A stretch of DNA of 64,000 bases, taken from the UHGV virus genome UHGV-1366603; one strand, 5' to 3'. The notes under the pieces were generated by a model, which did not search any database, was not told the origin of the DNA, and worked only from the letters and a program-made list of their open reading frames with translations. The position numbers and the translations under genes are program-made. This document shows positions 1 to 64,000 of the stretch, piece by piece (the stretch's first letter is position 1; each line of letters opens with the position of its first letter). Origin of the DNA: a virus.

Positions 1-87
1 TTGATAACGATCCTTTAGCGATAGGAATTATGTTAGACCTTGCTATCAATAAAGACGAGATAGCGTGGTGAAAAAAAAAGAAAGCTA

Positions 88-112
88 CTCCGACCCCAGA
101 AGGGTCGGAGTA
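88..112 (-). terminator. rho-independent terminator (bidirectional hairpin)
   Basis: Inverted repeat CTCCGACCC / GGGTCGGAG with 5-nt loop, A9 run on one side and T13 run on the other; lies just beyond the stop (139) of the minus-strand 905-aa gene. A short plus-strand frame ending near 71 may be the 3' end of a convergent upstream gene. Confidence 0.65.
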
Positions 113-138
113 AGCTCGAATTATTTTTTTTTTGCTAT

Positions 139-2856
139 TTAGAGAGTTTCATCGGTGTTTTCGTCTGTACCGGTATCCGTCTCGTCCGTGCCTTCAGTTG
201 AAACGTCTTCTTCCGTTGTCGTATCGGTTTCTGTCGTTTCATCATCGGTCATGTCCAAGTCTTCATCACCGCCCAGATCGTCACCACCTAAGTCCTCATC
301 GCCTCCTAAGCCACCGTCATCTTCAGTGCCGCCACCAAAGTCGCTACCACCGCCGAAGTTATTGGCGTCTTCAGGATTCAGATCGGCTGCTTTTGCTAAC
401 GTCTGAACTTTACCTGTCGCACGTTTTGCTAACTGAATCAGCGTCTTCGATGCCGCTGCAATTTCATCAGAAATCATCTTGACGTTTTCACCACGTTTAT
501 CTTCATCGTAGATCAAATCAAACAGATCGGTTTCGATGCCCTGATTACGTAGCCAGTTGCGCGCGTAGAAGGTCTTAACCATCGTCTTGAGGTCATCAGG
601 TGACATTTCAATACCTTCGTTCTGAAGCATATTAGCAATGTCATCCGTGACCACCAGATCTGCAAGTTTCTCGATAAATTCATAGCGTTTATCGAAGAGA
701 TCAGCTTGAGATGCTGTTGCAGAAGTATCGGGCGGCGGCAAGGTGACCTTCATACCGTTGATAAACTTCGCCATATACTCTGACGTTTGTTTTGTCATCT
801 CTTCGCTAGTTACATTCGGATTCTGCTCACGGATATACTCAACGATAATACGGATGAGTTCTGCTTGCAGTTTCGGTGAAGCTTGCAGACTGTTTGTAAC
901 GTAGCGCGTAAGCGGGGTTGAGAGAATTTCCTGTTTCTTCACAATCTGTTGAGTAACCAACAGCGATTTAGAATAAATCTGAGAAGCAAACTCCAGGTTC
1001 TCCGGGGTAAGTACAAGGTCAGGATCAACACACGCGATGTGACATGTACGGCGTAACAGGTTCTCGTCGATTTGTTGATCAGGAACTTTATACTCCGGCG
1101 TGGTATCAGACACAGACACTTTGTGGCTGGCGTAGTAATCGTTACCCGTTACGTTAAAGGCAATCCCCGCATTAGCCCCCATTGACCAGGCGTCGTTGAT
1201 ATCGCCCCACATCGGCAGACGTCGATTGTAGGAGTTAAGGATATCTGATTTAACTTGGTCAACGGTTTTCTGACCGTTTGCATCATCTGGTGACAGCTCA
1301 ATGTCATACTGCATGTGACGTGCCGAGTTCAGTACAGATGAGTTCATCGTTGCGAACAGCAGCGCCATCCTGACAGTAGAGATAATAAAGGAGCGTTCAG
1401 TAATAGAAACCCCGATACCGTCCTCGTTAAAGTCCGTTGCAAAATAGCATAGGTTATTAACCGGAATGTAAACCACCTGAGTATGACGTTTTGCGAGATG
1501 ACGCGCCAACAGAATACGACCGAATGTTTCGGTAATATTCATGCTGATTTCTGCGCCACCTAGTGCCTGACTTAATGCGCGAGCAAATTCGTTTTCAGCG
1601 ATTTCACCACAACGTGCACTTAAACGGTTGGCGATTTCCGGGGTAATACGAGAAGTGTTCCCTAAGCCCAGATTAGAACGGTTAATGATGCTGTCCGTCA
1701 TCCCGTCGTTATTCAGGTAGTTCATAAAGTTCGCATCGCCGTACAGCGAGGAGCGAGCATTGATGAAGTTACCCATGTCATCTACGATGGTCAGATAACC
1801 AATAGGGTTACGAACGTCATCGCCAATTACCAGTGGCAGCGTTGACTCTGCGGGCAGTAAACGTTCGATGTATTCGATTTTGTTATTCTCATCCATTGAG
1901 ATAATAGGAATATCACCGTACGTTTGTGTTTTCGGTGTTGACTTATACGCCTCGTTTAAATCGCCCAAGTTAATGAACCCTTTTTCAGCAGCGTCACGCT
2001 GACGGTCATCGAAAGATTGGTTAGGGTCGAACGGACTGCCACCGTTTGGTGTAGACGGCTTTTCATATGCGGCTTGCTCTAATTGCCCGTACAATCCCGT
2101 ACGTGCGTTCTCATGCGCGATACGACGATACAAATCCGGCAGCATGGTAATGCGTGGGTTATCGGTAATCGTGATTTCCATCTGGAATTTATCCGAGAAC
2201 ATCGAATCATGCTTACCGAAATCGATTTTCAACGTTTGAGGACCAGTAACGGCTCCGTGTAAACGGTTGAGAATTGATTCTACACCAACTCGCTGCCCTT
2301 CTTTCGGCGCATTAATAGGCCCGAGAATACCAAGCTGTTGTTCGAAGAACGCCGTTTGAGAACGACGAACAGATTCAGTAGCGACCTTTGTATTCAGGCC
2401 GAATAATTGGTCGAAGCCGGTATCCGAGATTATCATCACTGGACTTGCGCCTTTGGTTTTTAACGCATCGTAAATCCACTGATATAATTTCTTAGGTAGC
2501 TGACGAATGTTATCGTGATAATCACGGGTCGGTGTCAGTAGCGCGTTACGCAGATCAATGGGGATGTCCGCGATGTTGTCGTAAATCAACGTCGTGTTGA
2601 TTAAGTCTTTTGTTGATAGCAGGCTCGAAGTTGCAATAGTAACGATTGTTTCGAGTTCAGGTAACGCATCAAAGATACGTTCCGCATTTTTGATAGTACG
2701 AATACGTGAACTCGCAATTGCCGTGAGTTCTTGACGTGTTGGCGTAGAACCACCCTCGCTACGCGTACCGCGTTGTTGCTGAGGTGCTGGGCCCGTAGTT
2801 TTACGAAGAATTGCAGCTACGGCGGGGTCGCCCGTTAATTTACTAATATCGTCCAT
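139..2856 (-). CDS. hypothetical large protein (905 aa) with acidic Gly/Asp/Glu/Thr-rich C-terminal tail; possibly a virion (portal-like) protein
   Basis: Long uninterrupted ORF; ATG at 2854-2856 with GGAGA 7 nt upstream; terminator downstream. C-terminus is low-complexity acidic (GGDEDLGGDDLGGDEDL...TDETDTGTDE). No Walker A or other catalytic motif seen. Portal assignment is a guess from size and acidic tail only. Confidence 0.8.
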   Translation of the reverse strand: MDDISKLTGDPAVAAILRKTTGPAPQQQRGTRSEGGSTPTRQELTAIASSRIRTIKNAERIFDALPELETIVTIATSSLLSTKDLINTTLIYDNIADIPIDLRNALLTPTRDYHDNIRQLPKKLYQWIYDALKTKGASPVMIISDTGFDQLFGLNTKVATESVRRSQTAFFEQQLGILGPINAPKEGQRVGVESILNRLHGAVTGPQTLKIDFGKHDSMFSDKFQMEITITDNPRITMLPDLYRRIAHENARTGLYGQLEQAAYEKPSTPNGGSPFDPNQSFDDRQRDAAEKGFINLGDLNEAYKSTPKTQTYGDIPIISMDENNKIEYIERLLPAESTLPLVIGDDVRNPIGYLTIVDDMGNFINARSSLYGDANFMNYLNNDGMTDSIINRSNLGLGNTSRITPEIANRLSARCGEIAENEFARALSQALGGAEISMNITETFGRILLARHLAKRHTQVVYIPVNNLCYFATDFNEDGIGVSITERSFIISTVRMALLFATMNSSVLNSARHMQYDIELSPDDANGQKTVDQVKSDILNSYNRRLPMWGDINDAWSMGANAGIAFNVTGNDYYASHKVSVSDTTPEYKVPDQQIDENLLRRTCHIACVDPDLVLTPENLEFASQIYSKSLLVTQQIVKKQEILSTPLTRYVTNSLQASPKLQAELIRIIVEYIREQNPNVTSEEMTKQTSEYMAKFINGMKVTLPPPDTSATASQADLFDKRYEFIEKLADLVVTDDIANMLQNEGIEMSPDDLKTMVKTFYARNWLRNQGIETDLFDLIYDEDKRGENVKMISDEIAAASKTLIQLAKRATGKVQTLAKAADLNPEDANNFGGGSDFGGGTEDDGGLGGDEDLGGDDLGGDEDLDMTDDETTETDTTTEEDVSTEGTDETDTGTDENTDETL

Positions 2857-2867
2857 TGGGGTCTCCG

Positions 2868-5051
2868 ATGCAGAGATTTAACATATTTCGTGAACAGAAC
2901 ATCGCGTTGGCGAAATCACTGATTATTAAATCAGAATCAATCGCACAACAGATGAATCTGGCAATAACCGAGAACGGCGGTTTCGTTTCCGATAACCGAA
3001 GTACGTGGCGATACTACCTGCATTTAGCAGGACAACGTCACGAATGGGATAAGCCCATTTACATAACGTCGCTCGACACGCAAGAGCAGATAGAATTAAC
3101 GACAGCCAACCTGTCCCGTCATAAAAAGACCTCAAACGTATTTCGTTCGAACGGCGAGTACATTGAGGAGCTGATCAGAACGTATCCTGACTACGCGATT
3201 TATATCCGAGGTGTGTTTAATCCGGTGGATATAAACTACGCCATCCGTGTGGCCGACTGCTCTATCCTCTATTACGACAGTTCATTAGTGGAGTCGCAAG
3301 AGACGTCGCTGATGTCGAGATTGGAAGACAGAATAAGGGCAGCTCATGTTCGCTATATGTCAGAAGGGTGGAAAGTTCACAACGATGCGTTCGTGTTAGC
3401 GTTCTACTGTATTCTGTATCCGCAGCTACCCGGCATTATTGGTTACATCCGTTCTTCTTTACAGCATACCACGGAAACGCATTCGTTTTACGTGACAGAG
3501 TTCTTAGCATCACACCAAGAACTTCACGAGTTTATGCCTTATCTGACCCAGAAACAGAAATTCATTCTGTATCGGAATATTCGTTACTGGGAGCGTAACT
3601 CAGGGAAAGAGGAGATTTTCGACTGGCAGATTGATGCGCTACTGACAGGTTGGGGGATGCCTGCGGTTGGGTATAATGTTGCGCAACAGATACACGAACC
3701 GAAGGATGATGACGATTCCACGTTAACACCGTTACCGATTGGTTATCAGCAATCGCTTAACTATACGGAAAAGGATTCTGGTCGAGACCTTGACATTGTA
3801 ACGACGACGGACATTATCCAGAAGGAAGTCGCGTTAGCGTACAATAACCCGGCGTACGAACCGGAGTATCAGGAAGACTTAGATACCCGTTTAAGTTTAA
3901 CGCAATACCCTAACCTGAAAACCAAACTCATTGAAGTTACAGCAGTCGACCCAGAGGCGATTGAGCGCTTCGAGTATCTGCATAACCTCTTTAACGAATG
4001 GGTACATCTCGTCGCGAAAGGGAAATACAACATTTACCACGAGATTCTTAACCCAACAAACGGGGATACCTTAAAGCTTAGCTCAAAAGAGTTATTGGCG
4101 CTGTTCTTGTACGCGGCGTATAAAGGGTATTCTGACGTTGCGTTAGAAGAGATTCCTGTGTTCAACGTATTCGGGGTGTTAATCAAACGCTGGGTTCCAT
4201 TCGACGAAATGGAACAACATTTAATCCCGAGCTGGGAAAACCGTTTCGATGCGTTGATTAACTATTATACCGATACGCACACAGAAGTCGTCGGAACGAT
4301 TCTCAGTGCTGACGAACTCTACGACACGGTTAATGAAATCATTACCCAGAAACGTCGTCGTTGGCGTTATAGCCAAAACCGTCGGAAGATTCCTGACCGC
4401 GCTGCGGGCTTGATGCTGTTTAACTACCATTATCGTGATTATCGTTGCGATTTAAAACTGAACTACCGTAACTACGATGAGTTCTTTAAAACGTTTGGGT
4501 TAGATTATACGTTGGTTTCTGCGGAGACGTGGCAAGACATTGCTATTGACGCGTTTAACACCGCAACTAACCTCGAAACCCGCGCAACGATTTCACAGTC
4601 TGAGATTCAGCGTGCGATGGTACGACTGATGACGAAGCTGTCATCCTACACCGTACATTTTGCTGCACGAATGGGGTCAGATTCTTACGACGTTATGGAC
4701 CCGCTCTGTCCTATCTTAGGGGATATCCCTATGAGTGGGGAGGGGTCGGTTACCATTATTGAACCCCTCTTAGGCGTACAGCAAGTTACGCGTCACCAGT
4801 ATATGTCCACCGACACTGTGTTACCGGCAGCGCCTGTTATTAAAGAACTGTCGATGCCGCAGCACATCAAACTCAGGATGAACATTTACATGGGCATCCG
4901 AGTGAAAGTAACACAGCAGGTTGTGGTGGATATTAACGAGCCGACTACCGGGGTTGTTAAAGTGAAATCTTCGCTTGACGATTGGACGTTAAACGAACAG
5001 GTGAAAATTAACGATCTGGACGGCTTCACGCTTGACCAGCTACCTAAGTGA
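2868..5051 (+). CDS. hypothetical protein (727 aa)
   Basis: Long ORF; first ATG at 2868 (the track start at 2856 is a TTG). Start lies only 12 bp from the divergent start of the 905-aa gene. No recognisable motif. Confidence 0.75.
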   Translation: MQRFNIFREQNIALAKSLIIKSESIAQQMNLAITENGGFVSDNRSTWRYYLHLAGQRHEWDKPIYITSLDTQEQIELTTANLSRHKKTSNVFRSNGEYIEELIRTYPDYAIYIRGVFNPVDINYAIRVADCSILYYDSSLVESQETSLMSRLEDRIRAAHVRYMSEGWKVHNDAFVLAFYCILYPQLPGIIGYIRSSLQHTTETHSFYVTEFLASHQELHEFMPYLTQKQKFILYRNIRYWERNSGKEEIFDWQIDALLTGWGMPAVGYNVAQQIHEPKDDDDSTLTPLPIGYQQSLNYTEKDSGRDLDIVTTTDIIQKEVALAYNNPAYEPEYQEDLDTRLSLTQYPNLKTKLIEVTAVDPEAIERFEYLHNLFNEWVHLVAKGKYNIYHEILNPTNGDTLKLSSKELLALFLYAAYKGYSDVALEEIPVFNVFGVLIKRWVPFDEMEQHLIPSWENRFDALINYYTDTHTEVVGTILSADELYDTVNEIITQKRRRWRYSQNRRKIPDRAAGLMLFNYHYRDYRCDLKLNYRNYDEFFKTFGLDYTLVSAETWQDIAIDAFNTATNLETRATISQSEIQRAMVRLMTKLSSYTVHFAARMGSDSYDVMDPLCPILGDIPMSGEGSVTIIEPLLGVQQVTRHQYMSTDTVLPAAPVIKELSMPQHIKLRMNIYMGIRVKVTQQVVVDINEPTTGVVKVKSSLDDWTLNEQVKINDLDGFTLDQLPK

Positions 5052-5058
5052 GAAAACC

Positions 5059-5586
5059 ATGGCATATCGCGTCGACTTAACGAAAACTCCGAAACAAATT
5101 CTGGTAGATCGTATTAACTACGTTTTCGGGGTATCCTATACCACTGATAACATCGATTTTAACGATAAAGGTGTGCAGCCACTGACGAAAGACGAAGCCC
5201 GTCGTTACGGACTGGAATCGAAAGTGGCGGCCGACTTTAAAAACGGTGTTACAGGGAACCAGGAATTCATCTTAACCCGTGTTGACCTGGCAACGTTCTT
5301 AGCTGACGAACCGGTTACAGTACCGAAAGGCGAAGTAACCAGCAGCCAAGAACTGGCAGACTATATCGTTGCCCAGACCGGTATTGATTTGACCAAAGAT
5401 GACATTATGATCGAGCCTATCAGTGAGGAACTCGATTCTTATGATGTTCGCTTAGTCCCGAATCACTTATCTTTTAAAGGAACGATTCCGGTCGTATTTA
5501 CTGACCCCACACCACGCACGTTGGCGTCTCTCGTGACGAAACTTGCGCTGGACGGGTTCCGCCCTGGAGAATTAATCAATGTCTAA
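5059..5586 (+). CDS. hypothetical protein (175 aa)
   Basis: ORF with ATG at 5059; follows previous gene closely; stop overlaps next start. Confidence 0.65.
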   Translation: MAYRVDLTKTPKQILVDRINYVFGVSYTTDNIDFNDKGVQPLTKDEARRYGLESKVAADFKNGVTGNQEFILTRVDLATFLADEPVTVPKGEVTSSQELADYIVAQTGIDLTKDDIMIEPISEELDSYDVRLVPNHLSFKGTIPVVFTDPTPRTLASLVTKLALDGFRPGELINV

Positions 5587-6466
5587 TGTCAAAGTTTACG
5601 ACGGTAAACTCTCGACGGTAACACTTAATGCGATGCGTCTGGCTACCGCATTAATTACCGGTGCCGATGTGCAATACCCACAGAAGTCCACACTGAATGA
5701 GTTTTATAAGCTCATGCAAACCCCAGTGCCGGACGGTAAAGCACGTCCCCATTTGCAGTACATGGCGATTGGTAACCGTGGCCACATGGTCGACACATCA
5801 GACGTTGTTGCTGATGTTGTTCCTGTAGCTAAAGAACCTATCGCGTCCGGGATGTTTTCACGCGTTCCGTTTGTCCTGCGTACTAAAGACAACGATTTGT
5901 CTGATGAACAGCGTAAGAACTACGCTTTCCGTACTCTGGAAACCATCAACAAACGTGAGTATTGGGCGTACTACTTAAAACGCATTGACATGCGTGCAGT
6001 AAAAACTACCGACTACGACATTAAGCGTGAGAACGGTGTTGAAACTGTAGAAGACTTTGTCTATACGGATACTGAACTGAACCCGGTACCGAAAGTGTTA
6101 CCGGACTACGATTACGACGATGACGGTACCGTTGCAATTCCTGACGGCCGTTATGTGGAATCAGGCGCAGACCTGGTTATTCCGTGGACGGACTTTGACG
6201 TTCAGGAGTACATGAACGTGACCAGCATTATGCGCGGTAGCCCTCGTAGTTCGATTATCTCTGAACTGGCACTGTGCTCTGGTTTAGACCAAGTAACGTC
6301 TGGTGACTCTGCCACAGGTTCGAAGTTCAGCTACACTGAAGCTATCGGTGTACAAGCCCTGTATTACATTTCGATGTTTACTAACCTGGCGCAGACGAAC
6401 GATAAACTGTCACTGACAATCCGTATCGGTCAACCTGCACCGTTCTTCTTAGGGACAGCGAATTAA
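5579..6466 (+). CDS. hypothetical protein (295 aa)
   Basis: ATG at 5579 preceded by GGAGA; acidic segment DYDYDDDG; no motif recognised. Confidence 0.75.
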   Translation: MSNVKVYDGKLSTVTLNAMRLATALITGADVQYPQKSTLNEFYKLMQTPVPDGKARPHLQYMAIGNRGHMVDTSDVVADVVPVAKEPIASGMFSRVPFVLRTKDNDLSDEQRKNYAFRTLETINKREYWAYYLKRIDMRAVKTTDYDIKRENGVETVEDFVYTDTELNPVPKVLPDYDYDDDGTVAIPDGRYVESGADLVIPWTDFDVQEYMNVTSIMRGSPRSSIISELALCSGLDQVTSGDSATGSKFSYTEAIGVQALYYISMFTNLAQTNDKLSLTIRIGQPAPFFLGTAN

Positions 6467-7110
6467 TGTTGATTCCTGAGCCGAGACTTCCCGATAAAAT
6501 GGTCAGGATCGCGGCGATAGACCCCGGTACGAGCCATCTCGGGATGGCGGTGCTGGATTGGGAATATGGCAGCGACCAAGCCGAAGTGGTGTGGGCTGAT
6601 ACCATGCACGTATTAGACCCAACACATCCAAGTGCGTTTGCAGAGTGTGTCGGTAAACGCGACGATCGCTTAGTAAAACTCGAAGCGTGCTACCGTGAGT
6701 TTCTTCGGATTGCGCGTCCGACGTTTGTTGCAACAGAAACGCCGTTTATGCGGCGGGCAAAACTCTCCGCGTATGAGTCTGGCGTAGAGTTACAGCTGAT
6801 GTTAAGACGGGCGTTATGGGACGTGTTTCCAGAGAAAGTCTTACACGGGTTCAATCCGATTATTGTAAAATCATTCGTTGGTGTGGAAGCGAAAGGAACG
6901 GACAAAACAGATATGTTTCGTGCCGTAACGAAGTTGTATCGCGACCACGCGTTGTTTGACATTACAACGTTGGATGAGCACAGTATCGATGCCGTGGCGG
7001 TGGGGAATATCTTTGTCAGGGTAAACCTGTTAAACTTGAATAGTCTCCTACCGCCAAAACAAAAGTCTGCTAAGACAGCAAAACGGCGGAGAAGACGTCG
7101 GAGGAAATAG
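6466..7110 (+). CDS. RuvC-like Holliday junction resolvase
   Basis: N-terminal VRIAAIDPGTSHLGMAV resembles the RuvC IDPG catalytic motif; later ATETPF and DEHSIDAVAVG fit the acidic catalytic positions of the RuvC fold; basic KRRRRRRRK C-terminus. True start may be the internal ATG at 6499. Confidence 0.6.
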   Translation: MLIPEPRLPDKMVRIAAIDPGTSHLGMAVLDWEYGSDQAEVVWADTMHVLDPTHPSAFAECVGKRDDRLVKLEACYREFLRIARPTFVATETPFMRRAKLSAYESGVELQLMLRRALWDVFPEKVLHGFNPIIVKSFVGVEAKGTDKTDMFRAVTKLYRDHALFDITTLDEHSIDAVAVGNIFVRVNLLNLNSLLPPKQKSAKTAKRRRRRRRK

Positions 7111-7112
7111 CG

Positions 7113-7691
7113 ATGTCGCAACCAACACAAGACGTGTCAGCCGCAATTCTTGACATTCTTATCCAAGCAGGAAACAGAAAGTTAAGTAAAGAGCAGTCCG
7201 AAGAACTGTCTAAGATTCTCAAAGACAACTTCGGTGACGACGTCTCTGTAGACGTAACGCGGTCGGGTACAAAGATTCTGTCGGAGCTACGCCCAACGCT
7301 TCTTGAGAACATTGGAAAGATGGCGGAAAACTTTCAGCAGCAAGCCACAAACGCTGTAGAGAGTTTAGGTGACGAAGTAAGCAAAGAAACGATGTTGACA
7401 CTGTGGCCAAAACTTGCCGGTGCACAGAAGTTCATTATTGTTCTGCTTGCACTCGCCACTGTGGTCGTGACAGGCTTCTTAGCGTACGACACGCATCAGA
7501 ACTTTCCAAAAGACAGTATGGAAGTGTTATTTGTATCCTTACTTCCGCTGTTCGGATTGGTAGTATTTGCAACGTGGCCAATTAAAACGTTGGCTTACAA
7601 GTCGTTGGAGATTGCTACCAAAGTTGTCGAGAAGAAACTTGAGAAATCAGGTCAGGTCGTCGCGAAGACGGAAACAAAGACAGCGAAATAA
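7113..7691 (+). CDS. membrane protein (two predicted TM helices)
   Basis: GGAGG RBS before ATG 7113; hydrophobic stretches FIIVLLALATVVVTGFLAY and VLFVSLLPLFGLVVFATW; followed by terminator. Confidence 0.7.
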   Translation: MSQPTQDVSAAILDILIQAGNRKLSKEQSEELSKILKDNFGDDVSVDVTRSGTKILSELRPTLLENIGKMAENFQQQATNAVESLGDEVSKETMLTLWPKLAGAQKFIIVLLALATVVVTGFLAYDTHQNFPKDSMEVLFVSLLPLFGLVVFATWPIKTLAYKSLEIATKVVEKKLEKSGQVVAKTETKTAK

Positions 7692-7694
7692 AAC

Positions 7695-7736
7695 CAACCT
7701 CTACCTTCGGGTAGAGGTTTTCTTCTTTTTATTTTA
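7695..7736 (+). terminator. rho-independent terminator
   Basis: AACCTCTACC-TTCG-GGTAGAGGTT hairpin followed by a T-rich run. Confidence 0.8.
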
Positions 7737-7779
7737 CAATTTTTGATCATACTGTGAGACTTGAACAAGGAGACTTATC

Positions 7780-8433
7780 ATGGAACCACTACGTTTAATG
7801 ACCAGAACGCTACTGATTCCTATCTGGGAATTGAAGCTTGCCCCATTGCCTGCCTCTAATGGGGAGGTCATTGATTTTATTAAAGACGAAGAATTCGTGT
7901 TGACGGCTTTCCAGGAGACGCTGCATCGTTATTATAATGCAGTGCCTTTATCTGGCGGATTAGATTGCCCTGGTGTAGAAGGGAGTACGTCTGCGTTAAT
8001 TGCAGAGTATTTAGAACAGAAAGGAATCGGGGTTGGGAAAGGTCGGGTTTATGTGGACGTCGATAAACTGAAGAGTTATCAGATTGAGCTGACGTTTCAG
8101 ATAAGAAAATTACTTACTCGCTACGGTCTTTTCTCGATTAACTGTAAGGTTGATGACGTACGGATGTTAGACCACGGTTTTACCACCGCCCTCAAAACTT
8201 GTCGCGGTAAAAGATTCGTACAATTTGCGTGGTGGGTACCAGTATTGCGTGGTGAGAGAAAAACGGTGGAGGGGTTGTACGGCTGGGCGCTATGGAGCGA
8301 AGTTCCAGTAAATAAACTCGATGCGGTTATTCCAAAGCACCGAAACGTTCCGCTTAGCAGTTTATTTACTTCCGGCGAGAACACTACGTGGGCTGAATTC
8401 GTTAATAACGTTATGTCAATTGGGGAACAATGA
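7780..8433 (+). CDS. hypothetical protein (217 aa)
   Basis: AAGGAGA RBS before ATG 7780; ORF spans to 8433. Confidence 0.75.
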   Translation: MEPLRLMTRTLLIPIWELKLAPLPASNGEVIDFIKDEEFVLTAFQETLHRYYNAVPLSGGLDCPGVEGSTSALIAEYLEQKGIGVGKGRVYVDVDKLKSYQIELTFQIRKLLTRYGLFSINCKVDDVRMLDHGFTTALKTCRGKRFVQFAWWVPVLRGERKTVEGLYGWALWSEVPVNKLDAVIPKHRNVPLSSLFTSGENTTWAEFVNNVMSIGEQ

Positions 8434-8909
8434 TGCAGCAATTAGATATTACTGAAGACAAAATCTCCGCTAAATTTCCACAATTACGCGAATACATTAA
8501 GGACTTAAACTCGATACGCGAAACACCTGTTCGTATTACGTTAGCGATAGAAGACGATATTACGCACGGTATTGCGATTTGGGAACCGGGCAATCTTATC
8601 TATCTGGTGGTAGCAGAAGGTTCTCGTCGTTTCGGCGTGGGTTCGTTCTTATTGCAGTACGTTCAGTTGAATTCCGATCGTCAAATGGTGACGTGTCGTG
8701 TCCACCCTTCGAACATTGACGGCCTGTGTTTCTTTTCGAAAAAAGGCTACCAGATTGACCGTTGGTATATCGCCAGCGACTCTCGTCGGTATTTTCGTAT
8801 GACGAACGGTAACGTTGTTTCGTCATACGCCCCGCCGGAAGAAGGATATTTGGTGGATTTTATCGAAAACACGCCCATCTTTCTCTCTGTTGCGGATAAA
8901 ATTTATTAA
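8430..8909 (+). CDS. GNAT-family acetyltransferase-like protein
   Basis: LVVAEGSRRFGVGSFLL resembles GNAT motif A (R/Q-x-x-G-x-G/A acetyl-CoA binding loop). Weak, motif only. Confidence 0.45.
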   Translation: MMQQLDITEDKISAKFPQLREYIKDLNSIRETPVRITLAIEDDITHGIAIWEPGNLIYLVVAEGSRRFGVGSFLLQYVQLNSDRQMVTCRVHPSNIDGLCFFSKKGYQIDRWYIASDSRRYFRMTNGNVVSSYAPPEEGYLVDFIENTPIFLSVADKIY

Positions 8910-8925
8910 CCGTTGAGAGTCTAAA

Positions 8926-9402
8926 ATGATACGTGTCGAATATGAGACGCGGTGCTTAGAAGACAATCGAGCAAAAGCATTACGTTGTGTTGAAATCGTC
9001 CCCGAACACGAACTGGATATTCAAGCTGGTAAGGTTCGGGGCGTTCCGGTTAAGATCGTACAACATAGCCATTGTTCGCAATATAAAGAGAAAGCTGTCC
9101 CAGTAGTACGTTCCAGTAAACGAGAAGACTTTTCAGAACTCCGTAAGTGTTTTCAACGACACTACCGCCGGAGTAAATGGAAAGTGTTGGTATTAATGTT
9201 AGTCGACGATTTCATTAAAGACCTGGTTTGGGAAGAAGTGCTTAAAGAGCGTGGTTTTCAACCCAAACCGTTCTCGTATCACTGGGAACGTTTCAAAAAG
9301 AAATACCACGAGTCATTGCGTTGGTCTCCGAACACCCGGAATATGATGCCGCGTTTAGAGTCAATGTCTTGGCTTCGTGTTTATCTCGATGAGGTAAACT
9401 GA
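8926..9402 (+). CDS. hypothetical protein (158 aa)
   Basis: ORF with ATG 8926; stop overlaps next start. Confidence 0.65.
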   Translation: MIRVEYETRCLEDNRAKALRCVEIVPEHELDIQAGKVRGVPVKIVQHSHCSQYKEKAVPVVRSSKREDFSELRKCFQRHYRRSKWKVLVLMLVDDFIKDLVWEEVLKERGFQPKPFSYHWERFKKKYHESLRWSPNTRNMMPRLESMSWLRVYLDEVN

Positions 9403-9791
9403 TGAAACGTTTTATTACTCCATTTCTAATGTTACTTTCGTTTTCTGTATTAGCGGATTTTAAACCTTACGATATCAGTCGTTACGAACCTGCTGTTCCT
9501 GGCGATAAACCGGTTGTGTTTAAAGCAGACGACCAACCCGTCACTGCGGTTCAAAACGATGAGTTTGCAGTGGTGAATTACGGCAAAACGGACTTATGCC
9601 CTGCGGGTGGATTTTATCTGGTGAACATCAAACGTCGAACTTATCAGTTTGTTGATCCGGGTAGCTGCTCTGCAATGGTTAAGGTGACGTTAGAAACCGT
9701 ACCTTACACGAATAAAAACATTAATATACAACGTTTAACCTTTTATGCGGGTGATGAAATCACAGCACGTTATCCGTTATACGGGTATTAG
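9402..9791 (+). CDS. secreted/periplasmic protein with N-terminal signal peptide
   Basis: MKRFITPFLMLLSFSVLA-DF: basic n-region, hydrophobic core, AxA-like cleavage site; two Cys in the mature part. Confidence 0.65.
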   Translation: MKRFITPFLMLLSFSVLADFKPYDISRYEPAVPGDKPVVFKADDQPVTAVQNDEFAVVNYGKTDLCPAGGFYLVNIKRRTYQFVDPGSCSAMVKVTLETVPYTNKNINIQRLTFYAGDEITARYPLYGY

Positions 9792-9814
9792 TGATTAGCC
9801 CCCACGGAGTTCGT

Positions 9815-10453
9815 ATGTCTTTTGTAATTGATTTCGACGTTGGCCACAGACAGAACTTACTTAATCTCGTTAGTTATTGTAACAGTGACAGTGTACGGAA
9901 AAAGCTTTCGGCTGAAAAGGTAGACGTTACGCTCGTCGGTGCCCCAACACCGGAAGGACGCTATAAGGTAAAGTTAACGAACCGTAACGACATAAACGAT
10001 GCGGTACTGATTACCTACACAAAGCTTCAACTGAACGACTTCCTTGAGATTCCTGCCAAGTATCTGGATTGGTTTGATTTCGAAAACGGTCAACCTAAGA
10101 ACTACGATACGTGGGCAGCTTCCGCTAAAGTCGCTGTAGAGAAAATGTGCCAAGACCGAGGTATGGTGATATCGCGCGCTTGGGACACCGGTTCACAGTG
10201 TCACATTGAGTTTGACGAGTCTATCGAACGCTATGTGGTTGTTTACGAGTGCGACTCTTTTATTTATAGTGCGAGAAACCGATTCATCTTACCTCTACAC
10301 TTAGGGCAGGTGATTAACGACACGACATTAGACGGTCTTGATTACAATAACGAACTGAACAAGAAACCATTGGCGGATTTGGACGGTGAGTTAGAAGTGT
10401 GGATGGGTCAGGCGTTGGTTGAGACAGTCGTCTTAAGCGGCCTGGAAATGTAG
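9815..10453 (+). CDS. hypothetical protein (212 aa)
   Basis: ATG 9815 preceded by ACGGAG; track start at 9791 is a GTG inside the previous gene. Confidence 0.65.
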   Translation: MSFVIDFDVGHRQNLLNLVSYCNSDSVRKKLSAEKVDVTLVGAPTPEGRYKVKLTNRNDINDAVLITYTKLQLNDFLEIPAKYLDWFDFENGQPKNYDTWAASAKVAVEKMCQDRGMVISRAWDTGSQCHIEFDESIERYVVVYECDSFIYSARNRFILPLHLGQVINDTTLDGLDYNNELNKKPLADLDGELEVWMGQALVETVVLSGLEM

Positions 10454-10465
10454 TAGTAACGGTGG

Positions 10466-10507
10466 GTAGAGAGAGCTTTCGGGCTCTCTCTACTTTTCTT
10501 TTTTTTC
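10466..10507 (+). terminator. rho-independent terminator
   Basis: GTAGAGAGAGC-TTTCG-GGCTCTCTCTAC hairpin followed by TTTTCTTTTTTTT. Confidence 0.85.
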
Positions 10508-10535
10508 ATTAACGACGGTCTTTATGGAGGTGACC

Positions 10536-11090
10536 ATGAAAGAATATAAAATCGCGATCATCGGGTCTCGAGAAACACCGGAAGACGTTATGCAGGAAAT
10601 GTTGGAAACGTTACGGGAAGGGTTTCGAATCTTACGAAAGAAAGGCTACACGATTACCACCCGTTCTGGAGGATGTTATAAAGGCCCAGACCAACTTCAG
10701 TTCATGTTAGCACGCACCGAGGACGTTAAGAGCGTTTGTTACCTGCCGGATGAAAAGAAAATGTGGCTAGGGAAAATACACCCTAAAGTAGAGTTCCGTT
10801 ATATCCCACAAGACGTGCAGTACCGAGCAGTTGTTGCTTCACTCCACCCAAACCCAGATAAGCTCTCACCGATTGCCTGGGCGTTACACGGTCGTAATCT
10901 GAATATCATCTCAGGTGACCGTTTAGACGAACCGGTAGACGCAGTGTATTATTTCAGCGACCACGACAAACACGGAAACGCAAAGGGTGGTACTGCGATG
11001 GGTGTAAAATACGCGAAGTCAGTCGACGTTCCTTGTTACTACCATACCGCCGATCGAGATAAGTGGTTGGAAAGTCTTCGTTTATTATGA
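10536..11090 (+). CDS. hypothetical protein; possibly a Rossmann-fold nucleotide-binding (DprA/SLOG-like) protein
   Basis: GGAGG RBS 6 nt before ATG 10536; N-terminal KIAIIGSRETPEDV resembles the beta-strand/Gly loop of DprA/LOG-type Rossmann folds. Functional call is low confidence. Confidence 0.55.
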   Translation: MKEYKIAIIGSRETPEDVMQEMLETLREGFRILRKKGYTITTRSGGCYKGPDQLQFMLARTEDVKSVCYLPDEKKMWLGKIHPKVEFRYIPQDVQYRAVVASLHPNPDKLSPIAWALHGRNLNIISGDRLDEPVDAVYYFSDHDKHGNAKGGTAMGVKYAKSVDVPCYYHTADRDKWLESLRLL

Positions 11091-11240
11091 ACTTGACTTT
11101 AACCGCTTTACAAAGGGAATCCCGATAAGCGTCGTAGTTGAGTTCAGCGATTCGCCGTGCGATGGGAACAGAAGTTACTGCGTATCCGACAGCAGGGTGA
11201 ACTGGGTAAAAGTAAGATCAAAGCAAACGAGTAAATTATC

Positions 11241-12374
11241 ATGTCAACGTTAGATAGCGACTTAGAAGTGCTTTGTGACGATTACGACCGACTCGTAGCG
11301 TTAGAATCCATTGGAGTAAAAGATAATTATCCGGCTATCGTTGCTATCCGTAAACGTTGGCTTTTGGATGATGTGGTTGTTGCGTCAGAGTCTTCGGCCA
11401 TGATGCACCGCGCACAGTTTTTGTCAGACACGGAACCTGATAAAGGGATAGGCAAAGCGGCTGCGCGACTCACCGGACGTGCTGTTCGTGGCGTCAGTCG
11501 GGTAGCAGGCCGTGCTGCCAGTGCAGGTGCAAAAGCATCAGCGAACTTTGCAGGTAAACATTCCAAACAGCTTGCTTTACGTTTTGTGGACTTTGCTGAG
11601 GCTGCGGGTAAAGAAGTCATTAAGGAATTAAAAGAAGCGACGTCTAAAGCGACGACCTTAGAGCGCAAACTGCAAAAGTTAAATGCACGTCTAAGTTTAA
11701 TCGGTGACAAAGACACCTTAAAACCGGTTGACTGCGACACGGGAAGCTGGACGACCAAAGTTTGTTTAGAAGACAAACCTAATGTAAAAGCGTGTATTGA
11801 GTTCAGTAAGAACCTGAACGCAATGGATGCGATGGTCAACGATTATACCGTTAAAACGCGTACTATTCTCGGTAAGAGTAAGAAAGTTACTGAGAGTGGT
11901 TTGGAGAGAGTAGGTCGGTCAACGAACTGGGCGATTAAACGTAGTGCAGGGTTGTTCGGTATTATCGATCCGTTTAAAACGGTGAAAGCGTATCCGTGGC
12001 CAGGTAACGTGGTGGTCGTTGAACACGACAACGGTAAGATTGAGTGGGCGATTGCCCGTGATGGTGATTTTGGCCACACAATCAAATCTCTGAACTTACA
12101 CGAAATCGGTTCAGCTCTCGAAGCCGTTGAAAAAATTATCCGTGCTTTACGTCAGCGTGGTACGAAGCGTCGTAGTGTTGGTTATACCGGTATTTACGAT
12201 GAAATTCAGCGAATGAAAAAAGAATTGAAATCGTTAGACGGTCGTGAATTACGTGACGCTACCGTTCGGTATAAAAACGCACTGCGTTTAGAAGATGCGT
12301 TTACTACCTCGTTAGTGCGTGTTGCGGAAGGCTTACTGGAATGGTGCAGGTTGTCGCTGATTGAGGTTAAATAA
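11241..12374 (+). CDS. hypothetical protein (377 aa)
   Basis: Long ORF; Ala/Arg/Gly-rich segment then a basic region; no motif recognised. Confidence 0.75.
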   Translation: MSTLDSDLEVLCDDYDRLVALESIGVKDNYPAIVAIRKRWLLDDVVVASESSAMMHRAQFLSDTEPDKGIGKAAARLTGRAVRGVSRVAGRAASAGAKASANFAGKHSKQLALRFVDFAEAAGKEVIKELKEATSKATTLERKLQKLNARLSLIGDKDTLKPVDCDTGSWTTKVCLEDKPNVKACIEFSKNLNAMDAMVNDYTVKTRTILGKSKKVTESGLERVGRSTNWAIKRSAGLFGIIDPFKTVKAYPWPGNVVVVEHDNGKIEWAIARDGDFGHTIKSLNLHEIGSALEAVEKIIRALRQRGTKRRSVGYTGIYDEIQRMKKELKSLDGRELRDATVRYKNALRLEDAFTTSLVRVAEGLLEWCRLSLIEVK

Positions 12375-12841
12375 TGCGTATCACTATTATTCTCAAACCC
12401 GACAGTAAATACGGAAAGTTATACGGCGACCAGGTACTCAAACTGCACAACATGTTGTTCGCAGAAGAGAAAGTGCGTATTAGTCAGTTAACTGGACGTG
12501 ACACGTTCAACCCCATCGAACGTTTAGAAGAGATTTGGCCTCAAGATTATCTCTGTGCTTGTGCGGTGGGTGACAACGAACAGCTTCTGGGATTTATGAC
12601 GTTCTCATTGGGTTCTTGCTCAAAAGACACGTTTGTTTACATCGGGAATTACTATGTGATTCCTGAAGCACGCTCTCAAGGGGTAGGGCGTGCGCTTATG
12701 GACAAAGTCCGTGAATACGGAAAGTCTAAAGGTTGTGGTTGGATGAGTCTGGATGTGTTAGACAACAACGTTAAAGCTATCTCCTTGTATGAGAAAATGG
12801 GATTCCGTACCGAATGCAGGGAAATGATAAAGGAAATCTAA
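12374..12841 (+). CDS. GNAT-family N-acetyltransferase
   Basis: YYVIPEARSQGVGRALMDKV (motif A Q-x-x-G-x-G) and WMSLDVLDNNVKAISLYEKMGF (motif B-like) in a 155-aa protein of typical GNAT size. Confidence 0.6.
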   Translation: MRITIILKPDSKYGKLYGDQVLKLHNMLFAEEKVRISQLTGRDTFNPIERLEEIWPQDYLCACAVGDNEQLLGFMTFSLGSCSKDTFVYIGNYYVIPEARSQGVGRALMDKVREYGKSKGCGWMSLDVLDNNVKAISLYEKMGFRTECREMIKEI

Positions 12842-12842
12842 A

Positions 12843-13475
12843 ATGGCTGCAAGATTCGTACCGTTTCATGACGGGTCTAGATATACTTTTGGTGTAGAGC
12901 GTTACGCTGTGGGTTTTCGTCCTGGTTGGAGAGTGGTACGAATCGATAAAGCGTGTTGGTGTTTACCGACCGGCATTTTTGATTACTTTACGCCTGAAGC
13001 TTTAACGCGGTTTGTTTCTCTGGGTTCTCCCACGCAACGTGCTGCGTGGGAAAAGAATATTCGTTGCCGTTATTTGGGTAAAACACGAAACGCGACGGTA
13101 CGCGGTGTTTATCACGTAGGAAGCCGTTGGTTACACGTTGAGCCAACACATCTCCGTTGTGCCGTCACGCCCTTTAACGGTGAATATCGCGGTCAGGTGT
13201 ACACTGGGTTACATTTTGCGTTCCCGGATAACCCTGACCTTAATTATTTTCTGGCTACCCCGAAAGACGTTACATTAGCCACGTTCTATAAATACCTTTT
13301 GTTCTATCCTGCGTACGTCGTTGCAGAATACGAACACAAAGCATTTCCTCTACCTTACGGTAGAGACAGGAGATTAGCAGGATGTTCTATCGAGAACTTC
13401 AGCAATACACCGACGCTCTCCGAAAAGCGACCATTGATGCTCACAACAACCTCAGAGATGTCGTTAGCGTTATAG
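12843..13475 (+). CDS. hypothetical protein (210 aa)
   Basis: ORF from ATG 12843; 3' end overlaps the next gene by 94 nt. Confidence 0.6.
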   Translation: MAARFVPFHDGSRYTFGVERYAVGFRPGWRVVRIDKACWCLPTGIFDYFTPEALTRFVSLGSPTQRAAWEKNIRCRYLGKTRNATVRGVYHVGSRWLHVEPTHLRCAVTPFNGEYRGQVYTGLHFAFPDNPDLNYFLATPKDVTLATFYKYLLFYPAYVVAEYEHKAFPLPYGRDRRLAGCSIENFSNTPTLSEKRPLMLTTTSEMSLAL

Positions 13476-13753
13476 AACAGTGTTCGGATGTATTGTATGC
13501 GGAAACGATTGAAACGCCAACCCGCGACGGTGTGAAATCGCTCCAGCTACACGTTTGTAGTAAACACGGCAGTCTGTCGTTAAACTTCCGTGTAGGTTTA
13601 GATTATTACATGGTTCGTAAGAGCTATTTAAGTTGTGACGGTGACCTCTATCCGGTTGTCTGGAACAACGATTATTCTAAGTTTGTTTATCCACTTGAAG
13701 AACACCGACGCACGGTTTATGAATTTGTGAAAGCTGTTCTCGAGGGGTTCTAA
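13382..13753 (+). CDS. hypothetical protein (123 aa)
   Basis: AGGAG RBS before ATG 13382. Confidence 0.6.
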   Translation: MFYRELQQYTDALRKATIDAHNNLRDVVSVIEQCSDVLYAETIETPTRDGVKSLQLHVCSKHGSLSLNFRVGLDYYMVRKSYLSCDGDLYPVVWNNDYSKFVYPLEEHRRTVYEFVKAVLEGF

Positions 13754-13766
13754 AGAGGGTATTGTG

Positions 13767-14372
13767 ATGTCAGAGATGATTCTCGACTCATTACTGCTGA
13801 TTACGGTGGCGTATATCAACAAAACCGGTAAGCTACCAAAGCGTGGGGTGACGATTGAACGGGAGGGGTTTAAGCACCGCTACCCGTTAACGAAAGTTCT
13901 CGATTTGGCAGCGCGGTTAGCGAAGATGCGTAGACCGACGTCAGACGCAGCACCGAAGTACGTCTTAGTGGTACTCCAACGTGCGATTTCTGAAGTCCGT
14001 CGTGCGCGTCGTCGTGCCTCGTTTCGCTTTTATCCAAACTCTACGCAACAGGTTGTGGGGGTCTATAACGAAATGGTTGTTGATTTACGTGCCGAACGCT
14101 GTAACGTTACAGGACTTGCGTATAACCGCCTCAAACGCATTCTGGACGACTCAGACGCGTTTACCACACCGCAAGAAGGTCAAGCGGCTTTAGCGCTTCT
14201 ACGAGGCGCTGAGCTCGTTATTGTGGACACCGCAGTACAGGCCGCAAGAATGCAGCACTATCTTGCTAAGCAAGGGTTAGTTTTACTGTGTGTACCGTCT
14301 GCACAGACTGCTAATCTTACCGCACCGGAAACGTCAGAAGTGTGGAGTGGTCCGATTGTTGACCATCAATAA
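13767..14372 (+). CDS. hypothetical protein (201 aa)
   Basis: GAGGG RBS before ATG 13767; followed by terminator. Confidence 0.7.
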   Translation: MSEMILDSLLLITVAYINKTGKLPKRGVTIEREGFKHRYPLTKVLDLAARLAKMRRPTSDAAPKYVLVVLQRAISEVRRARRRASFRFYPNSTQQVVGVYNEMVVDLRAERCNVTGLAYNRLKRILDDSDAFTTPQEGQAALALLRGAELVIVDTAVQAARMQHYLAKQGLVLLCVPSAQTANLTAPETSEVWSGPIVDHQ

Positions 14373-14379
14373 AACCTTA

Positions 14380-14416
14380 CCCCTACCTATCGGTAGGGGC
14401 GGGTTTCTTTTTTATC
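14380..14416 (+). terminator. rho-independent terminator
   Basis: CCCCTACC-TATC-GGTAGGGG hairpin followed by GGGTTTCTTTTTTAT. Confidence 0.85.
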
Positions 14417-14510
14417 CTAAAATTTATTACAACCAATAGCTATTATGTGAACGCCGGTATGGAATAAAGAAGTATCGGTTTAAATTTTTGTGCGTAAAGG
14501 TAAAACGATA

Positions 14511-15134
14511 ATGCTTAAGACAGTGTCTATTGATGGCCCTGACTTTTCTGGGAAATCGACGTTGTGCAAAATGGTAAAAGGTATGCTGGAATCTGCGGGG
14601 TTAAAGGTCTGCATCCGTAATCACCCTACGACGGAGACCGAAGCGGGTATCCGCGCACGCAGTTTAGTCATTCAGTCCGCAGCAAAAGCAAAAATTGCCG
14701 AAGCGATGTGCGACGATTTCCTCCACACGTTAGACCATGTTGTTGACGATTACGATGTTGTTATTTTCGACAGGTTCTGTCCCTCTACAGTCGTTTACCA
14801 GGGTGTCGACGGTAAAGACGAAGTTTTCCGACGTAAGCTAACGCGTCATTTCCACGCACCAGATTTGTACGTTTGGACAGATGTGGATTACGACGGCGCA
14901 GTAGCACGCTTTAAGAAACGGGTAGAAGAACAAGGTAAGAATTGGGACGATGAGGTTCTTACCGTTAAGTATTTAAAAGACAACCAAAGTTGGGAAGCGT
15001 TACGTGACCACTACCGCTTCGCCCACCACATTCTCACTGAAGGCGGTTGTCTACACCATTTATTACCCGTGAAGCAAGACGACGATTACCGGTTAAAAGC
15101 GGCTGAAATCGTTGCTTGTATTTTAGAGAATTAA
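14511..15134 (+). CDS. tmk: thymidylate kinase-like (d)NMP kinase
   Basis: P-loop DGPDFSGKSTL near the N-terminus; DRFCPSTVVYQG matches the Tmk DR(Y/H)-x-S-x-AYQG region; PDLYVWTDVD...RFKKR matches the lid region. Confidence 0.7.
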   Translation: MLKTVSIDGPDFSGKSTLCKMVKGMLESAGLKVCIRNHPTTETEAGIRARSLVIQSAAKAKIAEAMCDDFLHTLDHVVDDYDVVIFDRFCPSTVVYQGVDGKDEVFRRKLTRHFHAPDLYVWTDVDYDGAVARFKKRVEEQGKNWDDEVLTVKYLKDNQSWEALRDHYRFAHHILTEGGCLHHLLPVKQDDDYRLKAAEIVACILEN

Positions 15135-15141
15135 TCACATA

Positions 15142-15177
15142 CCCCTACCTTCGGGTAGGGGGTTATTTAATTTTTTC
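15142..15177 (+). terminator. rho-independent terminator
   Basis: CCCCTACC-TTCG-GGTAGGGG hairpin (same stem as the 14380 terminator) followed by a T-rich run. Confidence 0.85.
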
Positions 15178-15202
15178 TCAGATAGATATTACCTTAGTGA
15201 GA
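15176..15202 (+). promoter_or_regulatory. conserved promoter-like motif, copy 1 (TCTCAGATAGATATTACCTTAGTGAGA)
   Basis: One of four near-identical ~25-nt elements (see 20216, 36306, 40361), each just downstream of a terminator and 40-70 nt upstream of an ATG. Confidence 0.45.
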
Positions 15203-15252
15203 TTACACAATAACCTCTTTACGACTTGTTCTACAGATTAGGATTAATTACC

Positions 15253-15612
15253 ATGACTTATAATCACAACTCTATTGTTTTAGCAAAACGTAAATTCGGT
15301 CTTCATCTTTCTTACGTGATTCGTCATTTGACAGCGAAAGACATTACACAGCGTGAACTTGCCCAGCTTGCGAAAGTTTCACAATCGGTTATTTCATCTA
15401 TTAAGAACGATCGTAGCGAACGCCTGAGTCTACCGATAATGATGAAGGTTGCTGATGCAGTTCGTCTGAAATACCAGATTACGTTTAATTCCATTAAAGG
15501 GCGTTGCTCAGTAACGGTTCACGTAGAGTCTGCGTTGGACTACGTTGCAAATACGTCCCTTAAACGTACCGCGAAGAATATTCGTTTTGTTACTAACAGC
15601 GCAACACACTAA
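15253..15612 (+). CDS. helix-turn-helix (XRE-like) DNA-binding protein
   Basis: ITQRELAQLAKVSQSVISSIKN is a canonical HTH (helix, turn, recognition helix) of XRE/Cro-type regulators; ATG at 15253. Confidence 0.6.
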   Translation: MTYNHNSIVLAKRKFGLHLSYVIRHLTAKDITQRELAQLAKVSQSVISSIKNDRSERLSLPIMMKVADAVRLKYQITFNSIKGRCSVTVHVESALDYVANTSLKRTAKNIRFVTNSATH

Positions 15613-15633
15613 CCAACCTAAAGGAGTAATATC

Positions 15634-16317
15634 ATGGCACCGAGAACTAAGAAAACCGAAGTTAAAGAAACTGTAGAAAAGCCGACTGATAATAAGGAAG
15701 CGGAAGTTAAGCAGACTGGGCCTAACAAGAAACTTGTGCTTATGTCACCCGCCACAGAAATACACGGGGATAAAATCTTAAGTTACACTCCGCGCGCGAG
15801 TTTAACGATCGATATTTACCATTACCCGGTATTCGACCTGTACACGCTTGTCTGTCGACTCGACGATGAGATACTGGCAGTCGTTCCAGGTATCCACAAA
15901 GAAAAACTGCTTACGGGTTCAGTCATTAGCGAGATTTTCCTGCGCTTGATGTTTAAATCAGACGATAAGATGATCAGCCAGATTGCTAGTAAATTGACTG
16001 ACTTCTTTGTTGAGGCTTCAACGTGGTTAGGCTTTCACCCAACGGCTTATTTCGTTTTCGACACCAAAATGTTGTATGCTGAAATGGGCGATAGCGTTAA
16101 ATATCCTATCTTGCTTAATGAAGAAGTCGTTCCTTTTTCCCTTACCAGTCCTAACAAACATCTTCGCTTTCATCCGGCGTTAGAAAGCCTGATTGAATAC
16201 AATCGGTTGGAAAAATATTACGCTTATCATCGCATGTTCTTTGAACTTCTGCGTGATAAATTAAGAGGCAAAGTTCCAGATTCTAGTGCAGCATTCACTA
16301 GTTCTAAGCTTTGGTAG
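15634..16317 (+). CDS. hypothetical protein (227 aa)
   Basis: AAGGAG RBS before ATG 15634; Lys/Glu-rich N-terminus. Confidence 0.75.
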   Translation: MAPRTKKTEVKETVEKPTDNKEAEVKQTGPNKKLVLMSPATEIHGDKILSYTPRASLTIDIYHYPVFDLYTLVCRLDDEILAVVPGIHKEKLLTGSVISEIFLRLMFKSDDKMISQIASKLTDFFVEASTWLGFHPTAYFVFDTKMLYAEMGDSVKYPILLNEEVVPFSLTSPNKHLRFHPALESLIEYNRLEKYYAYHRMFFELLRDKLRGKVPDSSAAFTSSKLW

Positions 16318-16328
16318 TTTGTAACAAA

Positions 16329-16358
16329 CAGGGAGCTTCGGCTCCCTTTTTCTTTTTA
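16329..16358 (+). terminator. rho-independent terminator
   Basis: GGGAGC-TTCG-GCTCCC hairpin followed by TTTTTCTTTTT. Confidence 0.8.
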
Positions 16359-16403
16359 CAACTTTTTCTTTTGTTGTGAGGAAAGCCGATAAGGAGTATT
16401 AAA

Positions 16404-17390
16404 ATGGTATATCGTAAAACGATAGAAAGAACCTCTTCTGATTTAACCGTAGGACGCTTAACCCGTAGAGATATTCGCAATCCTCAACTTCAGGCATGTT
16501 TAACGGGCCCTAACGGTGCGGTGATTCGTGAAGCACTGTGCAATACTGAGCTGAATACGTTCTCTTTACAAAAAGGAAAAACAATCCAAGGGTTTATCAT
16601 CACAAAACACATTTACGGTGATCCAACGTTACACTGCTTGTATATGCATGAAATTGTACCTGGGTGTTTGAACAAACTGAGCCTTCTATTGGTACTTGAC
16701 TATACTGGGTTTACGTACCTTAACCGAATTGCCAGGGGCGTGGAAGAAATCGCTGAGCTTAACGATTTAGGGTTTAGACATACCCACACAGCATATCGTT
16801 TAGGTACGCGTAAGCTACTGGATGTCACTTTACCGACGAACGTGAAGAACGTCTCCGGCGACTTCTATAAAGACTTAACCAGAGCACAACGTGAACAGCT
16901 CATGACGTTGTTTGGCACTAGCGTCGTTGAAAACATCAATGCTGACCCTGTAACGCGTTCTCGACAAATAATGCCGCAAGTTGAAACATTGGTGGAATTA
17001 GCGCGGCACGTCAATCACTACACTTACGTTTGGATGGACGGTAATGACGTTGTGGGTGTGGTGCAAGTTAAATCACGCAATCTTAGCGAGTGCGAACTAA
17101 AAGCCATTGCGGTAAGTGAATCACACCGGGGCCGTGGGATTGGGCGTGCGTTGTTGTACCGTGCTTTACAGATTGCTTCGACAACAGCAGCACCGTTAGA
17201 AATAGGCTGTTACAATAACAACCCAGCATTTAGACACCTGGCTGTAGATTTGTTTAAATTCCGTCCCTACGAGTACGAATTTGTTTTAGTGCGCGACGAC
17301 GATGTCGTCAGTTGGGAGCGTCGGAAAAACCGCGTCGAGTTAGTGTTAGGCGACGAAATGTCATCGTTACAAGGCGGAATTAATGCATAA
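16404..17390 (+). CDS. GNAT acetyltransferase-domain protein (328 aa)
   Basis: AAGGAG RBS; C-terminal region has IAVSESHRGRGIGRALLYRAL (GNAT motif A). Confidence 0.55.
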   Translation: MVYRKTIERTSSDLTVGRLTRRDIRNPQLQACLTGPNGAVIREALCNTELNTFSLQKGKTIQGFIITKHIYGDPTLHCLYMHEIVPGCLNKLSLLLVLDYTGFTYLNRIARGVEEIAELNDLGFRHTHTAYRLGTRKLLDVTLPTNVKNVSGDFYKDLTRAQREQLMTLFGTSVVENINADPVTRSRQIMPQVETLVELARHVNHYTYVWMDGNDVVGVVQVKSRNLSECELKAIAVSESHRGRGIGRALLYRALQIASTTAAPLEIGCYNNNPAFRHLAVDLFKFRPYEYEFVLVRDDDVVSWERRKNRVELVLGDEMSSLQGGINA

Positions 17391-18198
17391 ACCAATTATA
17401 AAGTGGATGGGTGGTAAATCACGGATTATCGACACCTTACTACAAGTCTTACCTGAACGTACAACATTCGTTGAACCGTTTGTTGGTGCAGGGTCGGTGT
17501 TTTTGAACACACGTTATAAACGTTACATTCTTGCTGACTCTAACCCCGATTTAATACAGTTGCTGAATGTGGCGAAAGACCAACCTGAAGAACTTATCTT
17601 AAAGTCGAAACCACTATTCGAAGACGGTAACGATTGTATTAAGTATATGGAACGCCGTGAGTTGTTTAATCGCGAAACGGATATGGCTCCGTTAGACCGG
17701 GCAGCAATGTTTCTGTACTTAATGCGTCACGGTTTTAACGGGATGTGTCGTTACAACGGCAGCGGGGGTTTTAACGTTCCGTTTGGTCGCTATCCTAACG
17801 GTGTGTATTACCCGTTAGACGAGATTCGTGGTTGGGCTAAACGTTGTCAAGAACCGGAATACTTAGAAATTGTTTGTGAAGATTTCCGAACAGTTTTAGA
17901 GCGTACACCGGAAGAGAGTGTGATTTACGCAGACCCGCCTTATATACCGCTCTCAGAGACCGCTAAACACGCCCAATACCATCGGAAGGAGTTTTCCCAG
18001 GCTGACCATCGAGAACTCGCCAGAGCGCTGTTTAAGCAGGTTGAGAGGGGGAATAGCGTTGTGTTGTCCAATGCAGATACGTTACTAACGCGTGAGATTT
18101 ATTACGGGTTCGAATGGCGTTCTGTGGAAGTAGGGCGATACATGGGTGCGTCAGGTGCTGCCCGTAAAACGGTAACGGAATTGTTAGGAGTGCTCTAA
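17383..18198 (+). CDS. dam: DNA adenine methyltransferase, Dam-type (GATC-family N6-adenine MTase)
   Basis: Collinear with E. coli Dam: KWMGGK (KWAGGK), VEPFVGAGSVFLNT, RYILAD, FLYLMRHGFNGMCRYN...GFNVPFGRY, and catalytic DPPY in YADPPYIPLSETA. Confidence 0.9.
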   Translation: MHKPIIKWMGGKSRIIDTLLQVLPERTTFVEPFVGAGSVFLNTRYKRYILADSNPDLIQLLNVAKDQPEELILKSKPLFEDGNDCIKYMERRELFNRETDMAPLDRAAMFLYLMRHGFNGMCRYNGSGGFNVPFGRYPNGVYYPLDEIRGWAKRCQEPEYLEIVCEDFRTVLERTPEESVIYADPPYIPLSETAKHAQYHRKEFSQADHRELARALFKQVERGNSVVLSNADTLLTREIYYGFEWRSVEVGRYMGASGAARKTVTELLGVL

Positions 18199-18971
18199 TG
18201 CGTATAGTGGATATCCACGATTATCGTAATGACCATTTAGCGATTGGTGTCGATGGGAAAATGGTTTCGTTAACCCGCGTACGCAAAGGGTTAATGGAAA
18301 AGGAGATCATTCGGGAGTCCGAAGACCCTACCTTTATCATCCTTTCGAACACTAATCAGTTACAGGGCATCTTTTCAGGGCGTGCTGACGGTAAGATTTT
18401 CTATATGTCCGCAATCGTTGTGTTTGCGAAGAAGAACATTAACTTCGCCCAACTCAAACGTTTGTTAAACGTGAAGATGTTTGATGTCACCTACCCTGCT
18501 AATGACCTAAAACGTCGTGATCAGTTAATGACGTTTTTAGGTATGCAACCAACGTCTATCGATTACGACCTTACGATTACTGAGAAGCCGGAAGTGCGCA
18601 CTGACTTACCTGACGTAGACGATGTTGAATCCTTAACGTTAGAAGAGACGTTTACGATTCCTAAGGTTGTTAATGTCAACCTGGACACGCATTGTTTAGG
18701 GTTGTTAGCCGTAGGTGCAGCAGAAGGGTTGTGTTGTCGTAAAGACGGTAAGGTTGAAGGTATCTTAGTCTATTCGAAAATCAACGAAAAGACGTTTGCC
18801 ACTGAAGGCTTTTTCTATAACGATTGCACTTACGGAAACGCACTACTAACCACGTATTTCCGTATTGCTTATCTGAAAGGCGCAACTGTACGCCTCACGT
18901 TTCCATACACAGCCCCACCGTCTATGGGTGGAGTTGAGGTAGAACCATTAACCGGCCACTTTATCTTTTAA
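18198..18971 (+). CDS. hypothetical protein (257 aa)
   Basis: ATG overlaps dam stop; long ORF. Confidence 0.7.
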   Translation: MRIVDIHDYRNDHLAIGVDGKMVSLTRVRKGLMEKEIIRESEDPTFIILSNTNQLQGIFSGRADGKIFYMSAIVVFAKKNINFAQLKRLLNVKMFDVTYPANDLKRRDQLMTFLGMQPTSIDYDLTITEKPEVRTDLPDVDDVESLTLEETFTIPKVVNVNLDTHCLGLLAVGAAEGLCCRKDGKVEGILVYSKINEKTFATEGFFYNDCTYGNALLTTYFRIAYLKGATVRLTFPYTAPPSMGGVEVEPLTGHFIF

Positions 18972-18980
18972 GGATGATGA

Positions 18981-19208
18981 ATGGAAATCAAACGTATTGT
19001 AACCAAAAACAAACAGATTGTTTACGTCGCAGGCGATAACGAATTCTCGGCGGTAATCAACAGCGAAAATGCGCTCATTATCGGTTATCCGGGTAAAGTT
19101 ATTACGCGCAGTCACCAACGTGTGATTGACAAACTTATCGCAAAAGCGAAAGCGCGTGACGGTGTTGGTTCAGTACAAACCCACACGGGGTTAACGCTGG
19201 CCCTCTAG
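18981..19208 (+). CDS. hypothetical protein (75 aa)
   Basis: Short ORF with AAGGA RBS. Confidence 0.55.
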   Translation: MEIKRIVTKNKQIVYVAGDNEFSAVINSENALIIGYPGKVITRSHQRVIDKLIAKAKARDGVGSVQTHTGLTLAL

Positions 19209-19247
19209 TCAGCAGGTAATATGACCTCTTAACTGGAGACTTTAATA

Positions 19248-19754
19248 ATGAGTGAGACTCTGGATTTTAATCAGCTCGAACAACACGATTTCGACCTCGG
19301 TGTTCGTGATATCGATGCTGATCATGAAACACGTTGTAAAGAGCTGTTTAACCGTTACGGTCAGCTCATCACCGGTGCCTCTGACGACACCGAATTCAGT
19401 TTAGATGAGTTTGAAAAAGTTCTGTCGTGTTTTATCACTGACTGTCTGGCGAAGAAAGCGTTGCTGGTCGAACTGAACTTAGACTCCGTCGAACCTACTG
19501 ATGCTCACGCCGTGTTGAAAGAGTCCATTATCCCAACTGATGAGATTATGGACACGGTAGCCGGTATTCGCGGTACGTTTGAAACTGCCGTAGAAGAATA
19601 CACGGAACAGCTTCGTGAATCAGGACTGACGTTGTGTGCGCCAGCAGGTGAGCCATTACCGTCCGACGAAGAAACTGAAGAAGCGCGTAGTCGCTTAGCG
19701 CGTTATGTTATTACGTCTATCTTGGTAGATGATCGCGAAGAGAATCTGCTATAA
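19248..19754 (+). CDS. hypothetical acidic protein (168 aa)
   Basis: GGAG RBS; Asp/Glu-rich; followed by terminator. Confidence 0.7.
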   Translation: MSETLDFNQLEQHDFDLGVRDIDADHETRCKELFNRYGQLITGASDDTEFSLDEFEKVLSCFITDCLAKKALLVELNLDSVEPTDAHAVLKESIIPTDEIMDTVAGIRGTFETAVEEYTEQLRESGLTLCAPAGEPLPSDEETEEARSRLARYVITSILVDDREENLL

Positions 19755-19757
19755 GCT

Positions 19758-19797
19758 GCCCCTCTCTCCGTTTGGAGAGAGGGTGTATTTATTTTTA
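19758..19797 (+). terminator. rho-independent terminator
   Basis: GCCCCTCTCTCC-GTTT-GGAGAGAGGGT hairpin followed by a T-rich run. Confidence 0.85.
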
Positions 19798-19852
19798 CGC
19801 GTATAGCCGTAGTTATGCACAAGTAAACAAAATTAATTGAGGAAACAATCTG

Positions 19853-20170
19853 ATGTGGTTAAGTGCTATTCACCGTGATTTGCCAAAACGTGACGTGTCG
19901 TTTACTGTTGAGGACGCACCGATTGAGGTAGGCGTCGCTAAATTCGAAAGAATCGAAGAAGGGCAGTTTGTTGTAATGGATGGCAACGACAACGAATTTA
20001 TGTTGTATCATCCAGAAGTGGATACCTCTGAAATTTGTGACGGTGTTCTTTTGTTGTCCTGGCAAAACCAAGAAACTAAAGAATGGATGTGGTGTGTTGC
20101 TAAACCGACAAATGAAGCTGGAACCGCATACGTGTTTGGGGAAATTTATGTCGAACCCGAGCCACACTAA
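19853..20170 (+). CDS. hypothetical protein (105 aa)
   Basis: GAGGAAA RBS before ATG 19853; same orientation as neighbours (a mirror ORF exists on the minus strand). Confidence 0.6.
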   Translation: MWLSAIHRDLPKRDVSFTVEDAPIEVGVAKFERIEEGQFVVMDGNDNEFMLYHPEVDTSEICDGVLLLSWQNQETKEWMWCVAKPTNEAGTAYVFGEIYVEPEPH

Positions 20171-20215
20171 TTTCGATATAGCTTCAGCATTGTGTTGTTA
20201 ATGGTCTAAAAAATT

Positions 20216-20240
20216 TAAGATATATTTCATCTATGTGAGA
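20216..20240 (+). promoter_or_regulatory. conserved promoter-like motif, degenerate copy (TAAGATATATTTCATCTATGTGAGA)
   Basis: Shares AGATATAT...TGTGAGA with the other three copies and is followed by an inverted repeat GTGAGAATTCTCAC. Confidence 0.35.
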
Positions 20241-20271
20241 ATTCTCACTTAACTAAATGGAGTAATCTAAA

Positions 20272-20541
20272 ATGGCTAAGATTTACATTGTTGAGAAACG
20301 TGCGGGTAATGTTCTTTCCTATTACGAAGAAGGTAAACCTGAAAAAGTTAAAACACTCAAACTCGACGGGTATGAAGTGAAGAGTTTACGCAAAGGTGTG
20401 AAGATTACCTTTAAAGGTTTGGCTCGCGTAAATAACTTACACATTGTTAAGGCCGATGGTACGATGGCTGCGTTAGCGCCTGTCAGTGCTGCGAAAACGA
20501 CAGCCGGTCGTGGCTGCTACGGTAGCAGTCGTAAGATTTAA
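20272..20541 (+). CDS. hypothetical protein (89 aa)
   Basis: GGAG RBS before ATG 20272; basic small protein; followed by terminator. Confidence 0.65.
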   Translation: MAKIYIVEKRAGNVLSYYEEGKPEKVKTLKLDGYEVKSLRKGVKITFKGLARVNNLHIVKADGTMAALAPVSAAKTTAGRGCYGSSRKI

Positions 20542-20546
20542 GCAGT

Positions 20547-20587
20547 GCCCCTCTCTCCTAACGGAGAGAGGGTACTTTTATTTTTCT
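20547..20587 (+). terminator. rho-independent terminator
   Basis: CCCCTCTCTCC-TAAC-GGAGAGAGGG hairpin (same stem family as 19758) followed by TACTTTTATTTTTC. Confidence 0.85.
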
Positions 20588-20599
20588 TCGAGGTGCGTG

Positions 20600-21088
20600 A
20601 TGACAACGGTATTAGTAACAAAGGATTACATTTTAGCTGACCGACTTGTGGACTATGCTGGCACAGTTAAAGAATTGCCCAAACTACATAAACACAAAAA
20701 CAAGTTTGTTTTCTACACTGGGGAACGTGTACTGGACACCGAGTTTTGGAAAATATCAATGACCGCTGTTATAGAAAAATATTTAGACGTGGATAAACGC
20801 AAGGAAGTTGAGCCTTTGCTTGTGGATTTTTTCGAAAAAGAGCGAATATTCGATCAGATTGTCATTTTTACGGCTAGAAAAACTCATTGGCTCACATTAG
20901 TAGCAGGTAAGTTTGAAGATCTTGTAATAAATGAAAATGCGGTTTGGGCAACGGGTTCTGGTGGAGGTTTTGCACGGGCTGCTTGGGCGACAGGAATATC
21001 AGAAAAGAAAATTATGCCGTTGGTAGGTTCTATTGATCCGTCTAGCTCGACCACCTATGACTTGTTTTACAGGAAGAGTTTACGATGA
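20600..21088 (+). CDS. hypothetical protein (162 aa)
   Basis: ATG 20600 preceded by GAGGTG; the track ORF start at 20486 would overlap the terminator and previous gene. Confidence 0.65.
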   Translation: MTTVLVTKDYILADRLVDYAGTVKELPKLHKHKNKFVFYTGERVLDTEFWKISMTAVIEKYLDVDKRKEVEPLLVDFFEKERIFDQIVIFTARKTHWLTLVAGKFEDLVINENAVWATGSGGGFARAAWATGISEKKIMPLVGSIDPSSSTTYDLFYRKSLR

Positions 21089-21606
21089 AAATAAATGCGG
21101 TTTTAATTGGCGATGAAATATTCGTGAATACAAAAACACAATATTTGTGTTACGAAGGTATTACTGTAATAGATGAGTATTACGGTAAATACGGTTGGTG
21201 GATTCCATCCCCTAATTCTTTACGATTAGAAGAAGCTTTAACTGCTGAAGAGAACAAACTGGATGATGAATGGACTTATATTAGCTCTGTAATTGATGTT
21301 AGCGGACGAATTAAAGACGTCTACTGGGCTAAAGGTATAGGGTGGCGTGTTACGCTACATCAAGCCACACCGGTAAGATTGTTGTACGACCACACTGACA
21401 CTTCGGAGTTAGCGTTTACCATTGAGACGCTCTCGGTGCGTAAAGATTTAGATAACGTAGGTAAAGGGAAGTGGTCGATTGAACGTATAGAGGAAATTCT
21501 CAGTCACTTTAAAGCCAACAACCAATTTAAACGTTGGTGTACGCTACCTGAGTTAGTAGAAGAGTTGAAAAAGCGGGATTGCAAGCCGCTACCTTTTAAT
21601 CCGTAA
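21085..21606 (+). CDS. hypothetical protein (173 aa)
   Basis: ATG overlaps upstream stop (ATGA-type coupling). Confidence 0.7.
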   Translation: MKINAVLIGDEIFVNTKTQYLCYEGITVIDEYYGKYGWWIPSPNSLRLEEALTAEENKLDDEWTYISSVIDVSGRIKDVYWAKGIGWRVTLHQATPVRLLYDHTDTSELAFTIETLSVRKDLDNVGKGKWSIERIEEILSHFKANNQFKRWCTLPELVEELKKRDCKPLPFNP

Positions 21607-21650
21607 CTTTTTACGAATGCAGCTATTTTAATGATTAGGAGAATATAGAG

Positions 21651-22046
21651 ATGACAGCAATACTAGGTGTAATGGCAAGAAAAGCCGACATCGTTGAAAC
21701 GTTTATTGAACAATACAACAACTCGCCGTATACGCGTTTTAGATTACATAAACCGAAGAATAGTACAGAATGGGTTCGTTGGTTCAGGATTTGGGATAAA
21801 ACAATAAGTAAAATTGATCCGTTATTTAGAATAACGGTTGAACCAGCTTATTGGATTGTAATGGAAATTTCGCTATTACGTATTATCGAAAAACGTCCGA
21901 TTGACACTATGACGATGTTTGGGAAAGATACGTATAAAATGTTGACCAACGGTTTTGTGGGTAATGGGGAACACACGTTGTATCAAGCGATGCTGGAAAT
22001 GTGTTTGTTCGATTTAGTTACTTACGAATTGGGGATTTCAAAATGA
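21651..22046 (+). CDS. hypothetical protein (131 aa)
   Basis: AGGAGA RBS before ATG 21651. Confidence 0.7.
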   Translation: MTAILGVMARKADIVETFIEQYNNSPYTRFRLHKPKNSTEWVRWFRIWDKTISKIDPLFRITVEPAYWIVMEISLLRIIEKRPIDTMTMFGKDTYKMLTNGFVGNGEHTLYQAMLEMCLFDLVTYELGISK

Positions 22047-22507
22047 ATTGCTTCGAATCTAAAGAAATTGTTGAGTTGTTTAAGCAGCGTGAGAAAACAA
22101 CATTCCGTGACCTGTACGATTCCGATTACCGTCCTCTGTTTGCGGTATTGTTGAAACTGGATAAAGAACCCGAAATCGCACTAGCAGAGGTTCAGCATCA
22201 TCACATCAGTTTCGTGTTAACTGAAAACAAGGAACGTTGGGTAGATGACATACTGGGTCGTATTGCGCTTTTGGAAACACCGCATCGTTGGGAAGTGGTT
22301 ATTCAGAAATCACTCTTCCCGCGTGAAGACATTTTCAACAACTATCGTCCGAAACAGTATTACAACCACGACGGGTCGCCAAAACGTGCTTTCCTGGCAC
22401 CACAACACTTCGTAACCTACGTAACGTTGCGTTACAAAGACACCGTGGTGCCGTTTGACACCTACCTGGAAATGCGTGAGATAATCTTAGGGAAGAATCC
22501 GTCATGA
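22043..22507 (+). CDS. hypothetical protein (154 aa)
   Basis: ATG 22043 overlapping previous stop. Confidence 0.65.
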   Translation: MNCFESKEIVELFKQREKTTFRDLYDSDYRPLFAVLLKLDKEPEIALAEVQHHHISFVLTENKERWVDDILGRIALLETPHRWEVVIQKSLFPREDIFNNYRPKQYYNHDGSPKRAFLAPQHFVTYVTLRYKDTVVPFDTYLEMREIILGKNPS

Positions 22508-22986
22508 TTCAATTTTCTGTTGACTCAGAAAGACTGGCGTCATTTAAAGAGCGTGCTCAGACTGCAATCAAAAACGGTTACATTGAGAAAGGTGTTCGTG
22601 ATACTTGTAAACTAATCAACGGCCATCCGCACCTGGCGACAATGTGGAGCTGTGAAGGTCACGGTATGTATTCTAAATCGCCGGGAAACTTGCATATTGT
22701 TTTTGCAACAGATGGTATCGGAAGCCAGCTTCCAATGCAGATTATGTCCGAACTTGCAAAAAGCGATCTGCCCAATTTCTGGAATCTTAGTTTGTGTCGT
22801 CTTTATATACCGGACGCATACACGGATTTGGTATATCTTGAACCTGACTATGGGTTAAACACCGACGACACGTCTTACTGGTCTTGGAAAATCGGATACA
22901 TGTGCTTGATTAATCGTCCGGCATTAATTGAGGCACGACAGGCTCTTTATAAAGCATTTCACACAGTATTAGTTGAGAATAAATAA
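22504..22986 (+). CDS. hypothetical protein (160 aa)
   Basis: ATG overlapping previous stop. Confidence 0.7.
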   Translation: MIQFSVDSERLASFKERAQTAIKNGYIEKGVRDTCKLINGHPHLATMWSCEGHGMYSKSPGNLHIVFATDGIGSQLPMQIMSELAKSDLPNFWNLSLCRLYIPDAYTDLVYLEPDYGLNTDDTSYWSWKIGYMCLINRPALIEARQALYKAFHTVLVENK

Positions 22987-23678
22987 TGGCTACCAAACAA
23001 AAGAAACCTCGTAACAAAAAGTATAACCCGAAAGCAGCTGCTAACCGTACTGCACACACCATTGCTGAAAATGCGTTAAACCGCATTACTTTCGTCGGTA
23101 GCTCAATTCGTCCTATCGGTCCGTACGCAGGTCGTGGTTTCCAGTTTACAACGTCGCCGCGTATGCGCATGGCAGCGACCGATATGTTAATCGGTGGTCT
23201 GTTTGACGAACCACGTAACTGGAAGTTATGGGTTGCGCATCTGTACGAAACGGATAATGGTGTACAGGCAGAAACCGTCGTGGCCACGCTTGACGATTAC
23301 ACGTTAAGTGATTTCTGTCAACACGGCGACAAAATCATCAAGTCGCTACGTGAGACAGAAGAAAACTACTTCGGTTACGCTTTCGTTGCTGCGCCTAACG
23401 AACGCTATGATTTCGACCAGGGAGAAGAACGTTTACTGGAAAACTTCATGCATTCTGGACTGTTAGACAAATCCTTACACTTACCTGAAGAAGAACTGAT
23501 GGTTTCGCGTAAGGATATGGTAACGTTGCTGTTAGCCGACCGTGGTCGTTTTGATATCACCGAGCCGCATGTGCGTAAAGTACAGAAACTCGTGGATAAA
23601 GTAGACGAAACTGACCTGGACACTAATGAAGTCGCAACACGTATTCAAAGTGTAGTAAACCAGATTGAGGATTACTAA
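22986..23678 (+). CDS. hypothetical protein (230 aa)
   Basis: Basic N-terminus (KQKKPRNKKYNPK); long ORF. Confidence 0.7.
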   Translation: MATKQKKPRNKKYNPKAAANRTAHTIAENALNRITFVGSSIRPIGPYAGRGFQFTTSPRMRMAATDMLIGGLFDEPRNWKLWVAHLYETDNGVQAETVVATLDDYTLSDFCQHGDKIIKSLRETEENYFGYAFVAAPNERYDFDQGEERLLENFMHSGLLDKSLHLPEEELMVSRKDMVTLLLADRGRFDITEPHVRKVQKLVDKVDETDLDTNEVATRIQSVVNQIEDY

Positions 23679-23680
23679 AC

Positions 23681-24211
23681 GTGATAGCACGACTTGTGAG
23701 TTGGTTTAAGCAATGTCGTGCAAAGGCGGTCGAATGGCCGCCTATTACGCATGACGAGAAAGTGGCTCTTTTTTTGAGATATAACAAAGACTTGAAGAGA
23801 TTAGGTGGATTAATGCGCTTAACGGAACGTCAGGTTTTTGCTAAGATTTCGAGCAGCGAGTTGCGTAAAGAAGTAATTCCACACCTATCCTTTTTAGGGC
23901 AGGTTTATGCAATTACGACAGAGGAATTTTTATCAACCCAAGGTAGCGAACGGCCACATATTCGGTTTTCCGTCGTAGGTGAACCTGATACGGTAGGTGA
24001 AATCGATTTTAAGATGCTGTATCGCAGAATAAAAGATGATGGGTTTATACATGTTAAACGATTATCAGAAACTTCTGTGGTGATTTATCATCGCACTGAT
24101 CAGGATTTGTTAGGGTGCGTTATAAGGCTAACAAATTTACGTAGTTTTTACGTTGATTTACTTACAGACTTTTATCCGGAACCTTGGTGTTTTATAGATG
24201 AAAATAAATGA
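23681..24211 (+). CDS. hypothetical protein (176 aa)
   Basis: ORF beginning at GTG 23681 with GAGGA upstream; start uncertain. Confidence 0.55.
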   Translation: MIARLVSWFKQCRAKAVEWPPITHDEKVALFLRYNKDLKRLGGLMRLTERQVFAKISSSELRKEVIPHLSFLGQVYAITTEEFLSTQGSERPHIRFSVVGEPDTVGEIDFKMLYRRIKDDGFIHVKRLSETSVVIYHRTDQDLLGCVIRLTNLRSFYVDLLTDFYPEPWCFIDENK

Positions 24212-24410
24212 CGGATATATCATTTCAGCAATCGTTTCAACTGCGTTGATTGTAGCGATGTTGATGTTCTACGTTAAGACGTCTGACGAATCACGTAGAG
24301 ACTCCCTTTATCGTGAATGTATGTCAGGCACTACTGTAGATAATCCACGCTACGCTGAATTAGTAATGGCGTGTACGGAATACGCTAATCGAATGGGAGG
24401 AGGGAAATGA
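24198..24410 (+). CDS. small membrane protein (70 aa)
   Basis: One hydrophobic helix IISAIVSTALIVAMLMFYV. Confidence 0.55.
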   Translation: MKINDGYIISAIVSTALIVAMLMFYVKTSDESRRDSLYRECMSGTTVDNPRYAELVMACTEYANRMGGGK

Positions 24411-24604
24411 AAATTTGGTTGCCGATTCTAGTTTTTATCGTTATTGCAGGGGCACTCGCAAGTGCTGAGTTAGATAGCCGTACTTTAGAAACGAAACGTG
24501 AATTGTACCAGGACTGTATAAAGGATTACACACCGGGTACAGAGCTTCATGCACAGGCTGTAAAAAGCTGTGCGTTGATGGCTGAATCGCAGACTCGCTC
24601 CTAA
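24407..24604 (+). CDS. small membrane/secreted protein (65 aa)
   Basis: Strong GGAGGAGGG RBS; N-terminal hydrophobic segment IWLPILVFIVIAGALASA. Confidence 0.55.
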   Translation: MKIWLPILVFIVIAGALASAELDSRTLETKRELYQDCIKDYTPGTELHAQAVKSCALMAESQTRS

Positions 24605-24978
24605 TGCGTATCTGGACGCTACAACTCGCTAAGTGGCGGTTAGCTAAGCAGAAAGGATTTCACGCAGTGGATATCACTGTGAAGTCAGGTCGAAAGGAAC
24701 TCGCCCCCGACTGGGATTTCCTAATGGCGTATAAATCTTCTGCCAAGGACGCTGCCGCTGAACGTGAGTACACGATAAAGTATTTGTACAAACTCGAACG
24801 ACTGTTAGATACTGATGCCGAAGTTTTAGTGTCATTACTCAGACACGATGACTTGGTTTTGATGTGTTACTGTCCCGTAGGTAAGTTTTGTCATCGTCAC
24901 CTACTGGCGAACAAACTTCAAGAAGTAGGAATGATGTTCGGTATCGACGTTGCGTTGTGTGGAGAATTAACCGAATGA
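24604..24978 (+). CDS. hypothetical protein (124 aa)
   Basis: ORF with overlapping start; followed by terminator. Confidence 0.6.
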   Translation: MRIWTLQLAKWRLAKQKGFHAVDITVKSGRKELAPDWDFLMAYKSSAKDAAAEREYTIKYLYKLERLLDTDAEVLVSLLRHDDLVLMCYCPVGKFCHRHLLANKLQEVGMMFGIDVALCGELTE

Positions 24979-25041
24979 AAAATTTTATCAAAACCTTCCG
25001 AAAATCACCAATCGTTCTTGATTTTTAGGTACAGAATAGTC

Positions 25042-25088
25042 TCCTACCGCCCGATTCTATGGGCGGTAGGTGTTTTATTTTTTTTTGA
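25042..25088 (+). terminator. rho-independent terminator
   Basis: CCTACCGCCC-loop-GGGCGGTAGG hairpin followed by TGTTTTATTTTTTTTT. Confidence 0.85.
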
Positions 25089-25102
25089 TCTTGGAGGGTT
25101 AA

Positions 25103-25666
25103 GTGGCCACATCTTACGTACCTGATTTGAGTCTGACCTCAGCAGAGCTAGTGGTCGCTTTAATCAATCATGATAACGGGTTACAGCTTACGCTAAACGA
25201 AATACGTATTAGTGGAACTGTAACAAACCCATCCCCAACAACTTCGCGTCGTAACACTATCACTGAAATCAGTAAAATCAGAAAACCGGATGGTGCGTCT
25301 GTTGTGGTTTATTACGACAGACTCGACGCAGATGAAGTATTAACGTATGAACCCATTCTGATTTCGTTAGACGGTACTGAAGACAACGTTCGTGACATTC
25401 TTAGTGTTGTAAATGAATTCTGCGGAACGAACTTACAACCCGAGGATTTACGTGCTTCAGATATCACTTTAGGTAACGATCCCATTTCCGTTAACGTTGC
25501 TGACGATTCTCCTGCCTGGATGAATGCGTTTATGGTGACGTTATTTGATAAAACCGAACGTGCGTTAGCGAACGAAGAAGATGAAATCTTCTGCATCGGT
25601 GACGATAGCGTTCTTACATTCGAGGTTACAGATGGCGACAGCACTGAAGAAGACGAGACTCCATGA
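25103..25666 (+). CDS. hypothetical protein (187 aa); member of a six-gene paralog family
   Basis: GTG start with GGAGGG RBS; shares PDLSLTS, NHD, YY(D/N)RL and CG(T/S)NLQPEDL with the 35117 gene. Confidence 0.7.
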   Translation: MATSYVPDLSLTSAELVVALINHDNGLQLTLNEIRISGTVTNPSPTTSRRNTITEISKIRKPDGASVVVYYDRLDADEVLTYEPILISLDGTEDNVRDILSVVNEFCGTNLQPEDLRASDITLGNDPISVNVADDSPAWMNAFMVTLFDKTERALANEEDEIFCIGDDSVLTFEVTDGDSTEEDETP

Positions 25667-26093
25667 GCTCGAAAGCTACGCAGGCACACCGCAGGGTGGG
25701 GTACTGCTGTATAGCAAAGACAATAAAGAATATAAAATTGATGTTGATAAGTTAGCCCCGGTTGCGACAGTCACAACGGTTAACGGTGCGAATAATGCAG
25801 CCACGCTGGATTTCAATACCAGCACTGACATTATTCTGGTGTTAAACGATCCCACCACTACAGTGAAGTTCGCAGCCCTTACCAACGTTGCGGAAAATAC
25901 CCGTTTCGAAGTAATGCTAACGTTTAAGCAAGGAACGGGGGCGAATAAAGTAACCTGGCCTGAAAACGTTAAGTGGCCTCACGGTGCACAACCGGTTTTA
26001 TCCTACGCGGCAAATGCGGAGGACACTCTGTCGCTTTATACCCTTGATGGGGGTGCCACCTGGAAAGGTTCTCTTCTTGCAGCGGGTTACTAA
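25632..26093 (+). CDS. fibre/spike anchor-motif protein (153 aa)
   Basis: N-terminus MATALKKTRLHELESYAGTPQGGVLLYSKDNKEYKI matches the N-termini of the 29177 tail fibre and the 35632 gene; stop TAA abuts the ATG of the 1001-aa gene. Confidence 0.6.
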   Translation: MATALKKTRLHELESYAGTPQGGVLLYSKDNKEYKIDVDKLAPVATVTTVNGANNAATLDFNTSTDIILVLNDPTTTVKFAALTNVAENTRFEVMLTFKQGTGANKVTWPENVKWPHGAQPVLSYAANAEDTLSLYTLDGGATWKGSLLAAGY

Positions 26094-29000
26094 ATGAGAA
26101 AACATTTTCAGCGTCACGCGATTAGCTACGCGTTATCGTTAGCTTACGGACACCAATCCTTCGTTACCCGGAATACGGGAACGACTCACGACGCGCACAA
26201 CGAACACTATATTCAAAACGAAGAAGGTGTTCTGTCGAATAACCGTCATTTCATTGCTGACACTATGGCGGAATACCAACCGAACGGGGACGCGACGACC
26301 GAGGGTCAGTCGTTACACGTTATTGGTTACTGCCACATGTATATCGCAACGAAAGACGAAAGATGGTTAGATGCGGCGAAACACGCCTGGGATGCGTACA
26401 ACACGTACTTCTACGTCGGACAACCTATTCCGACCACACCCCAGCGTCGGATTTGTAACTGGTTGGTAAACGGGAAAGAACCGGTATTAGCACATTACCC
26501 AATACACCCTACAGAACCTACCCAAGGTGGGTATAAAAGCGTCCCTGTAAGGTTTACAAACGGACAGTGTAAAATACCGCATGGTGCACCGTTCTGGGGA
26601 GAGTATTTGGATACCTTTACGTTTGCGCATCGTGGTCACCCTGCCTGGGAAGCCATTAACGCAGACGTACAGATTATTAAGGAAGACAAAGAAGGGTCAA
26701 TTAATTGGGAAGACGTTTTAACTCACGTTATTACCAATCCTGATAAACCCTACGAGGCCAAAGCCTGGGTTGATTGGCCTACGTTATTAAACAACGCTAC
26801 AGGGTACACCCCGCTTTGGGGTGGCAGTGCAACAAAAGCCCCTAAACACGACGTTGACTGGATAATTGCCTGGACAGGTAACAAAATCCAGGATAGTGAG
26901 ATTATTGAGACAGGATTAGCAGACGCTGATAAAGGTACCGTACAGTTAAAAGACACGCAGTTAAACGGTGTCTATTTGATTAACTACGCGGTAAAACTGC
27001 CTGTCGAACACGGGGGTTACGAGTTTAAACGTAACGAACCGTGGCACAACCGTCCAGTTCACACGCCGTTCTTAGGATCGAAAAACCAATACGGTAACGC
27101 CGCTGATGCTGAACTGTGGTTTATTGACGCCTGTTATTTGCTGTGGCGAATCACGGGTGAAGAGAAATACAAACAAGCATTAGACTGTGCTTTCTACACA
27201 GCACACGAGTACACGTATATTGATGCGGTAGATAAATTCTTCCGTCGTTCTACCGCTGCGGAAACACCGTTTACGGATGGTATTTCGTACGACTTCAATT
27301 ACCCGGACACCGTAAGTGCTACCTACGGCCGTGATGAGAATGGGGATATTACCATCCATGTGCCTGAAGCGGCACAACACTTTATGGAGCAGAAAGCGGT
27401 TCGATTCAGGATTAACAAAGACTCCAAACTACGTGTCACGTACGGCGGGGTTTGTAAGAACGGTGATCCTGTCTACTGTAAAGCAATGGTAAACATTAAC
27501 CCTGTGAAAGCCGACACCGAGGAAGTAAACTGGTACGGCTTAACCTTACCTCAGTCTACGGTAAATACCGTTAAGCAGTACGATATTGACTTAGGCCAAC
27601 TTGCCCGTATCACCACCCCAGAAGGAGAAGACTACCTGATAGCCGACGCCCGTGCGTGTTCGGACTATGGTGGTTGTACGTGGGAAGAACGTTTTGAGAA
27701 CAGCATTTACGACGGTCGCGCGGGTACCGTTATAGAAGCTGAATTTCCTGATGACGGTGCCGGGTTTATTATCGGGTTCTGGTTAACCGCTGAAGAGAAG
27801 GTAAAACCGGTTTCTATTGTCTACCGTGCGGACGCAGATTTTAACCTGCGTTTAGTCGACAGTGATAACTGGCGTTGGTGGTGGATGTTACCCAACACAA
27901 ACAACGAATGGCGTCAGGTAACGTTGAATCCGGATGATGCCACACTTTCCGGTTATCAGCCAGACCACACAGACGACGACCCTAAACCGGCAGCACCGAA
28001 TTTCGATAAGGTGGATCAGGTCACGATTCTCCCTGACTCTACGGTTGACCATGCACATTTTGCCTACTATTGTGTTAACGATGTTCCACCGCTCTTTAAT
28101 AAAGACGACGGTTATATTCTCACCTTCCGTATTGGGTTACGCGGCGGTGGAGAGTATGATGCGAAGGTCGGCGACTGTACGATCAAAGATTACCGATTGG
28201 ATTCGTTAGCGTATTGTCCGGGTACGATACCGTTCTCGAACAACTATTCAGAAGGTTCAGAACAGTTAGGTGCCTGGCACGGGATGCCTTATCCGGGTTA
28301 TCAGTATCCGTTTATGTACACTATCCACAAAGACGACCGGTATAAGCTGTGGTTAGATAACCAGATTCAATTCTTGTACGATTCGCAGTTGGCTTACCAA
28401 CGGCAACTCGGTGAATTAGGGCCCGGTTGTGCAGCGTATATCTGGAACCGTTGGGACAACTACAGCTACGGAGAAGCAGATACCTGGACAACGTTCCATT
28501 GGGGCGACGACCATCCGTGGGCAGGGTATCAACCTCGTGCGTTTCATGCTGCGTGTCGGTGCTGGTACGAACTGAAACTAAGAGGTAAAGAGATTCCTGA
28601 GGCGTTAACAAGCTATATTGAAAACTGGGTGAATTGGCTAGGTGGGTTTGTGGATCGGTTTAACGGACACACCCCTAACGAGTTCCCTACAGCACCTGAT
28701 AAACCCGTTTGGGTGGAAGATGACTTCACCGCACATATGTGTGCGTTGTGGTTAGCAGGCTGTTGTTGGGCATTACTCGCTGGTGCAACTAATCCGAACT
28801 ACGATAAGGTAGTTAATGCGGCAATTAAGGAGTTAGGTGAAGGGTTTACGATTACCTCAATTCCGAATAAGCCGATTAACGGGGCGTGGTCTCCAGCCGC
28901 TCGAGAGTCTTCCGATAACGGAATGGCTTTTGGGTTCTACAGTGGGGAAGCGTTCCGTGCGTTAGGTCTCTACGTTACTTACAAAACCTACGGAGCCAAC

Positions 29001-29099
29001 GCTAATATTTATCGTGACTTAGCGATTGCTGACCACAGTCAAGCGGTCTTAGACGTTACGTTAACGATAGAAGACGATGCATTAAAACCAGAGCAATAA
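26094..29099 (+). CDS. large virion-associated protein (1001 aa), putative tailspike body or receptor-binding/enzymatic protein
   Basis: Long ORF directly after the anchor-motif gene; Trp/Tyr/Gly-rich as in carbohydrate-active tailspike domains. Function inferred from context only. Confidence 0.55.
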   Translation: MRKHFQRHAISYALSLAYGHQSFVTRNTGTTHDAHNEHYIQNEEGVLSNNRHFIADTMAEYQPNGDATTEGQSLHVIGYCHMYIATKDERWLDAAKHAWDAYNTYFYVGQPIPTTPQRRICNWLVNGKEPVLAHYPIHPTEPTQGGYKSVPVRFTNGQCKIPHGAPFWGEYLDTFTFAHRGHPAWEAINADVQIIKEDKEGSINWEDVLTHVITNPDKPYEAKAWVDWPTLLNNATGYTPLWGGSATKAPKHDVDWIIAWTGNKIQDSEIIETGLADADKGTVQLKDTQLNGVYLINYAVKLPVEHGGYEFKRNEPWHNRPVHTPFLGSKNQYGNAADAELWFIDACYLLWRITGEEKYKQALDCAFYTAHEYTYIDAVDKFFRRSTAAETPFTDGISYDFNYPDTVSATYGRDENGDITIHVPEAAQHFMEQKAVRFRINKDSKLRVTYGGVCKNGDPVYCKAMVNINPVKADTEEVNWYGLTLPQSTVNTVKQYDIDLGQLARITTPEGEDYLIADARACSDYGGCTWEERFENSIYDGRAGTVIEAEFPDDGAGFIIGFWLTAEEKVKPVSIVYRADADFNLRLVDSDNWRWWWMLPNTNNEWRQVTLNPDDATLSGYQPDHTDDDPKPAAPNFDKVDQVTILPDSTVDHAHFAYYCVNDVPPLFNKDDGYILTFRIGLRGGGEYDAKVGDCTIKDYRLDSLAYCPGTIPFSNNYSEGSEQLGAWHGMPYPGYQYPFMYTIHKDDRYKLWLDNQIQFLYDSQLAYQRQLGELGPGCAAYIWNRWDNYSYGEADTWTTFHWGDDHPWAGYQPRAFHAACRCWYELKLRGKEIPEALTSYIENWVNWLGGFVDRFNGHTPNEFPTAPDKPVWVEDDFTAHMCALWLAGCCWALLAGATNPNYDKVVNAAIKELGEGFTITSIPNKPINGAWSPAARESSDNGMAFGFYSGEAFRALGLYVTYKTYGANANIYRDLAIADHSQAVLDVTLTIEDDALKPEQ

Positions 29100-29116
29100 T
29101 AACCCGCTTATAAAAA

Positions 29117-29146
29117 ATATTGGGGGGGGGTAAGCTACTCCCCCGA
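29117..29146 (+). repeat. G-rich conserved intergenic element (G9 tract plus CTCCCCCGAT)
   Basis: TATTGGGGGGGGGTAAGCTACTCCCCCGAT; related to the elements at 35047 and 47917. Confidence 0.5.
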
Positions 29147-29176
29147 TCTTTAGCTCCCGATAGAGAACTTAATATC

Positions 29177-32100
29177 ATGGCGAAAGCGGTAAAGAAAATA
29201 CGATTGCATAATCTTAGGCCGTATACCGGTGATATCGGTGAAGGCGTTTTACTTTTCTCCAAGGATGAGAAAGATTATAAGTTACCAGTCCGTGAGGTTA
29301 TTGCAGATATTGACACCGTACGTAATGCGGTGGCTGATGCACAAACAGCAGCAGCGCAATCACAAGAAGCTGCAACTCAGGCTACACAAGCAAAGAATTT
29401 AGCAGAAACAGCAAAACAACAAACTGACACCGTTGCGGCTACGGTTGCTCAACAAGCACAAACCGTAACAGAAAAAGCAACGGAAGTCGGTACAAAACAC
29501 ACTGAAGTGTTAGCCGCGAAAACGGCGGTAGATACCCAGGTTGTGTCCGTTAATGAGAAAGCGCAAGCGGTAGCGGCAAGTGAGGCCAACGTCACGCAAG
29601 CAGAGACTACTGTTACGAAGAAAGCAGAAGCCGTTGCGACACAAGCCGGTCAAGTTGAACAGTCTCTTACGGCAGTTAACGAAGCTGTCGCGTCGGTAGA
29701 GTCGTCAAAAGCCTCTGTAGAAGCTACAGCAACGCAAGTTACCTCGGACAAAGAAACCGCAGAGAATGCGGCAACCCGTTCTGAGGCAGCCGCTAAGCGA
29801 GCAGAAGAAATTGTTGCACAAGGTACTGTTGATGCAACAACGTCCAGTAAAGGTATCGTTAAACTTAATAATACCTTAACCAGTGACTCGGTTACTGAAG
29901 CTGCTACTCCGTCAACGGTTAAGCAGTTAAATGATGATTTGCAGTTAAAAGCAAACCGTCACAACCCAACCTTTACCGGTACGGTAAAAGCACCAACCCC
30001 TGCTGCGGATTCTAACGACACGAGTGTCTCAACGACTGCATGGGTACGACAAGCGATTGCTGAATTAGTGGACTCTTCTCCCGAGACGTTAGATACGTTA
30101 TCAGAAATTGCAGCCGCGTTAGGAAACGATCCTAACTTTGCGACAACGATAACGAATCAGCTCGCGGGTAAACAGCCGTTAAGTCCGTTACTGACAGCGA
30201 TTGCCGCAGTCACCACCGCTGCAAACAAACTCCCTTACTTTACCGGTAGTAATCAGGTAGGGTTAGCGGATTTCACCTCGACCGCACGCGATTTATTAGC
30301 AAAAGGGTCGACGGCCGATATCATTAGCTTCCTGGGTTTGAAAACTACCGTCGATAAAGCTGCGGGGGCGATGCAGCGCAATTCTAATGGTGCAGATATT
30401 CCTGACAAAGCCACCTTCGCGAAGAATATTGGATTGTCAGCAGAGACGTATCTGAAGTTTAATGGGGAGATGGCAGTAGATGCAGATATCAACACCTTCG
30501 GCCCAGTCGAAGCGTTTATGGGTGTTTGGTCTAAAGCCACGTCTACGAATGCAACAATTGCAAAGAACTTCCCGGAAGATGATGCAGTTGGTTACTTAGA
30601 AGTATTCAAAGCAGGTAACTACAGCGGAAGTCAACGTTTTACCATACGTAACGGTAACGTCTATACTCGTCGTTTAACAGGAACCTGGAACGGTACTAAC
30701 GGCCCTTGGTCACCCTGGAGAATGACAACCACCGCGAACCGTCCGCTCTCTACCACTATTGACCTTAACACCTTAGGTGGTGTTGAACACATGGGTCAGT
30801 GGCGTAACTCCAGTTCTTCTCTTGCGACGTTCGATCGTCATTATCCCGAAGAAGGTGGTAATGCTCAAGGTGTGTTAGAAGTAATGGAAGGTGGTCTCTA
30901 CGGACGTATGCAACGTTACACCACTCGTCGTGGTACGATGTATATCCGTGGGTTGACTGCGACTTGGGATGCGTCTAATCCGCAGTGGGAAGACTGGATT
31001 CAAGTTGGGTATCAGGTAGACGGTGCCTACTATAAGGGTAGCTTTAATAACTTAACTAAACCCGGTCGTTTTAGTGTTACCGGTGAGGCTACTGACGGAC
31101 CGTTAACAGGGCCTTCTGGTGAAACTTTGTTAGGTGTCTGTGAAGTCACCCTGCGCTTAGACGGTGTAGGTGTCGAACAAAATTACACCACTTACGGTAC
31201 AGGTGCTATTTATAAAGGTCGTAAGTTCCATCGTATCCGTACGGGGAATGTCTGGAGCGAGTGGCGTGAAGTTTATACGTCTAGTTCATTAGCGATGCTT
31301 TTAGGAATCGGTGGAGTTGCAGCTAAGGTCGATCCGTTGGACTGGCAAACCTACGACTTCGTTCCTGGACAGATGTTAACGACACCGTTGAACACCATGA
31401 AAAACATTCCTGCGGGAATGGATTGGGGTGTGATCAACGGTAACTTAGTTAACATCCTTGTAGGTCCGTCTGACGACACTGGTACCGGCCGCAGTATGCT
31501 GGTTTGGCGTAGCACGGTGTCTACTGCCAACTATCGCTTCTTTGCGGTACGTATCGCCGGTGAGAAGGGTAGTCGTACGATTACACCACGCCAGATGCCT
31601 GTATTGAACGCAGCGCACACCTGGGCAGAGAAACAGACCTTTGCAAAAGGGTTAGCAGGTGAGTTAACAGGCAATGCTTCAACCGCCACTAAATTAAAGA
31701 CGGCACGTAGAATTGGTGGGGTCGCCTTCGACGGTAGCGGCGATGTTAACCTCCCAGGTGTTAACCAACAAGGTAATCAAAACACCACGGGTAACGCCGC
31801 GACAGCCACTAAACTTCAAACTGCCAGAAATATTAACGGTGTGAGATTCGATGGTTCTGCTGACATCAATATCAACACCCTGGTGGGTCGTGGTCGGGTT
31901 ACCGCTCTAACCGGTTCAAACAAAGGTACACCTGGTATTCAAATGTACGAAGTTTACAATAACGGTTATCCAACCGCTTATGGTAACTTACTGCATTTGG
32001 GTGGTGCTACTGCGGTAGGTGAAGGTGAACTGTTAATCGGATGGTCGGGCACGAGTGGTGCGCACGCTCCAGTTTATATTCGTAGTCGACGTGATTCAGC

Positions 32101-33643
32101 GGATGCGCCGTGGTCAGATTGGGCACAAGTTTATACTGCCCGTGACAGTATTCCTGGCGTAAATACCACCGGTAATCAGGATACTACTGGCAATGCCGCT
32201 ACCGCGACGAAACTGAAAACCGCTCGCAGAATCGGCGGCGTTACATTTGACGGTACTGGGGATATCAATTTACCGGGGGTTAACCAAGCCGGTAACCAGA
32301 ATACGTCAGGTAATGCTGCGACAGCGACTAAACTTCAGACTGCGCGAAATATAGGCGGTGTGGCTTTTGATGGTACTAAAGACATCAGTTTACCTGGTGT
32401 AAACCAGACGGGTAATCAGTCGACTACCGGAAACGCAGCCACGGCAACAAAGTTGCAGACAGCGCGTACCATTAACGGTATCGCATTTGACGGTACTAGA
32501 AATATATCGTTAGGGCCTGCCGATATAGGTTGTCCGGCTTCGCCCACTGGTTGGTTGGAGACTGGTAAAGACGGCGGCGCAATAACTACAGCACAGCTAG
32601 TGACGTTATTGCAAAATAACGGCGCGTTTACCACAAAATCATGGGTTGCTCGCTGTGCATGGGCTTATGCTGCTAGTGCGTCCATACCGAACAGCGAGAC
32701 GGGTTGTGGTGTTATTCCGTTAGCTGGGGCTGTTATAGAAGTGATTAGTAACAGCGCAAACAACTACACGATTCGTATAACGACCCCCACAACGGCGAGC
32801 GTCGACGGCGCACTCACTAATGCGGAGTTTATCTACGTAAATAACGGTGATGCTTACTCACCAGGTTGGCGTCGCGCTTACAATACGAGAAACAAGCCTA
32901 CTGCTGCGGATGTTGGGGCGTTGCCATTATCTGGCGGAACAATGACTGGTGTGCTGACGCTGCAAAATGTGAGTCAGCCTCTCAAGACGCCGGGTGGCGG
33001 CATTCTGGCAAATGATGGAAATTTATACATCAATAAGTCAGGATTTGCAGGCTGGATTGATGCGCTGTTTTTGAAGAACAGCGGCGGTACTCTGACTGGC
33101 GGCTTGACTGTTAATGGTAAACTGGTTACGAAGCATCCTGATTTTCGAATCGCTTATGGTAGCTGCGGTTTCATTTTACGTAATGATGGTGCCAATACCT
33201 ATTTCTTAGTAACCGACTCCGGACAAGCCGCAACGGGTTCCTGGAACGGACTACGTCCGTTGTATTTTAATAACTCTAACGGTCAAGTAACCTTTGGTCA
33301 TAACGTTTCTAGCAACGGTAACGGTTCGTTTAACGATGTACAGATTCGTTCTGACCGTCGAAACAAACGTAATCTGGTGAAACTGGATAACGCGTTAGAC
33401 CGTTTAGAAGCGCTTACCGGGTATCTGTACGAGGTTCAACATCCAGACGACGGTTGGAATACCTCAGTGGGTTTAATTGCCCAGGATGCACTCGTTGCGT
33501 TACCTGAATTGGTTACTGAAGACGATGATGCTATTTCTGGTGAAAAACGTTTGCGTTTGAACTATAATGGCGTTATTGCGTTGTTAGTAGAGGGGATGAA
33601 AGCGTTGCGTCAAGAGGTTAACGAAATTAAAGGAAGATCCTAA
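29177..33643 (+). CDS. long tail fibre protein (1488 aa) with C-terminal intramolecular-chaperone (S74-like) domain
   Basis: AELVDSSPETLDTLSEIAAALGNDPNFATT...LPYFTG matches the conserved segment of P2 gpH / lambda Stf side tail fibres; Ala/Thr/Gln-rich coiled-coil N-region; GNAATATKLQTAR repeats; NTYFL...GSWNGLRP motif; C-terminal ...LEALTGYLYEVQ... resembles the self-cleaving chaperone of endosialidase-type fibres. Confidence 0.85.
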   Translation: MAKAVKKIRLHNLRPYTGDIGEGVLLFSKDEKDYKLPVREVIADIDTVRNAVADAQTAAAQSQEAATQATQAKNLAETAKQQTDTVAATVAQQAQTVTEKATEVGTKHTEVLAAKTAVDTQVVSVNEKAQAVAASEANVTQAETTVTKKAEAVATQAGQVEQSLTAVNEAVASVESSKASVEATATQVTSDKETAENAATRSEAAAKRAEEIVAQGTVDATTSSKGIVKLNNTLTSDSVTEAATPSTVKQLNDDLQLKANRHNPTFTGTVKAPTPAADSNDTSVSTTAWVRQAIAELVDSSPETLDTLSEIAAALGNDPNFATTITNQLAGKQPLSPLLTAIAAVTTAANKLPYFTGSNQVGLADFTSTARDLLAKGSTADIISFLGLKTTVDKAAGAMQRNSNGADIPDKATFAKNIGLSAETYLKFNGEMAVDADINTFGPVEAFMGVWSKATSTNATIAKNFPEDDAVGYLEVFKAGNYSGSQRFTIRNGNVYTRRLTGTWNGTNGPWSPWRMTTTANRPLSTTIDLNTLGGVEHMGQWRNSSSSLATFDRHYPEEGGNAQGVLEVMEGGLYGRMQRYTTRRGTMYIRGLTATWDASNPQWEDWIQVGYQVDGAYYKGSFNNLTKPGRFSVTGEATDGPLTGPSGETLLGVCEVTLRLDGVGVEQNYTTYGTGAIYKGRKFHRIRTGNVWSEWREVYTSSSLAMLLGIGGVAAKVDPLDWQTYDFVPGQMLTTPLNTMKNIPAGMDWGVINGNLVNILVGPSDDTGTGRSMLVWRSTVSTANYRFFAVRIAGEKGSRTITPRQMPVLNAAHTWAEKQTFAKGLAGELTGNASTATKLKTARRIGGVAFDGSGDVNLPGVNQQGNQNTTGNAATATKLQTARNINGVRFDGSADININTLVGRGRVTALTGSNKGTPGIQMYEVYNNGYPTAYGNLLHLGGATAVGEGELLIGWSGTSGAHAPVYIRSRRDSADAPWSDWAQVYTARDSIPGVNTTGNQDTTGNAATATKLKTARRIGGVTFDGTGDINLPGVNQAGNQNTSGNAATATKLQTARNIGGVAFDGTKDISLPGVNQTGNQSTTGNAATATKLQTARTINGIAFDGTRNISLGPADIGCPASPTGWLETGKDGGAITTAQLVTLLQNNGAFTTKSWVARCAWAYAASASIPNSETGCGVIPLAGAVIEVISNSANNYTIRITTPTTASVDGALTNAEFIYVNNGDAYSPGWRRAYNTRNKPTAADVGALPLSGGTMTGVLTLQNVSQPLKTPGGGILANDGNLYINKSGFAGWIDALFLKNSGGTLTGGLTVNGKLVTKHPDFRIAYGSCGFILRNDGANTYFLVTDSGQAATGSWNGLRPLYFNNSNGQVTFGHNVSSNGNGSFNDVQIRSDRRNKRNLVKLDNALDRLEALTGYLYEVQHPDDGWNTSVGLIAQDALVALPELVTEDDDAISGEKRLRLNYNGVIALLVEGMKALRQEVNEIKGRS
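31668..31875 (+). repeat. in-frame tandem repeats inside the tail fibre gene (block 1)
   Basis: Two ~120-nt units encoding GNA(S/A)TATKL(K/Q)TAR.I(G/N)GV.FDGS.D(V/I)N. Confidence 0.8.
32187..32515 (+). repeat. in-frame tandem repeats inside the tail fibre gene (block 2)
   Basis: Three ~120-nt units encoding GNAATATKL(K/Q)TAR.I.G(V/I).FDGT.(D/N)I(N/S)LPGVNQ.GNQ.T. Confidence 0.8.
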
Positions 33644-34425
33644 TGGCAGTTGTCGGCGTAGGTGGTTGGATTGGTTCTTCAGCAAAAGCTGAAACTGGTA
33701 ACGATTGGATGTCTGGCGCGATGCGCACACTTGGTGTGCCGGTTCCAGGCTGGATGTCGCAATTGGCGGGAAAATCAAAAGAGGCTCAGTATTCGATCGG
33801 GGCTAATCACAATTACAATAAAGATACGCTTATTAACTATTTACGTTCCATAGGCTCTACTGCTGTCGTTGTGACCATTACAGGGGATTTAGTGTCTTAT
33901 AGTAGCGGGGTTCCTTGTTTAGAGTTCCCTAGCAATCTTCCAAATTCGTATATTACCCTCATCATCAATCCTGGGGTTACAGTATACGGCAGAGGAGGCA
34001 ACGGCGGTTCTAACTCACCAGGCGGTGCAGGTGGAACCGCAATACAGAACGGAATAGGAAACAGACTGCGTATAACCAACCGTGGCGCTATTGCCGGAGG
34101 CGGTGGCGGCGGTGGCGGCGGTAACAGGGGTAGACTAATATTTGGTGGTGGCGGTGGTCGCCCATTCGGTGCTGGTGGGTCTTCCTCTCATATGAGTTCC
34201 GGTGCGGCTGCTGGTACTATTTCCGCTCCTGGTAGAGGATCTGTTGGTGAGGGGTCTCTTAGTGCATATACAGGCGGTTCGGGTGGTAATGTCGGTGCTG
34301 GTGGAGGAAGATGTAATACTCATGGTAACGGTACAGAATATAACGGCGGAGCAGCTGGTAAAGCTGTTACTGGTAATGCGCCAAGATGGGACGCAGTAGG
34401 TGCAATATACGGTTCACGTGTTTAA
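33643..34425 (+). CDS. glycine-rich fibre-tip protein, possible gp38-type adhesin (260 aa)
   Basis: Immediately downstream of the tail fibre; poly-Gly motifs (GGGGGGGGGN, FGGGGGRPFGAGG, GGSGGNVGAGGG) separated by short segments, as in T2-type gp38 adhesins; N-terminus paralogous to the next gene. Confidence 0.45.
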   Translation: MAVVGVGGWIGSSAKAETGNDWMSGAMRTLGVPVPGWMSQLAGKSKEAQYSIGANHNYNKDTLINYLRSIGSTAVVVTITGDLVSYSSGVPCLEFPSNLPNSYITLIINPGVTVYGRGGNGGSNSPGGAGGTAIQNGIGNRLRITNRGAIAGGGGGGGGGNRGRLIFGGGGGRPFGAGGSSSHMSSGAAAGTISAPGRGSVGEGSLSAYTGGSGGNVGAGGGRCNTHGNGTEYNGGAAGKAVTGNAPRWDAVGAIYGSRV

Positions 34426-34441
34426 TTAAAAAGGAGGGTAG

Positions 34442-34954
34442 ATGGGGGTAGCGTCAGGATGGGTCGGATCTTCAGCTAGGAATGAAACTGGCCAACAATG
34501 GATGAGCGCTGCGGGTAGTAAATTAGGATTGGGTAGACCTTTTATGATGAGCCAAATGGTAGGCCGATCTACGGGTTGTAAAATTGCGACCGCTTACTAC
34601 AAAGGGAATCCTCCTGATAAAGTTGAAAACTGGGGGGCCGTAGGTTCAGATTGGCCATTGGCTGAAAAGAACAAAGGCACAATTACTGGTGCTACGAGCT
34701 GTGGTTTAGGTCGTTTAGTGGGGATCGTACTTACGCAAGCTCACTACATTTCTGGTGTTCCACCCACTGCGGCTTTATATATCGCAGGAGGAAGGGCGAG
34801 TAACATTACGGTGACGGTTGGTGGTGTTTCGCAAGCATTTACTTACCATGATGTTATTAACGGTTTTCACTATTATTGGCAAGGAACACCGAGTTCGGCC
34901 TTTATAGCAGCAATGAAGAAAACGGGCGTTACACAAGATTTGAAAGTTCGCTAA
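34442..34954 (+). CDS. fibre-tip/adhesin-like paralog (170 aa)
   Basis: AAGGAGGG RBS; N-terminus MGVASGWVGSSARNETGQQWMSAAG parallels MAVVGVGGWIGSSAKAETGNDWMSGA of the 33643 gene; C-terminal part differs (no poly-Gly). Confidence 0.4.
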   Translation: MGVASGWVGSSARNETGQQWMSAAGSKLGLGRPFMMSQMVGRSTGCKIATAYYKGNPPDKVENWGAVGSDWPLAEKNKGTITGATSCGLGRLVGIVLTQAHYISGVPPTAALYIAGGRASNITVTVGGVSQAFTYHDVINGFHYYWQGTPSSAFIAAMKKTGVTQDLKVR

Positions 34955-35046
34955 CTAATTAGGGGTAAAACGACAACTAAAACTAGTAAAATAAGAGTTC
35001 GTGAATTCGTAATTCAATATTTTTTATAGAAATGCTGATTTATTAG

Positions 35047-35066
35047 AATCGGGGGAGGGGGTGAAA
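35047..35066 (+). repeat. G-rich conserved intergenic element (AATCGGGGGAGGGGGTGA)
   Basis: Near-identical to AATCGGGGGGGGGTGA at 47917; lies in the 162-nt gap upstream of the 35117 gene. Confidence 0.5.
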
Positions 35067-35116
35067 TGTTTTTAGCCAACATTTTACGTCTCCTCAATCA
35101 TAGGAGGTAACCATAC

Positions 35117-35629
35117 GTGGAACAATTCACGCCTGATTTGTCGTTAACTTCACTTAACATGGTTATTTCACTGGTTAACCATGACCTCCAGCTCGACTTG
35201 CAAGAGAACGAGGTTGAAGTCAGCGACGTAAAGACCAGTAACGAAATGGATCGTGACACCACTGCTGTTGTAAAGATAAAACGTCCCGGTAACAGAACGT
35301 TACAAATCTATTACAACCGTTTAACCGCAGAACGTTGGTTAAACCAGCAACCTATTCTGGTGCAAGTAACTGGAGAGGGGTTTAGCACACACGATTTAAT
35401 CGATGCGATTAACGCAGCCTGTGGCAGTAACCTGCAACCCGAAGATCTTCAGGACGATTCATTTACAGTAGGAAAAGACGCTGTAACGTTACAGGTATCA
35501 CCTAACTCCCTAAGTTATAAAGGCCAATTCTCTGTTTTGGTTTTTGGTAACGGCGAAGAAGCCGCAGTAACAAAAGATGACAACCTAATCGTTACCGCAG
35601 ATAATCGCGTCTTAACCTTTGGAGGTTAA
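35117..35629 (+). CDS. hypothetical protein (170 aa); paralog of the 25103 gene
   Basis: GTG start with GGAGGT RBS; shares PDLSLTS, NHD, YYNRL, CGSNLQPEDL, VLTF with the 25103 gene. Confidence 0.7.
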   Translation: MEQFTPDLSLTSLNMVISLVNHDLQLDLQENEVEVSDVKTSNEMDRDTTAVVKIKRPGNRTLQIYYNRLTAERWLNQQPILVQVTGEGFSTHDLIDAINAACGSNLQPEDLQDDSFTVGKDAVTLQVSPNSLSYKGQFSVLVFGNGEEAAVTKDDNLIVTADNRVLTFGG

Positions 35630-35631
35630 CA

Positions 35632-36252
35632 GTGGCTGAACTGGTAGGAAAGGTACGCATTCACGAGCTACCGTCACTTTCAGAAGACATCACTGGTGTG
35701 GTGGTGTTAGCGTCTAAGGAACAAACCGAATATCAACTCCCGATTGAGAATTTAGGGGGCGGCGAGGTTACAGTGAGTCCGTCAGCGAATAACATCCTTA
35801 AGTCTAACAGCGACGGACTGTTTGTTGACGGCGCACATCCTATTGTACCGAAAATGGATGCAAAAACCTTATCGGGAAATATGGTGGTAGAAAAAACGTT
35901 GACAGGCGGTGCAGTAATCTGCAAAACAACAGTTGACGTTAATAATAGACTGGGGGTTTCGCAATTATCTGGAGTGTCAATTTATAGCCAGTGTCTGCTG
36001 GAAAATAAATTGGTTTACCTGGCAGAAGACGGCAGTATTATTGATGCGTACTTCTACATTAGTAATACAAAGACCACAGCCAGTACAATAACCCACACCA
36101 TTCGGGTTGTCTTAGCGAAAGTACCTTCTAAAGTTGTCGATATCACCGATTTATCTGAAACTGAGGTGCAGTACGAGAATGGTAATTTGCCTGTTAAGAT
36201 CGTTATTAAGCATCTTACAGGGACAACACTTTCCCAGAACGGAATGAAATAA
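35632..36252 (+). CDS. fibre-like protein with conserved N-terminal anchor motif (206 aa)
   Basis: GTG start with GGAGG RBS; N-terminus MAELVGKVRIHELPSLSEDITGVVVLASKEQTEYQLPI matches the 25632 and 29177 N-termini. Confidence 0.55.
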   Translation: MAELVGKVRIHELPSLSEDITGVVVLASKEQTEYQLPIENLGGGEVTVSPSANNILKSNSDGLFVDGAHPIVPKMDAKTLSGNMVVEKTLTGGAVICKTTVDVNNRLGVSQLSGVSIYSQCLLENKLVYLAEDGSIIDAYFYISNTKTTASTITHTIRVVLAKVPSKVVDITDLSETEVQYENGNLPVKIVIKHLTGTTLSQNGMK

Positions 36253-36257
36253 ATTTT

Positions 36258-36307
36258 AGGTAGTAGGGGCTAAGCCCCTACTACCTTTCTTTTTTTTTAT
36301 TTTTTCT
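36258..36307 (+). terminator. rho-independent terminator
   Basis: AGGTAGTAGGGG-CTAA-CCCCTACTACCT hairpin followed by a long T-run. Confidence 0.9.
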
Positions 36308-36331
36308 CAGATATATATTACCTAGAGGAGA
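36306..36331 (+). promoter_or_regulatory. conserved promoter-like motif, copy 2 (CTCAGATATATATTACCTAGAGGAGA)
   Basis: Directly after terminator, ~50 nt upstream of ATG 36379. Confidence 0.45.
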
Positions 36332-36378
36332 GCGAAATTTACATTCGCACTATTAGTTATAGCCGAAAGGAGGATTAG

Positions 36379-37230
36379 ATGTATCACCCGTATTATCTCC
36401 CGCACATTCTAGCAAATAGGGACCCTGGTTATTACTACGAACAAACAAAGGGGTCTTTTAATCGACTTTACATTCGCGAATTTAATACCGTCGAAATGAC
36501 GGATGACCAGTATCTGGAGTATCTAAAAGACCTTTACGGTTTTTCAAAATCGAATAAAGGTGACTTTGGACGTTCCGCAGTCATTAGGGTTGGTGAATAT
36601 CGTCATTTGGCTAAGCCTGTTACGTACCCTATTGTTACGCGTGCTTATACATCGGATAGGCAATATATTGCTGAACTAAAATTTCCTTTACGGATAGACG
36701 GGCCTCAAATTAGCGCTATAGAAGTAGAAATTCAACCAATTGCTGAAGACTATATTGAAGACTACTTCAAGAAAGCTAAAGAGGTACTCGAGGAGGGTTT
36801 AAGCTACTCTGAAGAAGGAACGATTTGTCTTCTCTCGTTACTCTCGAAGACTTATGTCACAGCAAATTTCCGTATCTCCGATTCTAGTAACTACAATACA
36901 CTTACTCCCTCTAAGACAAAACCGGTTTATTGGGACGATCGGTTAGTCGACAGACACCGTTGGCTTACTATCTTAGATAAAGTAAAATTCGAACCCCCTA
37001 AACACACCGAAGACAACTTTATTTTATTACACAACTTCGAACCGATCTATATCCCGACGCATTTTGAACAAGCCTTACGTCATCGATTGAAGTATGTGTT
37101 GGAATTACGGTACGGGAAGATAAACGGACTAACCTGTTCTGGTGAATTGAGTGAAGAAGAACGCGAGAAGATAAAAATCGTGTTTGATAAGTTGGTTGAA
37201 GATTACATTAAGAAGGAAGGACAATTATGA
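36379..37230 (+). CDS. hypothetical protein (283 aa)
   Basis: GAAAGGAGG RBS before ATG 36379. Confidence 0.75.
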   Translation: MYHPYYLPHILANRDPGYYYEQTKGSFNRLYIREFNTVEMTDDQYLEYLKDLYGFSKSNKGDFGRSAVIRVGEYRHLAKPVTYPIVTRAYTSDRQYIAELKFPLRIDGPQISAIEVEIQPIAEDYIEDYFKKAKEVLEEGLSYSEEGTICLLSLLSKTYVTANFRISDSSNYNTLTPSKTKPVYWDDRLVDRHRWLTILDKVKFEPPKHTEDNFILLHNFEPIYIPTHFEQALRHRLKYVLELRYGKINGLTCSGELSEEEREKIKIVFDKLVEDYIKKEGQL

Positions 37231-37670
37231 AACCAAATTCTACTAACGGCATTATGTTACTTTGTGATTCTGAAACGTTAGCAAATCGTATTCGTGGTTT
37301 GATGGAAGTACGTTGGAAGCAAAAGGTTCGCGTGGATTACGCTGCTCCGTTTGTTCACGTTACTTGGTTACCAGAAGCTAGTGATTTCAAAGAAAGTATA
37401 ACCACGAGAAGAATTAAAGAATGGTTATCGGCAATCATTAATAAACAGATTACCGTTATCAATTTCCAACTTTTCGGGACTACTGAAGAACATGAAATCT
37501 TGAAACAGTGTTTAAGAGCGTTGGCTGTTTCCTTTTCTGTTCGTGGTAGCTGCTACACGGCTTACTTTATCGGTTCACTTGAACTGTTTAAGAATACGCT
37601 AATGCTTCAGCTAAAAGAAGACTACAAACTTTTAAATAAAATCGATTTTGAATTTCCAGGTATGATTTAA
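37227..37670 (+). CDS. hypothetical protein (147 aa)
   Basis: ATGA overlap with upstream stop. Confidence 0.7.
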   Translation: MKPNSTNGIMLLCDSETLANRIRGLMEVRWKQKVRVDYAAPFVHVTWLPEASDFKESITTRRIKEWLSAIINKQITVINFQLFGTTEEHEILKQCLRALAVSFSVRGSCYTAYFIGSLELFKNTLMLQLKEDYKLLNKIDFEFPGMI

Positions 37671-37680
37671 GGAGTATAAA

Positions 37681-38208
37681 ATGCATCAGAAATTAATGAC
37701 TAGTAACAAAGTTCTCCGTTTTAACCAACGTGAGTTAGAAGTTAGCGGAGAACGAATTGGTCGAGTTCGTAATCTTTTAACTGTGTTAGGTTTGGTCGGC
37801 GTTACATTTACATACACAGGTAAAATTCTTTACGCGACCTGGGCTTCATGCGAAAGTGACGCTACCTACGATAAAATTCTCGATGGTATTAAAGACGACT
37901 CAGTTTATTGTAATGTTTTCCGTGGCGTTTCGTACATCGTTGGTGATAAGTTAATGGATAAACTGAACGCCAAATACGGAGACGGTATTATCACCACCGT
38001 CTTCTTTGGTGGCGATATGCTAATCGTAACGAAAAAGGAAATTAGTCTGGAACTTCAAAGTGATATAAACTACGAACTTCAGATTGGCCCACAATTTAGC
38101 TGTAGAATTAATGTTGTTGTCGGTAAAGATGATTTCTACGATGAAGACGAGTCAGTAGAAATTCGAAAAATTGCGAGTCGCTACATGGATTCTATTTTCC
38201 GTAGTTAA
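37681..38208 (+). CDS. hypothetical protein (175 aa)
   Basis: AAGGAG RBS before ATG 37681. Confidence 0.7.
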   Translation: MHQKLMTSNKVLRFNQRELEVSGERIGRVRNLLTVLGLVGVTFTYTGKILYATWASCESDATYDKILDGIKDDSVYCNVFRGVSYIVGDKLMDKLNAKYGDGIITTVFFGGDMLIVTKKEISLELQSDINYELQIGPQFSCRINVVVGKDDFYDEDESVEIRKIASRYMDSIFRS

Positions 38209-38264
38209 TAATCAAAAAGGGCTGTAAGTCCCCCACATAGTGTAAACCCCTAAAGGAGCATTAA

Positions 38265-38780
38265 ATGTCTGTAACAATCAACATGAATCTTTATACCAAA
38301 CGTGAACGTCAAATCTTGGCTAATCAGCCAGGCGTTACTACTATCGACGGTAAACCTATCGACCCATTAAAAGTCGTTGTCGCACACAACTGTTTCGAGA
38401 AAGACTGGGACATCATGTATTTCCGTTGCCGTTCTGTCGCCAACGCACTTACCCAGCTCTCTAACTATCATCCCGGTCCAGTATTAAAAGACTGGGTTTG
38501 GTTAGTCCCTAAAACACCTTCAGCGATTGAGTATCCGTCGGGTATGGTCTATATTCGTCCTGTCGCTTATCCAGAACGTTTAAAAGAATATCTGGAGGTT
38601 ATCTGGGACCGACCTCGTAAAGAGCTGGTGACGATTATCCGTTTACTTCAAATGTGCGATATCCCCAATGTTTCGAATCTGAAACTTACGTCTCGCGATG
38701 TTAACCAGGCTTACTGGGAACTGGAGTGGACTGAACCGAAATTCGAAAACACTAACCGCATCTTCTTGCACCGGGGGTAA
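38265..38780 (+). CDS. hypothetical protein (171 aa)
   Basis: AAAGGAG RBS before ATG 38265. Confidence 0.7.
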   Translation: MSVTINMNLYTKRERQILANQPGVTTIDGKPIDPLKVVVAHNCFEKDWDIMYFRCRSVANALTQLSNYHPGPVLKDWVWLVPKTPSAIEYPSGMVYIRPVAYPERLKEYLEVIWDRPRKELVTIIRLLQMCDIPNVSNLKLTSRDVNQAYWELEWTEPKFENTNRIFLHRG

Positions 38781-38782
38781 AA

Positions 38783-46754: not shown

Positions 46755-47234
46755 TTATTCTACCGGGTGCAACATAGTGCCGGTATCTGGAATGCTGCCT
46801 TCGTGACATCTGAAGAACGTTACACCTTTACCTTCACCCGTTTTGTAGTTGACGGTAGAATACGCAAACGTTGGGGTTTTCGACAGTAACCCGTTTACAC
46901 GGTAATAGCGCTCACCGGTAACGACGTTTAAGTTACCGTCCACCTTACCTAACAGGTCTTTATAAAGTTGCGGAGATTCAATTTTACCTTCGTCCCATGT
47001 AGCGACCCAATTCGCCCCTGTATCCATGACTAACACCGAAAGGGGCATCAGTTTTAGACTAGACGGTACGGGTTTAAAATCGTCGAATTCTTGAGAAGCA
47101 CCTGTACAGGTGTAAATGACCATATCGTGTTGGTCAACAGGTACGGTGGAGAACTGACCTTCTGCGTTCGGCTGAATAGCACAACTTGCCAATGTCATTA
47201 CAAAAGCAACGACCACGAGAATGCGTTTTAGCAT
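46755..47234 (-). CDS. outer-membrane lipoprotein (lipobox LASC); possible superinfection-exclusion factor
   Basis: MLKRILVVVAFVMTLAS-C: signal peptide with lipobox L-A-S-C; Ala at +2 argues for outer-membrane sorting. Only minus-strand gene inside a plus-strand block, with its own terminator. Confidence 0.75.
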   Translation of the reverse strand: MLKRILVVVAFVMTLASCAIQPNAEGQFSTVPVDQHDMVIYTCTGASQEFDDFKPVPSSLKLMPLSVLVMDTGANWVATWDEGKIESPQLYKDLLGKVDGNLNVVTGERYYRVNGLLSKTPTFAYSTVNYKTGEGKGVTFFRCHEGSIPDTGTMLHPVE

Positions 47235-47372
47235 AATCTCACCCTTATTAAAATTAAGAAAAATTATTTTTTCAGGTTAGCGCCTACTGCCAACCGTCAT
47301 ATCTATATTTTAGTAAATGTCTAAAATAACTTTCTTATGCAATCCACCCCTACCACTTACGAGGTAAAAACG

Positions 47373-47909
47373 ATGGCTAAAGCCTTCAATCAGCAGCTTA
47401 TCGAAGCTGTAAAAGCCAAAAACCCTGAAACTGCTTCTAATCTAACCGTAGAAGACGTTGACTTTGGTGCCGTAGAAGCACATAGCGGAAACGGTGGCCG
47501 TAACACCAAAGTTACGCTGACTGCAAAAGAAGAAAGTGCTAACTTTACTGGCAGTAAAGAATTCCACTACACTCGTCTGGCTTCTCAAGATCTGATCGGT
47601 GCCAAAGCTTACGAACAAGCCGGTAGCCTCGATCTGGAAAACTCTGTCATCGTAACCAAACTCAACGAAGAAATGGTTACTAAAGGTTATACCGATGACG
47701 CTTTCGCTGAAGGCGAACTGACCATTGAGAAAACTGAAGGGGATAGCGGCGCTAAAGTTTACACCGTTAAAGTAAACGATGCACACATTAAATTCCTGGC
47801 TGGTACTATTGCCGTCTTCACTTATTCCAACCCAGCTCCTGAGAAGGTAGCACTGAGCGGTCTGGAAGGTGAACTTGATGGCTTCACTGCACCGGGTGTC
47901 GGTGGCTAA
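47373..47909 (+). CDS. hypothetical protein (178 aa); member of the six-gene paralog family
   Basis: GAGGT RBS before ATG 47373; DVDFGAVEAHSGNGGRNTKVTLTA...FHYTRL parallels the 47980 gene; C-terminal GELDGFTAPG. Confidence 0.7.
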   Translation: MAKAFNQQLIEAVKAKNPETASNLTVEDVDFGAVEAHSGNGGRNTKVTLTAKEESANFTGSKEFHYTRLASQDLIGAKAYEQAGSLDLENSVIVTKLNEEMVTKGYTDDAFAEGELTIEKTEGDSGAKVYTVKVNDAHIKFLAGTIAVFTYSNPAPEKVALSGLEGELDGFTAPGVGG

Positions 47910-47916
47910 GTAAGCG

Positions 47917-47945
47917 AAATCGGGGGGGGGTGACCTCCCCCGATA
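47917..47945 (+). repeat. G-rich conserved element forming a hairpin (AATCGGGGGGGGGTGACCTCCCCCGAT)
   Basis: G9 tract; ATCGGGGG pairs with CCCCCGAT; followed by a weak T-rich run, so it may also act as a terminator. Confidence 0.55.
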
Positions 47946-47979
47946 TTTCTCTATCTCGTTTTATTAAGGACCTAAGATA

Positions 47980-48510
47980 ATGGCCGCTACTAACCAGATG
48001 ATGTTGGTCGCGCTTTATAATGCTGCTAACACTGAGCTACCGCATCAGATTACTGATAAAGAAGTGTCCTTTGGTCTCCCTACTGCGCTGGAAGGCGAAA
48101 GTAAGAATACCAAAGTTACCATGACTGCACTACCGGGTTCTGAGAATTTCAAAGGCGAAATCGAACTGCATTACGATCGTCTGGAGCCGGGTGTTGTAGG
48201 ACGGATTGAACTAACTGACGATCTGTCTCGCTGGGTTCAAGAAAATGAACTCCGCGCTTGGTTACAATATTACATCAACAAAGTAAAACCTGACGACGCT
48301 ATCGCACCAGGCGACGTTGTGTACAACACCGAAGACCAGAAAGACGAACATGAAAACGTCACTCTGCGTACCGTGACGTGCACCGTTACCGAAAAGAACC
48401 TCCGTTATAAACCGGGTGTAATGGCAACTTTCGTAATTACACCGAAGGTTGTCGATAATCGTATTGACCTGGCCACCACCAACGGTGAGTTGGACGGTTT
48501 TACTGCTTAA
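47980..48510 (+). CDS. hypothetical protein (176 aa); member of the six-gene paralog family
   Basis: AAGGA RBS; KEVSFGLPTALEGESKNTKVTMTA...LHYDRL; C-terminal GELDGFTA. Confidence 0.7.
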   Translation: MAATNQMMLVALYNAANTELPHQITDKEVSFGLPTALEGESKNTKVTMTALPGSENFKGEIELHYDRLEPGVVGRIELTDDLSRWVQENELRAWLQYYINKVKPDDAIAPGDVVYNTEDQKDEHENVTLRTVTCTVTEKNLRYKPGVMATFVITPKVVDNRIDLATTNGELDGFTA

Positions 48511-48545
48511 TCGCTAAGTCAACTACTATAACAAAAAATAATAAG

Positions 48546-48582
48546 TTTACCTACCTCCGTAAAGGAGGTAGGTATTTTTTTG
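48546..48582. terminator. bidirectional rho-independent terminator
   Basis: TACCTACCTCC-GTAAA-GGAGGTAGGTA hairpin with an A-run upstream and T-run downstream; sits between the plus gene ending 48510 and the minus gene ending 48590. Confidence 0.85.
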
Positions 48583-48589
48583 CCGCTAA

Positions 48590-49261
48590 TTACAGCCCTT
48601 GCTCTAATGCAAACGCTTTAATTGAATCGTAATCACGGGCTTCGGCCCAAGCTCTGACTTCTTTTTTCTGTTCCGTCATTGCCTGATGCAGTTGCTGGTC
48701 GCGTTGCACAATAGCACCCAACAGTGTTTTGCACTGCTCTACCGTAAACGGTTCGATACGGGTGTTGTTGGCCGTTAACCAGTACGCTGGCGCGGTTTCT
48801 GATTGAATATAACGACTCAGCGCTACCTGTGACTTCTCATCTGCCTGGAAAGTGAAATCACCCACCTGAATCTCGGCATAGCGCGCATCCTGATAACGGA
48901 ATTCCAATGCGCTCAGGATTTTCTGAACATCGGTAAAGATATAGCGTACGGTGGAACGTAACCCCGTACGAATCTCTTCCAAGTCAATTCCCAACGTGTC
49001 GTTAACAAAGTCTTTCGCTTTCTGTAGCGTAAAACGAGCTTCGATTTCAGACATGTCGTAGTTACGCATTTGTTCCAACGCTTCACGATCAGACATCCCA
49101 TCAATCAATTTATAGTGCAGTAACGCGCAAAAACCCGTACGACCATGATCTTCGCTACCGATTTTTTCCATATAGTTACCATGGCGGTCAATCGGTAAAT
49201 CGTGCTCAAAATAACGACGACGGATTTCTTCTTTCGTTAAGCCTTCACCAGTAGCAGACAT
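48590..49261 (-). CDS. hypothetical protein (223 aa); last gene of the radical-SAM operon
   Basis: ATG at 49259-49261; overlaps the upstream gene by 25 nt. Confidence 0.7.
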   Translation of the reverse strand: MSATGEGLTKEEIRRRYFEHDLPIDRHGNYMEKIGSEDHGRTGFCALLHYKLIDGMSDREALEQMRNYDMSEIEARFTLQKAKDFVNDTLGIDLEEIRTGLRSTVRYIFTDVQKILSALEFRYQDARYAEIQVGDFTFQADEKSQVALSRYIQSETAPAYWLTANNTRIEPFTVEQCKTLLGAIVQRDQQLHQAMTEQKKEVRAWAEARDYDSIKAFALEQGL

Positions 49262-49809
49262 TCATCGTCTCCTTTAATCAATCCTAATTCGATTAACAGT
49301 TCAAAATCGATATGGCGGAATCTTGTATCGAAATCCGATTCCCAATCGATGCGGATACCCTGGCACTCTTCTGCCGTTAGCTCGGGAAAAATTACGGTAT
49401 TAAATTTCTCACGCTCATCGTAAAACCCATCAATCGGTGAGTTCGGGTTACGCGTTGCGAAAATAGTAATACCGGGGAAAGATAATGCTAACACAGTGAT
49501 AGACTCTGCGCTGGGTTCGCTTAAAGAGCGGCGTAGAAACGCAATTTTGTGGCGTGGGAAGTCCAATACGCGTTCTTCAAACCCTGGATTACGTTTTTCG
49601 ATTTCCGCTACCGACAGGTCAGTAAGTTCGGTGCAATACATTGGGATGATTACAGTCACGCCGTGGCGAATCATTAAACGTTTTACGTCATCAGTAAAAT
49701 CTTCACCGTTAATCATCACGTAACAACCGAATAGCTTACTGTTCTCCAGAAACTTATCCAGAAGTCGAATTCTACGCTTCGTAATATTGTTGATCAGAAT
49801 TGGTTTCAT
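49237..49809 (-). CDS. hypothetical protein (190 aa)
   Basis: ATG at 49807-49809; overlaps the 3' end of the radical SAM gene by 38 nt. Confidence 0.65.
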   Translation of the reverse strand: MKPILINNITKRRIRLLDKFLENSKLFGCYVMINGEDFTDDVKRLMIRHGVTVIIPMYCTELTDLSVAEIEKRNPGFEERVLDFPRHKIAFLRRSLSEPSAESITVLALSFPGITIFATRNPNSPIDGFYDEREKFNTVIFPELTAEECQGIRIDWESDFDTRFRHIDFELLIELGLIKGDDECLLLVKA

Positions 49810-51094
49810 CTTTGGCTTCTCTTAATAATTTTTCCTTTTGGGCGCGTTCACGAACACAGCGTGGGCAATAACACATACTCGTGTCGTGGAACGCTTTTGC
49901 TGACGTCGTACCCATCTTCTGTTTCCAGTATTCCGCCACCATCAGTTTCGCTGTCGTCCAGCCGCACTGACGTCGCTCAGCGTGATACGCTTTACGGTCT
50001 TCCAGTGTCCCTTCACCGTTTTCGTAAGAAGCCGCAGCGCAGCTACCACAAGCGTGCTTCATCGGACAACCTAAACAAGTCTCTGGATAGTTGGTATATT
50101 GTGTTTGAATCTCTTCTAACAATTTACCGTTGTCCAGACTGACGAATTCCCGACCTACCAACTCAAATACCGCAGAACGCGACGTTACGGTTGACATAAA
50201 GCGATTGCAACCGAAGATCTTACGATCAAATCCTAAACACGTCATGTGCGTTAATGTCCCACAGAACGGACGTAAACGTTCTGGGTTCAACCGTACTGTG
50301 TCATTATAAAGTAATTGGTCACGCCAGTTCGGTTCCCAAATCGTATCGAAATCCAACCCTTCTGGAATGATATGCGATAAGATATTACGTGGGTTGGTGT
50401 GTAATCCTTTCTCGACCCAATAATCAATCACATCCATCATCTGCAATGCAATTGAAGTAGCCATGCCGCGTGGCATAATGTCTTCGAAGGTTACGTTGCC
50501 GGAGATAGTTCCGCCACCAGTAATATCAATTAATGACTTCATTCCGGCAGCATAGTACGGTAACGTTTCTAACGTAAAGGTCGCCTTTACGCCAAGCTCT
50601 GCAATGCCAACCTCTTTTAAGTAGTTATAGCCTCGTACTGCGGCTTCGTAAGAACCCTGGCGCGTCGTTGTAAAGATACGATAACGGTCATGGGACTCAG
50701 GTAAGCCGTCAATTGAAACCCCAACCGAAAGTTTGTCTTTCCAACGCTCTACGATCTCACGGTTCAACGGGCGATCTAACAACGTCCCGTTTGTGGAAAT
50801 ACTAAACATAAACGGCCGATTATGTTCTTTACACAACTGCTCGGCGGTTTCAAATGCAGCCAGCAGCAACTTAGGCTGCATGAACGGTTCACCACCGATA
50901 ATGTCGATAATAACTTCAACATTCGGTTCGTTTTTATCACGTTCAAAACAGGCGTGCAAGAAATCAACAATATCTGCCGCTTTGTTGTTACGCGGGTACT
51001 TACGTTCGTAACAATATTCGCAGTCCAGGTTACACGAAAGATTCGTTACAATCTGATACGTTAGCTGCTTAGGGAATTCATTTACTTGACTCAT
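49772..51094 (-). CDS. radical SAM enzyme with C-terminal SPASM-type Cys cluster (peptide-maturase-like)
   Basis: N-terminal CNLDCEYC (CxxxCxxC, the radical SAM 4Fe-4S motif); C-terminal FCGTLTHMTC...GC and CLGCPMKHACGSC (Cx2Cx5Cx2C) typical of SPASM auxiliary clusters; terminal CYCPRC. Confidence 0.8.
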   Translation of the reverse strand: MSQVNEFPKQLTYQIVTNLSCNLDCEYCYERKYPRNNKAADIVDFLHACFERDKNEPNVEVIIDIIGGEPFMQPKLLLAAFETAEQLCKEHNRPFMFSISTNGTLLDRPLNREIVERWKDKLSVGVSIDGLPESHDRYRIFTTTRQGSYEAAVRGYNYLKEVGIAELGVKATFTLETLPYYAAGMKSLIDITGGGTISGNVTFEDIMPRGMATSIALQMMDVIDYWVEKGLHTNPRNILSHIIPEGLDFDTIWEPNWRDQLLYNDTVRLNPERLRPFCGTLTHMTCLGFDRKIFGCNRFMSTVTSRSAVFELVGREFVSLDNGKLLEEIQTQYTNYPETCLGCPMKHACGSCAAASYENGEGTLEDRKAYHAERRQCGWTTAKLMVAEYWKQKMGTTSAKAFHDTSMCYCPRCVRERAQKEKLLREAKDETNSDQQYYEA

Positions 51095-52001
51095 TTGCCG
51101 CCCCTCTATTACGCCCTGCCATCACTACGCGACGAATATATTCGTAAGCCTCTACACCGATAGAGAAGGCCAGTTGGTTACACCCGGATTCCAGTACGTT
51201 AGGTGCATTCTGGAGCTGGTGCTCACCACCGTCTGCATTAATCCAGAGACTTTCGCTGCAAACGTTACAGCCTTCTTCAAACACTTTACTTACCGTAAAA
51301 CCACATTCACGTCTGTTTACTACATTCAGTCGTTCAATGTTGTCCTGAACCTGATAGTAGCCGTAAATAAAGTTCATGACGTGGTCAGGTGATAACGGTT
51401 TTGGCATTTTCGCATCTAAGAGTAACGTCATTGCTCGGAAACCGTAATGGTAAATCGCGCTATGCAGCTGAATAATATCTTCATGCCAACGTTTATCCCC
51501 CAAACGGTCCCGTGTCAAGACACCCCAAGTCTGGACATTATCCAGCTCGTAGATCGTTTCCAGTGCTTCGTAACAGCCTTCGTCAATAAAGCGCATAAAT
51601 GGACGCTCAGACGACTTAAACCCATCGATGCTAACGTAGACATTGTCAAACTGTTTTAGCAACGGGAGATGCGATTTACGCATCTTTAAGCCATTGGTAT
51701 ACAACTGGTGTTTGAGTTCTGGACGAATCACTTTTAATTCGTCAACAAACGCCTCAATTTTACGGGTTGCCAGTAATGGCTCACCACCCGTCCACTGAAT
51801 TTCGGTAATGGTTGGATTAGCTTCCAACGCTTCCAAAATTCGCTCACGTTGAAACTCTCGCGGAGAATCTTCACGATTCATGTAATAGGCTCCACCGCAG
51901 AAGCTACAATCCAGGTTACACTTGGACGTAGCGACTACGGACAATACGGTGGGTTTATCGTATAAACGATTCGATAACCTTGGTTCTGCATTGGTTGTCA
52001 T
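51078..52001 (-). CDS. radical SAM enzyme (second, shorter)
   Basis: N-terminal CNLDCSFCGG (CxxxCxxC); C-terminal CGFTV...GCNVC...GC suggests a partial twitch/SPASM-like cluster; GGAG RBS; overlaps the next gene by 17 nt. Confidence 0.75.
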   Translation of the reverse strand: MTTNAEPRLSNRLYDKPTVLSVVATSKCNLDCSFCGGAYYMNREDSPREFQRERILEALEANPTITEIQWTGGEPLLATRKIEAFVDELKVIRPELKHQLYTNGLKMRKSHLPLLKQFDNVYVSIDGFKSSERPFMRFIDEGCYEALETIYELDNVQTWGVLTRDRLGDKRWHEDIIQLHSAIYHYGFRAMTLLLDAKMPKPLSPDHVMNFIYGYYQVQDNIERLNVVNRRECGFTVSKVFEEGCNVCSESLWINADGGEHQLQNAPNVLESGCNQLAFSIGVEAYEYIRRVVMAGRNRGAANESSK

Positions 52002-52022
52002 TGCAGGTGACTCCGGTCGTTT

Positions 52023-52922
52023 TTAAATATAATCAATGGCGAACAAAGGATCGTCGTCTACGTTAGCACCAGGGGTTAACAAGAATGGAGAGTTATACGC
52101 TTCCAAAATACGGTTAAGGTCTTTATAACGGACATTTAAACGTTCTAAATCCGCTAACGTTACGTTACGGTCCAACACCGCCGACACTGCTGCTTTCTCT
52201 TCGTCAGTTAACGTGACTTTCGTCATTAAGAAACTAACGAGTTTTGCCAGATCCGCTTCTGTTGACGGATGCTCGCCAATACGTGTTTGAATCAAATGCT
52301 GCATCCAAGGCTTACGGATGCGTTTTGTGATTTCGTGCTCATCCGTCAGGGCAACCCACACAGAACGTTCACGATCCCACACGAACTTATAGCTATACGC
52401 CATTAAATCCGCTAAGCAATTAATCCCTAACGCTTCGTACCCTTCAATTTCGATATACGATTCCGTATCGAAATAGTTCTTCGTTTCTGGTGTTACCAGG
52501 GTAAAGAAATACGGGAACGAGCCTAAGTAATCCGGCGACCACCAACGACGGGCAACCGGTTTTGCACCCATTTCTTCAAACGGGGTAAAGAACAATTCCA
52601 TATCTACGGAGTTATTCAAAATCCCGTCACTAAAGAAATATTTACCTGCAACCAATTTACCACGCAACTCGGAGTCACCGGTAAAGACCACTACACTTTC
52701 TGCCGCCAGATCACGAATCTTAAACGTATTTTCTACACGATAGTTTTTACGATCGGTAAAGAAACGTCCGCGCACTTTAGGCCATTCGCCTGGCAATTGC
52801 GTCAGCAGACGAACTTCATCTGCTAAGTGTGCACGTACGGAATCAGGGGAAGAAATGTGAAGTGGATGATTGAAAATCGTTTTGTACGCTAAATGTAAAT
52901 CATTCTTCATTGATTGCTCCAA
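52023..52922 (-). CDS. hypothetical protein (299 aa) in the radical-SAM operon
   Basis: Long ORF between the Cys-rich peptide genes and the radical SAM genes; no motif recognised. Confidence 0.7.
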   Translation of the reverse strand: MEQSMKNDLHLAYKTIFNHPLHISSPDSVRAHLADEVRLLTQLPGEWPKVRGRFFTDRKNYRVENTFKIRDLAAESVVVFTGDSELRGKLVAGKYFFSDGILNNSVDMELFFTPFEEMGAKPVARRWWSPDYLGSFPYFFTLVTPETKNYFDTESYIEIEGYEALGINCLADLMAYSYKFVWDRERSVWVALTDEHEITKRIRKPWMQHLIQTRIGEHPSTEADLAKLVSFLMTKVTLTDEEKAAVSAVLDRNVTLADLERLNVRYKDLNRILEAYNSPFLLTPGANVDDDPLFAIDYI

Positions 52923-53156
52923 CTATTTTACGGTCAAACGGACGTTCAGGGTATAGAACCCACCCCGCCATTGTCTGCCGGTAACTTGAAACTCAGCAGT
53001 AAACCCATTCGATTTACTCGGTTGCTGGTTAATCGCCATACTACCGCCGGAATTACTTAAAACCTCTAAAGAGATAGAAGCAGAAGTCGCATTACCGATT
53101 GAGTCTATCTTAAAACTAGCCGCATCTGTAAAATTGACAGTAATACCATCACCCAT
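52923..53156 (-). CDS. hypothetical small protein (77 aa)
   Basis: Short ORF whose stop abuts the start of the 299-aa gene; Ser/Thr/Gly-rich. Confidence 0.55.
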   Translation of the reverse strand: MGDGITVNFTDAASFKIDSIGNATSASISLEVLSNSGGSMAINQQPSKSNGFTAEFQVTGRQWRGGFYTLNVRLTVK

Positions 53157-53178
53157 CGCAACTTGGGGAAAGGCTTAC

Positions 53179-53385
53179 TTACCGCCCCCCTGCTCCCTTA
53201 CTACAGCTACCGCTGCACGACCAGCTACATCCACCGTTACAGTTGTAGTGGCTTAAAGGTAAACCGGCAAGGTTATTGGTTGAAGACACGGTACCCTGGT
53301 TTGCAATATAGTTGTTTGCGTTAGCGGTCGTAATATACCCTTCCGCTGTTACTAAACGATCACGAAGGTTCTTAAGGCTAATCAC
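53179..53385 (-). CDS. Cys-rich precursor-like peptide C (68 aa)
   Basis: Proposed GTG start at 53385 (GGGAGG RBS 5 nt upstream), 2 nt after the stop of peptide B; the longer track ORF would overlap peptide B. Leader ISLKNLRDRLV and junction HYNCNGGCSWSCSGSC match peptides A and B. Confidence 0.55.
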   Translation of the reverse strand: MISLKNLRDRLVTAEGYITTANANNYIANQGTVSSTNNLAGLPLSHYNCNGGCSWSCSGSCSKGAGGR

Positions 53386-53387
53386 AA

Positions 53388-53786
53388 TTACCTCCCAGAA
53401 CACCCACCGGAACAAGAACCTGAACAGCCTGAAGAACAGTTCCCTGTACACGCGTTAGAACAGCTCCCCGTGCAACTTCCTGAACACCCACCGGAGCAGG
53501 TATTCGAACATCCGCTACAGCCCGCGCTACAACCTGATACGCAGTTTGCAGAACACGAGGAACCACAACCACCGGATGCGTTTCCTGTGCAGCCACCAGA
53601 ACAACTCGAACACGTCCAGCTACAACTACCTCCGCAGTCGTAGTGATTGCGGGCCTGTCCTCCGAATAAGTCTGCGTTGTTTGTCGCTTTCCCGCGAATA
53701 TAGTTTTGTACTGCACCCGTATTCTTCAATGCAGTGCTGTCAATGTTATTTAACCGCGCTTGTAGCGCAGGTAATCCAATTGCCAT
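53388..53786 (-). CDS. Cys/Gly/Ser-rich repetitive precursor-like peptide B (132 aa)
   Basis: ATG at 53786 with AGAGGTG RBS; ~50-aa leader then ~80-aa core with about 24 Cys at CxxxC/CxxC spacing (CSGGCSGSCTGSCSNAC...). Confidence 0.7.
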   Translation of the reverse strand: MAIGLPALQARLNNIDSTALKNTGAVQNYIRGKATNNADLFGGQARNHYDCGGSCSWTCSSCSGGCTGNASGGCGSSCSANCVSGCSAGCSGCSNTCSGGCSGSCTGSCSNACTGNCSSGCSGSCSGGCSGR

Positions 53787-53796
53787 TTTTCACCTC

Positions 53797-54192
53797 TTAG
53801 GTTGGACCAGAACAGCCGCCAGAGCAGGCACCAGAACAACCCGTAGAACAACGGCCTGAGCAAGCACCCCCACAAGTTCCGCTACAACCTGAACACCCAC
53901 CTGAACACGTTGAGCTACATCCAGTACATTGGTTACCGCACGCAGAGGAGCAGCTGCCTACACACACAGACGTACAAGTACCCGAACAGCTCGTACAACC
54001 ATGCGTACAGCCGTTTGAGCACGTCCAGCTACAACTACCTCCGCAGTCTAACCGGTTTGGCGTCCAACCCGAAAATGTATCGGCTGCATTATGTGCTTTC
54101 GACGCAACTTGCGGATCAACACGTGGGCCAGTTGCCATTTGGTTCTCTACGTTGGTGATTCGGTCACGTACGTTTTTAACACTGATCGCCAT
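53797..54192 (-). CDS. Cys/Gly/Ser-rich repetitive precursor-like peptide A (131 aa)
   Basis: ATG at 54192 (GTG at 54195 also possible) with AAGGA RBS; leader AISVKNVRDRITNVENQ...RLDCGGSCSWTCS then Cys-rich repeat core. Confidence 0.7.
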   Translation of the reverse strand: MAISVKNVRDRITNVENQMATGPRVDPQVASKAHNAADTFSGWTPNRLDCGGSCSWTCSNGCTHGCTSCSGTCTSVCVGSCSSACGNQCTGCSSTCSGGCSGCSGTCGGACSGRCSTGCSGACSGGCSGPT

Positions 54193-54202
54193 CACGTATC
54201 CT

Positions 54203-54250
54203 TAAAATAAAAAAGAATGGAGGACTACGTCCATAAACATAGTTCCTCCT
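54203..54250 (-). terminator. rho-independent terminator (minus strand) between the fibre genes and the Cys-rich/radical-SAM operon
   Basis: Read on the minus strand: GGAGGAAC...GTCCTCC stem-loop followed by ATTCTTTTTTATTTT, directly after the stop of the 399-aa gene. Confidence 0.6.
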
Positions 54251-54259
54251 GTAATTAAA

Positions 54260-64000: not shown

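What the first reader, a model, noticed from the sequence alone, without database searches (positions are those of the whole stretch)
29117..47945. Recurrent G-rich element with a G9 homopolymer upstream of fibre-module genes
AATCGGGGG(G/A)GGGGTGA occurs at 35047-35066 and 47917-47934, and a variant TATTGGGGGGGGGTAAGCTACTCCCCCGAT at 29117-29146; two copies are followed by CTCCCCCGAT, forming a G/C hairpin. All lie in intergenic gaps just upstream of receptor-binding or paralog-family genes (29177, 35117, 47980). A 9-G homopolymer is a classic slipped-strand tract, so length variation could modulate expression; alternatively the element may be a recombination hotspot for cassette exchange or a structured 5' UTR.
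Basis: seen in the sequence. Interest (0 to 1): 0.5.

Follow-up and report, generated by a model that had tools for sequence, protein, structure and literature searches.

The report
G-run RNA hairpins between phage fibre genes
The three G-rich elements are the left arms of conserved RNA stem-loops sitting between co-transcribed tail-fibre genes of a giant (about 222 kb) enterobacterial phage; the G runs do change length between related phages, but the changes fall in the loop and leave the hairpin unchanged, so this is ordinary gene punctuation and not a genetic switch.

Summary
G9 runs at 29122-29130 and 47922-47930 are the only G/C runs of 7 or more in the window, and a G5AG5 tract lies at 35051-35061. 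All three are intergenic. All three, not two, are the 5' arm of a stem-loop whose 3' arm is CUCCCC-like.

The window is the virion and tail-fibre region of an SPN3US/phiEaH2-like jumbo phage. A complete 221,873-bp relative has long G runs at only two of the three homologous sites and nowhere else.

Across about 25 related contigs the tracts vary: G9-G11, or interrupted forms such as GGGGGAGG and GGAGGGG. The hairpins persist throughout. G·U pairs make the sense-strand RNA fold 4-8 kcal/mol more stable than the antisense. Predicted stability of e3 is flat from G9 to G14.

The homopolymers probably arose by A-to-G changes in a GGGGGAGG arm, tolerated as G·U, and then drift by slippage.

Position argues for intra-operon hairpins (attenuators, or mRNA stability or processing elements) and against full terminators or an on/off switch. 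They lie inside operons, 16-35 nt before the next ribosome-binding site or start codon, with weak or no U-tract.

Only one cassette junction coincides with an element.

Verdict: ordinary, low interest.

The parts
29119..29147 (+). e1 stem-loop: ATTGGGGGGG / CTCCCCCGAT, or in another register GGGGGGGTA / TACTCCCCC. G9 at 29122-29130. It lies 20 nt after the stop of the tail-protein gene and 30 nt before the fibre ATG.
   Evidence: Homologs keep a hairpin with different arms. Distant relatives have a canonical terminator at the same position.
35047..35095 (+). e2: AATC, then G5AG5 (35051-35061), an inner 10-bp helix, a 7-nt loop and a CUCCUC 3' arm (35090-35095). The stem-loop spans 35055-35095 and ends 16 nt before the start of the GGAGG Shine-Dalgarno sequence of gene 35117.
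   Evidence: It is conserved in all relatives, including those with a different upstream cassette.
35066..35110 (+). 14-codon upstream ORF inside e2 (MFLANILRLLNHRR*). It is preceded by a GGAGG-like sequence, and its stop overlaps the Shine-Dalgarno sequence of gene 35117. Significance unproven.
   Evidence: Read from the sequence. The ATG and an open frame are kept in relatives, but the peptide is not conserved.
47919..47944 (+). e3 stem-loop: ATCGGGGGGGG-GTGA-CCTCCCCCGAT. It has 11 pairs including one G·U, and a GNRA-type GUGA loop when the tract is G9. G9 at 47922-47930.
47945..47956 (+). Moderately U-rich tail ATTTCTCTATCT after e3.
   Evidence: flags it as terminator-like; one search counts 6 T in the first 10 nt.
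26094..29099 (+). Tail protein gene (1001 aa) upstream of e1.
   Evidence: phrog_2871, E = 0. It is syntenic in SPN3US-like phages.
29177..33643 (+). Long tail fibre gene (1488 aa) downstream of e1.
   Evidence: Tail-fibre PHROGs; Pfam Gp34_trimer, Phage_fiber_2 and Peptidase_S74.
33643..34954 (+). Two gp38-type adhesin genes (260 aa and 170 aa), T-even-like.
   Evidence: Pfam GP38 and Gp38_N. 77-91% nucleotide identity to gp38 of RB49/JSE/Phi1-type phages.
35117..36252 (+). DUF7941 gene (170 aa) and a short fibre-like gene (206 aa) downstream of e2.
47337..48510 (+). Two DUF7941 paralogs (190 aa and 176 aa, 30% identical) flanking e3.
36258..36286 (+). Canonical strong terminator (13-bp stem followed by a T9 run) that closes the 25.1-36.3 kb operon holding e1 and e2. 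A promoter-like motif follows at 36308-36323.
48548..48574 (.). Bidirectional terminator-like hairpin TACCTACCTCC...GGAGGTAGGTA that closes the two-gene unit holding e3.

Best explanation
The three elements are a small family of sense-strand RNA stem-loops. They lie between co-transcribed virion and fibre-module genes of an SPN3US/phiEaH2-like jumbo phage.

Anatomy:
- The G run is the 5' arm of a G-rich/C-rich helix (GGGGGAGG pairing with CCUCCCCC).
- An A-to-G transition in that arm is tolerated as a G·U pair and creates a homopolymer.
- The homopolymer then drifts in length by replication slippage.
- Extra Gs only enlarge the loop, so the hairpin and its 3' edge stay the same.

Proposed function (inferred, not shown):
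- The hairpins act as intra-operon punctuation.
- e1 and e3 would be leaky terminators or attenuators, and/or 3'-end stabilisers of the upstream message.
- e2 would be a structured intercistronic or 5'-UTR element just ahead of the ribosome-binding site of gene 35117, for example a processing or stability site.
- Together they would set the relative amounts of tail, fibre and DUF7941 proteins.

Shown here: the hairpins, their conservation, their sense-strand bias, the tract polymorphism and its predicted neutrality.

Inferred: the effect on transcription or on mRNA.
For: Structure:
- The hairpins are predicted at -17 to -24 kcal/mol. Folding z-scores are -3.0 (e2) and -3.1 (e3).
- e3 passes the terminator-like scan.

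Conservation despite sequence change:
- e1 homologs carry G9/CUCCCCC, G10/CUCCCCCC, GGGGGAGGU/ACCUCCCCC, GGGGGAG/CUCCCCC, UGAGGGG/CUUCCUCA or GGGGGG/CUCUCC. Each folds at the same place.
- e2 is remodelled but still a long hairpin in L078 and L287.
- In L028 the e3 site holds an unrelated hairpin.
- In distant relatives the e1 site holds a canonical intrinsic terminator.

RNA level, sense strand:
- Variants with G·U pairs fold 4-8 kcal/mol better as sense RNA than as antisense RNA.
- In the ungapped e2 alignment 92.8% of cells are paired, against 51-56% with the partner slid (77.8% at +2, a homopolymer register).

Buffering:
- The synthetic G5-G14 series for e3 gives -16.2 kcal/mol at G5 and -21.5 at G8. 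It then plateaus at -23.0 to -24.0 for G9-G14.
- Observed tract lengths (9-11) all lie on the plateau.

Intra-operon position:
- Between the terminators at 25043 and 36258 there is no other canonical terminator and no promoter-like motif. e1 and e2 lie inside this 11-kb unit.
- e3 lies between two genes that are closed by the hairpin at 48548.
- The gap from hairpin to the next Shine-Dalgarno sequence or start codon is 16-35 nt.

Not a dispersed repeat:
- The complete relative NZ_CP173450.1 has G/C runs of 7 or more only at the e2 and e3 homologs.

Context from the literature:
- Related giant phages carry more than 130 mapped termination sites each. Many share arm motifs, and fewer than half are predicted to be canonical intrinsic terminators (PMC10914365; PMC11512511).
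Against: - No transcript data are available, so termination, read-through, processing and stability effects are all inferred.
- Formal covariation is weak. There are no double-sided compensatory changes in the e2 alignment of close relatives, and it scores no better than shuffles. RNAalifold on e1 found 0 compensated pairs.
- Support therefore rests on thermodynamics, on wobble-compatible single changes, and on hairpin persistence or replacement in divergent relatives.
- e1's fold is not better than shuffles of the same composition (z = -0.85).
- e1 and e2 lack a proper U-tract, so they fail the terminator scan.
- The three elements share more sequence (AATC, TGA, CT..GAT) than a generic hairpin needs, although their flanking genes are at most 30% identical. 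A sequence-specific role is therefore not excluded.
Confidence: 0.62

Rival explanations
1. Contingency locus. Slippage in the G tract (G8/G9/G10 and so on) reversibly changes expression of the downstream receptor-binding or fibre-module gene. This would give a phage population that is mixed in host range or in fibre complement.
For: - Tract length differs among related genomes at all three sites, including G9 versus G11 on identical local flanks (L086/L087 and L080/L082).
- The only long G runs of a 222-kb genome lie at these fibre-module sites.
- Homopolymers of 6 or more are hypermutable in T-even and other phages (PMC12633550).
Against: - The tract is not in an ORF. G9 and G10 occur in an otherwise identical e1 context (L239 versus L230), which would frameshift any coding extension.
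- It is not between promoter elements either; no promoter-like site lies at the elements.
- Predicted hairpin stability is flat from G9 to G14, and the 3' edge next to the U-rich tail is unchanged.
- Many relatives have interrupted, non-slippery arms (GGGGGAGG, GGAGGGG) at the same sites.
- One relative has an unrelated hairpin at the e3 site.
- Some length differences may be homopolymer errors in assemblies.
Confidence: 0.07
2. Recombination or cassette-exchange signal. On this view the element is a short conserved sequence at module borders. Homologous recombination between such sequences would swap fibre and adhesin cassettes, as PeSL promoter-stem-loop cassettes do in T4-type phages.
For: - In relatives with a different second adhesin (L032/L077, L076, L097, L099) homology to the window stops at about 34594 and resumes exactly at 35047, the first base of AATCGGGG.
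- e1 and e2 bracket the T-even-like fibre and gp38 module, which lies inside a 9-kb insertion relative to SPN3US-like phages.
- PeSLs are a precedent (PMC2839356, PMC4122927).
Against: - Only one junction type coincides with an element. It is equally explained by e2 being the first conserved, functional base of the downstream unit.
- No breakpoints were found at e1 or e3. Fibre variation starts inside the gene, at 32505, not at e1.
- There are only three copies per genome, and no promoter consensus is attached.
- The shared core is under 20 nt and mostly homopolymer, which is a poor substrate for homologous exchange.
Confidence: 0.1
3. Sequence-specific RNA (or DNA) operator. On this view a phage or host factor recognises the AATC-G-run...CUCCCC(C)GAT hairpin. 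Alternatively, the GGAGG-like arm with the small upstream ORF in e2 acts as a ribosome-loading or translational-coupling device. Either way the fibre-module genes would be controlled together.
For: - The three elements share flanking bases beyond the G/C stem, although the neighbouring paralogs are at most 30% identical in protein.
- All three precede fibre-module genes.
- e2 holds an ATG with a well-spaced GGAGG, and its stop overlaps the Shine-Dalgarno sequence of gene 35117. The ATG and an open frame are kept in L078 and L287.
Against: - Arm sequences vary freely among relatives: L275 has UGAGGGG/CUUCCUCA and L281 has GGGGGG/CUCUCC. e3 is replaced by an unrelated hairpin in L028.
- The upstream-ORF peptide is not conserved, and a 10-14-codon open frame is likely by chance.
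- No Rfam family matches.
Confidence: 0.1
4. Efficient intrinsic terminators that end transcription units, with the downstream genes expressed from their own promoters.
For: - e3 passes the terminator-like scan (11 pairs, 8 of them G-C, tail ATTTCTCTAT).
- e1 occupies the position of a strong canonical terminator in distant relatives.
Against: - e1 and e2 lack a U-tract.
- Only 16-35 nt separate each hairpin from the next Shine-Dalgarno sequence or start codon.
- None of these short gaps holds the promoter-like motif found after the real terminators of this phage.
- Full termination would therefore silence the fibre and DUF7941 genes.
Confidence: 0.08

Closest known systems
Conserved-motif terminator hairpins of phiKZ-like giant phages: the phiKZ motif BCCYCCCCHWWDGGGRRGGBYTTAT, and the terminator motif families of 201phi2-1 (PMC10914365, PMC11512511)
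   Same: - Intergenic homopurine/homopyrimidine G/C stems recur with shared arm sequences in a giant-phage genome.
- Many mapped 3' ends in those phages are not canonical intrinsic terminators.
- The relative of this window likewise has recurrent arm families, such as TACCTACCTCC and TACCCTACTCC.
   Different: - Arm polarity is reversed here: the G arm is 5' and the C arm is 3'.
- No TTAT or long T tail follows.
- There are only three copies per genome.
- They lie inside operons just ahead of the next ribosome-binding site.
- The 5' arm has become a length-polymorphic homopolymer.
Intercistronic mRNA hairpins that set differential expression within operons: REP-type 3' stabilisers, and the RNase III sites between phage T7 genes (my own knowledge)
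   Same: - A stable stem-loop lies between co-transcribed genes, after a stop codon and before the next ribosome-binding site.
- There is no strong U-tract.
- The e2 stem of about 17 bp with an internal loop is in the size range of RNase III substrates.
   Different: - No cleavage or stability data exist here.
- No sequence similarity to those elements was found.
Phage contingency loci: homopolymer repeats in T2/T4 and other phages (PMC12633550), and polyG tracts in Campylobacter phage receptor-binding protein genes (my own knowledge)
   Same: A G homopolymer of 9 or more, next to receptor-binding genes, with length polymorphism among related genomes.
   Different: Those tracts act by frameshifting ORFs. 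Here the tract is non-coding, lies in a hairpin arm, and its length is predicted to be neutral above G9.
PeSL promoter-stem-loop cassettes of T4-type phages (PMC2839356, PMC4122927)
   Same: A short conserved stem-loop-containing motif at the border of a variable module. One adhesin-cassette junction falls exactly at e2.
   Different: - No early promoter is attached.
- There are three copies, not dozens.
- Only one junction coincides with an element.

Membership tests
Intrinsic (Rho-independent) terminator | G+C-rich stem-loop just downstream of a stop codon | tested here: met
   - e1 lies 20 nt after the stop codon, e3 9 nt after, and e2 about 92 nt after.
- The stems have 10-17 pairs.
Intrinsic (Rho-independent) terminator | U-tract immediately 3' of the stem | tested here: not met
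   - Only e3 passes the scan, with tail ATTTCTCTAT.
- The e1 tail CTTTAGCTCC has 4 T in 10.
- The e2 tail is AATCATAGGAGG, with no U-tract.
- This phage's canonical terminators have 7-9 T in 10.
Intrinsic (Rho-independent) terminator | Measured termination of transcription at the site | not testable with these tools
   No transcript data are available for this phage.
Contingency locus (repeat-mediated phase variation) | Hypermutable simple repeat with length polymorphism | tested here: inconclusive
   - Lengths of 9-11 are seen across assemblies, including on identical flanks.
- Assembly homopolymer errors cannot be excluded.
- No within-population read data are available.
Contingency locus (repeat-mediated phase variation) | Repeat placed in an ORF or a promoter spacer, so that length switches expression | tested here: not met
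   - The tract is non-coding (G9 versus G10 in the same e1 context).
- No promoter-like elements flank it.
- Hairpin stability is flat from G9 to G14.
PeSL-type mobile regulatory cassette | Composite of an early sigma-70-type promoter and a stem-loop, in many copies, at indel or replacement borders | tested here: not met
   - No promoter-like site lies at the elements.
- There are three copies per genome.
- One of the three elements coincides with a junction.
phiKZ-type conserved terminator motif | CCYCCCC 5' arm, GGGRRGG 3' arm, followed by TTAT | tested here: not met
   The arms are in the opposite order (G arm 5') and no TTAT follows (compared with PMC10914365).
Any curated RNA family (Rfam 15) | Covariance-model match | tested here: not met
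   No match with E-value up to 1 in 28900-48200 on either strand.

The most novel reading that the evidence does not exclude
The G-run hairpins could be tunable attenuators, or operators specific to the fibre modules. Slippage in the 5' arm, or binding of a factor to the shared AATC-G-run...CUCCCCGAT hairpin, would shift read-through or translation into the long-fibre, short-fibre and DUF7941 genes. A clonal stock of the giant phage would then be mixed in its fibre complement. That would be a contingency locus acting through RNA structure and not through a frameshift.
Probability: 0.07. Interest if true: 0.6.

Novelty: new member of a known kind. Interest (0 to 1): 0.2.

Why it matters
If the best explanation holds, these are routine intercistronic RNA hairpins, and the value of the result is mostly practical.

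- **Operon structure:** the hairpins help mark out the operons of an undescribed, widespread enterobacterial giant phage.
- **Origin of the homopolymer:** a G-rich hairpin arm can turn into a hypermutable homopolymer at no cost, because an A-to-G change is tolerated as a G·U pair and extra Gs go into the loop.
- **Caution for annotation:** a polyG tract next to a receptor-binding gene is not by itself evidence of phase variation.

Only the low-probability reading, length-tuned attenuation of fibre genes, would be of wider interest.

Tried and rejected
- **Exact-protein look-ups for diverse e1 homologs.** The 170-aa ORF 25581-26093 is not on record because the start was called wrongly. The 1001-aa and 153-aa proteins returned only near-identical contigs. 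A DNA anchor (TAGCTCCCGATAGAGAA) in IMG/VR and in metagenomes gave the e1 diversity instead.
- **Formal covariation tests.** No double-sided compensatory pairs were found. Close relatives are too similar, and homopolymer registers blur the alignment. I therefore do not claim covariation support.
- **Passive leftover of gene duplication.** Rejected as the reason for the shared sequence. The DUF7941 paralogs next to e2 and e3 show no significant BLASTP match to each other. The pair flanking e3 is 30% identical.
- **Dispersed genome-wide repeat.** Rejected. Only two long G runs, and the three sites, exist in the complete 221,873-bp relative.
- **Intramolecular G-quadruplex.** Rejected from the sequence: there are one or two G tracts per site, not four.
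- **N-terminal coding extension of the fibre from TTG 29120.** Rejected. G9 and G10 variants in the same context would shift the frame.
- **Known RNA family.** Rejected; there is no Rfam match.
Full report
**1. The observation**

The three sequences are present.
- e1 is TATTG9TAAGCTACTCCCCCGAT at 29118-29147, with G9 at 29122-29130.
- e2 is AATCG5AG5TGA at 35047-35064.
- e3 is AATCG9TGACCTCCCCCGAT at 47918-47944, with G9 at 47922-47930.

Its 17-nt consensus fits neither e2 (11-nt tract) nor e3 (9-nt tract) exactly.

The two G9 runs are the only G or C runs of 7 or more in the 64 kb. About 0.2 G9/C9 runs are expected from base composition. CTCCCCCGAT occurs only at the two hairpins.

All three sites are intergenic.

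**2. The setting**

The window is the virion, tail and fibre region of a giant phage.
- It shares about 73% nucleotide identity with Erwinia phage phiEaH2 and with SPN3US-like Salmonella phages.
- Upstream of e1 is a 1001-aa tail protein.
- Downstream of e1 are a 1488-aa fibre and two gp38-type adhesins. Their DNA is 77-91% identical to gp38 of RB49/JSE-type T-even phages.
- e2 precedes a DUF7941 gene and a short fibre-like gene.
- e3 lies between two DUF7941 paralogs.

Relative to SPN3US-like genomes, window 29100-38264 is an insertion.

Three fibre-like proteins (25632, 29177, 35632) share an N-terminal domain of about 40 aa.

**3. All three are hairpins**

- e3 folds as AUCGGGGGGGG-GUGA-CCUCCCCCGAU, with z = -3.1. 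It is flagged terminator-like.
- e1 folds as AUUGGGGGGG/CUCCCCCGAU or GGGGGGGUA/UACUCCCCC. Its z-score is -0.85, which is not significant because shuffles keep the G and C runs.
Its G tract pairs with CUCCUC at 35090-35095 around an inner 10-bp helix, with z = -3.0.

**4. Relatives**

Close relatives are common.
- They include IMG/VR contigs of 150-225 kb and human gut metagenome contigs.
- They include about 224-kb contigs in isolate assemblies.
- Two are complete circular "plasmid" records: NZ_CP173450.1 (E. coli) and NZ_CP134650.1 (Enterobacter ludwigii).

I read the whole 221,873-bp NZ_CP173450.1.
- Its only G/C runs of 7 or more are the e3 homolog (G9) and the e2 homolog (G10).
- Its e1 is GGGGGAGGT-AAAGC-ACCTCCCCC.

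The element is therefore not a dispersed repeat. It sits at three fixed sites.

**5. Tract variation**

Counts below are loci; some loci come from the same contig.
- e3 is G9 in 12 loci, G10 in 3, G11 in 3 and AG9 in 1.
- e2 is G10 (10 loci), G9 (4), GGAGGGG (3), G5AG5 (2), GAG7 (1) and GGGGGGTGGG (1).
- e1 is GGGGGAGG (6), G9 (5), G10 (3), GGGGGAG, GAGGGG and GGGGGG.

G9 and G11 occur on identical local flanks twice: L086/L087 and L080/L082. The tracts therefore look slippage-prone, though homopolymer errors in assemblies cannot be ruled out.

**6. The hairpin, not the tract, is what persists**

- Every e1 variant folds at the same place although its arms differ.
- e2 is remodelled in L078 and L287 but stays a long hairpin.
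- L028 has an unrelated hairpin at the e3 site.
- Distant relatives have a canonical terminator at the e1 site.
- Variants with G·U pairs fold 4-8 kcal/mol better as sense RNA than as antisense. This points to the RNA of the coding strand.

Formal covariation is weak. There are no double-sided compensatory pairs, and scores match the shuffles. I do not lean on it.

The 3' arms (CCUCCCCC, UCUCC) are the exact complement of the interrupted arms (GGGGGAGG, GGAGG). The homopolymers are most simply explained as A-to-G derivatives kept as G·U pairs.

**7. Length is buffered**

In a synthetic series for e3, stability rises from -16.2 kcal/mol at G5 to -23.8 at G9. It then stays at -23.0 to -24.0 up to G14, because extra Gs only widen the loop.

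The 3' arm, and so the distance to the U-rich tail, does not move. All observed lengths lie on the plateau.

The tract is also not coding: G9 and G10 occur in the same e1 context. No promoter-like site flanks it.

An on/off slipped-strand switch is therefore not supported.

**8. What the hairpins do (inferred)**

This phage's real terminators have a C-rich 5' arm and 7-9 T in the next 10 nt. They are often followed by the motif CAGATA(G/T)ATATTACCT.

- Between the terminators at 25043 and 36258 there is no other terminator and no such motif. e1 and e2 lie inside that 11-kb unit.
- e3 lies inside a two-gene unit closed at 48548.
- Each hairpin ends 16-35 nt before the next Shine-Dalgarno sequence or start codon.
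- e1 and e2 lack a U-tract, and e3 has a weak one.

Full termination would silence the fibre genes. The likeliest role is intra-operon punctuation, meaning partial termination and/or mRNA stabilisation or processing that sets protein ratios.

In related giant phages more than 130 termination sites are mapped per genome. Many share arm motifs, and fewer than half are predicted to be canonical intrinsic terminators (PMC10914365; PMC11512511).

**9. Rival explanations**

- *Recombination hotspot.* Homology to the window resumes exactly at 35047 in relatives with another adhesin cassette. That is one junction, and none occurs at e1 or e3.
- *Sequence-specific operator or translational coupling through the upstream ORF.* The elements share AATC, TGA and CT..GAT, although the neighbouring paralogs are at most 30% identical. 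e2 holds a 14-codon upstream ORF. However, the arms vary freely among relatives and the peptide is not conserved.
- *Known RNA family.* There is no Rfam match.

**10. Verdict**

This is a new member of a known kind, of low interest.

Noticed in passing
window 15179-15194, 36308-36323, 40363-40378 (exact); 20217-20232 (2 mismatches): The motif CAGATA(G/T)ATATTACCT recurs on the + strand in intergenic gaps, three of the four copies a short way 3' of a canonical terminator (7 matches against 2.4 expected at up to 3 mismatches). A similar AGATAGAT(A/G/T)TTATCT motif follows the terminator in distant relatives L001, L033 and L034. It is a candidate promoter for the phage's own RNA polymerase.
   Followed up: partly
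whole window; NZ_CP173450.1 (L220-L224), NZ_CP134650.1 (L287), L080-L099: This SPN3US-like giant phage appears as circular 'plasmid' records of about 222 kb in E. coli 98232 (urine) and Enterobacter ludwigii (gull). It also appears as contigs of about 224 kb in several isolate assemblies and in human gut metagenomes. This suggests a carrier or pseudolysogenic state in enterobacterial isolates.
   Followed up: partly
window 29100-38264: A 9-kb insertion relative to SPN3US-like genomes. It carries a T-even-type long fibre and two gp38-type adhesins, with 77-91% nucleotide identity to RB49/JSE-group gp38. This would be a transfer of a host-range module between T4-like phages and a giant phage.
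   Followed up: partly
window 25632-25811, 29177-29356, 35632-35811: Three fibre-like proteins (153, 1488 and 206 aa) share an N-terminal domain of about 40 aa (MAxAVKKxRLHxL...GVLLxSKDxKxYKLPV), presumably a common attachment domain. DUF7941 paralogs lie at 25103, 35117, 47337 and 47980.
   Followed up: partly
window 35066-35110: A 14-codon upstream ORF inside the e2 hairpin, with a well-spaced GGAGG before its ATG. Its TAA overlaps the Shine-Dalgarno sequence of gene 35117, which starts with GTG. An ATG and an open frame are kept in divergent relatives, but the peptide is not conserved.
   Followed up: partly
L220-L224 (NZ_CP173450.1), e.g. 31908, 149393, 166603, 190305 and 108414, 113781, 195482, 214303: Canonical terminators of the relative fall into families with near-identical arms (TACCTACCTCC...GGAGGTAGGTA and TACCCTACTCC...GGAGTAGGGTA). 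This resembles the conserved terminator motifs reported for phiKZ and 201phi2-1.
   Followed up: no
window 36379-37230: A 283-aa ORF with no PHROG match. It is present in some close relatives and absent in others (L031, L093, L094, L096), so it is an indel hotspot just after the strong terminator and promoter-like motif.
   Followed up: no
window 31667-32507: Diverged direct repeats inside the fibre gene: copies of about 202 nt at 63-73% identity, with two starts spaced 120 nt apart. Relatives lose homology to the window just after them, at 32505.
   Followed up: no
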